This document shows, piece by piece, positions 1 to 64,000 of a stretch of DNA of 64,000 bases. How positions within the stretch are numbered: position 1 is the first letter of the stretch; each line of letters begins with the position of its first letter. The position numbers and the translations under genes are program-made. This stretch comes from Bilabrum cf. latius (Eukaryota), in NCBI GenBank assembly GCA_965178125.1, contig OZ237735.1, positions 310,001 through 374,000 of the forward strand, in the 5' to 3' direction. The notes beneath the pieces were generated by a model that worked only from the letters and a program-made list of their open reading frames with translations, was not told the origin of the DNA and made no database searches.

Positions 1-153
1 GCGCGAAATGAAATGATTTACCCCTCTGCAGCAATTTGAAGTGGAAAGTACGCCACGTCGGCTCGGCCAGAGTCGCGATCGTGCAGTGCACAATATTAAT
101 ATTCCGAATCTTCACATAAAGGATTCTCAAAACTGCTAGTGTTCACTCATTGC

Positions 154-1089
154 ATGATGATTTCGGCGCGAATCCCTCGATTATTTGGAAGAATTTAGTC
201 GATGCTACCGGTATAGCTGCGCTGTGGTCGAAATAACTTTTCTCATAGTCGATTCGCTTCACAAAATTCAGACGGCTTGGTTTGGGTGCGATTGAAGGGA
301 CTTCCTAAAGCGAGTGATTCCGTAGATGTTGCCTAGATGATAGAGTCTACGGGAACACCGGTCCACGACATAGTTGTGGGGACTCGCGGTACCGTGATCG
401 GCCCGTGGTTCGTAAAAGTCCCGGCTAACAGGGCAACAAGAGTTGGGGACCTCGGAACGAGCGCAACAGGCACGCGGTCGCTGCAGCCTGAGATTGTCCC
501 AAATGTTCATTCTGTTCGAAACAAGCAGATAGTTCCTGTGGGAACTCCTGGCATTGTGATCAGCGGGTTCCACCCCTCCGCGACCGTCGAGGACGTGCAT
601 GCCTTCCTGGCGCCGCACGTGTACCCAGCAACCGGAAAATCTAGCGATTCGAACCTCATGTCCCAGCTCCCGCCAGTAGTGCATGAGTCAGACCCGGTGG
701 CGCTGCTGGACGATCGCGCCAAAGAGCGGGGCACCCCGGGGCCTTGGCTTCGAAACATGCTAGCCCGACCAGACCGCGCCAGGACAAGGCCCCTGCCCCG
801 CGACCGCACCAACTTCTCGAGGGTCTCAATCCCCTTTGACCACCCCGTGGACGACCCCATCGAGGTGTGTGTGCACACCCTGCAGCCCGCGGGACCCTCC
901 TGGGCCAATGCGCTGGCGACTGTGCTCTGCCGCTCACAGGCTGACGCAGTCAAGCTGCAGCAGCTCAAGCACGGGACCTTCATTCCGGCAACCAACGCGC
1001 ACGTGGAGCAGTCCGCCTCTGTCTCTCTGCAGTACAACTCTCACATTGGAAGCTCGTACAGGACCGCGTTTGTGAGACTGCTCCCATGA
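154..1089 (+). CDS. Putative RRM/qRRM-like RNA-binding protein with an Arg/Ser-rich, mitochondrial-presequence-like N-terminus (TAG read as Gln)
   Basis: Frame is open from ATG 154 to TGA 1087-1089, broken only by TAG at 196, 214 and 334. N-terminus MMISARIPRLFGRIQSMLPVQLRCGR has no acidic residues. LVWVRLKGLP resembles an RNP2-type motif. Confidence 0.5.
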
Positions 1090-1307
1090 CGGTGCAAGCG
1101 GGGCATGCGGTTGGGACTGCGTTACAGAGCACCAGTGAGTTCGAACGCCTGTTCATGGCAAGAGTACGATAGCGATGGTGGAAATAACTAAATTGGTGGT
1201 CTACGGGCACAGGCAGGCCCACAATGAGCATCGCAAGACCACCGGACGGATGACCGTGGGCCAGGAACTCCTCCTAGCCAGCTCGCCCGTGTGGGCACGA
1301 GCGGCTC

Positions 1308-4300
1308 TCACCACGGCTCGTCCGCAGCGAGGCACACCCCGAGGCACGCGAGGCCCTCCCCCTGGATCACGTTATCGGCGGGGGTCACCTGCACGAGGCC
1401 GGCGGTGGCGTTCACCCTGGGCAGTTCCCACTGCTGGTCACCTGACCCTCCGGGGAAGTCGTGGCACGAGTACAGCAGCGGCGTGTTCCCAGTGGAGGCC
1501 TTCTTGCCCCCGGCGTCGAGACACAGCCCGGTCTGCTTGTGCACGATGTGGCCGGTCAGCCCCTGGATCTCCCACTGCTGGGAGGGCTCCGTGGAGTCGC
1601 ACGCGGCGCTCGACAGCACGCCCTGGCCCTCTGGCCCTGCCGAGGCCTTGGACCTCGTCTGGTTGCTCGCGCTCCCGCTCAAACATAGCTTCGAGGCGCG
1701 GAAGCCGCCCTCCCGCTGCTTCCCCTCCCCAGCCCCGGCGGTGCTCTCGTCAGGACCCCCCGAGGGAGGTGTCTGCACGGCCTGCAGGGTGCCGTCCGTG
1801 TTGAGCAGCCAGCGAGTGGCGAGGTTGGCCGTCCCGTGGTGCTGGCAGTAGGCCGTGAAGGGCTTGCCCACGACCCCGTGCCCGCCACCTTTGCCCACCT
1901 GCTGCTTGAGCAGCGCGACGTCTGCGGGGTCCGCGGCAGAGCGCACGTGGCCGGGGCAGTGGTGCAGGGGCACGGCGGCGAGGAGCTCCGTGGCCGGCAC
2001 CCGCGCGTCGTCAGGGAGCCCCCGCAGCCTTCGCGCGAAGGCCATTCCCTGATCGGCCTCGCACTCTCCGCTGCCCACTGCCTGGCGCACCGCCTCCACG
2101 GCCTCCCTCCGGCTGACGGACATGGCGCCGAGCCTCCCCGCGGGGACCGGGACTGCTGCGGCGCCTCCCAGGCGGCCGCTGCCCTCGGCGTTGGAAGGCG
2201 CCTCGCAGGTCAGGAAGGGGCTGAGTCCGCGCGGGTCCAGGTTTTCGGGGGTGACGTCTGCGGTCTGCGTGTACCAGTAGAGCAGCTTCTCCTGGAGTGC
2301 CAGCTGGAGTGCGCCGTAGGAAGGCTGCCCGAACACGTTGTTGATCTCCCTCGGGTCCTTCTCCAGGTCATAGAGCTCGCTCTGTCCCCGGGGGCGCCAA
2401 ACCAGTTTGCTCGTGAGGTTCTTGATCATGACCGCCCTCGGCGATGCGTCGGGGTAGTGCGAGAGCTCTTCCTGGTACCTGGGGTAGTACAGGTTGCGCT
2501 TGTCGTGCACGCCGCCCTGCTGGCTGGGATCGTTCGCCTCGATCTCGTCGTCGTAGTAGAAGCCGCCCTCGGAGAACGCGAACGAGTCATCCGTTGGGTA
2601 GGCCCCCTGCTGGCCCTCCAGGTGCTGTCTTAAGGACCTGGCAAAGTGCACGTGGGATGCGTTGACCCCAGCGAGGTCCATCATGGTGGCCCAGGCGTCG
2701 AAGGACTGCACGGGGCCAGTCACGTTGTTGCCCTTGGTGACCCCGGGGATGTTGATCATGAGAGGCACGCGAGTGAGCATGTCGTCCAGCCCGCCGGGCC
2801 ACTTCTCTACCAGGTCGGCTGCGAGACAGGGACAGGGAGTAGGGAAGAGGGTTGGGGGCGAGGTGCAGCGGGGATGGAGAGTCGCTCGATGGAACAAGGG
2901 CAGATGGGCAGGGCGGGGACCGAAACGACGCGACTTGCAGTCGTATGCGAATCGATCTCCTATATCTGCTGCGGGTTGGCAGGCACATCAAGCCAACCCT
3001 GGGCTTTGCTGCCACCAGGCATGGTGCCGTTGGTTTCCTCACAGTTTCCAGAAAAGTCCCCATGGTCCGAGGACAGCATGGTGACCGTGCGGTCCGACAT
3101 GCCGGCAGCGTCCATGCCGTCCAGCAGCTGGCCGAACACCCAGTCCGTGTACGTGGCGGCACCGGCGTAGGTGGCGTGGATCTTGTAGAATGCAGTCTCG
3201 GGGTCCCAGGAGCCCGCCTTCTTGGTCAGGTTGCGGTAGGCAGGGATGCCGTCTTCCTGCGAGTAGTACCGTGGCTTGTTGGGCGGGCTGGGGGGCCGCA
3301 GGGGCGCCTTGCTCCTGAACTCGTCGGGGTCGTACATGTCCTGGTAGCCCTCGGGGGCGCCGTACGGAGGGTGTGCGCCGATGCCAGGGATCCAGATCAC
3401 GAACGGCTCTGGCGGGTTGTTTTGCATGAACTCAACGGCTAGTTGCACGGCCAGGTAGTCGTGGTTGGCCGTGTCGTTGCCTAGGATGTTGCTGCCGTCT
3501 GCTTGGAACGAGTAGTAGCCAGCCTCCCCGAATGGGAAGGAGTTGGGACCGCGCTCCACCCCAATAACATCGTGCCACTCGCTCACGCTGCGGGGTGCCG
3601 AGAAATCGACTGGGCGAATAACCATGCGGGGGTGAGGGGATAGGTGCTTGGCGGATCCTACGGGACGAGACTGGCTCACCTGCTCGTGAAGCTCTCCTGA
3701 GAGAGCATGTCGTTCTTGCCCAAGAACAGCACGTGATAGCCGGCATCTTTCAGGTACCTCAGCCAGTTGTTCTCGTACTCTCGCACCAGGTGCGTTTGCG
3801 TGCGATGACCAAGCACGTGCATGTAGCGGCCTGTGATTGCCAAGCACCTGCGACATGTTCGAGGCTTCATCTGGCGCGAAGATTCATAAATATCATACTT
3901 TTGTTACATTCGGGCATACGACTGCACAAATACTGACCGAGATGGGCTGCACTGCGTGTGCAGCACATGAGCTTGCTAGAATATGGCGGCGCCCTTGTCC
4001 TTCACGAATCGGTCGTAATTCGGTGTCTTGGTGACCGGGTGCCCATACACGCCTAGTATTTCCGCTTGTGTTTCTGCAGGACTTGGAATATATTCAGTTG
4101 ATCCCGAAACATTTACAGTTGCAACACGGCTTGTGACGCGCAGCGGCAAAAAGCCCTTGAGCTTACCATCCGGGAACATAAATACAAAATTCGGTCGAGC
4201 TGCGCATCATAATCACAGAAACGAAATAGATGGTTCGATGGGTGCTGTGTAGGATTGTTTGTGAGGTTCTCTAGCGGGCAGGCTCACAATCAGACGAGTT

Positions 4301-4411
4301 CGGCCGAGGGACTTGCAGCGGCCCATTCGGTGACAATACTGGCGTCTTTCCGATCAACGGGTTTGCATATGATGTAGCTATGACCGCGAAAACGACTGAC
4401 AATGCCCGCAT
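1308..4411 (-). CDS. Secreted formylglycine-type sulfatase with a C-terminal ricin-B-lectin-like domain; multi-exon
   Basis: Signal peptide MRALSVVFAVIATSYA; RPNFVFMFPD; CSPSR(CLAITGRY) catalytic motif at ~3937-3951, split by an intron; SDHGD; ELYDLEKDPRE; QQWEI and GDQQW ricin-type repeats. In-frame TAG at 3976, ten codons before the catalytic Cys. Several GT-AG introns. The TGA at 1308 could instead be a splice donor. Confidence 0.85.
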
Positions 4412-4535
4412 CGTGGGCAGAATACAGTAGCAATGCCAACTGCCATCTCGCGCTCTAGTTAGCGCAAACCGGAACCCTAAGGCAGGATCAGCGAGCACCA
4501 TGGAGGAGTCCCCATTGAGTGACTTAGCAGACCGA

Positions 4536-5765
4536 TTACGTCCACCGGGAACGCTTCTTTCGCCTAGATTCTCCCTCTAGCGGTCGTGACGGCCCGCGGT
4601 GCTGCCCCCCCTCTCTCCCCCGCTCCCCACCTGCAAGCGGGCTCCTGCTCCTGCTTCTGCTCCTGCTCCTGCTCCTCGAGGGGGAGGGGGACCTGGACCG
4701 GGAGCGCTTGCGCCCGCCCCGCCTCTCCCGTCCAAACAGATCCTCGTCTGCGTCGCCTCCCCCAGCTCCTGCACCGCCTTCTTCTCCTCCTCCTACATTA
4801 TCATCATCATGCCTGCCGCTGCCGCTACCAGCAGGGCCGGGGCCGGGGCTGGGGCTGGGGCCGCTCAGCAAATCAGGTGCTGAGCTCGGAGCAGGCAGGG
4901 AAGCAGCAGCCCTTGCCACCTACCCACTCGTCACACCATCGCTGACCCTCACGGCGCTGGAGCTGGAACTAGAGCTCCCGCCCGCAGTTCCCGAGCCCTG
5001 CTAGCAGGCCGATGATGCAGTCTACGCAGCTGATGTTGCCGGCAAACTGGGCTGTGCACCAGCTGTGGCTAGCGTACTGCCACCACTAGTAGTAGCAAGG
5101 CCCGTGCTCGCCCCGCCGGTTGGGCCCACTGCCACTGCATCTGGCAGCTGGGGCTCGGCACCCCATCGCCTCTTCCGCCTGCCTGGTGCCGGCGCGCCTG
5201 CGACTCCAGACTCGGGCGCTGCCGAGGCTGAGATGGCGCTTGACGCTACAGGGTGGGGTTTGATGAGTCCGGCGGGGATGGGGGGCTTCCCCACCCCTTG
5301 GGCGCGCAGGCGCTCTACGGCTTCCAGCACGACGGCTGCCTGGTCATGGCTCGCCTTGGCCAGTGCCCCGCCTGTCGTACCAGACATCACTGAGACCGGC
5401 ACACCGCTAGGGTTGTCATTTGCTTCTTGCATCAAACGCATTAATTCTGTCACAAATTGGCGAGTTTTGCCCGCAAGGAATCCTTCTAGCTGCTGCTCAA
5501 GAGCGACTGGATTCGGGTGCTCATGCTGCTTGGGGTCAAGCAACGCGCCGACGAGACCCTCCAAGATATCATCAGAAAAACCAAGCATCTCCTCAAGTCG
5601 TCGACGGTACCAAATTGTTATGAAAGTCATTTGCAGATGTGCCAGTGATATTTTGCTCGCTTGTTTGTACTCCTTTGGAGCTGAGGAGCGTATTTTCCTT
5701 TTACGGCTGGCATCTTTATTTGTAAATCGAGTGTCCTACGCTATGCTTGACCCACGGAACGACAT
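4536..5765 (-). CDS. SRRM1: SRRM1/SRm160-like PWI-domain splicing factor with RS-rich tail
   Basis: MSFRGSSIA*DTRFTNK matches the SRRM1 N-terminus FRGTSxxQDxRFxNK. PWI core WYRRRLEEMLGFSDDIL...LEGFLAGKTRQFVTELMRL. RSRSRS tail. TAG at 5736, 5022, 5001 and 4920; ends TAA. Confidence 0.8.
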
Positions 5766-6240
5766 CGACCTGCTGTTTATTGTCTCTTGCCGTCGTCGCC
5801 GGCGGGAGCTTTCGGAAGCTGCTTTCCTGTGGCGCATGATGACGAGTGCCAAACGTGAGCCTTGGCGGTGGTGCAGGGCGTGTGTCCAAGCTGGGACAGG
5901 CTCCCATGCGAGCAATGTAGCGATTGCAGTTCGTGTGAAGGTGGGCACTGATTCATTCGAGGAAGAGCAAGCGTACTCGTGCAACACACAGCCACACATG
6001 CCCGTCCACACAAGAGAGCCCTGCCATCACGCGCTCTTCGATGTCCCGGCTACAATCACCGAGACCTTTCCGCATGAGCAGGTCTCCATCCAGCATCCAC
6101 ACAGCGCTTCATCCGGCGCTGCCCACCCTTTTCTGTGCCAGACCGACGAAACAGATCATTCCGAAACGGGGTTGCCTTCTCCACCGGCCAGGCGATTTCC
6201 TAACGCAACGGACCACAGCCACAGGTCCCGCAGGAAGCAC

Positions 6241-6958
6241 TCAGCGGTACGACTTCTGGTAGCGAGCACGAGCCGAGGGGCCACCGAACTTCTTGGGCTC
6301 GCAGCGGCGGGGGTCGGCGACCAGCAGGAGCCGGTCGTACGCAACAAGCTTGCTCTTGATCTCAGTCTTGGAGGCCTCGTCCACGACTGCGGTAGATGCA
6401 CGAAAGGAGGCACATCTTGTTTCATCAAATATAGAAGGGCTATGCAAAGGGACACGCATCGGGCGATAAGAGGCTCACACTTCTGGTAGTAGGCAACGAG
6501 GGCCTTGGCGATTGCCTGCCTGATTGCGAACACCTGAGAAGAATAACCACCACCCTTCACGCGGACGCGCATGTCCACGCCAGCAAAGTACTGCTGTCCC
6601 AGCAACATCACGGGCTCAAGCACCTTGGCACGCAGGATAGCGGGCTCCAGCAGCTGGATGGGGCTGCCGTTCACGCGCAGCACACCACGTCCACGCTTGC
6701 AATGGCACACAGCCACGGCGTTACGCTGCAAAACAAATAGCAATAACATGGAGAAGACACAATTTATAGGCTTGAGACGCTTTAGATCATGAAAAGGCTG
6801 GCCCAGGAGGATGCCCGTCAAGTGCAACACAACGATACTTGCGGGAAGCGCCGGCTCCTATGCACAGCACTGGCTTCAATTATCCCACTGATACAACTAA
6901 CCTTCCTTCCGAAAACCTGAACGGACTCAGCCTTAGCTCCGGCACCAGCAGCCGCCAT
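6241..6958 (-). CDS. RPS16: 40S ribosomal protein S16 (uS9); exons 6958-6902, 6725-6479, 6386-6241
   Basis: [17 protein letters not shown]...[20 protein letters not shown]...[22 protein letters not shown]. Two GT-AG introns; ends TGA. Confidence 0.97.
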
Positions 6959-7283
6959 GGTAAATCAATTTGATGATCGGAATCGAACGACTGGTCGGTG
7001 GGATCGGACCGAGGTTACAACCGGCTAGATCGGATCAACACAGCGCCAACCACCGCCACGAGGCAAATAAGTCCATTGAATTGCCCGTAGGGACGGTGAG
7101 TAGCATGTGTAGGCTACAAAATCACTTCCATTGATGCATAATTTACGATTGATTGCTGCATATTCTGACGAAGCTCCTTCACGCGAGCCTCATGAAGCAG
7201 ATTTGTAGGTTGCACGCTGCAACTGCTGCAATTTTGTCGGCAATCTCTGACTGTCCTCTTTCTTTCGCAGTGCGGGAGAGACC
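6959..7283. promoter_or_regulatory. Probable bidirectional promoter between RPS16 and RPL13
   Basis: 325 bp separate the divergent start codons. The spacer includes a possible 5'-UTR intron (gtgagt ~7096 to tttcgcag 7270). Confidence 0.55.
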
Positions 7284-8071
7284 ATGGTTAAGCATAACAA
7301 CGTGGTACCCAATGCCCACTTCCGCAAGCAGTGGCAGCGCCGTGTGAAGACATGGTTCAACCAGCCCCTGCAGAAGAAGGCGCGCCGGGAGGCCCGCGCT
7401 GCCCGCGTCGCGAAGATGGCCCCGCGCCCTGCCCACCTTCTGCGACCTGTGGTCCGGTGCCAGACGCAGCGCTACAACATGCGCGTGCGTGCCGGCCGTG
7501 GTTTCACTCTGGAGGAGCTCAAGGTAAGTCGTTCGCATGCAGCGGTCAAACTGCCAGCCTTTCTGTGGCAAGAGCTTCCTATCGTACGTGTTGCAATGCG
7601 TTGAGTGTCCAGTACTTTTATTATCACCTTCCGCAGGCCGCTGGCGTGAGCAAGTACCAGGCCCGCTCCATCGGTATTGCTGTCGACCACCGCCGTCGCA
7701 ACAAGTCTGAGGAGAGCCTGCGCGCCAACACTGCCCGCCTGCAGCAGTACATGGCTCGCCTGGTCGTCAAGACTAACGCCCAGTCCAAGAAGTGGGCCAA
7801 GGACAAGGCTGGCCGCTCTGCCGAGCTTGCCGACTTCGCCGCTGGCAAGGACGCTGGCGTGGCTGGTGAGGGCAAGGCCATCCTGGCCATCGGCTCCGGT
7901 CGCTCCGACCAGGTTGAGTTCAAGCCTATCACTGATGACATGAAGAGCACCATGGCGTTCCGCGCATTGCGCCAGGCTTGGGTAGACCAGAAGATGGGAG
8001 GCATCCGGGTGAAGCGTGCCGAGGACGCCGCCAAGAAGGCCGCCGCCAAGAAGAAGAAGGGCAAGAAGTAA
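7284..8071 (+). CDS. RPL13: 60S ribosomal protein L13 (eL13); intron 7524-7636
   Basis: [28 protein letters not shown]...[13 protein letters not shown]...[16 protein letters not shown]; ends TAA. Confidence 0.97.
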
Positions 8072-8320
8072 GCGGACTGGCAGTATGCAGCAGGATGAAG
8101 GCGGTCTGAGTTGCTGACCGTGCAAGAGTGGGGAGGGGAGGATGTGGGCGAACGGTTTGGAAGTGGTGCGGGAGGGTTCAGTAGTTTGAGAGCCAGGGCA
8201 CCGGCTAGGTGTGGGAGGGTTCCGAGCGCGCGCAGATACCGCGTGATGCTTGAAAGTTGACCAACAAACGGTGTTATCGAATCTCCAGATTGTGCCCCCG
8301 TGGCTCACCCGGTCTCTCGC

Positions 8321-9034
8321 TTAGGATGTGCCCGAGGTACCATTGCTGCCGATGCTGCCTGCCCCGCCTGTCCATCCGTCCGGGGGCTCCCAAGAGCCTA
8401 TCTTTCTCCTCGAATCGAAGTAGAAGTTTCTCTTGCGCACGTCTGACCACAGGACCACGACGCAACTGCCACTGCCTGCCGACTCATCCACTGACGATGG
8501 CTGGATGCCGCCGACGCTTGCCGCTCTGGCTGTCGAACTCGAGGGTGCCCCAGATGATGATGATGATGATGATGACCCCCGCTGCTGCTGCTGCTGCTGA
8601 GGGGCTGCCGCTGACGCTCCCTCTGAAGCCCCTGCGGAAGGCAGGCCCACCTACCCTACCCGGCCCGATTCGGAGAGTCGTACCCCACCCGCCAGTCGGA
8701 CCCCAGCCGAACGTGCCGGCCTAAGGCTACCTTGTTCTTCAGTCCTCCTCCGCTTGCGGCCCCTGTCCATGTGCCCGGCCTTGCTTTTACTACTCGCCGC
8801 TGCTGCCTTTCTTTTCTTACCTGCCCGCCCACGCCGGCCCTTTGCCTGGTTGCTGCCCTTGCTGCCCTCCGAGTCGATCGCCCGCCACCTCCACCGCTCC
8901 CGACCCCTTCTGCGGGCCAGCTGCAGGGCGAGGGCTCGGAAGCCCAAGGCAGAGACTGGGGCTGGGGCTGATGATGCGGAAGTGGCTGTGGATGATGTCC
9001 CTGCCATACCCAAGGCAGAGGACGCGCGCGCTGC

Positions 9035-9073
<39 letters not shown>

Positions 9074-9934
9074 ACTGCTCGTACCACTCTCCGAGCCATG
9101 GGCGTCGGCCTGCTCTTTTCGATCAGGATTGCTCTGGGGCGCTACTATTCGTCCATCACTGCTAGGGCGCTACACGCTGCGAGCCACAGCCAATGCTGAT
9201 GAAGCCGCGGCCTTGCTGCCGGCCCTGACCGCTTCTCGGTGTGCGGCGCGAGCCTGCACCCGGGCACTTGCTCGAGATCGTTCCGCCCTGTTCACTTGGG
9301 CTCGCAGCAACTTCCTGTCAGGCTCAAGACCTCCATCTAGTGCAGCGTTGTGCCGCTTGGCGTATTCGCGATGCCGCCATTCAAGGTCCGCTCTCGTGCC
9401 GTCGGTGGGCATGCCTAGTCCCTGCAAGTACTGCTTGAGAGCTCGAACTGACATGGTGTTGTACGGCAGAATGCCCATCCGCTGCAAAGGTTTCGATGCT
9501 TGTTTTCCAGAGCCTGCTCCGGCGGTTAAGCTTTCTGCTGCCTTTGAGCTTTGCCGCGCCCCGACAGGACCCTTTGAACCAGTTCGTAGTATGTGCCCGA
9601 CAGCCTGCAGAGAAAGGCATGGCACCGCATCATTAGGGCAAGCAGGTACCCGACATACTGGGCAAAACCTTCCGTGTCTTGCTGGTTGAGATTCGAATGC
9701 TGTGTGAAGACAGTAGCTACAAAACGTGTGGTTGCACTTTGGAAGCAGGACCGGATACTCCACCGTTGCACGGCACACTGGGCATTCCAGAGCTTCCCGC
9801 AATTTGCTTAAAATGATAGACTCGGTTAAAGCTCCTGTAGCAGGATTTGTCAGGCCGCTGCCAGCAGTGCCAAGGGCTGGACTTGGTAAAGGGCTATCCA
9901 GAGTGCGCGGTGTCCGTCGCACGAACCTATCCAT
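8321..9934 (-). CDS. RAD18: RAD18-like E3 ubiquitin ligase (RING + SAP, low-complexity tail, WW-like C-terminus)
   Basis: C3HC4 RING CPVC...CNHTFCSYC...CPVC. RAD18-type SAP LKQYLQGLGMPTDGTRADLEWRHREY..RHNA. ORF pieces are joined in one frame by TAG at 9170 and 8651; ends TAA. Confidence 0.75.
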
Positions 9935-11217
9935 CGCCTCACGCCACTGGCAGCACCATGCGTGACCGCCTCATTGAGAAGAAGACCACTGGGCAACACG
10001 ACGCGCAGTGGCGCGGTGTGGTTGCCGACCTTAAACGAACCAGGCTGTGGTACTCGCTAGCGTGCGCTGCACCAGTCGTGGTGGAGTAGTTGCTTAATGC
10101 GGCCTCCTCACATGCCAAGCAGTGATATTCTGACATGAATTATATAACTTTGGCGCAGCACAACCTACCGGCTTGCTGCTGTGACAGGTCCCCAGGCACG
10201 GCCATGCGGCAGGGGCCAACGTACGCACCTAGCCACTGCCAGTGGCAGCCTGACTGAGTGGTGACCCTCCGAGTCGCGGCATGCGCCACGATCTAGTCAT
10301 GCCGTGATTACTGCACTCCGACAGAGCTGGGGCCCACCCAGCTACCATTGCAGCAGGTTCATCCTCCATAGGAACAAGCCCTGCCAGGAGGGCATCAGGC
10401 ACCACCGTCGGCCTCTGCCAGTGGACCGGCGGGACGTGATGTGGGGAGGACGCCGGGCTGCGAGCCCCGAGAAATTGACCCCGCCAGATTTTTGCTGCAC
10501 GCCAGAAGTTGAGACAGAGGCACAATTGGTACCACAAAGCTTTCAATTGCGTGGTACATAGAGCTTCAGTTGTGCGTGTTTCTTCTTAGGTAGCTTACGC
10601 AAGGCGCTTGGCCTCGATCTGATCCAGAGCTGTGTGCGGGTCAACCTGCGCATGGTAGGTTGCGCTGCTCTCTCTTTCTTTGGGTTGTGACTCGCGACGC
10701 CAGGGTGGTGTCATTGGAGCACCCGCAATCTCTACACAAAAGGCAAGTCAGAGCAAGGCAGCCTCGAACTGAATCCGATTCCACTGGCAGACACTGTTGG
10801 CAAGCAAGGGCCTACTTATGCTGCTCGTCAGTGCACTGGCAGACCATGATCCTGGAGCACACACCCTCCACCCGTTGCACCAGATCTTCATTAGCTTGTA
10901 CAGCCAGTATTATTTCGACTTGACCGAGAGCGCGCATGCCTGTGGCAGGCTTGCAGGGCGCCCAAATCGTGTGTTGAGCACCTGCTTTGCGCCCCCCCCC
11001 CCCTGTTCCCCATGTGGCTTTGAAGCACAGAGAAGCAGCCACATACATATAAGATTCCCACATGTTTTCGCCCTCCATTGTGGCGCTTCTAGTCTAGCCA
11101 TCGACGAGCAAAAGAGCTCCGGGATGCTGGGGGGATCTGATATTTTGTGGACTCAACTCAAAAGCGCACGCTATCACGAAGAAACATCTGGAACGAGGGC
11201 CCGGGACCTACCAGACT

Positions 11218-11750
11218 TCACGCTTCAGCTGCAATGGCCTAAACCACCTAAGCTCCACCCTGGGGACCCATTTCCCCCTGGGGAGCGTCAGCGTTCACGT
11301 TCCCTCCGGCGCCCGCTGCCGGCACCCCGTCCTGCTGCCCGTTCTGAGCCAACCCTGCCTTGACGTTGGCGATCGCCACGGCGAGGTTGTTGTTTTCGGC
11401 TGCCCCTACAGCCAGGCTGGCAAAGTCCTCCCGGACCGCCCTTGCGAGCGCCCGTTTGGCCTTCGCTGCAGCCCTCCTCGATCCCTTCGAGACAAAATCG
11501 AGGATCCTTGAGTGGTCCTGCATGACCCGTGAGTACATAGTGTGGTACACACGCTGTTCCCCGCGCACGTGCTGGTGCTAGGCGGCAACGGAGAGGCGAG
11601 CCTTTGCCACAGAAGTATGCTGCAACCTCTTTGTACCGTTCGATTTGAGGCAGCTGCGAAATACGGATTCACAAGACCGGCGATGAGAAATCTCATTGTG
11701 CCGATCTCCTCGCCACAGCTGCAGCAGACATATTTGGAACTCCACTTCAC
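11218..11750 (-). CDS. Possible hypothetical protein; start not resolved
   Basis: Frame is open with TAG read-through (~11578, 11248, 11239) to TGA at 11218, giving a helical-looking sequence. No recognisable motif and no clear ATG. Confidence 0.25.
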
Positions 11751-12046
11751 AGGTAAGTCATAATCGGGGGTTTCTCGAAACGATAGTGCGGCGTTTACCG
11801 TTTGTTTACGCTGGTTTGGTCGCGATCACGCCTGATTCGGCAGCAAGGCGAGCGAGCGTAGCGCTGCTTGTCTGCCGCCTGGTCACTTTCTGTCCGCATA
11901 GTTCACTTACGCGATCGCCTAAGGTCGGTCAAACCATGCTCTGCCTGCTTGCTGCTTGGTTTTATTTTGGCTAAACACGGTTTCTGTGGTGGTGGCTGCC
12001 AGCAAGCACCACAAGAATTATGCGCACCTAATCTATCATCGCAGCA

Positions 12047-13477
12047 ATGTCATATCCACCGGGTAACGGCTATATGGGACATAATGTCGTCTCTAGTGCG
12101 TTGCAGATGCCTTCAATGAGCTTTGCACGCGAACGAAGTGCCCAATCGCAGTTGCCAGCAGATGGCTCCACTGGCATGCTCGGAGTTTCTCACGGGAATG
12201 CTGGCTTTTTACGCGGTCCGTCCCTCGCCCATCTAGACGTAGGAGAGAGTCAAGCACAGCAGCATATGGCCAGTCAGCCAAGTCATTTTGCATCTGTTGG
12301 AGGCATGCATCTGCAGGGTCCATCACCGGCCGCGCAAGGCTCCGTCGCAAGTCGAGCTGGCGATTCCGTCGCACGAGCAGGAGTCGAGCCAATGCAAGGA
12401 GTATAGGAGCTGCAGCTCAAAGTTTCATAGCTCGAGCAGCTTGTGGAAACGCACTGGAGATTGCTGGAGCGATTGCCCAACGTGAATGTAGTGTTTGGTG
12501 AGAGTCTTTCCGCCATTCCACCGCTCGGCAGTATTGCGATCGCCAAAGCGATTGCGCGTATCGTTCGCAAGCGCCTTCAGCACATCTTCAATTTCATATT
12601 CTAAAGATCATTTCATGCCCTGCGCGCAGATTTGGACGGCATCATATCCTTCGTAACCCCAGCCAGCGAGCGAGAGCTAGGATACAGCATCCCCGATCTG
12701 TGCTCCAAGCCCCTCGCCACCATTATCCACCCGGACGCCAGGCAGGCCTTTGAAGACGCCGTCAGGGACATGCTCAGCAGCACAGCAGCCGCCCAAGCAG
12801 TGCTGCCCACTATTCTGCAGGCTGCAGACGGCTCCGCCGTCCCGTGCATGGCATCAGGTAGGGCGTGGACGGCCCAGAACGGCGTCGACATCGTCTTCTC
12901 CTTCATGCCCAACGCACCCCCCAAGCCCCTTCCTCCCGGGGCTGGGGACCGGTTTAGCATGGGTGGAGCCAGAGGAGAGGGAAGTGGGGCTGCCGCCACG
13001 GCCCCAGCCAAGCCGGCGGGCGGTGCAGGCCTGCCAAGCGAACCGCCCTCCGTGCCTCCCCCCGGGGGCGCTAGGGCAGGGCCAGGGGCAGGGGCAGGGG
13101 ACGCCCCCTTCGCCCCTCAGGGGAAGGCCCCCCTGCCCCCAAGCGTGGGACCGTCCTCCAGCACCTTGCGCCCGGCCTCGGCGTCGGCGTCATCGTCTTC
13201 CTTGACTGCTCCGTCGCAAGGCGCAGCAGCGGGAGGGGCGGCGGTTGCGGCCTCCGCTGCACTGCGAGCCGCGGCGAGTGGAGGGCGCGTTGGGACGGCG
13301 CCCTCGTGGTCGGGGTCTGGCGCCGGTGGACGGACGATTGCGAGTGCCAGTGGCGACATGAGCCAACGGTGGGGCTAGCAGCCTAGTCAAGAGCAGGCAG
13401 GAAATGGGCACGATAGGGTGGAAGGCGGCAATAGAGAGCCTGCCTCCAAACGGGCACGGACCGGCGGCAGCGGCTGA
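12047..13477 (+). CDS. Coiled-coil + PAS-domain protein, probably a nuclear regulator; intron 12498-12629
   Basis: Heptad V*ELQLKVS*LEQLVETHWRLLERL. PAS VFDLDGIISFVTPASERELGYSIPDLCSKPLATIIHPDA. C-terminal NLS-like PASKRAR lies after TAG 13376. Other TAGs at 12404 and 12428; ends TGA. Confidence 0.7.
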
Positions 13478-13773
13478 CGGAACGATTAAGATGAAGACAA
13501 TAAGTTCTGGATTCGCTGCGCAGTCTAGACTAGACCAAGCACCTTTGAAAAAATGCATTTGGAACTATTGCAGCGCAATAATCGATCAGCTGAGGAGGCG
13601 GCAGGCACCACTCGATCCAGTGCTAGCAGCAGAGCTGTCTAGAGCTGTCGATCGCTAGTACACCCCTGTACTATCTGTCTCTTCCACCCCCCCATCTACC
13701 CCGTGCTCGTGTAGCACCACTCACCCCACAGGAACACGAAAATCGACACCAAATATTGAGCGTCGACCGACCG

Positions 13774-16700
13774 TCACCCGCGCGGGCCCCTCGCCCGGAT
13801 CCCAGGCCGACCGACCAGCCCGCCGCCACCATACGCCACCCTCGCGAACTGCGCCGCCACCTTGAGCGCAGCGTAGAGCCTGTCTGCCTCCGCCTCTGTG
13901 GATGCCTGCGCGTGCAGCAGCGTAATCCTGCCCTCTGCGTGGTCCTCCCCCTCCTGCGGCGCCTTGCCCTCCGGCATGCCCTCGTCCAGCCGGCGCAAGG
14001 ACGCGAAGGTGTCCCCGAGGTCACCGTCCACGCACACGCCCAGAGGTTCCGAGGGAACCGCAGAGAACCACGCGGACCTCCTCCTGCCGATGGGGATGCC
14101 CCTCCGCACGTCCACGCACCGGTGCAGCCGCACGGACCACCTCATCCTCCTCTTGAACCGCTTCGAGTCGTAGGCCATCTCCGCAGACTCGAGGGGCCTG
14201 TCCGCGCCAAGCCCGGGCAGGATAACCTGCATGGCCCTCTTCTTGAGCTTGCCCTGAGGGTGCATCAAGGGCGTGAACCACACGTCTCGAGTGGTGCCGG
14301 CCGCCGCGCACAGCCGCACAAGCTCCAGCCGCGGGAACGACTCCCAGTCCAGGATGCCGGGATACACCCCATCGTCCCACTCCTCGTCTTTGCCCAGCGG
14401 AAGCACCAGCTTGCGGGAGCTCCGCTGGCTCTGGCCTCGCCGCAGCACGCCTTTGCGGCGCTCCTCCGGTGTCCTCGGCAGCGACACCGCTCCCTCCCTC
14501 GCTGGGTCCAGGCCTGCTCCACCGTTCTGTGATGGGTGCGGTGCCGCGGCAGGGACCACCAGCAAGGGGTCGGTCGGAGCAGCACCACCACCACCACCAT
14601 CGCCGCCGAGCGCTCCCTGCGCGTCCCCTCCTGCGTCTTGCCTCGCCTGCGCGTGCCTCGCGGCCCGCACCTGCCTGCAGGCCCTGGCCGCCTCGTCGTA
14701 GGCCCACCGGTCCCCCCGAAGCCCCGCGAAGGCCGCCAGTGCCAAAGCGAGCTCCTCGCCCCCTGCCTGCTCCAGCGCCTGCAGCCCGTCTTCGCTCCCG
14801 GCGTACAGCTGCAGGGACTCGATCGTCCTCAGCGCCAGCTGGTTGTCAAACAGCAGCGCCGGGTTTCTCACGGCAGACCGCATCGCCTCGAGCGCGCCCA
14901 GCCGGAGAGACACGGCGCTGCATGACTCGTGGATCGCCATGGTGGCCAGCACCTGGAAGCACATGCGCCTCGTCACGCGTGCCGCCACGATGCCGCCCCT
15001 GTATCCGCCCGCTGCCTGCGCAGACGCGGTGGAGTCCGCATGCGCCGCGGCAATCTCCGCGGCGTCTGTCTCAGCGCACACGTCCACGCACAGCCTGGTG
15101 GCGTCCGAGCACGCCGACTGCGCTACCTGCGGGTCCAAGCACCACGAGAAGAGCACCCCCAGGCCCGTCTGCAGCGTGGCCTCGCGCTCCTCAGGCGTCA
15201 GCTCCGGAACCTCCTCGTCGTCCTCTTCCTCCTCCTCCTCCTCCTGCTGCTGCTGCTGCTGTCCGCTGCCACCGGCGTCGTCATCATCGTCTAGCGGGGG
15301 CAGCTCATCGTCTTCCTCCCCGTGGCCCCCGCCTCCCCGCGCCTGCCCTGCGTCGGCCCCGGCCTCTCCGACAGGGCTGCCTGAACCGCTGACCCCCGCC
15401 CCGTTCTAGATGCTCAACGGACGGACCACGTCGGGCGCGCCCACCATGAAGGACCGGATCACCCGGATCAGCGCCCTGACCCCGCCCTGCTGCTTGGCGG
15501 CCTCGATCAGCTGGCCCTCGCTGGGGTCCGTCGGGAGATCCGTGAGGTACGTCCCGATGCCCGGGAGGGGCCCGTCCTCCGCCTCTGACCACTTCAGTCC
15601 GGTCTTGTTGAGATCCAGGGCTCCGGGCACCTCGGCCCCCCGCTCCTCCAGCCGCAGGGCCTCCCTCAGCCGCCGCTCGTGGTTGGTCAGAGTGGCACGC
15701 TCCTCCGCGAGGCGAGTCACCGAGGCGCCGATCTTGCCACCAGACCCCAGCCCCGCGATGGCGAGCGTCCTGACGAGCGTCCTGCAGACCTACCGGTCCG
15801 TCATGTGCGTCTCGAGGAGAGACAGCAGGACGGGGCCGGCGCCGGCCTCGAAGGCAACCTGTCGCGGGCTGCGCGTCCCACTCGGGGCACCGCCACCCGC
15901 CTCGTCAGAGTCGGCCAGCCGCAGGAACTGACCCAGGATGTAGCTGCCCCTGTCCGCCACGCGGGCGTCGAAGTCGCACGCACGAAGGACAAGCACCACG
16001 GCCTCGACGGCGCCACTCTCCAGACACAGCCGACGGGCCACGGACGGCACTTCGGTCAGGTACTGGATGGACCGCAGGCACGACTTGACCACTTTGGGCT
16101 TGTCGCTGTGCAGCCGGAGCGCCGCCACAAGCTGCGCGGCGGCACCGTCCGACACGATCCAGTTGCACACGATCTCCTGGAGCCGGACCTCGCCGGACAC
16201 GAGACCCTGCTGCAGCGACTCCGAGGTGGCACCCTGCCCAAGGAGCGCCTCGAGCACCTCCTGCGGGGAGCTGCCCGGCTGCGCACCGCTGCCCGACGCC
16301 GACCCGCTGGAGCTGCTGCCGGCAGCCTGCCTGATCTGCTCGAGTGCCCTCTCCCGCGCCTGCACGCCCTTCTCGATGATGCGAGCGGCCTTACGCGGCT
16401 CGACGGACTCGTCCTCGATCGATGCCAGGTTTCCGATCACGTCGGCCGCCACGCTGAGCACCTCCAGGTCGCGTGGATGCTGTTCCATCCCGCGCCCGAT
16501 CGACTGGGCCGCACCGTAGGCCATGACGCTCACGATGTTCTCGTCACACCTGGTCAGGTTGCCCACGGCCCGCAGCGCCATGTTGAAGAGGTACGCGTCG
16601 GTGCCGAACACCTCCATGACGCTGACGACGACGCTGGAGCACGACTGGCCCACCTTGAGGCGGATCGCGTCCGTGCAGTAGGCGATGTTGCTGAGCGCGC

Positions 16701-19700
16701 ACACTGCGTCCTCCAGCAGCCGCGGCTGCTGCAGGTGAGCCAGCATCATGGCCCGTAGGAGCGGCACGCCGCCCGCAAGCACGATCCTGGTGACGCCTCC
16801 CGAGGCCCCGTCCCTCGTGAAGATGCCCTGATCTCCCTCCGCGAAGCCCCTTATCTCGGACGCTGGATCCACCTGTTCGTCGCACGCCACGTTTGCAATG
16901 CACTGGATGGCGAAGTGAGCCGTCCGCGGGTAGTGGCAGTACGTGGTAGCGCCACCAGGCGCTACCGCAGGTCCAACAGACGCGAGATCGACGCCCGCTT
17001 CGTTCTTCCCACCCGCTGGATCCTCTGCAGCCTCCCCAGGCGAACGAAGGGCGTGCAGCAGGTACCGCTCGCCCTTTGCCTCGCTGGCCGAGACACCAAG
17101 CCCGCCAGACACTGGCCCTCCCCGCCCCGACGTTGGGCTAGCCGGGGTGCCGTTAGACATGGGTCCAGCAGCACCGCTACCAGACGCAGCAGCAGACGTC
17201 GAGCGATCACCGGCAGAAGCAGCTGTCCCCACTCGAGCGAACCTCTCCAGTCCATCCAAGCCGCCATCCTGCCCAGCTGCATCCGACCCGTCCCATCCCA
17301 GGCACGCCCATGGCCGCGCCGGGCACGGCGTGTGGATGTGCGCCTGCGCAGCGGCCACCAGCTCGGGCACCGCATCCGCCCTCTTTAGCACCTGCACCAG
17401 GTCCATCTCCATGGTGATCGGCCGGAGGACCGCGCAGCACGCCTCCAATAGGGGGAGGTCATCCAGCCTGCCTCGGATCACGCTCACCACCGCGAGGACC
17501 GCCTCTCGCTTCGCCATGTAGCGCACGTTGGCCCGGTTGTCGCCCGCGCGGGCCAGGCCTAGCAGCAGCGAGAAGCTCAGCTCTCGGTCCTCGCGGTAGT
17601 AGGCCACCGCCGCGCCCACGGCCTGGACTGCTTCCTCGGGCAACTCTGGGATCGCGTCTGTGCCCACCGTGAGGCACGCGTCCCGCAGGAGGTCAAGCGC
17701 CTCTGCCAGGGCTTTGAACCCAGGCGGGACCATCCTGGCGTCGTGTCGGGTGGCACCAGAGCCGGCGTGGTCTCCCGTGAACCGGAAGTTGGAGGCATTC
17801 GGGTGCAAACCGGCTGCGATGGCTTGCGCCTCCTCCCCGATGCGTAAGGGTGCCCAGAGCTCGTAGATCGGCACCGTCTGCGGCTCGGCATCCTCGACCT
17901 TGACAGCGGCTGCCACTGCACGGGCCCCCGAGAATCCAGCGGCACGCCGGCCCCCGGACTTGGAAGCGCCCGCGCTGCTGAACTTGACCATGTCGTTGGA
18001 GGCCTTGTTGATGCGCTTGCTCTTGGTCCTCGCCAACGCGTCCGATACCCTCACAAAGGCCCGCAAGAAGCCCTCGGAAGAGAACCGCTCGTACACCTGC
18101 GCCAGCGCCTGCACGAGCTCCTGGCCCCTGTCGACGATCTCTGGCGAGCCGGCGGCGTGCACGCGAATTGCCGCCTGCAGCGCGCTCAGGCACTGCGCGT
18201 CCAATCCGATGGCTTTGACCGAGTCTGCGGTGCAGTCACCAGGACACAGGTCGCGCAGCAGACGCACCGCTTCTGCGCAGTACTCCGGCGATGCCTTGTG
18301 CACCTGCAGCCCGAGGCAAACGCGACGGAACACGCCGTACCGCGCGAGTACCGCCACTCTGCCCTCATTGAATACGGTGGCCCCTCCCCGGGAGGGTGAG
18401 TTCAGCCCTGCGAGCCGCCGGACGGCTTCCACCGCCCACACGGGGTGCCCGCTCTGCTACGGCGCAGGCCGGCGGAGAGCGGCTCCGATGGCAGCCAGTG
18501 CTGCGGCAGCGCACGGCGACGCTGAAGAAGCCGGTCCGACGAGATACTCGGAGGCGGCTGAGGCCAAGTCAGTGGGTACAGGGGCGGGCGGTCCCGGCGG
18601 CGGAACCTTGTCCAATCCGAACAGCTGGGGCGTGGCTGGACCCAGAGCTGCCTCGCCGCTGCCGCTGGCAGCGGCAGCCACGTCTGCATCGACGTCAACG
18701 TGCGCAAGGACCTCAAGCGCCAGCCGAAAGCTGGAGGACACGAGGCCGACGACCGACGCCGCCGGCGGCCATTTCTTGGGGTCAGGCCAGGGCCGAGAGG
18801 GTTCAGCCTACGGGGCGCTCGATGACTCTGCCTGCCCGGTACTGGACACACTGGAAGACCGACTGAGTCCCTCAACCGCGGCCATCCCGATGGCCAGCGA
18901 CATGCCCCGTGACCGACCCCTCGACTCTGCCCTGTCTCTCGACATGGCAGCCAGCCCGCGGAGGTGCGCATCACCCGGGTTGCTGGCTCGCAATCGGGCC
19001 CGCTGCGAGGGCATCAGCATGCGGTGGCTTGCGCTGAGCGAGTGGGATAGCCCGGCAAGCGACTGCAGGTCTGGTTTCAGGCATACCGCATCGTACGGCG
19101 ATCCCGACCCAGCTGCATCGGCACCACCGGCAGGAGAGGCAAGGTGGAGCGGCAGAGCCAATCGAATGGCAAGCAAGATTGCCTTGCACACCCGTAGCCC
19201 CTGCGTGCTGCTGGTTTGTACCGGTGCAGAGTTCTGCACACCTGCACCTGACGCAGACCCAGATCCATCAAGGCACATTAGGCTGTCCTGCACCAGCCGC
19301 TGCGAGAACAGCCTGGCAGACGACGCATTTGCCAACACGCGGAACGCAAATCCGATCCCGTTCCCAGCGCTCTTTCTCGCGCCCAGCACGAGCGACACCG
19401 CACAGTGCCACAGCGAGTCGCCGATTCCGATGGTAGACTCCGTTCCCGTCTCGCCCGCGGGCCGCTGGCCGAGCTCCAGGCCGGCAGCTGCTGCCCCTGC
19501 CTGTACCAGGCTCCTTCCCTTCCTGCCGCCCAGGTCCTGGCTGGATGCGCCGTCCGCAGCAAGGAGCGCGTCGAGCGACAGCGCCACGCCCTTCGCACCA
19601 GTCCCGGCCACGCTGCTCCAAGCCTCGACGGCATCGCGGATCTAGGATTTGTGCGATCCTGGTGTGAAGTACAGCGGTCCAATTGCGTCTAAAACGGCTT

Positions 19701-22700
19701 GCCTCGCGTGCTATGCCGCCCCAGAGCTCTAGCCAGCCGCTGCTTGCGCGCTTGGTTCACCGCCGGGTAACGAGCTGTGCTGCATAGACCCCGAATTCTC
19801 GCCAGTCCCAGCCACAGTTCGGAACGACCCGCCGAGCGCCTCAAGGGTGCGGGCCAAGCTGTCGAGCAGCCCGCATTCTGACAGGCTCCGAGTCGCTTCG
19901 ATTCCGTTCGCGGCCACCACTGTATTAACTGCTATTCGCACAGCGTCCAGTAGATCGGCCACACGCTGCGGCTGAATCGGATGCGCTGCAGGAGGGTCGC
20001 TGCTACCGCAAGAGCTTCCATCACCCGCTGCTTCCGCGCCGCTGCAGTGCGCCAGCACGCCCTGCAGCAGCATGGCGAGACTGGCCGATGTGAGCGCCTT
20101 GTCGGGCGCCTGGCCGTGCGGAAACGGAGGGTGATCCGGCCTCGGGGCTGCTGAGGGGGGCATGCCTGCGGGAGCGCTGCCGACGTATTTGCGAGTCTCT
20201 GCAGGAGTCCAGTCCACCGAGTCGCCTGAGCTTTGACTCGCGGCGAGCCTTCCTACGCACTGCACGATCGCCTTGAGTCCCTGAGACAGCGCCAGGTCCA
20301 CCTGCCTTTCGGCGTCGTACGCCAGGCCCTCCAGGGCGCTGGAGCCCGCATCGCCAGAGTCTCCTCCGCTGGACGACGACCCAAGCACCTGCTCCAGCCC
20401 TGGCAGCGACGGAGCAGGCCCGCCTTCCGTCGTGCTGGAAGACCGCAGCTTACCCACGATAGCGGACCCACACGACTGCAGCGTGGCGTACACCCGCCGC
20501 GTTGAAAAAAGGGACCAACGAAGCGCAGCCTGGATGTACTCCACGGCTGAGCTTGACATCGATCCCTTCGCCTCGCCGGCCATGCCGGCTGCGAGCTGCT
20601 GCAATGCCTCGCTGAGAGTAATTGCCGACTGCACGCAGCCAGTCATGGTCTCGTCGAGAGCCAGCAAGTCGGCGGTGGCCGAGTCCTACCCCGTGGCACC
20701 TGCATGGGCACCCTGAGCGGCCTCAAGCACCACGAGGCCGAGCCCCGGTCCGCCCGACCCCTCGCCGTCCAGCGCTGTGAGGGCCCTGGATGCCGCCACC
20801 AGCACGACCGGGTGCGTGGCGGGGTCGCTGAGGATCTCCACGATGGCCTCGCGGCACTGCTAGCGCTTGAGTGCGTCACGCCGGTCCTCCAGGGCGGCAT
20901 CACTGTCTGCAGCTGCGATGCCGATGCGAGCTCGGGAATCGGGCTGGCAGACGGCAGCGACAAGCTTGAGGTAGGCGAGCTGCGAGGCGGGCTGCTGGCT
21001 GCACAGTACCTTGTGGTGGCGCACGAGAGGTGTGGCCGACAGGCAAAGCGTCAAGGGTGAGACATCGTCGGCACCGCTTGACTCCCCGCCGGCCTCTCCA
21101 GGCGCTCCCCACAGGTCCGTGTCGCCGCCATTCACGTCGGTCGTGCCCGCCTTGGGCCGCATGGCCGACTCGCACGCTGCACACGCAAGGTCACAAGCCC
21201 CCTCGAGCACAGCCGGGGCGGGCGAAGGGAAGTCCTCGTCCACCAGGACCTCCATGGCCGCGAGCACCTCCGCCTCCGTGCCGTGCTGCACGAACGACGT
21301 GCTGGCTGCCAAGGCCGCCGGCCCTCCGGCACTCACCGAGGCCCAGGCCAGCCGAGACAGGGCCCGCGCGCACTGCGCCACTGCATTCGAATTGGACCCC
21401 AGCCTGAGGCTTCCAAGGCTACCCCTGGAGTCCTCCGAGTCGGCCACTCTCGCGCCGCCCCTGGACGACGAGGACGAGGACGACGACGATGGGCCTCCTC
21501 GCGCACTAGCGCTCCCTTGCTTGGGAGCGTCCTCTCCCGATGCGACCGCTCGCTGCGTGAAGTCCAGCACGAAGCGATCCAAGCTCTTAACGAAGCCTCC
21601 TTCCAGCAGAAAGCTATGCGCAGCCTTTGCCTTCTCGGCCTGGTCCCCGCCGCAGCCCATCTCGATTGCCCCGCACACCTGCCGCACCGTGCGCCCGGCA
21701 GCTGCCACTGAGGACGGCGTCCCGCTATCTCGTAGGCTATCTACGGCATTGGCCAACGTACCGATGCAATCTTTACCCATGCACGCGCTGGCACCGGACA
21801 AAAAACTGGTACTGCCGGCCAGGCCAACCAGCACGTCTGGAAGCAACAGCCTCATCGACGACATCAACTCGGGAGCCAGCGGCGGCGTGGCTCGCCCCGC
21901 CGACGCCCCGCCGACCGCAGCCTACGCCGCTTCACCGTCCTCTTGCTCCGACTCCAGTTCGGCCTCCAGCGCATTGTTGCACCGCTGGATCAGCACTCGT
22001 AACAACCCGCTGGCAAGGGTATTCCACCCCGCAAGCAAAGCACCGGTCGCATCAACCCCGTCACCACCCGTGCCCGCCAGCTCGGCGTCCAGCCCGAACT
22101 GAGCGGTGGCGTAACAGGCGCAAATCAAGCCGCTCACTCGAGCTGAAGGCCCGAGGAGCTGCCCGACCTGGCTCCTTCGCGACGCCACCTTGCTCTGCTC
22201 CCCGAGTTTTCGCACGGCGAGATCGAGGATCTGCTTGCAAGCGACTGCGCCTCGCTGCCACACTGCCTCCGGCGCCTTCATACCGGGCACCGTGCCCACC
22301 AGCGCCTCGAGGGTCGTGTATGCCACGCCGGAGATGCGCAGATTTGCAAGCTGGATGCCACCCGAGGCCAGCAGAGCTGCGGTCGTCTCAAGCACCTAGA
22401 CTGCCTGCTCCACGGAGGACGCGTCCATGAGCTTGGTGAGGCAAGACACCAGCAGGTCTCGCGTGGCGGACTCGTGGTCGCCGTCAGACGCGTCGCCGTC
22501 TGCGCCCTCCTCTTCCTCCGCCCCGTGAGTTGCGGGAGCAGCCGCCCCATCGTCATCCGCGCCATCGTCTGCGTCCGCATCTCCTCCCGCGTCGCCAGCC
22601 GAGGTATCCGCCCGTATCCTGACCTTGCGGGTGCTGCCTTTTCCCTTTGCAAACCAGCTGCTGCCCTTTCCCTTCTTGCGACTGCCCTTGGACTTGTCCC

Positions 22701-25700
22701 CCGCACCACCAGGCCCACTCTCCAGCCCACCTGCGCCACCGCTGTCCCCGCTCCCTCCCCTCGTCGTGGTACCCAGCTCGAGCGTCTTGAGCAGCGCCTC
22801 CACGGCGCCCTGCTTGCGGAGTAGCGCGGCGCCGCGGTCGTGATCTGCCACGCAGTCCATCACAGCTAGGAGCGCCCGCAGGTACCTCTGGCCTCTCTGA
22901 CCCTTCCACCTGGATCGGTTGGCCCCCTTCTCGGCCTGCGAGTTGGCACCCTTGATGCTCCGCAGCACCTGCCTCGTGCCTCCCCTCGATCCAACCGCCT
23001 CAGCGCCCGGGAGACCCATGCCCGCGATCTGCTTGAGTGCGCGCAAGGCCACCACCACCACCGGCAGCACCGCGGCATGCGCCCGCAGCACGCTCACGAC
23101 AGCCTCCGCACCGCCTCCCTCCACGACGATCCCGAGGGCCCTGGAGCTGGTGGCCGCAAACGACCCGATGGCGCGCGACCCGGCAGCCGCATGGATCGGC
23201 AGCTGGCTGCCGCGGAGGCTTATGGCTCGCACGATCGTCCCAAGAACCCGCTCGTGCACCGCCTTGCTGCCCACGATCGTGGCCGCCCTTCGCCTCTCGT
23301 GCGTGCTCAGCCGCACGATCTCGCCCTCAAAGCTGCCGCCGTTGTGGAGCTCAGAGAGCGCGTCGATGTTCCGCGTGCGCGCCACCCTCCCGCTGGCATA
23401 CACACCGAGGGCAGGCTCCCTGGCCCCTTTCGCGTCCTTGCCCTCGCCGCCCCCCTTGTCGCCGGCACCGCTCGCCGGGCCACCTCCGGCTTGGCCGGAG
23501 GCTGCAGCCGCGCTGCTGCCCGCAACCTGACTCGTCCTGTACGTGAGAAACACCACCTTCCTGAGCGCCTGCTCCCTTCTCGCAGCGTCTCTTGCCTGCA
23601 GAGAGTCGGCGTCACCCGCCGCTTCCGACGGCACCAGCTCGGACAGGGAGGGAGCACCCTACCGTGCGACCCGGCACAACCGGTCCGCGGCGTGCTCGCA
23701 CCGCATCAGCAGCTCCTCCAGCACGTCCGTTGGGACCGCCTTGCGCCGTTCCGTGGTGGTACCCTCCCCGGCACCGCCGGCGCCTTCCCTCTGCGGCTTG
23801 ATGAGGGCAGCCGACGCTAGCGTCCGCACGATGACCGGAACGCCGCCGCAATCTACCAGCCGCTCCGACAGCCGAACGGATGCGCTGACGGCCTCGAGCA
23901 GCGCCAGGCTCTCGCACACGATCTCGCCCACGTCGGCTGCATCGCCCGCTTCCGCAAACACCTTCCTAGCATCCACCCGGGCCTTGGCCTCTGCATTGAG
24001 GGCAAGGTCGGTGCCCATGCCGTTCGACCTGAGCTCGTTGTCGCTGATCTGGAACAGCTCGTCCGTGCCTACCATCCCCCGCAGAACCTTGCTCCCTACC
24101 GCCACCTCGTCCACCGCGTCCCTCACCTCGTGGTCCTTCACGATCCTCTCGATGAGCAGCAAGAAGGAACGAGACAGGGACGCGTCCTCGGGGTGCCTAA
24201 AGTAAGCTGCCAGCATTGACCGGATGATCCCACTCTCCTTGGCTCTAGCGATGTGCGCCTCGGTCGTGCAGCACGCAAGTGCAGCTCGCAGGCACAGCGA
24301 GCACAGCGCCAGATCGTCTGCGTCGGAAATTGAGGACGGGGCGCCGCCACCGCCACCCACGGCCGCGCCAAACATGGCCGCGTTGGCCATCGAGGCGAAC
24401 CGGCCGCGGTCCATCGCCCCTCCCACGAAGCTCTGCCGAGAGTCTCGGCCGGCACCAGACGCGGCCCCTCCGAGCCGCTCTCCCGCGGATTGCCGCCTGG
24501 AGCCAGAGGCCCCCGACGTCGTACCCTGCCTCGCCCGCATCAATCCGGCCATGGATGTGTGCCCATTGGAATTGGAGACGCCCTGACCGCCCGCGCCGAG
24601 CGTGTCGCCGTCAAGGCAAGACCCGAAGGCATCGAAGGCGCCTGCCGCTACGGCCTGCGCCGCTGCTGCGCTGCCTTCCATCAAGGCTGCGGCTGCGATC
24701 ACGCTGGCCGCCGCCCCCTGCACTGCTAGGTCGGCCGGGTTTGCCAGAGCGGCCTCGGCTGCCATGCGAGGGACGGACAGGCGAACCACTCGCGCTGCAG
24801 GCACGCCCACGGCCATGCACGCCTCGACAAACTGGAGTGCGCCGGCCACAGGCCCCGCCTCCATGATGGCGGGCTGCAGCACGCACAGCACTGCATACGC
24901 CAGCAGGTCGCTACCGGCAGCTGCCTTCTCGGGAGACGTCGGCACTGGGAGGGTGGCCGCAGATCCGTGCGCGCTGGACGAAGAGGTTGCTCTTGAGCGA
25001 GACCTGCCGCCAGCGCCCAGCTGCACCCCGATCTGCACTGCGTCCGAACGTCTCCTGACGATGGCAGCAAGTGCGGAGAGGGCAGCACCGCGGAGTGCAA
25101 GCGCGTCCTGGGCGCCCTCGCCGCCGCTCCAAGGAGCTTCGCCCGCCGGCGATGCCTCGTCTCTCTTCTTGGTGTACTTAAGCATGGCTTCGGCACCGCC
25201 AAGGGCCACAATCCGGTTCGCCACGGCGTCGGAGGGCTGCGCCGTCGCCACACGACGCAACACCCGGCAAAGCGACGCGCGGGCGTTGTCGTTCACCGCG
25301 TCGTCTAGCCCCGCGACCACCGCGGCCAGGTGCCCGCCAGCCACCAATTTGCTAGCGAAGGATCCATCGGCGGCGAGCGAAGCCAGGAGCCTAGCTGCAA
25401 ACTCGCCCTCCTAAGCAGGCACGGGCTCCGCGCCGGCTTCGGGACCTACCCTTCCTCTCGCTCTCGAGATGAGCTGCACAACGTCATCGCCCACGATGCG
25501 CGCCATGACTTTGACACCAAGGGCGCCGTTGTGGCCTGCTCTAGACTGCGCAAATTCCACCGCAGGCGCGAGCTCGGCCACACAGTCGGCTTCGCGGAGT
25601 GCCTTAAGTCCCAGGCTTGACCGGGATACCCTGTCCAGCAGCCTGAACGCGTACCTCAGGTGAATGTTTGCCATGCCGGGGATCGGTGAGTCCTCCGGTG

Positions 25701-26625
25701 ATATTTCGTCCTCATCGTACACGCGGGTTGCTCGAATGGCGCTCAGAAGACCCCAAGATACTACCGGTCCACCGGACGCAGTGCTGGAGGACGCCGCGGC
25801 CGACGACTCGGCTGGCGGTTCGGTTGAAACCTTGCCGGTTTTTCCATCCACGGCGCACCTATCGTTTGGTTTGGCAGACAAGAGCGCTCTAATGCCTACC
25901 TGCGACGCGCAAAGAGCATCTAGGGCCCTGAGCACGGTGCGGGCCAGCGGGGGGCTCTGCAGAGCATCCACGTAGGCAGTGGGCAGCGAGCCGGAGGCCG
26001 TGCTGCCGCCTGTGACACCGCACTCTGCAGCGGTAGGCAGCAGTTCCAACAGAGAGGCGGCGGCTCCGGAGCGCGCGCTGTGCTCAGGGGCCTGCTGCGC
26101 GGCGACTAGCAGAGTGGTGGCAAAGGCACGTGCCGCCTCGGCAGAGCGCTCCCTCTGCTCGTCACCCATGCTGGCTCGCTGCGACTTTGCCGTGGACCAG
26201 AAGTCAGAGAAAACATTACCGAGCGGCGGGGTGGCCGACTGCATTCGCTGCAAGACGTCTGCTCCACGGCCGGCATAGCACATCGCCTGGGTCTGCCGCA
26301 TGGCAGCTGCGAACAGTATGCCGTCATCCGTGTTTCTCGCAAGCACGTCAATCATTGCCTCCACCGCGCCGTAATCAAGAGCCTAACTAGCGTTATTAGC
26401 CCAGCCGCCACTTGGTGGCGTCGCTGTCTTGCATAGGGCCTGCGGTAAGGCGAGAACTAATGCGGTGAAACTGAACGGTGCTTGCTCGAGCAGCTACGTC
26501 GCAAAGCAACAAACACAGCATGTGGCTAGCCAAATATGCCATATGCTTGTTCTCACCTAAATCGAGTACACAGCCAGCCTCTTGAAGTTCTTGTGCTGCC
26601 GAATCGGATTCACGAGGGCCTCCAT
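13774..26625 (-). CDS. Giant armadillo-repeat protein (~4,240 aa) with a C-terminal PH-like domain; resembles the glideosome-associated connector (GAC)
   Basis: Ten ORF-track pieces share one frame and are separated only by TAG (15 in the predicted CDS); ends TGA 13774. Probable intron 26556-26440. ARM repeats such as LLEDAVCALSNIA and LFNMALRAVGNLTRCDENI. PH-like end LLHAQASTEAEADRLYAAL. Confidence 0.8.
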
Positions 26626-27065
26626 GGCGCACCACAAGAGTCCTGCCGAGGCTGTTCTATGAGGCGAGCTCCTGGGAGGTTACTCCCTCCTGCAGCCGTA
26701 TACTGTCTGCGTGCAATGACAGGCATCAATTCGGGCTGGACTCGTGGATACAGATGCAAATCACGGCTGTTGCCGTTCGTGCCAGGATCGTCGAGTCACA
26801 AAAAATCCCTCCTAGGACACGGCACGCTCACGCTGTCGCAAGCAGTGAGATAAATACACTAAATTAGATACACTCACGATTGGCTGTGACTCAATGCTTC
26901 GGATTGATCGCGATATGTCTGTTTCTTTGTTGCAATTGTCATCCCATAATACTGGTTTATTTCGGTTTGTACAGTATTGTTTTGATGGTGGACACGGTGC
27001 GTCTCGGCTGACAGGCTAAGGGTGCCTCAATACGCAAGCATGCAGCCACGCATGCTTGGAATACA

Positions 27066-27409
27066 TCACAATACTTTCTCACAAACCACTAGATATGCGT
27101 CGCTGTGCGCTACAGCCCAGGGTCTCGCCCACCCAACGTGCGAGTCGTTGCAATGCCTCCACCGCAGAGGAGGCACCTGCTCGCCCGCTGCACGCCCGCC
27201 GATGTCGCCCGCCCCACCCACGCCAGTCCCCCCACCCGATGCATTCCCCGCACCCTTGCCTGATGCCCGGCCGGTCCCCTATGCCCCTGCCTATGCCCCC
27301 ACGGCGCAGTACGCCGTATAGTGACCGGACTGCAGGCTGGCCCCGTGGTGGCACACCACGGACCTTACCCTGTACCGGGTGCACAACAGGGAATCGGAGC
27401 CATTACTTC

Positions 27410-27481
<72 letters not shown>

Positions 27482-29123
27482 CACTGTGGGCTTCCATCGG
27501 GAGGTAGAGCTGCCCTGCCTGCCATTCCATCCCTGCAGAGGCAGTGCCTTTGCCAGTGGCAGTGGCACTGGTGGCACTGTGCCTGTCGAACATACCTGCC
27601 ACCGGCACCTCGACTTTTCTCCTCTGCTTAACAGCCGCGCGGCGGGCTGAGAACCCCTTGCCAGGTCGGACCAGGAACCTCTTCAGGTGGAGCACCAGCA
27701 CGGGGGGCGCTCCAAGGATTCGGAGCCGCTTCCTGCCCGGCTGGCGCGACTTGCACTCGTCACACCACACGGCGTTCTCGCCTTCCATCGCCTCTTCTTC
27801 CTGATACCGATCCACGAGCGACTGCAGCTGCACGCCGGGATCGGGTTCCCAACCCTCCAGCTTGGGCTCCGAAGCGCTCGCGTCCGCACGACCTGCACCT
27901 TCGTGGGATGCACCCGCACCTCGTGCAGTGTGCGGGGCAACATGGGTACGAATCGAACCCTGAGCCCGCTTGCGACCGATGGGTGGAGCACCTGCTCCGC
28001 AGCCCGCTCTCTTGAGCCTAAGAAGCTGCGCCTCGCCCGGCACGGCGAGGGAGAGATCGAGGTACTGCTCCACCTTGGTCGAGACGTGGCCGCAAGTGAG
28101 GCATTCCACGCGCGATCGGAGCTGTCCGGCGAAGCAGGAGTGGACGGTGTCTCGATTTGTGCCCTTGGCCTGGCTCGCACCTGGTGCCGTGCTCGCCTTG
28201 TCGCTGTCGCCCGACCTCCCGTTGTTGGCCTCCAAAATTTGCAGTGCCCTTTGCTCCTCCGTGCACAGTCGATCTAACAGGAAACGCAAGAGCTCCTGCG
28301 CGTCGTGCTGCCTGAACCCTCCGAAGAAAGGGAGCAAACGCGACAGCGTCCGACGGACCCTGGCCGGCGCCGCTGCGTGCCCGCTACCGGCGGTGCTCCG
28401 CATGTCATCAATCAAAGCCTGCACGTCGTGCACCAGGCAAGACAAATCTGGAGGGATCGCTGAAAACCGGGTGGTTCGCCGAGTCGAAATGCTGGAGTCA
28501 AGAGCAGCGCGCTCCCCTTCCTCCGCGCGCTTGACCAGCCCCGCGGCAACACATCTCTCGTCTGCGCGCTGAATGGCGCGAAGAAACCCCGGGCAGTGTA
28601 ACAAGGACTGCAGAACACTATTCATATAGCACGTGTTCCCGAGATTGCGCAGGCCTGTCCAGCCAGCTTGCATCGTTGCGCTTGCCGCCTTCGGAATTGC
28701 AACTGGTTGAGCTGTCGAGCTTGGGTGAGCCATCGGACTCTGATCCTCGCAATCCATCAATTTAGCTGCAGTATCTTCGGCGACTCCTTCTGGTAGCCTG
28801 GGCTGCGACTCTTTCGCATCCAGGCCGCTCAAAGATTTGAATGCTTCCTCAACAGTTGCTGCATGAACAAAGTCATCTTTGGCATAATCAAATACCTGTC
28901 CTGACCTCAAACTAACTACCGGGTATTGTTTCAAGGATGGTGGGGCCTTCACTTCTTTGAATGCCAACAAAGCGCATTGTTTGGGGGCAGTTCGTCCGCA
29001 CCGCGCCTGCCCTACTGGATCAAGCCATAGCTCTTCCTCTGAAGCTGTGGCTCCGCATGAAGCGCAAATGGAGGGCAGTGGTTGCTTTTGCAAAGCGAGG
29101 GCTAGCTGCCGAATTGGCTCCAT
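27066..29123 (-). CDS. Ubiquitin-specific protease (peptidase C19)
   Basis: Cys box GLRNLGNTCYMNSVLQ, QHDAQE, LHLKRF, His box HHGASLQSGHYTAY. The final conserved WRHCNDSHV...AYLVV motif lies beyond TAG 27291 and 27279; ends TGA. Confidence 0.92.
27418..27479. repeat. (GCT)n microsatellite encoding poly-Ser inside the USP gene
   Basis: About 20 uninterrupted ctg units. Confidence 0.9.
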
Positions 29124-29325
29124 CCGGTGATTGGTGTGCAGCAGTGCCAACCACGGGAAGGGCAACCGGAACCGGAACCGAACCACACACACAGTGACAA
29201 CTTAATTGTACAGCAAAGAAGATGATTGATCCGAAGCACTTGCACTGAAAAGTTAGAGAGGCTACCATCTCAGCCGTGGTGCGGCCATACCGCCACTCCA
29301 AAGCCCACCCTAGCACAGCTACCGC

Positions 29326-32038
29326 TTAATTCGAGGGCGGGTAGTCAGGCGAGCAGCTGCTCATGGGCGTGCTGTCGCCAGTGACCTCAAAGGAGCCCGT
29401 CAGCCCTCCCTCGTACCACTTGGGCTGCCCACCTCCCACGAACAGCTCCACCTTGCCGGGGTGAGCCGTCAGGGTTGGCTTAAAAATGGAAGTGGCCCCG
29501 TCCTCCACCTGGAACCGGTCCGCGGGCCCCACCATCAGCCACACCTCTTGGGACCCGCCCGCCGGAATGCCCACGCGCCGGAAATCCGCGAGCCGCACAT
29601 TGGGCCGAGGCACAGAATCGCTCCCATAGGACGTCAGGTACAGCTGCACCACCTCGTCCGAATCCACGTCGCCCGTGTTGGTCACTACCACAGACACGGC
29701 CACGTCCTCGCACGGCTGCACCCCGCCCGAAGAGGCAGTGTGCACCTGCAGGTTGGAATACGCAAAGCTGGAGTAGCTCAGCCCGAACCCGAACGGGTAC
29801 AGCACGCCCCCCTCCCCGGGCCCCCCGTCCTTCATGTACCGGTACGTGGCTCCCTTCCCGCTTGGGTCATAGAAGTTGTACGCGTTGCTCGAGGTCTGCG
29901 GGGTCGTGACCGCGTCGCTGGACGCGTACACAGTGGCGGCGACCCTACCCGCCGGCGACTTGATCCCGAACACTGTCTCCGCCACGGCGGCGCCCCCCCT
30001 GATCCCGGGGTAGTGGGCATCCAGGATCGCGTCGGCCTCTTGGATCACCGGCTGCAGAAGCAATGGGCCGCCGTGAACCAGCACCGCCACGATAGGCACA
30101 CCAGCCTTCGCGTGCGCACGCACCTGCGACAGCAGGCTCAGCTACCCAGGGTACAGCGACAGCTCGGTGCGATCGTGGCCCTCTCGTTCCACCCGCGGGT
30201 CGTTCTCGATGGCGGTGCCCTGGTAGCTCAGCCCAAGCCCGATCACGATGGCGTCTGCCTCGGACGCGGCCTGCAGGGCCTCGGGAAACTTGCTGGTGTC
30301 GTTGCACGACACGTCCGAGCAGGCGGGGGCCTCAATCACGCTGCTGGAACCAGAACCCGCGGCCATGGGGTGGTGGTGCATCGCCTCGAGGGCGCTCACG
30401 AACGACTGCGCGATGGAGGGGATCCCTGGCGGGTCCCTCGGGGGCACGGCGTAGTTGCCCGTCAAGATGTTCCCGTCGCACGCAGAGTAGCCGATCACCG
30501 CGATCTTCTTGCCTGAGGTGGGGCCGAACTGCGCGGCGTCCAGGGGCAGCGCCGAGCCGTTGTTCTGCAGGAGGATGAGGCCCTCCGCTGCGGCGCGCTG
30601 GGCGAGATCCAGGTGCTCCTGGCTCTGCAGCACGGAGGTGTCGTTCGTGATGTAGTTGGCCAGGTTGGCCGCAGGCGGGTCGTGCATCCCCAGCTGGATG
30701 CGGGCCTTGAAGAGCCGCCTGAAGGCCGTCCTGACGTGGTCCATGGTGGTCTTGCCGTCGCTGATGGCCTGCTGCAGGGTGCTGATGGCCGCGTCGCCGC
30801 CGCCCTCCTGGTCCATGCCCGCGTTCAGGGCAGAGTACCCCGCGCATTCCATGGACGGGGGACCGTCGGGACAGTACGAGTGTGTCTTGTACACGTTGGC
30901 CCAAGCATCGTAGTCAGACACCACCCAGAGAGACGAGTTCCACAGGTTGCGGACCAGGCCGTTGAGCAGGCCCTCGCTCGCGGCCGTGGGGACGGCCACT
31001 GCCTTCGGGTCCGTGTCCGTGATGCTGTTGTAGGAGGCCATGAGGGCGCCCACCTTGCCCTCTGTGATGACCTGCTGGAAGTGGGGCAGGTGGTACTCCC
31101 AAGTGGTGCGGGCCTCGAGCACGGCGCTGTAGTTGGTGCGGGAGGCAGGCGTGTTCTCCACATTGTTCGCGATGTAGTGCTTCCCGCACGCCAGCGTGGC
31201 GGCGTACTCTTTTCTGTAGGTGCCTGGCACCTGGCTCTCGTAGGGGTGCTGCCACCCCGCCACGTAGGACGTGTAGATCTCCCCGTTCAGGCGCGGGTCT
31301 TCCGAGGCGCTCTCCTGGTTCCGGCCCCAGAAAGGATTCCACGCCTGGTTGATCATCGGGCTGTAAGGTGTGATCCCGATCCCGTTGATCCGGGGGCTGA
31401 TCCCGCGCAGGCCAGCCGAGGTCAGTCCGTTGTGCGCGCCTCGGGCCTCTGTCGCAACCGCGACGCCGACCTCCTGCAGCAGCTCGCGGTGAAAACTCGG
31501 ACCCATGGCACACAGCGACGGAAATGCCGTGCCGAACGCCTGCCTCAGACCATGCTCGTCATCTGAAAGCCACTGCGAGGCAAGGATCGCGTAGGAAAAT
31601 CAAGATTCGTTCGCTCGTTCGTAGGTGGCAGCTCTGCAGTTGAAGGCTAGGTGGAATGGAAGATCTTACCTGATATGCAGGGATTCCTGCGTCCGGTACC
31701 GCCGGGGCAGCGTTCTGCAGCTGGAAGATCGTCTGGCTTTCGTTGAGCTACTTCAGAAGCAGTGAGACGCGGCTGTCGTCGTCAAGCGTCCAGTCTAACC
31801 ACGAACCCTTCAGAGTGCTGCATTTCACGTAGTCATCAGGGGTATCAACGCACTCCGACCTCGACATGGGACATAGATATTGCCCAGCCTTGCATCCGCC
31901 TCCGCATAGGCTGGGATCCAGCACGCACTCGCCGGTCTTTGGACAAACTTCGTACTGCCCGATACATGGGAATGGCGATGGGTCACCAAATGCCGTAGTT
32001 ATGGCGGCAAATAGAGACGCGGCATGAGCTAGTTTCAT
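29326..32038 (-). CDS. Secreted GH3 beta-xylosidase/beta-glucosidase with an N-terminal Cys-rich segment and Fn3-like C-terminus; intron 31669-31573
   Basis: Signal peptide; WGRNQESASEDP; KHY; MASYN; VVSDY nucleophile motif; EREGHDR; YPFGFGLSY; DEVVQLY. TAG at 31748 and 30142; ends TAA. Confidence 0.92.
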
Positions 32039-32186
32039 TTTGCGAAAGCCGGATTGCGATCCTGCGTGATGCGCCTGGATGATGAAGTCAAAAATGCCTC
32101 ACTGTGATGACCGCGATCGGAGTTGCCCAGAAACAAGTCTGTGCGCCATCTGCAACCACTGTGACTTTATCCTGGCTCAGCATGGC

Positions 32187-33330
32187 TCAGTGTCCCAACG
32201 CCGCCAGCCGGGCTTCCAGCTCCCGCACCCGATCTTCTGCAGCCTGCCTAGCCTCGGCCTGTGACTCGATCCAGGCCTGCTCCTCGTCCCCCAGCAACGC
32301 CCCCTGCCCCTGCAGCGTCTTCACGCACTCCCTGTGCCTACCCATCATGGCGGCATGCAACGGGGACACCTGTTGGCCCCCCTGGACTGTCCCCTTCAAT
32401 ACTAGCCCGCCCGCTAGATCTAGCTTGCCCAGCCTCAGCCGCTTGCCCAGCTCCAGCGGCCTGCCAGTGGCTGCTGCGTTAAACACTAGAGCAGTGTCTC
32501 TGTGCGCGACCGCTGCTTGCCTCCATGCGGCCAGGTAGTGCGCCCTGAAGCTGAATCGCTCGATCAAGCTCGTAGTGGTCTTGTGCCGGTCAGCTGGTGT
32601 CTCTGGGTTCATTTTCGACATCTGCGTGGGCATTTTTCCCGCGTTATTCTACATGTCTTTCCTCGCTCCTGCCTAAAGAAGCAGTCGAGCACACTCCACT
32701 TGTGCATATGCGGCGGAAGCATGAAGCGGGGTATTGCCACCTCGGCACTGTATCATTACACGAGCCCCAGCGCCAATCAACACGCGCGCACACTCCAATC
32801 GCCCGTACTCGCAGGCCAGGTACAGGGGCGATGCTCCCGTCTCAGCCCTCGCGTCCACAATCGCCCCGGCCTCGATAAGCACACGCACGCAGTCCACATG
32901 GCCATATTGACTTGCAACATGCAACGGCACGAAGCCTCCGACGGAAGCCGCATTCACAAGTGCACCAGCGCCAATCAGCTGGCCTAAATCAGGCACCGCG
33001 GCCATATGCTGTACAATGGAATATGGGGGTCTGCTGCTGCTTGTTTCTACTGTTGATGTCGAGGCCAGCTAGCAGTAAGTTCCTAATAATCTCTCCACTC
33101 CCGCCTTCAGCTGCAACATAGCATGCAGTGCAAAAATAGCGCGAAGACAAAATATTTGCAGCAACTATTTGATTTGATGATATGCGGGCATTCTTACATG
33201 CAAGATGGAGCAAAGTATTGCCATCATTCGACGAGCATTGAGCAAGTTTCGGATCCAACTCAAGAAGTTCCTATACTTTGTGGGCATCCCCACATTCTAT
33301 TGCTTTCACAATACTAGTTATGTTATTCAT
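32187..33330 (-). CDS. Ankyrin-repeat protein with a C-terminal coiled coil; carries an apparent 1-nt frameshift at ~32989 (pseudogene or sequence error)
   Basis: GNTLLHLAC, PLHVASQYGHVDCVRVLIEAGA, GASPLYLAC, GNTPLHASA. TAG at 33271, 32673 and 32649; ends TGA. Confidence 0.75.
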
Positions 33331-33502
33331 GTGGCGGGTAGTTGGGATCGCTGCGATACAATCGACACGATAGATTGCGGAAGGACGTGATGCCTCGCAC
33401 CGCCGGTCGGGCAATCGGAGCACAACTTTGCGTTCTGGCTTTCCTTGCACCAAACGAGGCGACCGAATCAACTGATTAAAGGTAGCTTTTGCAAGCTGTT
33501 CG

Positions 33503-36500
33503 ATGGTGGGATCCAAGTCAAACCAGCAAGGTAAAATCTCGACAGCCGATGACGGAACACTGCTGGAGGCGACGCTGGATTTCTTCCGAGAAGCTACAAA
33601 GCAGCTGATCAGAGAGCTAGTGACAATAGGCAGCAAGATTCTAAATTTTTTTATGCTGAGTATCACCGCATGTATCCTGGCACCGCCCAGATTCTGGAGA
33701 AGGGGCCAGCGAATGTCGAACGCGAACGGTGCCGATCGTCTCGCTGGCAGCAGTCCCACGCAGTCATTGACCGCTGCTCCTTCCAAGAGACTACTTGGCT
33801 TGCCCAATTAGACTCTTGCTTCATCTGGACCCGCTCCTCGATTGCCGGTGGCTCCCACGGAAATCCCGGCTTTGGTGCGAGGTGTAGGCTTGTCCACGCT
33901 GCACGGCCGAAGTGCTGCCGGAAAGGGTCTCTTGGACGAGTTGCAGATGAGCCTGCTTGATGCAGTGGACCAGGGTGCAGATGCTGCGTAGGAACTCGCT
34001 GTGTTCCTACTGGATCACATGTGCTGCGGGCTGTGCTGCGTGCCCAGCAAGCGAAGACGATATCGCGGAGCCACCCGTCGACGACGGAGCCGGCACCGTG
34101 CAAGATCACGTTCTGCCTCCAAATCAAGACAATTGCGCATGGAAACTGAAAATAAACGATCCCGGACCGACGGGCCATCCGGCTGGCTGGCACGCGGGGC
34201 CGGGTGCCTGGTTCGAGTGCCGGGCGTGCTGTGCGGGCTGGGGCTATGGGTCTGCGCCAAGGGGTGCGGGGCATGCTCCCGCTGCGTGGGCCTCCGCTCC
34301 GCTGCGTGGGTGTGGGAGAAGCTCGCCGAGGGGCTGGCCGCCAGCGAGGGCTCTGCAGCGCAGGCCGTGCGCCGTGCCGCAAGGGAGTGTGACGAGCGCG
34401 ACAGGGCCGCAACCCGAGGCGCGAACAGCTCGACGACGACGACGGGCTCTGCACGAGCTGGCGGCGTCAACACCGAAGCTAAAGGCGAGCTGGGTGCAGC
34501 CGCCCCGTTGCCTGGCGGGATCCTCCCCCCGCCTCCCTCCCTGTCGCAGGCAGCGTCCTCCTCCTCCAACGCAGCCTCCTCTGCTCTGGACCTGGACCCA
34601 GGCCACCTGAAGATTAGGGCCTCGGAGGGGTGGGACGTGGGCTTGTCAGCGGCCGCACCTGCGTGGGAACAGCGCGGGAGACAAGAAAGATCCGTCGGCG
34701 GAGAACTCCCCGCGGCACCGCAGGACCTTCTGGGGGAACCCCCGGAGCAGCTGCGGCTGCTTGAGCACGGGTGCGCCGACCCGGTCGGCTCCACGGGGCA
34801 CGAGGCCATGGCTGGGCTCGGCCTGCTGAGCACGCCAAAGGTGCTGCAGCCGGACCCGGTCGGATCCTCTCGCTAGGAGTCTCGCAGGAACGGTAAGCGA
34901 GGCAAGCAGATGAGGGCCAGCGGCTCCAAGGCCAGCCTCTGGGGCCAGGGAACATCGGACACGGAGGGCACGCAGGGGTCTGCCGCCGAGACGGACCCGG
35001 TTGCGGTGCGGCTGCTCAAGAACGTGATGGGCATCCCTGTGCTTACCTATGTGTGCGAGTCGGCCGATGGATACCGGCTGCGCCTGATCCGCATGCCCCG
35101 GCGTGGCTCTAGCCGCGTGGCGTACTTTCAGCACGGCCTGCTGGATTCCAGCTCGGCTTGGGTCTCGGGCGGGAGGGTCTTCGGGATGGGAGTGCGGGCG
35201 TGGCGCGAGGGCTACGACGTGTACCTGGGCAACCTTCGAGGCACAGATGACACGCTGGGTTATGGCGCGCTGGTGAGCAACCACCAAGATGCTGCCGGTA
35301 GCAAGAACAACAACAGCAGCAGCACCAGCAGCAGCAGCGCCAGCGGGGCAGCATCCGCCTCGTCAGCCTCCTCCATCGAAGGAACCTCAACCGCCCGGAG
35401 AAGGCAGCAGCGCAGGAGGCGGCCATCGAGCTCAGCAACCAGCGCGGGCGGCACGGACACCGACCGTCGCAGGGGACCGCCCGTGCCGCCGGGCTCGATG
35501 CTGCGACTCAAGGCCCACCGGTCCCTGGCACCCTCCGACGCGGAGTTCTGGCGGTTCACCGTGGAGGACCACACGCTCGATGTGATGGCGCTGGTGGACC
35601 GGATCGTGGACATCAAGAGGGCCGAGGGGGCGCAGCGGGAGGCGTGGCAGCGCAAGAAAAAGAGAAAGAAGGGTGCCGCTGGTTCCGCTAGTCGGCGCCG
35701 CGACCAGGACCAGGACGCTCACTCACGACTGCCAGGCGGCTCCAAGCTGCGGCCGGATCGTGGCGCCAGCGCCACTTCCGGCGGGGCCAAGTCGCCGGTG
35801 GGCCGCCCAGGCAAGGACGCTGCTTGCGATCCAGGCCGGAGTCAAAGCGCGGCTCCCGACAAGGAAGACTTCTAGGAGGCAGAGGACGTCCGGATCACAG
35901 GGGTGGGTCACTCCATGGGAGGTTGCCTGCTGCTGCTGCACATCCTGCAGTGCAGGGCGCTTGGCCGGCCGCACCACATCAGCCGCTCGATCCTGCTGTC
36001 GCCCGCGGGCATGCACAAGTCCGTCAACGGCTTCGCTTACTTTGCCATCCACGCAGCGTACCCCGTGGTGCATCTGCTGCCCCACGGCCCGTTCATGCGC
36101 GCGCCCCGCGCATTGCAGCGCGTGGTGGCGCGGCTGACCAAGGACTTTGTGGGGCAGCAGGCCACGGCGGACGCTCTCGCCGCGGTGTCTTCGTCTATGT
36201 TCGGCGGCCTGGCGACCCGGTTCGCGTTCCGTGACGTGGTTGACGTCACAGAATACAACGTGGGCGGGACCTCAGTGGGCGTGATGCGGCACGGGTGCCA
36301 AGGGCTCATTGCCCGAGACATCAACGCGTTCGACCACGGCGCGGCGAGGAACAGAGTCAGGTACGGGCAGGACAGCCCCCCGTGCCTGCGAGCAGACTTC
36401 GGGCTGATCGACGTGCCCGTCCACTTCGTGGCTGGCGGGCTGGACGTGCTGATCCCACCGGAGAACATCGAACTCATGGCCACACAGCTGCAGGCCATCC

Positions 36501-37702
36501 GCCCCGGCATTGCGACCTACCACTGTTTCCCCGAGCTGGGACACCTGGACTTCACCCTGTCGCGCGACGATGGCCTCGTCCAGCACGTGCTGCAGCGGCT
36601 CAGGGAGCCAGACCCGGAGGTGAGCGCGACGCAGTGGCTGGCACACAGGCGCTGGCAGGGCAGGCACCCAACGGTGGCGTGTCCCACCACGGGTGACACT
36701 AGACTGGCCACCGTGAGCGACGCACCGGCGCGCCTGGCGCGATACCCCCTGGCCACCGTTGCCGAGGCCCGGGCCCGCGCCGCGAGCTCGCCCAAGCGGC
36801 TGCACCTCCTCGACCCGGACCTGGGCAAGGTCACCCGCGAGTCGGTGACGAGCGCGCAAAAGTACGGCGAGTCGGCGGATGGGCCCTACCAGCGCGCCGC
36901 TGGCATGGCGAGGAGCTTCCCTTTTCTGGGGACGTACATGAAGCTGAGGGAGGCGTGGGAGGGCGTGGATGCTCGGGCTGCCTGGGAGAAGCGCAGGACC
37001 GCGGCGCTGGCACTGGCTCGGGGCAGGGAGAGCGGGTTGCCGGGTGCTGCCGTTGATACAGAGCGCGAGCGTGTTGTATCTGCAAGTGGGCAGGAGCTTC
37101 GAGCTGCCGAGGAGCGCAAGCCGGGGCAGCCCCCGCGGCTGCAGCTCCCCGGATCCAGATCCCCAGCCGGTTCTGATGCTGCCTCCAAGATGGACGACGA
37201 CGGTTCGGGGTAGGAATCGATGCGGGAGCTGGAGGTGCACCGTGGGCCCCAGGCATCTCAAATGAAATCCCGCAGCGGCAGCACAGGCGACAGCAGCTCT
37301 GGGAGCGAATCGGAGGGTGAGAGGCGCAGGGTGGGCGGGGGCGACCTGCCCCTCTCGCCGTCCATGTCCAGGCGCAGCAGTGCTGCCTCGTCTCTTACCA
37401 TGCTTCAGATGCCGGTGCCGGCGGGGGGCAGCGAGGGCGCGGGGAGCAAGGGTGGCGCAGGTGCGACGAGTGGGGGCGCTGGGATGGAGCGGTCGGCGTC
37501 TGGCGGATTCGGCGGGGCTCTGGAGGGGCAGCGGGGTATAACAGGACTCGGGCATGATGCAAGAGACTTGCTCGGCCATGCCGATCGAGCACGAGCCGGG
37601 CGTGCTGGAGCGGGCGCCGTGTCGCCGCTAGACGGGCTGCCTGCCCATGTCGCCAGGAGAGCCGAAGCCAAGAGAAAGGAGCTCCAGCGGCAGCAATTGT
37701 GA
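33503..37702 (+). CDS. Acid-lipase-like alpha/beta hydrolase (~1,400 aa) with long low-complexity inserts
   Basis: DGYRLRLIRMP, QHGLLDSS, GYDVYLGNLRG, FWRF, nucleophile GHSMGG, GHLDF. One frame interrupted only by TAG at 33809, 33989, 34874, 35873 and 37211; ends TGA. Confidence 0.85.
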
Positions 37703-37782
37703 TGAATACTATGCGCTTCTTGCCATTCTATGCCTCTGTGCAAAATCCAGGGCGTTTGCACCGCTCCAATTCGATCGGAGCC

Positions 37783-39555
37783 TCCCCCGCTGGCGCCGCA
37801 GCGGAACTTTGGGCTGTGGCGGAGGGCGCCCCTGCCCGAGCCAAACTTTCGGCTCGGGCAAAAGGCAACTTTGCCCGAGCCGAATCATTTTATATTTAAA
37901 CTGGGTTTGCCGCGATTTCAGCTATCGCGCCCGAGCGGAATGTTAGGCTCGGGCGCCAAGCACCTGCGCCCGAGCCTAGCATTGGGCTCGGGCAGGGGCG
38001 CCCTCCGCCCGAGCCTAGGGTTTTCTTTTTTTCGGCTCGGGCACGGCTATTTTGCTGATATATCGGTCAGTATCTGCGAAATATGAAGAGTCTCAGCTCC
38101 TACATCGCGCAAACATGCAAATGCATTGGCAGCACTCGTCGCGAACGTCGGGGACTCTGCCGAACGATAACCACTATCAACCAAGCCAACTAGCAATACC
38201 AATTATGCTCCAATCAAGCGCTTGCCAGGGCCAGCAGATGCTCTCGGAAGCTTAAGCGGGCGGATCTCCGGCCGCGCGTGCTGGGTGGCTCGCAATGGGG
38301 CGGCTTGCCCGGCCAGCCTGGAGGCGGGCGAGGCCGTTTCAAGGCATTTGGCTCTGTGCATGTACTGGCACTGCCAGTGCTCTGTACTGCAAGCCCTGGA
38401 GCTGGGAGCCGTGGCGGGCGGTGACTTGTCGAGCATCGGCGTGGGCGGCTGCAGCACACCCACCCGCCAGCCCCCACTGGCACGCCAGCTCCAAGGCAGC
38501 CCCCGTGCCCCGCCCACTCTTGCAGGTGCCTGCTATCGAGCTGACACCGGCGATATCGTGAATCTGCTTGGGCTGGGCATTGGGGGCGAGGGTGGCATGG
38601 ACGAAGACGAGGAGGGAGATGAGGCGGCACGGCGCGAATCGATGGCGGCAAGCAGAGGCAGGAGCAGCTGACACAGGCACGCATGGGAGCCAGGGAGCCA
38701 TGGGTCTGTTTGACGAGGAAGAAACAGACCTATTCGGGCCTCCGACGGGCAAGGGTGACAGCAGCAGCACCAGCGGGGCAGAGCTCGTGCTGAACACAGC
38801 ATCTTGGTGGCAGGCGGGACGGCCTGGTCCTGGATGGCGATCTCTGGGGCCTCCCTGGGCTGGCCGCCGGGGGAGTTGGGGGGTCACCGGGATGGTGGAC
38901 AGAAAGAGTAGCTCCTCGTTTGGGTCATCGAGAGTGCGGCAATGTCGTAGCGGAGGGAGTTGGCCCTGGTGGTGATGGGCTAGTGCGGAAGCCGCGGCGC
39001 GGCCAGGGTGGGGCAGCCCAGCGCAGGATCAGCAGCAAGCGCAGTTGTGAGGCGAAGGCCGACGGACAGGGCACGGCTTCCGCATCTGACGAAGAGGAGT
39101 CGCACCCTTCGAAGAAGTTTCGATTCATCAAGCCAAATTCCGGTTGATTTGCGTGCGTTTCTGTACATTGTCCTGGTAGCAGGAGCATCTTGCCGGGAAG
39201 CCTCCAACCGCTGCCCAGGCGGTCGAACTGCACACCGGCGGCGATACCAGCCCCATATACCACGCAAACGGCCATAAAAACAGCAAAATAGCCGTGCCCG
39301 AGCCGAAAAAAAGAAAACCCTAGGCTCGGGCGGAGGGCGCCCCTGCCCGAGCCCAATGCTAGGCTCGGGCGCAGGTGCTCGGCGCCCAAGCCTAACTTTC
39401 CGCTCGGGCGCGATCGCTGAAATCGCGGCAAACCCAGTTTAAATTTAAAATGATTCGGCTCGGGCAAAGTTGCCTTTTGCCCGAGCCGAAAGTTTGGCTC
39501 GGGCATGGCCGCCCTCCGCCACAGCCCAAAGTTCCGCTGCGGCGCCGGCGGGGGA
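37783..39555. mobile_element. Non-autonomous DNA transposon (~1.77 kb) with ~275-bp terminal inverted repeats
   Basis: 37783-38057 is a near-perfect inverted repeat of 39281-39555. The TIRs are packed with GCCCGAGCC motifs in both orientations. A second partial copy occurs in this window. No intact transposase recognised. Confidence 0.85.
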
Positions 39556-40299
39556 CGCGCGAGGGCCGCTAGCTGGCGGCCCCTCACCAGCTCAAACCAA
39601 ACTACTGAGGGTAGGTGGAGGTGGTTTATCCACCGCCACTAAGTGCAACATACACGGAATCCATTGAGGTCCTGATTTTGATTTGTCACAATAAAGCAGA
39701 TTTGGTTGCGTGTACATAGTTTTTGGATGGCCAATTGTAACGTTTCGGTAAGAGTTACCGAGATCTGAGGGCTTGCCACAGAGTGGACGTGAACCGTTGA
39801 ACCGCAGGTCCTAATTCAAGCTGTTCGACCGGGTTCACCTCGCTCAGCGTTCAACGAACAAGGCCCCAACATTGTATTCCTGCCTCAATTTCGCTGATCT
39901 CTACGGTATGATGAAGTAAGGTAGATTTGGGAGCATCCCTGATACAGATTTGGACACATGTCAAAACACGGAGCTGTCTATGATAACTGGTGCTCCTTGT
40001 GCTCGATGCTGAAGCCAATAAACCAATGCAATGGAATTGATGTATCGGAAGCGTAAATAGGATGGAGAAGGCTGGTTTATACCAGCAGCATTGGCCTTGC
40101 TTTAAGAGAATCGTCTAGGACACTTTGGGAACATCTTTCATGCCCGGCTGCGTTAGATATGCAAAGCTGTACCCCTCTGTGCGTGATTTTTAGTGATGAT
40201 GCTATTGCGCGTGCGTCTGCCTTGCCAATATCTGGTGTCCAGCGTTTAGTTCCAGCCAAAAACACGCTGTGTGGCTGTCATGCCGATCCTTATCAGTGA

Positions 40300-43200
40300 G
40301 CATAGTTAAACTGACTGCTCACAATATTCCCAAGATCTCGCAGGACATTCTCGCAAGTACTGATTGTGGTGGCCGCACTCAGTGGTATCAGCGTGAGAGG
40401 GACTCAAGGTCCTAGCCCCTCACCTGTCTCGTTTGGCATCGTGATAGATGGAATGCAAGAGTAGATCTCTCGCACTGAGGGGAGTTTCAATGGGCATCTG
40501 GATTCGTCTGATAATTTTGGAACGTCTTTGGCCCCTCTTGGCGACATGGACAGTGATGGAGTGCCGGAGCTGGCCGTTGGGGCATCTCACGATAATGATG
40601 GGGATCCTGGCAATGACAGAGGAGCCGTGTGGGTGCTATTCCTGCGATCGAATGGCACAGTGAAGGGCCATCAGAAGATCTCCGCCACGGCGGGGGACTT
40701 CGATGGGCAGCTGGATGCTGGTGATCACTTTGGAACCTCAGTAGCCTCAATTGGTGCTATCGATGAGGATGGTGCTCGGGACCTGGCCGTGGGAGCACCA
40801 AATGACGATGACGGTGGCTATGAAATAGGTGCCATATGGGTACTGTTCCTGCGATCAAATGGCACGGTAAAGGGTCATCAGAAGATCTCGGCAACGGAGG
40901 GGGGTTTCGATGGGCACTTGGATGATATTGATCACTTTGGAGTCTCATTGGCCTCTTTGGGCGACATGGACGGGGATGGAGTGTCCGAGCTAGCTGTGGG
41001 GGCGCATGGTGACGATGACGGCGTTCCTGCGAGACCGGAGACGGGAGCTGTATGGGTGCTGTTCCTTCGATCCAATGGCACGGTGAAGGGTCATTAGAAG
41101 ATCTCAGCCATGGCAGGGTATTTCGATGGATAGCTGGATGCTAGTGATCACTTTGGAGTCTCTCTTGCCATTTTGGACGACATGGACGGAAATAGGGTGC
41201 CGGAGCTGGCTGTTGGGGCGTATGCTGACGATGATGGTATTCCTGAGGGATTGAATAGGGGGGCCATATGGGTGCTGTTCTTGCGACCAAATGGCACGGT
41301 GAAAGGTCATCACAAGATTTCCTCCACGGAGGGGGGCTTCAATGGGCAGCTTGATATTGGTGATCATTTCGGTTATTCCGTGACGTCGTTAGGCGACATG
41401 GATGGCGATGGGATACCTGACCTTGCTGTGGGAGCACGGGGTGATGATGGTGTTCCTACGGATTGGAATAGAGGAGCCGTATGGGTGCTGTTTCTTCGGT
41501 CGAATATCACGGTGAAGGGTCATCAGAAGATATCCGCCATGGAGGGCGGCTTCGATGGGCACCTGGATGCTGGCGACTAGTTTGGCGTGTCAGTGGCCGC
41601 AGTGTCCAACATGAGTGGGCCTGGGGCATTGACACTAGCCGTGGGGGCCAACGGGCACGATGGGAGCAGAGGGGCAGTGCACATCCTAGAGTTGCGTGCT
41701 GCTGTCCCCTCGGCCTCGCCCAGCCCGACTCCTTCTCCATCATCCTCTCCAAGTCCAAGTCCTAGTGCGAGTCCCTCCCCTGTCCCGTTCGGTAGCGTGC
41801 TGGTTGGGATGCAGCAGGAGATCTCCGCTACAGAGGGGGGATTCGATGGACACCTTGATGATGCTGATAATTTTGGAACCTCTTTGGCCCCGCTAGGTGA
41901 CATGGACGGCGATGGCGTGCCGGAGCTGGCTGTGGGGGTGCGATTTGACGATGATGGTGCTCCTGGCAATAATCGCGGAGCCGTGTGGGTGCTATTCCTA
42001 CGTTCGAATGGCACAGTGAAAGGTCACCAGAAGATCTCCGCCACGGAGGGGAGCTTCGATGGACAGCTTGATGCTGGTGATCACTTTGGAATCGCAGTAG
42101 CCTCCATGGGTGATATGGATAGCAATGGAGTGTAGGACCTAGCAGTGGGGGCGCCCGATGACGGTGACGGAGCCGTTTGGATACTGTTCCTGCGATCCAA
42201 TGGCACGGTGAAGGGTCATCAGAAGATCTCCGAAACGGAGGGGGGCTTCGATGGGCAGCTTCCTGCTGATTGTGATTTTGCAGTCTCCTTGGCCTCTCTG
42301 GGTGACATGGACGATGATGGCGCGCCTGAGATGGCTGTGGGGGCGTATAGGGACGGTAGTGGAGCTGTGTGGGTGCTATTCCTACGTTCGAATGGCACAG
42401 TGAAAGGTCATCAGAAGATCTCCGCCACGGCAGGAGGCTTTGATGGGCATCTGGATGGAAGTGACTTCTTTGGGTACTCATTGGCCTCGTTGGGCGACTT
42501 GGACGGCGATGGAGTGTACGACATGGCTGTGGGGGCTCACGGTGACGATGACGGCGTTCCTGCGGGATAGAATAGGGGGGTCGTATGGGTGCTGTTCATG
42601 CGATCGAGTGGCACGGTGAAGGGTTCCCAGAAGATCTCGGCCACAACGGGGGGCTTCAATGGGCAGCTTGATGAAAGTGATGTCTTTGGAAATTCGGTCG
42701 CCTCGGTAGGCGACTTGGATGGCGATGGGGTTTCAGACCTGGCCGTGGGGGCGTATGGTGACGATGACGGCATTCCTTCAGGATAGAATAGAGGAGCCGT
42801 ATGGGTGCTGTTCCTGCGATCGAATGGAGCGTTGAAGGGTCACCTAAAGATATCTTCCACGGCTGGGGGATTCAACGGTAACCTAGACCCTGGGGATCTG
42901 TTGAGTTATGGAATGACCGCATTGACACCGATGTGGAGACCTGGAGCAGTGGCATTAGCTGTGGGGGCAATACAAAATGATGATGGGAAAGGTGCCGTCT
43001 ACGTGATTGAACTGCGTGCTGCTGTCCCCTCGGCCTCGCCCAGCCCAACACCGTCCGCATCAACCGCTCCAAGTCGTAGTGCGAGTCCCTCCCCTGTCCC
43101 GTTCGGTAGCGTGCTGGTTGGGATGCAGCAGGAGATCTCCGCTACAGAGGGGGGATTCGATGGACACCTTGATGATGCTGATAATTTTGGAACCTCTTTG

Positions 43201-46200
43201 GCCCCGCTAGGTGACATGGACGGCGATGGCGTGCCGGAGCTGGCTGTGGGGGTGCGATTTGACGATGATGGTGCTCCTGGCAATAATCGCGGAGCCGTGT
43301 GGGTGCTATTCCTACGTTCGAATGGCACAGTGAAAGGTCACCAGAAGATCTCCGCCACAGAGGGGGGCTTCGATGGACAGCTTGATGCTGGTGACCACTT
43401 TGGAATCGCAGTAGCCTCCATGGGTGATATGGATAGCAATGGAGTGTAGGACCTAGCAGTGGGGGCGCCCGATGACGGTGACGGAGCCGTTTGGATGCTG
43501 TTCCTGCGATCCAATGGCACGGTGAAGGGTCATCAGAAGATCTCCGAAACGGAGGGGGGCTTCGATGGGCAGCTTCCTGCTGATTGTGATTTTGCAGTCT
43601 CCTTGGCCTCTCTGGGTGACATGGACGATGATGGCGCGCCTGAGATGGCTGTGGGGGCGTATAGGGACGGTAGTGGAGCTGTGTGGGTGCTGTTTCTTCG
43701 ATCCAATGGCACAGTGAAGGGTCATCAGAAGATCTCCGCCACGGCAGGAGGCTTTGATGGGCATCTGGATGGAAGTGACTTCTTTGGGTACTCATTGGCC
43801 TCGTTGGGCGACTTGGACGGCGATGGAGTGTACGACATGGCTGTGGGGGCTCACGGTGACGATGACGGCGTTCCTGCGGGATAGAATAGGGGGGCCGTAT
43901 GGGTGCTGTTCATGCGATCGAGTGGCACGGTGAAGGGTTCCCAGAAGATCTCGGCCACAACGGGGGGCTTCAATGGGCAGCTTGATGAAAGTGATGTCTT
44001 TGGAAATTCGGTCGCCTCGGTAGGCGACTTGGATGGCGATGGGGTTTCAGACCTGGCCGTGGGGGCGTATGGTGACGATGACGGCATTCCTTCAGGATAG
44101 AATAGAGGAGCCGTATGGGTGCTGTTCCTGCGATCGAATGGAGCGTCGAAGGGTCACCTAAAGATATCTTCCACGGCTGGGGGATTCAACGGTAACCTAG
44201 ACCCTGGGGATCTGTTGAGTTATGGAATGACCGCATTGACACCGATGTGGAGACCTGGAGCAGTGGCATTAGCTGTGGGGGCAATACAAAATGATGATGG
44301 GAAAGGTGCCGTCTACGTGATTGAACTGCGTGCTGCTGTCCCCTCGGCCTCGCCCAGCCCAACACCGTCCGCATCAACCGCTCCAAGTCGTAGTGCGAGT
44401 CCCTCCCCTGTCCCGTTCGGTAGCGTGCTGGTTGGGATGCAGCAGGAGATCTCCGCTACAGAGGGGGGATTCGATGGACACCTTGATGATGCTGATAATT
44501 TTGGAACCTCTTTGGCCCCGCTAGGTGACATGGACGGCGATGGCGTGCCGGAGCTGGCTGTGGGGGTGCGATTTGACGATGATGGTGCTCCTGGCAATAA
44601 TCGCGGAGCCGTGTGGGTGCTATTCCTACGTTCGAATGGCACAGTGAAAGGTCACCAGAAGATCTCCGCCACAGAGGGGGGCTTCGATGGACAGCTTGAT
44701 GCTGGTGACCACTTTGGAATCGCAGTAGCCTCCATGGGTGATATGGATAGCAATGGAGTGTAGGACCTAGCAGTGGGGGCGCCCGATGACGGTGACGGAG
44801 CCGTTTGGATGCTGTTCCTGCGATCCAATGGCACGGTGAAGGGTCATCAGAAGATCTCCGAAACGGAGGGGGGCTTCGATGGGCAGCTTCCTGCTGATTG
44901 TGATTTTGCAGTCTCCTTGGCCTCTCTGGGTGACATGGACGATGATGGCGCGCCTGAGATGGCTGTGGGGGCGTATAGGGACGGTAGTGGAGCTGTGTGG
45001 GTGCTGTTTCTTCGATCCAATGGCACAGTGAAGGGTCATCAGAAGATCTCCGCCACGGCAGGAGGCTTTGATGGGCATCTGGATGGAAGTGACTTCTTTG
45101 GGTACTCATTGGCCTCGTTGGGCGACTTGGACGGAGATGGAGTGTACGACATGGCTGTGGGGGCTCACGGTGACGATGACGGCGTTCCTGCGGGATAGAA
45201 TAGGGGGGCCGTATGGGTGCTGTTCATGCGATCGAGTGGCACGGTGAAGGGTTCCCAGAAGATCTCGGCCACGACGGGGGGCTTCAATGGGCAGCTTGAT
45301 GAAAGTGATGTCTTTGGAAATTCGGTCGCCTCGGTAGGCGACTTGGATGGCGATGGGGTTTCAGACCTGGCCGTGGGGGCGTATGGTGACGATGACGGCA
45401 TTCCTTCAGGATAGAATAGAGGAGCCGTATGGGTGCTGTTCCTGCGATCGAATGGAGCGTCGAAGGGTCACCTAAAGATATCTTCCACGGCTGGGGGATT
45501 CAACGGTAACCTAGACCCTGGGGATCTGTTGAGTTATGGAATGACCGCATTGACACCGATGTGGAGACCTGGAGCAGTGGCATTAGCTGTGGGGGCAATA
45601 CAAAATGATGATGGGAAAGGTGCCGTCTACGTGATTGAACTGCGTGCTGCTGTCCCCTCGGCCTCGCCCAGCCCGTCGGTGACACCTTCCGCATCGACCA
45701 CCCACTCGCCTTCCACGAGTCCATCTATCACTCCGTCTCCATCTCCTACTCCTAGTGCGAGTCCCTCGTCTGGCCCTCTTGGGAGCATGCTACATGGGAT
45801 GCAACAGGAGGTTTCTGCCACTGAGGGGGGCTTCGATGGGCAGCTTGATGCTGGTGACTATTTTGGAGTCTCTGTGACTTCTTTAGGCGACATGGACGGC
45901 GATGGTGTGCCGGACCTAGCTGTCGGTGCTATTGGTGATGATGACGGCATTCCTGCTGATACCGACAGGGGAGCCGTGTGGGTGCTGTTCCTTCGGTCGA
46001 ATGGCACGGTGAAGGGTCATCAGAAGATATCCGCCACGGCGGGGTGCTTTGATGGACAGCTGGATGCAAATGATCAGTTTGGGGCAGCGGTGGCATCTCT
46101 TGGAGATATGGACGGCGATGGAGTGCCGGAGCTGGCAGTAGCAGCCCATTATGACGACGACGGTGTACCTGCAGGAGACAATAGAGGGGCTGTATGGGTG

Positions 46201-49200
46201 CTGTTCCTTCGGTCGAATGGCACGGTGAAGGGTCATCAGAAGATATCGGCTGCAGTGGGGGGCTTGAATGGGCGGCTGAACGCAAATGATAATTTTGGCA
46301 AGCCGGTTGCCACTCTTGGTGATATTGATGGCGATGGAGTGCCTGAAATAGCTGTGGGGGCACACGGTGACGATGACGGTGGGGTATCAGGCTCTAATAG
46401 AGGGGCCGTGTGGGTGCTGTTTCTGCGATCGAATGGCACGGTGAAGGGTCATCAGAAGATCTCCGAAACGGAGGGGGGCTTCGATGGATAGCTTGACACG
46501 TAGGACTATTTTGGCCGCTCTGTGACATGTTTAGGCGACATTGACGGTGATGCGCTTCCGGAACTGGCCGTTGGGGCGGATGGTGATGATGATGGTGGTC
46601 CTGCAGGCAGTGCCAGAGGAGCCGTGTGGGTGTTGTTCCTGCGATGGAATGGCACAGTGAAGGGTCACTAGAAAATCTCCGCTGCGGTGGGCAGCTTCAA
46701 TGGGCAGCTGGATTTAGGTGACGCATTTGGAATCTCTGTAGCCTCACTTGGAGACGTGGATGGAGATGGGGTGCCAGAGTTGGCGGTGGGGGCACACCGT
46801 GACGACGACGGTGTCCCTGCAGGAGACAATAGAGGGGCTGTATGGGTGCTGTTCCTGCGCTCGAACGGCACGGTGAAGGGTCATCAGAAGATCTTCGCTG
46901 CGTCGGGGGGCTTGCAGTTGAATGCAGGCGATCTGTTTGGCGTGTCGATGGCTACTGTGTCCAACATGAGTGGGCCTGGGGCATTGACTCTAGCTGTGGG
47001 GGCCCACGGGCACGATTCGAGCACAGGGGCAGTGCACATCCTAGAGTTGCGTGCTGCTGTGCCCCCGGCCTCGCCCAGCGCATCATTATCGCCCTCACCG
47101 ACACCCTCTGCCAGCCCGAGCACCACTGCCAGCCCGAGCACCACTACCAGCCCGAGCACCACTGCCAGCCCGAGCACCACTACCAGCCCGAGCACCACTG
47201 CCAGCCCGAGCACCACTACCAGCCCGAGCACCACTGCCAGCCCGAGCACCACTGCTACAAGCAGCCCAGCGCCCACAGTGCCATCCGCGCCGGTAAGTCC
47301 CGACTAGTTCCATGAGTTACGTTTAGCGCACTTCCCATCCGATTTCCTTTTATTCCTGCATGATTGTAGCCCTACTCTCTCGCAGGCTCGTCCAGAGCGT
47401 GTCATGTTCCTGGGCCCGACCATCGTGTCGAACATCTCGGATCTTGTACTCCACGAGATCGACAGTGACAATTGCCAGCTGTGCACCGGCTTGCGGGAGG
47501 CCTGGGTACGGAGCTGGCCCGTAGACCGAGGGGGCACCGTCGAGCTCGAAGTACGGCTGCGTGGTGGCGGACTCGCCATCGCCAATTGGACCTCGGGAGC
47601 TGTGAATGTGACCATTGGGGCAGCAACTGCATGCCACAGCCCTCGGATCATTCCGAATACTACGCGCATTGCCACGGCCACTCGCAGTGCCTTGCCATCC
47701 ACGGGCATGTCGATCGCGTGTCGAGCCAGTGTGAGGGAGCTCCAGCTGGAGGCTGCAGAGCTGGCCAAGGGACCGGCCCTTCGATCTATGTGGGGACTGC
47801 TGGCTGAGGATGAATAGACAGCCCATAGTCAGCCGGTGAGTGGCTCTTCGAGCGCACCTGTTTTGGTGCCCTGGAGCGAGTGGGTGCAGGCACTGACATC
47901 TAATGGGGGATCACTGCTGCAGGACGGAGTGGGTAGACAGAAGCTACGGGTGGCAGTGCGGGTGTCAGTGTAGGTGCAGGTGCAGGCCACGGACGGGGGT
48001 CCTCCGCTGGTCGCGTGGTCGAACGCTAGCGACGTGGGCTGGAGGACCGCGGACCCGGGCAACGGCACTGTGGGCCAGCTGTGGGTGTGGCTGCCAGCCC
48101 CCACTGCTGACTTGCTGCAAGCACAAATGCATGCCATGGAACAAGGAGGAAACCCGTCTTTCCACAGGTGGACATTCCCCTCTAATGGTGCCTTGGATCG
48201 GTTGATGCCCCTGCGAAGTGACTCGGATCTGTCAACCGCCGCGGTGATCCTGTCGACGATTACGGGTGGCAGTGGCAGAGACAGTAGCCATGGGCTGTAG
48301 GTGTTCCCGCCCGACGGGTGGGAGGGGGATGTGGATGGCAGCGGTGAGTGGAAATTGGTGGTCCCAATCGGGGCTCGTCCTATTGCAGCAGTGGCAAGCG
48401 ACCTGGTCGGTGGCAGGATTGGCGGAGTCGATAGACTCGTCAAGGGCTGGCCGAATCCGGCTACAGCAGGCGCGTTAGTGGTGCATGAGAACTCCACAGC
48501 TGTGTCGGTCTCCGCACCGAATGTCACTGAGATAGTGGGCTTGCTGCGATCCATGACGGGGCAAGGTGAACCCAGTCCTACACCCCTGCAAACTACATGG
48601 GGAGGCAGAGGGGTGCAGACGAGAGTAGCAGCATCGGTAGATGTGGTGGGATACACAGCCACGGGCCGGTGGGCCCAGCTGGCAAGGTCGCTAGGGAGGT
48701 TGCAGCACCTCGATGCTGCTGGGGTTGGCCCGGGCCGCCAAGATGGGATGTTGAATGTGACGATGGATGGTGAACCAGGGTTGCTGGGGCTGTATGGCGC
48801 CATGGACGAGCAGCTACTGCACAAATGCCTGTGGCCGGATGGAGGGGCGCAGGTAACGACGCAGTTAAGCATCGGTGCAAGCCTGACCTGCCCGGCGGTG
48901 CAGCCGTTGCCCGGCACATCGAGCGAGGTGGAGGCATGCGGGCCCCGAGTGAAGGTCATGACCACAGTGTGCGCAGGTGGTGTGCTCCGGCTAGGCCCCT
49001 TGTCATCCGGCGATGGGCAAGCTCCACTCGGCGAAAGACATTCGATGCACCCACCTACCGCTGCCATGATCGCCGGGACCATTGGCACCAGGGACAGCGC
49101 TGGTGCCTCCCATGCCATCGGGTGGCTTCCGGGATGCATCAACCTGACCATTCTGTTCGGGGAAATGTCAGATCAATTTGATGCAGGCAGTCTCAGCGCA

Positions 49201-52200
49201 AGTTCTGCATCGCGACCCCAGTCCACACTAAACCTGCAGCTGGCACCACCATAGGATAGACCGGCGTGGAGACTCGAGTCGCTCTGGGAGGCAGTGCAAC
49301 AAGGGGCCGAGCTGGGCGTGACAGCCACTGTTCTGGATGGGGAGCATGTCTCAGGGATCAGCGCGACCGCCAGAGTGGTGCGCAAGAGCAGCGTGTCAGT
49401 AGGCCGCCGAGCGACAGAGAGCGGAGGCGCCGATGGGCTGCTGCTGGAGCACTTTGTGTCTCCTCGTCCTGCCCAATCGGCGCTGGAGGATGTCAAGGCC
49501 GTGCTGCGTCAATCGAACTAGCCCGGCAGCCCCAGCCGCCTGACTGCCACCGGTGTCGCTGCTCTGTAGGCGGCTGATGCGCAGAGTGCCGAGGGCAACA
49601 GCGCAGTGTGCGTGGAGGTGGAACTGGGATTCACAGTGATGGGTCAGAGCCAGGGCCAGGGGCCAGGGGCGGGCACGCTTCGGCGCGTGGCCGTGTTCGG
49701 GTCCGTTGGGCCCGGCATCGCTCCGGAGCTGCTTGGCTCACCGGTGGACCTGGCTCTCTCGGAGTGCTCTTCCCTAGGTGCGGTGGCAGGGGGCGAGGGC
49801 GACGAGGGTGTGCAGGTGGCGGTGCTGGAGCCAGTGGCAGATCCCGAGGAGCTGGAGCGACGGATCGAGGAGGGCGGGCTGCATCCGGCGTCCATCAAAG
49901 CATCTTTGCTGGTGGACTCAGTTCCCGAGAGACAGTTTCCAATGGGTGAAAGCGCGCTGATTGCCTCTATGATCCAGGAGACCCGCTTTGGCATAGGCAT
50001 CCCGGCGGCTCCGATCGATGGGGAGGGCGTGATTGTGGCGTGCAAGGCGCACAGTGCTGCAGCCGCACAGGGGGTTGAAGCCACCGGTGCTTCTGACCCC
50101 GGACTGGTGGCGGTGCCGGCTGTGCAGCAGGTCGTTTTGCCTGGGTCTGCGTGGTCTGGCGGGAGAATCCCTGAGATCCAGATCAGGATTCAGCCGTCGA
50201 GGGCAGCGGAATCGGGGGATGCAATGGACCAGGCGCCGAGCGGCGATGGACTATAGACAGTGTGGGTGGTGTGCGTGCTTGCAGGCACAACTGATGCCGA
50301 TGCATCCCAGATAGTCTCCCAGGCTTTGGCAGCAGGTCCTGGATTCCAGCCCTCCGTGGAAGCCATCTCCAGACTCGCTGGCCCTGGCCCTATGGCAACA
50401 TACCAGAGCCCCATCGCAATGGCCATCCCGGTGCGACTGCAACCGGTCCGCTGGCCCAAGCCAGGTGACATCCTGACGAGGCTGCCGGACGCAGTGTGGG
50501 GCACAGAGGCAGACGGTGCGCTGGACTGGAGACCGGCACCAGGGTCTGCGGCTGAGCTGCTAGGGCGGACATCGCGGTACGTGTCGGCGTGGGGGTCAGG
50601 CGCGGGAGCAGGCAGCGATGCTGGAGGGGGATTGGGCGCACCCACCGGGTATCAGAGCAGGGCCAGCAGGCGACTCTTGCATCGACCATCTAGCGGACGC
50701 TAGCTATCGCCTGGTCTAGGTAGGCGACTATCCAATGACTCGGCCGGGCCCGATAGACAGCAGTAGCAGCTGCCGTCGAACGCGTCATCGGAAGAGTTGG
50801 TGCGAGCCAGGCAGGCGGCTCGGTCACCCAACTCGCTCAACCCATGGGCGGGTCCCAAACTGATCGTCAGTGGGGCCGCAGCAGTGACAGTCGCTTGTCC
50901 CCTTGCATACGATGGGGTCTCCAGGGTCCCGTGCCTCCCACCAACCGCGCTGGTGTTCGTGGGTGGGGTGCAAGCCACAATCCTGGATGTGTCTCGAGAG
51001 TTTGACGCGGCGCGGGTGCAGCTGCCCGAGCAGCAGAGCGTGTGCGGTGGACCGCCGGGCCGCAGCAACAGCTCCACAAGTGGACTGGCAGGACAAAATG
51101 AAGCTAGCACAGTGTGCGGCGTGCAGGCTGTGCTGATCGTCCCCCCTCCGCTTCGGACACCAGAGGGCTTCGCACACCCGTCGGTGGAGTGGCCTCCAGT
51201 CCTGGACTTTGATGGCATCGAGCAGACTGAAGGCGCCGGTAATTCTGTGGTTTTTCGCCGACGCGCCCTGCAGCAACTCAACGACACGTCTCCGCCATAT
51301 GCGACCGGCGATCCGCAGCTGGTCCAAGCGGACACTACCACGGCTCGCATTGCCCGTGCACTGTGCGGGAAAGAGGCAATTGTCCGGCAGTGGCGATCCG
51401 CAGGGGGGCGGGCGGCTGCCTCGGGGGGAGAGATACAGGGGTGCGTGCTGGTAGCACCGGCTTCGGTATAGTCAAACGTTGCTGCAAAAGCCCCTTCGGA
51501 GCATGAGGTGATGCACGTGGCAGGAGCAGGGCACGAAGTGCCAGACGGAGACATCGCGGCTCTCGTGTTGAAGGGGGGCATAGAGTACGTAGAGCAATGC
51601 GTGGGGTATCCCGAGCCAGGGGCCCTATGCGCGGATCGAGAGGCAGTGAGGGCGGGTTTAGTCTGCGCTTTTGGTGCGGGTGACGAGTGCAGGGCCTGTC
51701 CCAGCGGTGCGGCGTGCCCCGGTGGATTCAAGGCGCTTCCTTTGCCCGGGTACTGGTCGCAGGAGGAAGACAGTGGGCTCGTACTCAGGTGCGACATGCC
51801 TGCCGAGCAGCGCTGCCTGGGCTGGGATGAGGCCGTGGAGATGTCGATGTGCGGGGTAGGATACAGGCAGGATTCCACCGCGTGTTCCAGGTGCGAAGAC
51901 GGGAGGTATCCTGAGACAGACGGGAGCTGCCAGCTGTGCCCGTCCTCCCCGTCCATCTGGCTGCTGCTTTAGCCTCTTGTTCTCTATGCGGGAGGGGTGG
52001 CCGGGGCAGCGCTTGTGCTGCTGACTGCAGTGTGCGTCGTGGCGCATTGGCGGGGCATTCCATTGAAACTTGCCGCAACTAGAGCTGCCCAATTCACTCT
52101 GTACACCGGTGCTTTGCTGCAGACCGTTGCGCAGGCTGGCAGGGCGGTGCAGCCGGGCCTGCCCCAGTGGTACTACACGGTGGTGCGGATGCTGGACGTG

Positions 52201-54897
52201 TTCCGGTTTGAGAGCTCTGCGCTGGTGCACCCCGACTGCATCGGGGCGGTGAAATTATCGCAGGAGATGCTAGTGCTGAGCCTATCGATCGCTCTCGTCC
52301 TGGGTGGCTATGTCACGTTCTGGTTTGCCGGGCTGCCGATCGAGGTAGAGGTGACTACAGCGAGTGTTCCAGCTCATGACAGCGATGGTAAATCGTCCAG
52401 TAGCGGCGGTCCATCTGGGACTGTAGGTCAAGCGAGTCAGGACGGGACCCAGTATGCGCTGTAGTAGACCACTGCAAGGCGTCGTAGGTCCAGCGCCAGC
52501 GTACTGCTTGCCTCGCTGCAGTCCTCCTCTGGTACACAATCGACCGCATGGACGAATGGTTCAGTCGTTGGTACAAACAGGGATACAGAGCCCGTCAAGA
52601 CTGGGGTTGCGCTGCGTGGTGACGGGTCAACTTCCCTGGGCATCGCCTCTAGAGGGATGCTCACTGCGGCATCGCTCGTGTACGCCGTGGCTTGCACCAC
52701 CGTGGTGCAGGTGCTGGACTGCAGGGCGCCAGGGACGCTGGCGAGTGTGGCCGATCCCGAGGCAGTGCAGTCCGTAGTGCTGCCTGAAGAGGCACTCGGG
52801 CTGGGCAGCAGTGGGGGTGCGGGTGGCAATGGGTCTACTGGACTGGGACCCGGGCCGTAGGATGGCCCGCAGCAGCAGAACGCGACAGACGCAGGGTTGG
52901 AATCGGAGCAGCTGATCGCGCAGGTGCTCGCCACCTATGGGCACTCCCTCGATCTGCGAGAGGATGGGGCCACGCTGCTGCTGTCTGACCCTACCGTGGT
53001 GTGCTACCGTGACGGCGCGCACGTGATCGCCGTCAGTCTGGCGTTGGTGGTCATTCTCGTGGTCATTGTGGGGCTGCCTTTGTACCTGCTGCTGGTGATC
53101 ATCCCGCAGATCGATGCCTCTGTGGCTGCCTCACCGGCCTCGGAGTGGCTCCGATCGACCAAGAGGCTGCTTGAGGCATCTCTGCTGGATCGTGCTAGAC
53201 GGTCGGACGCATCGCGATCGTGCGGCTGCTTGCCTGTATGCGTTGGGTCGCAGTCAGCGTCATCCACGGCAAGCACATCGGGCTCGGGTCCTCTGCAGGT
53301 TGCCCGCAAGAGCACCTCTGGGCCGCGAGCCGTGTGTACCGGGGCTGCGGCTGTTGCAGCTGCTGGGCTGTCCAAATCGGATCGAAGAGACATGAAAGAG
53401 TTTCTGTCGCTGCAGCAGCTCAATCGCAGGTACATGTTAGAGCAGCAGCTCCTGTTTCTAGAGGCGCGAGCACATGAGGCGCTTCGGACGGGGGATCAGC
53501 AGCCCAAGCACTCCGGCACCGTGGGAGCTGCTACGATGCAGCACGGGCGCGGTGGAGGCAGGCGGTCGCGCGAGGGTCCAAAACTTGCTGTTGCCAGCGA
53601 GAAGGTGCGCCGTGGAAGAATCAATCCCAGCTTCCAAGGCAGCAACGCACTGGCGCGTGTGACGACACGCCGGTCCTCCAGCCAGGGAGCCAAGCACTCC
53701 GGCATGCACCAAGGAAACGAGTCCAAGGACAGCGCGGGGAGCTTACTGGCCTCGCATGCAGTAACGCGGGGGCAAGCACGGGCCTCGTCAACAGGCAGAT
53801 CGAACAGACCGAACAGCCAGGGTCCGCGACGGAGGGCCGCGCGTCCGGTGCGGGGAGTCACCGTGTCACCAGCGCTGGCCCGGGAACTGCTCGAGACAGT
53901 GCGGGACCACGCTCGCATCCTGCGGCAGACCCACCGTTTGGCGTATTTTGCGGACGGGGACTATCGCGCTTCCAGGGCGTGGGTGCGGGTGGTGGACTGG
54001 ATGGTGCTGGTGTTAATCGCCAGCCTAGAGCCGCTGCGTGTGCCCCTGGAGCCGGTGCGGGTCATCCTCACCGCATCGCTGCAGGTGACGGTGCTGATGG
54101 CAGCCGCGCTGGTCTTCCAGCTGACGTCTCCGTTCCTGGCAGAGTTCGAATGGAAGAGGGTAGGCAAATTGGGCACGCTGCTGCTGTCCTCGCTGGCGGT
54201 GGCGCTGAACGCCGTGGCGGCACTGAGCCAGGATGCAGCGCTGCAGGCACGGTCTGGGCATCAGCTACAGGACCTTGCCCTGGGTCTCACGTACACGGTG
54301 GGCGCGGGCAGCATCACCTGCCTCTCCGTACTGTTCGTCATGTTCTGGTGGACGATCCTGCAAGCAGATTTGGACCACCCCGAGGCAATCCGCCGCAAGA
54401 TTGAGCTCGAGAGGTGGAACAAGCTGGATGATGATGATGATGACGAGGATGACAGGAACGATCCTACCGCGAGGCCAGCGGGGCAGCAGGCCTGCATCTC
54501 TGCAGCCAACCCAATGCTTGCGGGCAAGTTGGAAGCCAAACGTGGCGGCAGGAGGCGACGCGGATCTACTAGAGACCTCTCGGCAGTGCTGGGCTAGGAC
54601 CAAGCTGGATCGAACGGATGGGCGCAGCTGCGTGCTCTCGTCGGGCAGCGGAGATCCAGTCGGTCCCTGCTTGCGATTTTGGGGGAGGACAAGGACGAGG
54701 ACGGGTTGGAGAACAACCGAGGTTGCACCGGTGCGGGGCGTGGCGGGGCGAAAAGCACCGTGGTGGGGACGAGAAGGATGCGGCAGAACACGATGCTTGC
54801 GATGGACAGTGTGCTCGGAATTGGGCCGGGGGGGTTGTCGAGAGAGCGCATACAGGCTGGAAGCGGCAGAACAAGACGAGGGTGGGCGCTCGGTTGA
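40300..54897 (+). CDS. Giant surface protein (~4,800 aa): 30 FG-GAP (integrin-alpha-like) repeats with S/P/T linkers, long ectodomain, Cys-rich juxtamembrane region and multi-pass TM domain; 5' end uncertain
   Basis: One frame from the TGA at 40297 to the TGA at 54895-54897 with about 30 TAG and no TAA/TGA. FG..LGDMDGDGVPELAVGA motifs. Probable intron 47293-47385. CRACPSGAACPGG..PGYWS Cys-rich region at ~51690-51945 is followed by several hydrophobic segments. A possible first exon starts at ATG 40159. Confidence 0.85.
41690..45675 (+). repeat. Three near-identical 1314-bp tandem units, each encoding a 438-aa FG-GAP module
   Basis: The same ORF pattern recurs at 42805/44119/45433 and 42145/43459/44773 with only a few substitutions. 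Confidence 0.95.
47110..47255 (+). repeat. 18-bp coding minisatellite, (A/T)SPSTT x ~8, mucin-like stalk
   Basis: Tandem gccagcccgagcaccact / accagcccgagcaccact units. Confidence 0.9.
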
Positions 54898-55463
54898 GCA
54901 CTGGGTGCCATCCGTGATGGTGATACCCTGCCGGTGATGCCTTCGTGTCTTGACTCGTGACTCATGAGTCGTGACTGGTGAGTCGTGAGTCATGGTATTA
55001 AGGAGACAGAGTCTGATTCGTTGTTGACGTCAAATGAGATGATGAGCGTCTGTGCGATGATGATGGCTCTGCGAAGAAGGAGAACGCCGCAACACCTTGT
55101 CCGTAGGTGGGAAGAGGAATTGTAGCATTAGACATCGTAATCTGATTAACGGAAGAGGCAGGCCACGAAGAGTGGAGGTCGATGCCATGTCTGGTTGTAT
55201 TTGGGTGGTTGAGTCTGTAAAAGAAGCTTTCATGGAAGTCACGATGTCAATGATCAAAGGATGAGCTCCCGCACCCGCCCGCCCCCGCGAGAACGTAGTG
55301 CCAGTGAGAGCATTGCCTGATTGTTTGAGTATTGATGCGTGTTACCTTTTGCAGATGAACTGATGATCCGGATAGTGGGAGCCATCCATTCGGAACAAAC
55401 TCAAATCGCCAGCATTGCAGATTTTCGTAACCTACCTTCGCTCTGCTGCTCCCGCCGTTCTAC

Positions 55464-58400
55464 ATGGAGCTTATAATTCTCTTACTAGCTCATTCTTCCG
55501 TGCTGGCGCTGGGGTCCTTAACAAGCGACGCTGACGAGGTAGTTGTAGTTGGGAGCCCATCCAGCTTGGATCTCACCGGCAAGGCGCTTCTCTTTAAACC
55601 AGCTGGGTCGCACGTGTCCAGATTTGATCCTCTTGTACCGGATATGCAGGGTTCCTATGTGTTTGCTTCGTCTGGCTCAGCTGGAGGCGCTGTTACCGTG
55701 GTGCAAGCTTGGGATTGGCAGGAGGATGGCCGGTCGCCGAAGCGTACCTTCCTGCATGACACGTTCCGCCACACCTAGACAGCATCATCTGGATATATGG
55801 ACTCAAATGAGCAGTACCAAGCGTGGCGAGTGACAGGAAACGCTGCTATCGGCGGAGGATTCATGAATCTGCATCCCCCCGGAGACGCAGCTACATACAA
55901 CGCCAATCTCACCGAGATAGACTTCTTCTCGCAGCCTGTCAATGTAACTATCTCCAGTGTGTATTCGAAAGGCCCGGTAGTACTCAACATATCGCTGGCG
56001 CCTCCATTTCTGCCCCGAAGCCAGGGTCTTGTCGTATCCATCGAAACGCTGACAAACCGCGTCTCTGTCGCAGCCCCAGGGCGCGTCGCGACCGGATTGC
56101 TGCCTGAAACATGCACGGCCAGCTCTATTGGAAAGGGATTCCACGGTATGCAGCTGGAGCTGCTCGTGCTAGCGCGCTCGGCGAGCATCGGAGCGCGGTG
56201 CTCCCCGGGCTCTGCTCTCGTCAGTGCGCCTCGAGCTGGAGCAGGGGCAGACAATCCATCGGACTACCCTGCGCCGCTGCCCGTGATTGCCCAGCTGAAG
56301 GATACAGGGATCGACTGGCGCGACTGGGCGCGGGCAGCGAGGGCAGCACCTGGCCAGAAGCTGTCCGTCGGCTCGGCTCTGACCCTCTCAGCTGGCTCGC
56401 CTCCCAGCCTGACAGGAGGTGGCGCTCCGGGGACAAAAATGGCAGCGACTCATTTCAATCATGGCCGCCTCATGGCTCCCGATACTACATTCATCGCGTT
56501 TGGAGAGATCGTCGCCGAGAGCACGCTGTACAGGCACCCAGGTGGGCGGCTGCCTGCCGTGCTGCTGCCCGTGCCCAACCTAAGTGAGACAGTGCTGAAC
56601 GCGCCGCCGCTGGGCAAAGGATCGGCCGCCGCGACGGACGGCCTCGGGTTCTTGGATCCGACCAAGCAGCCCTTTGGTGCCATCGCGCACCCCCCTTCCG
56701 TACTGGACGCAGCAGGAGACGATGAAGACGCTCGTGCCAGGGTGCTAGCAGGGCTGGCCCCTAGCACCGTGCAGCTGCAGCGGGCCATGGATTGGGCCAG
56801 GTCACACGCCAGCGAGATCAGGCTGCCCTACGGTCTGTATGTGATCAACGACACGCTCTGGATGAACTAGACGGAGAAGCTGAGCGCCGTGGATCCCCTG
56901 ACAAAGGACAAGAACTACTGGCAGGGCGCCAGGCTGAACCCAGTGGTCATCAGGGGAGTGCCCTCGCCAGCGGGTGACATGCCCGTCATCGCACTGCCGG
57001 CATCACAGGCGGGATTCACCAACGCGAGCGCCCCCCGGGCACTCATCCACAGCGTGATGATCAACGCGCAAGGCAATTTGCAGCCCAACGCGAACGCCAA
57101 CCAGGTCGTGCAGGACGTGCGGGTTGTCATCGGCAAGGGCAATTTCGGGGCCGTGGGCATCTACGCCAGGGGAGCGCAGGGCGTGTCCATGCAGAACGTC
57201 AGGATCGAGGCAGGTGACGGCCTGGCTGGATTCTCGGGCGCATCAGGCAGCGGGGGCTCCCACATCGGTGTGCATGTGACGGGGGGCAGATACGGCATCG
57301 ATTTCACCGCAGCGCAGCCCGCGCCCGTCGCCACTGGGTTTACCTCGGTCAACGCCAAGTGCTCTGGGCTTGCGTACGCCGGGCTGCAGACCCTCACTGC
57401 GGTTGGCCTCAACATCACGATGCAGAATTCCTCGCTTTAGGCACCCATCGTCGCGGGGTGTCCCCTGCCGCTGGTGGCTGGCTGCGAACTGCCGCAGATG
57501 CACAACGTGCAGCCGTGCACCAGCCCAGCCATCTCCTCCCAGCTCTCTTTGATCGACTCTGTGATCGATGTGGGGCAGGCTGCGACTCCGCAAGGGGACC
57601 AAGCCGCCATCCGAGCGGGCACTGCGCTGTATGCCAATAACCTGTACGTCAGAGGCAGGGGCGTGATCGCTGCATTTCCCGATGGATTCGAGTACAAGGC
57701 GCAGGGTGCCTCGCTGGGGTCATTTATGCGTGTTCCTGCGTTCGGGTACGGCGTGCAGCCCCCTCCAATGCCCCCGACGCCCAACAGGAGCCTGCATGCG
57801 GCAGTCTATTTAGACGGCGTCAACCAGAGCCTACCTCTGTACAACAAGAAGCAGAACTTGGTGCTGAATCCACCGGTGGATCTGCAGTCCAGGCACCTAT
57901 TCGAGGGCCAGGATCCTGCCCTGCTGCCTGACTGGCGCACGCCGACCGACGGAGCGGTGAGGGCAGACACGATGGGAGCAATGGGGGACTACGTCACTGA
58001 CGATTACCCGGCACTGCAGGCAGCCGCCGATCTGGCGGCCAAGCAGGGGCCCGACCAAGGGCGGCAGGGCCTCCTTCTCATTCCCCGAGGTGTGTATCGC
58101 CAGAGCCAGACCCTCAAGATCCAGTCGGGTGTGTGCGTGGTGGGTGTCGGGCTGCACCTGACCAGCCTCGTGCCGGACCCTTCCACGGACCTTGCGAATG
58201 CATCCGTGCACGTGGACTCCACGGGGCGAAGCCGCCTGCTTGGAGCTCCCGTGCTGCTGGTGGGATCTGAACGGACCAGGGAACAGGCCGAGTCGAGGGC
58301 GAACCCTCCCGGGGGCGATGCGGTGTCGTGTCTGGCCCGGATGTCCATCATGGTGCTGTCGTCACCCTTGCCCGTCGGTTGCCCGAAGGTCTGTTTCTTC

Positions 58401-58916
58401 CTCGTCAAACAGATCCATGGCTCCCTGGCTCCCATGCGTGCTTGTGGCAGCTGCTCCTGCTTCTGCTTGCCGCCATCGATGCGCGCCGTGCCGCCTCATC
58501 TCCCTCCTCGTCTTCGTCCATGCCACCCTCGCCCCCAATGCCCAGCCCAAGCAGATTCACGATATCACCGGTGTCAGCACAATGCCAGGCACCTCATAGA
58601 GTGGGCGGGGCACGGGGGCTGCCTTGGAGCTGGCGTGCCAGTGTTGGCAGGCGGGTGGGTGTGCTGGCAGCCGCCCACGCCGATGCTCGACAAGTCACCG
58701 CCCGCCACGGCTCCCAGCTCCAGGGCTTGCAGTACAGAGCACTGGCAGTGCCAGTACATGCACAGAGCCAAATGCCTTGAAACGGCCTCGCCCGCCTCCA
58801 GGCTGGCCGGGCAAGCCGCCCCATTGCGAGCCACCCAGCACGCGCGGCCGGAGATCCGCCCGCTTAAGCTTCCGAGAGCATCTGCTGGCCCTGGCAAGCG
58901 CTTGATTGGAGCATAA
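55464..58916 (+). CDS. Secreted parallel beta-helix protein (GH55/pectate-lyase-3-like); native sequence ends at ~58350 and the frame runs on into a transposon
   Basis: Signal peptide. First beta-helix cap LQRAMDWA..LPYGLYVINDTL; second GAMGDYVTDDYPALQAAAD..LLIPRGVYRQSQTL. TAG at 55776, 56868 and 57438. The TAA at 58914-58916 lies inside the element. Confidence 0.7.
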
Positions 58917-59336
58917 TTGGTATTGCTAGTTGGCTTGGTTGATAGTGGTTATCGTTCGGCAGAGTCCCCGACGTTCGCGACGAGTGCTGCCAATGCATTT
59001 GCATGTTTGCGCGATGTAGGAGCTGAGACTCTTCATATTTCGCAGATACTGACCGATATATCAGCAAAATAGCCGTGCCCGAGCCGAAAAAAAGAAAACC
59101 CTAGGCTCGGGCGGAGGGCGCCCCTGCCCGAGCCCAATGCTAGGCTCGGGCGCAGGTGCTTGGCGCCCGAGCCTAACATTCCGCTCGGGCGCGATAGCTG
59201 AAATCGCGGCAAACCCAGTTTAAATATAAAATGATTCGGCTCGGGCAAAGTTGCCTTTTGCCCGAGCCGAAAGTTTGGCTCGGGCAGGGGCGCCCTCCGC
59301 CACAGCCCAAAGTTCCGCTGCGGCGCCAGCGGGGGA
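58351..59336 (-). mobile_element. Truncated, inverted second copy of the 37783-39555 element (one TIR plus ~710 bp of internal sequence)
   Basis: Reverse complement of ~37783-38772; identical 67-aa MLIYRSVSAKY ORF in both copies; TIR at 59062-59336. Confidence 0.9.
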
Positions 59337-59410
59337 CGCGGTGCATCATGATGAGGCATTCTCATAGATATTGGCTTCTCCCGCGCTATTTCCTTGCTTT
59401 CGCACGAAGT

Positions 59411-61988
59411 ATGAGGTCTGTGACCACCTTAGTCTTGGCAAGTGCATGCTCATTTGTGCTAGGATTCCGTGACCCAACCCCGCTGCCCCATGGAATCTCT
59501 GTCGACGTCAACGGAAGCCCGGTCAGCTTGGAAATCTTCGGTCAGTCCGCCTTCCGCCTTGGTGTGGGGCGGGATGGCCACGACAGCAGCCTTTTTGTGG
59601 TTGATCCCCAGTCGTACGCCGGTTTCAAGCAGATCCAGAACGGATCATACGTTGGAATCTCGACGTCGTTCGGAAGCCTCCAGATCGATCCACAGTCAGC
59701 GGCGTTCTAGATGCTGGACTCCAACGGGGAGATTCTCACGCAGTCCAGCAACCTATTCCCAAGCGAAGACCGAGCCGGTTCAAGCACTTGCGATAACCCG
59801 AGGCAGGGCATGGATGCCCAAAACCCAGTTCGTGTGGACGGTGGCGGAGCTTACTCTGGACAGACGCAGGCCTCGTGCTGCGCAATGTGCGACAAGAACA
59901 GTCAGTGCACGGCCTGGGTGTACGCTACCTCTGATCCTTCCCAGGGTGACAACTGCTGGCTGCTCAAGTCGAGCACCGGCACGTTTTCGGCCGGCGATCG
60001 CGTGTTCGGCGGCTCGGTGGTGCCTCCCCCTCCCCCGCCCGGCCGGTCGATCCAGCTCAACCACGACGGCGACGCCCTCTTCTTCGGCTCTGGTACCGAT
60101 GAGGGGTCATCCTCTCAGCTCGTGCGCACGAGCGGAGAGGCGAGCGTGGGGAACACCGTGATCCACACCCCGTACTACTGGTCCAGCGCCGGGTACTCTG
60201 CCCTGGGTCTGCGCCAGTCCAAGTGGCAGCAGCAGCAGAGCGGCAGCGGCGGCCAGCGGATCAACTGGCAGTACGTCACGGACCTCTACCTGATGCCAGC
60301 GGCTACCTCCGATGAAGGCACCGCTGCCCTCTTCGAGCTGACCGGCACCCCCCCTGTGCCACCGAGGTACGCCCTCGGCTTCTTCGCCTGCAGGTGGGGC
60401 TGGGACCACGAGGACTACATCTGGTCCATCCTGGACCAGTTCAGGGGAGGCTCGTACCCCATCGATTCGATCATCTCGGATTTCAGGTGAGTGATGAGCT
60501 CGTTGCTTCGGAATCTCGCATTGCGCCGCAGCCTTGTTTGAATGCTCCACTGCTCACTCACCACCGCTGCCTCGTCTCTTGTCCCTTGCGTTCTATGCAC
60601 CCTCCCGCAGCTGGTTCACGAACGAGAGCGACTACAACTTTCCTCCGACCGGCGAGTCGTTCTACGAGGACTTCGGGTACAACCCCGCGACGTACCCCAA
60701 CCCCCAGAGCGAGTACCAGCGCATGCACTCACAGTACGACATCCTCTTCGGCGGCATCCGCAAGCCTCGGCTGGGGAACTCGCAGCTGCTGCAGCAGGCC
60801 TACAGCAACGGGTGGACGCTCGGGCAGGATGACCGCAACTTGAACTACTCCGAGTCTGCGGTCCGCGACTGGTACACCCAGCAGCAGATGCACTACCACA
60901 AGGACGGGGTTACGTTCTACTGGAACGACGAGGGAGAGACGGAGCTGTTCACCTTCTACTGGTGGAACGTGGCGCAGGTGCAGACGCTGGAGCAGTTCAA
61001 CAGCAAGCTCAGGTTCTTCAGCATCAACCGCGCCTTCACGCCCGGCATGGCCAGGCTCGGCGCCTCGATTTGGACCGGTGACGTCCCGGCCTCCTGGGAC
61101 AACCTCAAGGGCGCCTCGGGATACGCTCTGAACTACGGGCTGGCATCCATGCCGTACGTAGCGTACGACACGGGAGGCTTCGCGGGCGACACGACCACCT
61201 TGATGCTGGTGCGTTGGTACTGGATCGCTGCCCTCTCCCCCATCATGCGGGTGCACTCGACGCATGCCAACGTGCCTCACTTCCCATTCCTATGGGGCGA
61301 GCCTGCCGGCAGCGCCATGAAGCAGGCGCTCGAGCTGAGGTACAGGATGGTGCCCTACCTGTACTCGCTGGCGCACCGCCTAACCAGCGAGCATAAGCTC
61401 ATCATGCGGCCCCTGATCGCGGACTTTCTGTCCACGGACCGCTCCGTCGCCTACATCTCGACCCAGTGGATGGTGGGCGATGGCCTCATGGCAGCGCCCT
61501 GCGTCAGCCAAGACAACTCGAGCAACACGTACTTCCCACTGGGCTCCGGCACCTGGTTCGAGTTCAACTCCACGGCCACGCACTCGGAGGGCACCAACCA
61601 GACCTTCTCGAACATGCCCCTGGACCAGATGCCACTCTACGCCAGGGCAGGCACCGTCCTTCCCCTGGGCCCCGTGGTGCAGAGCACCCGGCAGCTGCCC
61701 GGTGGGGACCTGGAGATCCACGTGTACGCGGGGGCGGACGGCAGCTTCACTTTCGTTGAGGACGACGGGGAGACCCACGACTACTCCACTTCGCCCAGCA
61801 CCGCCACCAAGCAGACCGAGTTCAAGTGGGACGACGCCTCGAGGACGCTGTCATGGACCGTGACCGGGTCCTACGACGGCCCCACCAACTTCAAGAGCGG
61901 GCAGGCGCGCTGCTTCACCCAGGGACACAGCGTGCCCACCGTGTCCTCGGTGGTCTCTCTAGCCTCGTCTGGCTCGCTGCAGTGCTGA
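59411..61988 (+). CDS. Secreted GH31 alpha-glycosidase with an inserted PAN/apple-like domain; intron 60487-60610
   Basis: Signal peptide; LTGTPPVPPRYALGFFACRWG; WNDEGE nucleophile region; WTGD; DTGGF; LRYRMVPYLY; EDDGET. TAG at 59708; ends TGA. Confidence 0.9.
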
Positions 61989-62353
61989 GGAGAGACTGCT
62001 CAGCACACACGGCGCGCGTTGGAACGGTGCTGCTTTGCTCTGGCTGCCTGCCAGCCAAGAGAGGGGCATGCGGTGGGCGAACGAACAGATCCAAGTCGCG
62101 AGAGATGGGATTCGGGGTCGACTAGGATCATGGTGCAGGGCCAGTCATTCGTTTGACTTGCCCTGCAGTGGCTGATGAGGTCGCTGCTGCGTGTGTTTGC
62201 CAGCCCGCTCTCCGATGGAGTGCAAACTCGTCGGGAGCCCTCTGGCGTCGGCCATCGGTTTTGGGATTGGATCAATTAGATCCATTGAATGGCCGAGCCG
62301 CCAATTCGTTTTCGCGATGTCAATCTTAGATTCTGTACCTGGGGCAATCCAGT

Positions 62354-63439
62354 TCAAGGTCCACCCTTGCCCAAATCGGGCCCCGCTCCGTCCCGTGCCG
62401 CCCCGCCACTCGCCGCCTCTCCCTCCCCCGCTGGACCAGCCGACCCCTTCGGCGGCTTGAACTCGCCGCACTCGAGCACCGTCCACTCGTCCACTGGCCT
62501 CTCATTCAGCGCCGTGACCTTGGACATCTCCTCCAGGGCATCCAGCCCGCTCACCACCCTGCCAACGGCCTGGGCCTTGCCGTCCAGCGCGGGCAGGGAG
62601 CGCAGCGTGACGTAAAATTGAGACGCGTTCGAGTTGGGCACGCCGCTCCCAGCCATGCCCACCACGCCTGCAGAGGCATGCGACAGCTTCAAGTGCTCGT
62701 CCGCAAAGCATCCTTGCTTGGAAGTCGGATCCACGAACCCCTCGGGCACGGCCAGGGCGCCCTCAGGGCGGGCGTCGCCAGCGAAGGACGAGACGCCGCC
62801 GTCACCATGCCCCCCGGCCACGTCCCCGCCTTGCACGAAGCCAGCCTCCACCACACGATGAAATGGGGTGCCTTTGTAGTGCAACACTTCGCCACCAGGC
62901 CCCTTCCCGCACTCCCCGGTGCACAGGGCCCTGAAGTTGTCCGCGGCCCGTGGGCACGAATCGTGAAACAGCTCAATGATGATCTCCTTGGGAGACACCT
63001 CGCCTGCCCGCCCGACTTGCATGTACACCAACGGTTGCCTCAGCGCTAGTAGTGCAGAAGATCTTTCAGACTGCGTCTTGTCAGCAAGTTTTGGCTCATC
63101 CATTACCTGCCCGGTCCAATCCAGCGAGCTTCGCGCCCATCTTGCAAGCCCACTGGCATCTCCTAAAAGATCCCTACTCGGCAACATCACGACGCAACAG
63201 TCCTTTTTCCATGATCCAACCAGGTCGGTGTTATTACGTCTCCATTCATCGTAGTCACTTGGCAGGAGAGCGGTAGCTTCGCAGGATACATGTGAATATG
63301 ACGAAGCCAACCGTCGTCCCAACTCCTCAGCGGCATGATATGCGGCCGAACTGACGTTGCCAACTATACTCAAAACAACTGGCTCGATCTCATCCGTTCC
63401 TGCCATGCAATCAGCAGCTTTCGTATCTACAACGGACAT
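62354..63439 (-). CDS. Cyclophilin-family protein with an N-terminal extension (PPIL6-like)
   Basis: IELFHDSCPRAADNFRALCTGE, LHYKGTPFHRVV, FVQGGD, GVVGMA, SNASQFYVTL; ends TGA. Confidence 0.88.
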   Translation of the reverse strand: MSVVDTKAADCMAGTDEIEPVVLSIVGNVSSAAYHAAEELGRRLASSYSHVSCEATALLPSDYDEWRRNNTDLVGSWKKDCCVVMLPSRDLLGDASGLARWARSSLDWTGQVMDEPKLADKTQSERSSALLALRQPLVYMQVGRAGEVSPKEIIIELFHDSCPRAADNFRALCTGECGKGPGGEVLHYKGTPFHRVVEAGFVQGGDVAGGHGDGGVSSFAGDARPEGALAVPEGFVDPTSKQGCFADEHLKLSHASAGVVGMAGSGVPNSNASQFYVTLRSLPALDGKAQAVGRVVSGLDALEEMSKVTALNERPVDEWTVLECGEFKPPKGSAGPAGEGEAASGGAARDGAGPDLGKGGP

Positions 63440-63621
63440 TCCTCAATTTCGAGTACCGGTTGCAACCAGATGCACTGCACGAACTGAGCCGGACGCCCGG
63501 CGGACAGCAACTGCAAGTGAGGTCGCCGACACCTGGGAGTGCGGCACCCATGAGTTTTTCTCTGGGAATTATTCTTATCCACGGCATGGCTGCGTTTGCG
63601 AACCAAGCTGAAATTGGGGGA

Positions 63622-64000
63622 ATGGCAAGCGGCAAGTCCGTCAGTCCTGTCTCGGAAAGCCCCGGTGTGGGCAGCCAGACGAATGTTGACGGAATCATTC
63701 CGCCTGATATCCGCAGCTAGATTGAACGTGCAGCTAGAGAATAGGCCCAGCGTGACATTGAGCAACTGTTGAGGTCCAGGCAGTCGAAACGGACCGGCGT
63801 GCCGAAGCAGAATCGACGAATCCGGGCAATAGTTTATGACGATGGCACTGTGGAGGAATGCTGTTCTTGCAGTAGTGCTGCTGCCGGTGGGCCCCCACCC
63901 ACGTAGACGTAGGGCAAAAAGCGGCAGTCGTCTGTCCAATTTGACGAGACACCCTCAGGATTGCCCTCTGGCATTCTCCCTGGCTCCATTGAAGAATCAA
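63622..64000 (+). CDS. 5' part of an unidentified gene running off the window, divergent from the cyclophilin
   Basis: Frame is open to the window end, broken only by TAG at 63718, 63742, 63904 and 63910. The start could be ATG 63586. Confidence 0.5.

What the first reader, a model, noticed from the sequence alone, without database searches (positions are those of the whole stretch)
41086..46680. Internal repeats decode TAG as glutamine
Seen: paralogous FG-GAP blades swap CAG and TAG at the same column. GGT CAT CAG AAG (GHQK, most blades) appears as GGT CAT TAG AAG at 41095 and GGT CAC TAG AAA at 46669. GAT GGA CAG CTG (DGQL) appears as GAT GGA TAG CTG at 41131 and GGA TAG CTT at 46489. DQFG (46072) appears as D*FG at 41578. 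CAG CAG TAG CAG at 50758-50769 places TAG inside a Gln run. Inference: TAG and CAG are synonymous here, and this evidence needs no external database.
Basis: seen in the sequence. Interest (0 to 1): 0.85.

Follow-up and report, generated by a model that had tools for sequence, protein, structure and literature searches.

The report
Nuclear genes read TAG as glutamine
This piece of a GC-rich eukaryotic (protist or algal) genome uses the stop codon TAG as an ordinary glutamine codon while TAA and TGA still end genes, a rare genetic code known from only a few other eukaryotes.

Summary
The frame 40366-54897 has 4843 codons with 32 TAG, no TAA, and one TGA at its end. Eleven coding frames in the window hold 62 TAG, 0 TAA and 0 TGA in 15,246 codons.

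Four kinds of evidence point to glutamine:
- **Paralogues:** 4 of 10 independent TAGs in the FG-GAP blades lie in the only two Gln-majority columns.
- **Orthologues:** the TAG in a GH3 glycosidase aligns with Gln in 105 of 120 homologues. The TAG at 51970 aligns with Gln in both homologues found.
- **Haplotypes:** divergent contigs show TAG>CAG at 51970 and CAG>TAG at 55647.
- **RNA:** a spliced RNA contig keeps a TAG unchanged.

TAA and TGA remain stops. Nine gene ends are TGA 7, TAA 2, TAG 0.

The window is eukaryotic nuclear DNA of undetermined lineage, about 62% GC. This is a UAG-only reassignment to Gln, like NCBI table 15 and Iotanema spirale. The decoding tRNA and eRF1 could not be examined because no genome is held. 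I rate it a new member of a known kind.

The parts
40366..54897 (+). One uninterrupted coding frame (a single giant exon; its true 5' end was not found) of 4843 codons. It holds 32 in-frame TAG, no TAA, and a terminal TGA at 54895-54897. Its layout is 30 FG-GAP blades, a long unassigned region, a Cys-rich ephrin-receptor-like stretch, and hydrophobic membrane segments.
   Evidence: Homologues P0123 (70% identity) and P0124 (28%) cover residues about 3715-4290. The atlas places P0123 near Ephrin_rec_like clusters.
40408..47052 (+). 30 FG-GAP blades in 5 modules of 6, separated by Ser/Pro-rich linkers. They hold 16 TAG, of which 10 are independent.
   Evidence: Blade alignment; codon table.
41740..45690 (+). 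Three tandem copies of a 1314-bp unit (modules 2-4). After position 41762, copies 1 and 2 differ at 12 sites, 9 of them third codon positions. Copies 2 and 3 differ at 2 sites, both third positions.
41095..41097 (+). TAG in the GHQK column. The second case is at 46669-46671.
   Evidence: the column holds Q 13, E 1, H 1, L 1 in 18 independent blades, plus these 2 TAG.
41131..41133 (+). TAG in the DGQL column. The second case is at 46489-46491.
   Evidence: the column holds Q 9, H 5, N 1, R 1, plus these 2 TAG.
51970..51972 (+). TAG at residue 3869 (IWLLL-X-PLVLYAGG), at the start of the first membrane segment.
   Evidence: Gln in P0123 and in P0124. Read as CAG in 2 divergent contigs of run X1.
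50764..50766 (+). TAG inside CAG CAG TAG CAG.
29326..31506 (-). Main exon of a GH3 glycosidase. It has one TAG at 30142-30144 (residue 455) in the conserved L-P-x-x-Q-x-x-L motif, and ends in TAA at 29326-29328.
31559..32038 (-). Frame that holds the upstream GH3 exon (CxxLKGxxxDWTL ... GIPAY), with a TAG at 31748-31750 in a variable column.
59231..61988 (+). GH31 glycosidase gene with a GT..AG intron at 60484-60607. Once spliced it gives one 877-codon frame with a single TAG (59708-59710) and a terminal TGA.
13774..26637 (-). Armadillo-repeat giant frame of 4287 codons with 16 TAG, no TAA, and a terminal TGA.
55464..58403 (+). Secreted protein with a pectate-lyase-like domain. It has 3 TAG (55776, 56868, 57438). 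The CAG at 55647 is read as TAG in a divergent contig of X1.
33503..37702 (+). Acid-lipase-like alpha/beta hydrolase frame of 1399 codons with 5 TAG and a terminal TGA.
27066..29192 (-). Ubiquitin C-terminal hydrolase (UCH/USP) frame with 2 TAG in a Gly/Ala-rich insert and a terminal TGA.

Best explanation
The window is nuclear DNA of a GC-rich eukaryote whose cytoplasmic translation reads UAG as glutamine in all genes, with UGA (the main one) and UAA still acting as stops.

Shown here:
- TAG is frequent inside long, conserved, transcribed frames.
- Where the aligned position is conserved, the residue is Gln.
- TAG and CAG replace each other between paralogues and between haplotypes.
- TAA and TGA never occur in frame and do close genes.

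Inferred from what is established for other UAG-only codes (PMC5304391 section 9; PMC11687900 introduction):
- Decoding is by a tRNA-Gln with anticodon CUA, derived from tRNA-Gln(CUG). This anticodon pairs with UAG but not UAA.
- An eRF1 recognises UAG poorly but still recognises UAA and UGA.

Decoding must be efficient, because one frame carries 32 TAGs. TAG makes up about 9.5% of Gln codons in the window. The FG-GAP gene is only the place where internal paralogy makes the code visible.
For: **Frames**
- Under table 11 the FG-GAP region breaks into ORFs of at most 352 aa. With TAG as sense it becomes one 4843-aa ORF.
- Eleven frames of 15,246 codons hold TAG 62, TAA 0, TGA 0. The two other reading frames of the same DNA hold 204, 73 and 546.

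**Paralogues**
- 4 of 10 independent blade TAGs fall in the only 2 Gln-majority columns, p about 1e-4.
- Gln scores best among the residues.

**Orthologues**
- The GH3 TAG column holds Q 105, E 13, A 2 of 120 homologues, and the nearest homologue (71-74% identity) has Q.
- All 4 printed PDB alignments show Q.
- The TAG at 51970 aligns with Q in 2 of 2 homologues.

**Haplotypes**
- 40 differences were displayed out of 518.
- 2 are TAG/CAG exchanges, one in each direction, and no other change touches a TAG.
- 27 of the 40 are synonymous if TAG is Gln.
- Tandem copies differ mostly at third codon positions, 11 of 14.

**RNA**
- Contigs of X5, X6 and X7 lack the 124-nt GT..AG intron that X1 keeps.
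- The spliced X5 contig covers the TAG at 59708 with 0 differences.

**Stops**
- Nine gene ends are TGA 7, TAA 2, TAG 0.
- GH3 ends at TAA within 2 residues of where its three nearest homologues end.
- About 9.9 in-frame TAA would be expected if TAA:TAG followed CAA:CAG. None is seen.

**Context**
- 56 distinct TAG contexts show all four bases at the following position, and TAGs are spread along the genes. This argues against a special readthrough context.
Against: - The decoding machinery was not seen. There is no tRNA and no Rfam family in the window, and no genome is held.
- Only 64 kb was examined.
- Six of the ten independent blade TAGs lie in uninformative or non-Gln columns, one of them a Lys/Glu column.
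- The upstream GH3 exon TAG column is variable: A 7, Q 5, R 4, T 3, and six other residues once each, of 25.
- The double TAG at residues 4033-4034 faces Pro and Leu in P0123, in a stretch that barely aligns.
- A 94% identical database protein (P0278) ends just before a Ser codon (TCG) of the window, which I cannot explain without its DNA.
- The zero counts of TAA and TGA are partly built in, because frames were delimited by those codons.
- The tool labels run X5 'RNA? (probably DNA)'. Contigs over the intron-less FG-GAP exon therefore cannot be proven to come from RNA.
Confidence: 0.9

Rival explanations
1. TAG is ambiguous. It is read as Gln inside genes but also ends some genes, depending on context, as in Condylostoma or karyorelict ciliates.
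For: Only 9 gene ends could be judged, so TAG terminators elsewhere in the genome cannot be excluded. Such codes exist (listing and abstract of 10.1101/2022.04.12.488043).
Against: 0 of 9 gene ends use TAG. TAGs occur up to 98% of the way along the FG-GAP frame and in varied contexts.
Confidence: 0.06
2. Both TAA and TAG mean Gln (NCBI table 6, as in ulvophyte algae, hexamitid diplomonads and many ciliates), and TAA is merely rare because the genome is GC-rich.
For: Table 6 is the commonest variant code in eukaryotes (PMC11687900 introduction). TAA is rare in the window in any frame: 170 and 168 occurrences on the two strands.
Against: There are 0 in-frame TAA in 15,246 codons, against about 9.9 expected from the CAA:CAG ratio. 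The GH3 protein ends at TAA where its three nearest homologues end. Another gene also ends at TAA.
Confidence: 0.03
3. TAG is a sense codon for a residue other than Gln: Ser as reported for Scotinosphaera, Leu as in the rhizarian exLh, or Glu, Tyr, Lys or Trp.
For: One blade TAG sits in a Lys/Glu column. The GH3 column has Glu in 13 of 120 homologues. P0278 ends before a Ser codon. One weak alignment puts Trp opposite the GH31 TAG, with domain E-value 7.6.
Against: Ser, Leu, Tyr, Lys and Trp are absent from the GH3 column. Log-likelihoods on the blades are Q 0.94, N -4.8, H -5.3, Y -8.8, L -11.0, S -13.9, E -16.0. The only haplotype changes seen at TAG are to or from CAG.
Confidence: 0.03
4. 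The TAGs are nonsense mutations (C-to-T decay of CAG) in dead or dying repeat-rich genes, or they are removed from the message by splicing or editing.
For: CAG>TAG is a common transition, and repeats are prone to decay.
Against: Decay would also create TAA and TGA, and none is in frame in 15,246 codons. TAGs also occur in single-copy conserved genes. Differences between haplotypes and between tandem copies are mostly synonymous. A spliced RNA contig keeps its TAG unchanged.
Confidence: 0.01

Closest known systems
UAG-only reassignment to glutamine with UAA and UGA kept as stops: NCBI translation table 15; Iotanema spirale (Fornicata), Protocruzia tuzeti and two phyllopharyngean ciliate lineages
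   Same: TAG is a sense codon aligned with Gln. TAA is not a sense codon and still ends genes. This matches the code described in the abstract and section 9 of PMC5304391, and in the passages of PMC11687900 read.
   Different: - This genome is about 62% GC. Phyllopharyngean genomes are given as 27.4-53.6% GC (PMC11687900).
- TGA, not TAA, is the main stop here: 7 of 9 gene ends. UAA is the primary stop in I. spirale and in those ciliates.
- The intron seen is a 124-nt GT..AG intron.
- The lineage is undetermined, so descent from one of these groups is neither shown nor formally excluded.
UAA+UAG to Gln (NCBI table 6: many ciliates, hexamitid diplomonads, dasycladalean, cladophoralean and trentepohlialean green algae)
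   Same: TAG is read as Gln. It is probably decoded by a mutated tRNA-Gln.
   Different: TAA is a stop here, so a UUA-anticodon suppressor is not expected.
Other UAG-only nuclear codes: rhizarian exLh (Leu); Scotinosphaera (Ser, known to me only from one sentence of PMC11687900)
   Same: UAG is uncoupled from UAA.
   Different: The residue is Gln here, not Leu or Ser.
TAG-to-Gln recoded bacteriophages (code 15; crAss-like, Lak and others)
   Same: The codon and the residue are the same.
   Different: Those are phage genomes with their own suppressor tRNAs. This window is eukaryotic nuclear DNA with a spliceosomal intron and UCH, RING-SAP and radial-spoke cyclophilin genes.

Membership tests
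UAG-only Gln nuclear code (table 15 type) | In-frame TAG is frequent in conserved, expressed protein-coding genes | tested here: met
   62 TAG in 15,246 codons of 11 frames. Genes with Pfam domains carry them. A spliced RNA contig carries one.
UAG-only Gln nuclear code (table 15 type) | TAG aligns with glutamine at conserved positions | tested here: met
   GH3 column: Q in 105 of 120. Position 51970: Q in 2 of 2. Blade columns: Q 13 of 16 and Q 9 of 16 among non-TAG residues. Haplotype TAG/CAG exchanges. Several other TAG sites are uninformative.
UAG-only Gln nuclear code (table 15 type) | UAA is not a sense codon and still terminates genes | tested here: met
   0 in-frame TAA against about 9.9 expected. 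GH3 ends at TAA where its homologues end. 2 of 9 gene ends are TAA. This rests on the window only.
UAG-only Gln nuclear code (table 15 type) | UGA remains a stop | tested here: met
   0 in-frame TGA. 7 of 9 gene ends are TGA. The UCH frame ends 8 residues after the end of its Pfam match, at TGA.
UAG-only Gln nuclear code (table 15 type) | TAG is not used as a terminator | tested here: inconclusive
   0 of 9 gene ends. The sample is too small to exclude context-dependent use.
UAG-only Gln nuclear code (table 15 type) | A tRNA-Gln with anticodon CUA is present | not testable with these tools
   No tRNA in the window. No whole genome is held.
UAG-only Gln nuclear code (table 15 type) | eRF1 is altered in its stop-codon recognition motifs | not testable with these tools
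   There is no eRF1 gene in the window and no genome is held.
FG-GAP repeat proteins (Pfam PF01839) | Repeated FG-GAP units recognised by the family model | tested here: met
   PF01839 E 1.4e-115 with 19 stretches; PF14312 and PF13517 also match. 30 units were aligned. The fold was not predicted.

The most novel reading that the evidence does not exclude
An independent and so far undescribed origin of the UAG-to-Gln code, with UAA and UGA kept as stops, in a GC-rich eukaryote that is neither a ciliate nor a metamonad. The atlas gives a faint lead to haptophyte-like gene families.

The code may be shared by a clade. Two database relatives at 61-70% identity have predicted proteins that stop exactly where the window has Gln, one of them at the Gln shared by all three sequences that cover the cyclophilin NASQF motif.

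A reassignment of UAG in a genome where GC pressure should favour TAG as a codon would not fit the usual account that AT pressure first drives the codon to rarity.
Probability: 0.45. Interest if true: 0.75.

Novelty: new member of a known kind. Interest (0 to 1): 0.6.

Why it matters
- **Rarity.** Nuclear codes in which UAG and UAA mean different things are few. The passages I read name a rhizarian, Iotanema, Scotinosphaera, Protocruzia and some phyllopharyngean and other ciliates. Each new case tests whether the two codons are mechanistically coupled.
- **Unusual background.** This case has about 62% GC, with TGA as the main stop. That background differs from the mostly AT-rich ciliate cases, so it bears on codon-capture versus ambiguous-intermediate models.
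- **Practical effect.** Gene callers using the standard code would cut this organism's genes into pieces. The FG-GAP gene falls into fragments of at most 352 aa. Database proteins of its relatives look truncated in the same way.
- **Method.** Internal repeats of a single gene can reveal a codon's meaning without any database.

Tried and rejected
**Whole genome.** None is held, so tRNA-Gln(CUA), eRF1 and a genome-wide tally were out of reach.

**Earlier findings of this scan.** There is nothing on this genome or on look-alike stretches. The word search returned only recoded phages, which I did not use.

**Metagenome scan with a GH3 alignment.** 80 loci were kept, the best at 36% identity. No close relative was found, and I did not analyse the loci further.

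**Lineage**
- The UCH search against representatives, followed by a cluster look-up, gave names driven by low-complexity matches (avocado, pocket gopher, frog, pigeon). These say nothing about lineage.
- The atlas placed the cyclophilin near chordate PPIL6 clusters.
- The atlas placed P0123 near Ephrin_rec_like clusters whose few labelled members are mostly haptophytes.
- The best named full-length match of the cyclophilin is radial spoke protein 12 of Tribonema minus, at 34%.
- The green-algal TGTAA signal follows only 2 of 9 genes.
- None of this places the organism.

**PDB searches**
- The lipase TAG lies in an insert that is not aligned.
- The GH31 N-terminal TAG is covered only by a non-significant alignment.
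- The pectate-lyase-like protein has no hit.

**Sequencing runs**
- No listed holder is on record as RNA.
- Parts of the stretch without contig cover were not interpreted.

**Literature.** Six searches found no report of a GC-rich non-ciliate eukaryote with UAG as Gln other than Iotanema. Subscription journals and supplements were not searchable. The additional files of PMC5304391 (eRF1 alignment, tRNA table) and the supplements of PMC11687900 were not seen and may list further lineages.

**Not attempted.** I predicted no structure of a blade module and no complex.


Full report
**What is there**

With TAG read as sense it becomes one frame, 40366-54897, of 4843 codons with 32 TAG. Its codon counts are TAG 32, TAA 0, TGA 1 (the terminator), CAG 136 and CAA 32.

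Other frames in the window behave the same way:
- An armadillo-repeat giant, 13774-26637 on the minus strand: 4287 codons, 16 TAG.
- An acid-lipase-like gene: 5 TAG.
- A pectate-lyase-like secreted protein: 3 TAG.
- A UCH: 2 TAG.
- A RING-SAP protein: 2 TAG.
- A GH3 glycosidase: 1 TAG in its main exon and 1 in an upstream exon.
- A GH31 glycosidase: 1 TAG.

Eleven frames totalling 15,246 codons hold 62 TAG and no TAA or TGA. The two other reading frames of the same DNA hold 204 TAG, 73 TAA and 546 TGA. From those off-frame densities, the chance of the two giant frames being open is about 1e-65 and 1e-25.

Every quoted string is at its stated place. The protein has exactly 30 FG-GAP blades, in five modules of six. 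Pfam FG-GAP scores E 1.4e-115.

Modules 2-4 are three tandem 1314-bp copies. Copies 1 and 2 differ at 12 sites, and copies 2 and 3 at 2 sites. Eleven of these 14 differences are at third codon positions. I therefore counted 18 independent blades and 10 independent TAGs.

The TAG-holding columns over the 18 blades are:
- GHQK column: Q 13, E 1, H 1, L 1, plus 2 TAG.
- DGQL column: Q 9, H 5, N 1, R 1, plus 2 TAG.
- The next column: K 15, E 2, plus 1 TAG.
- A G/S column: 1 TAG.
- The D-x-FG column: H 5, N 3, Y 2, L 2, and Q, D, F, V, A once each, plus 1 TAG.
- A P-rich column: P 10, plus 1 TAG.
- A variable loop column: 2 TAG.

Only two of the 81 alignment columns are Gln-majority, and 4 of the 10 TAGs sit in them (p between 7e-5 and 1.7e-4). 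A simple column log-likelihood ranks Gln first at 0.94. Asn follows at -4.8, His at -5.3, Tyr at -8.8, Leu at -11.0, Ser at -13.9 and Glu at -16.0.

**Independent evidence for glutamine**

*Orthologues.*
- The TAG at 30142-30144 in GH3 lies in the conserved L-P-x-x-Q-x-x-L motif.
- In the four PDB alignments printed, the aligned residue is Q each time.
- In a MAFFT alignment of the 120 listed homologues it is Q in 105, E in 13 and A in 2. The nearest homologue (P0003, 71-74% identity) has Q. The next two (53-58% identity) have A.
- The TAG at 51970 (residue 3869 of the FG-GAP protein) faces Q in the only two homologues found, P0123 at 70% identity and P0124 at 28%.

*Less informative sites.*
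- The upstream GH3 exon TAG is in a variable column: A 7, Q 5, R 4, T 3, and six other residues once each, of 25.
- The double TAG at residues 4033-4034 faces P and L in P0123, in a stretch that barely aligns.
- The lipase and GH31 N-terminal TAGs are not covered by significant alignments.

*Haplotypes.*
- Run X1 holds contigs 90-99% like the window.
- 40 of the 518 differences were displayed. 24 are at third codon positions.
- 27 are synonymous if TAG is Gln, and 13 change the residue.
- Two are TAG>CAG (51970) and CAG>TAG (55647). No other displayed change touches a TAG.
- The other 478 differences were not shown to me.

**Transcription**

Contigs of runs X5, X6 and X7 join 60483 to 60608, skipping 124 nt with GT..AG ends. 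The X1 contig is continuous there. These three runs therefore hold RNA-derived sequence, although the tool only guesses their kind and labels X5 'probably DNA'.

Splicing gives one 877-codon GH31 frame with a single TAG at 59708 and a terminal TGA. The spliced X5 contig covers that TAG with no differences. X7 and X6 contigs cover the three TAGs of the neighbouring gene. X5 contigs cover 47400-55018 of the FG-GAP gene without a difference. That part has no intron, so the RNA origin of those particular contigs is not proven.

**TAA and TGA**

Nine gene ends are TGA 7, TAA 2 and TAG 0. GH3 ends at TAA within two residues of where its three nearest homologues end. If TAA were a Gln codon used in the CAA:CAG proportion (0.16), about 9.9 in-frame TAA would be expected, and none is seen. 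This zero is partly built in, because frames were delimited by TAA and TGA. The two giant frames, both closed by TGA, carry most of the weight.

**What kind of genome**

- The window has a spliceosomal intron, a UCH, a RING-SAP protein, and a radial-spoke-type cyclophilin. It also has sulfatase, ricin-lectin, PAN, GH3 and GH31 domains, Ser/Pro-rich linkers and homopolymer tracts, at 56-68% GC. This is eukaryotic nuclear DNA.
- I could not place the lineage (see Tried and rejected).
- The nearest database proteins are unnamed.
- Two of them end exactly where the window has Gln. P0123 ends before CAG at residue 4135. P0279 ends before the CAA in the cyclophilin NASQF motif, where all three sequences that cover the position have Gln.
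- That fits relatives that also read TAG as Gln and were truncated by standard-code gene calling. I could not see their DNA.
- P0278 (94% identity) ends before a TCG Ser codon, which I cannot explain.

**Mechanism**

*Shown:* TAG is decoded in varied sequence contexts all along genes. It must be decoded efficiently, since one protein needs 32 such events.

*Inferred:* The argument of PMC5304391 (section 9) and PMC11687900 (introduction) is that only a CUA anticodon reads UAG while ignoring UAA. I therefore expect a tRNA-Gln(CUA) derived from tRNA-Gln(CUG), an eRF1 with weakened UAG recognition, and possibly an adapted glutaminyl-tRNA synthetase. None of this could be tested: no tRNA or Rfam family is in the window and no genome is held.

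**Comparison and novelty**

The code matches NCBI table 15. It is also the code described for Iotanema spirale (abstract and section 9 of PMC5304391) and, according to the passages of PMC11687900 that I read, for Protocruzia tuzeti and two phyllopharyngean ciliate lineages.

It differs from those cases in GC content, in using TGA rather than TAA as the main stop, and probably in lineage. It is not table 6, because TAA is a stop. It is not the Leu or Ser variants either.

Six literature searches found no description of such an organism. The depositors of the 2025 runs may well know of it.

**Verdict:** a real, well-supported UAG-to-Gln reassignment and a new member of a known, rare kind.

Noticed in passing
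window 41740-45690: Three tandem 1314-bp copies, each encoding a six-blade FG-GAP module plus linker. Copies 2 and 3 differ at only 2 bases, so this is either a very recent duplication or a possible assembly collapse or expansion.
   Followed up: partly
window 39450-39608 and 59231-59350: Nearly identical ORF starts (MIRLGQSCLLPEPKVWLG...) at two places 20 kb apart, which points to a dispersed repeat. Depth in X1 spikes at 59034-59587 (1223) and at 54602-55155 (1461). The real GH31 start is probably the downstream Met with a signal-peptide-like stretch.
   Followed up: no
window 60484-60607: A 124-nt GT..AG intron in the GH31 gene (GTGAGT ... pyrimidine tract ... CAG). It is removed in contigs of three runs and kept in the DNA run.
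   Followed up: yes
window 47400-64000 (run X1): The best DNA holder contains many contigs 90-99% like the window (199 at 99% or more, 89 at 95-99%, 89 at 90-95%). This suggests divergent haplotypes, paralogues or several strains in one run.
   Followed up: partly
window 62900-62975 (cyclophilin gene, minus strand): A 94% identical database protein (P0278) ends just before the window's TCG Ser codon after ...IIELFHD. It also has a different, longer N-terminus. Unexplained.
   Followed up: partly
window 40001-48000: The FG-GAP repeat region has lower GC (0.557-0.584) and a strong positive GC skew (0.16-0.22) compared with its neighbours (GC 0.62-0.68).
   Followed up: no
window 47108-47255: An 18-nt tandem repeat, 8.2 copies at 95% match, encoding the Ser/Thr/Pro/Ala linker after the last blade module.
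   Followed up: no
window 52235-52693 and 52725-53917: Contigs of both DNA and RNA-type runs skip 414-450 nt, and 1174-1191 nt in X5 only. The ends are not intron-like, so these are probably length variants in a low-complexity part of the FG-GAP gene.
   Followed up: no
window 47829-49151 (minus strand) and other long antisense ORFs: Long ORFs lie antisense to the real genes, for example one of 440 aa without TAG. They look like by-products of high GC content. None had a Pfam match among those tested.
   Followed up: partly
window 29192-29326: The GH3 stop codon and the first ATG of the UCH frame downstream on the same strand are only about 130 nt apart, so spacing between genes is compact here.
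   Followed up: no
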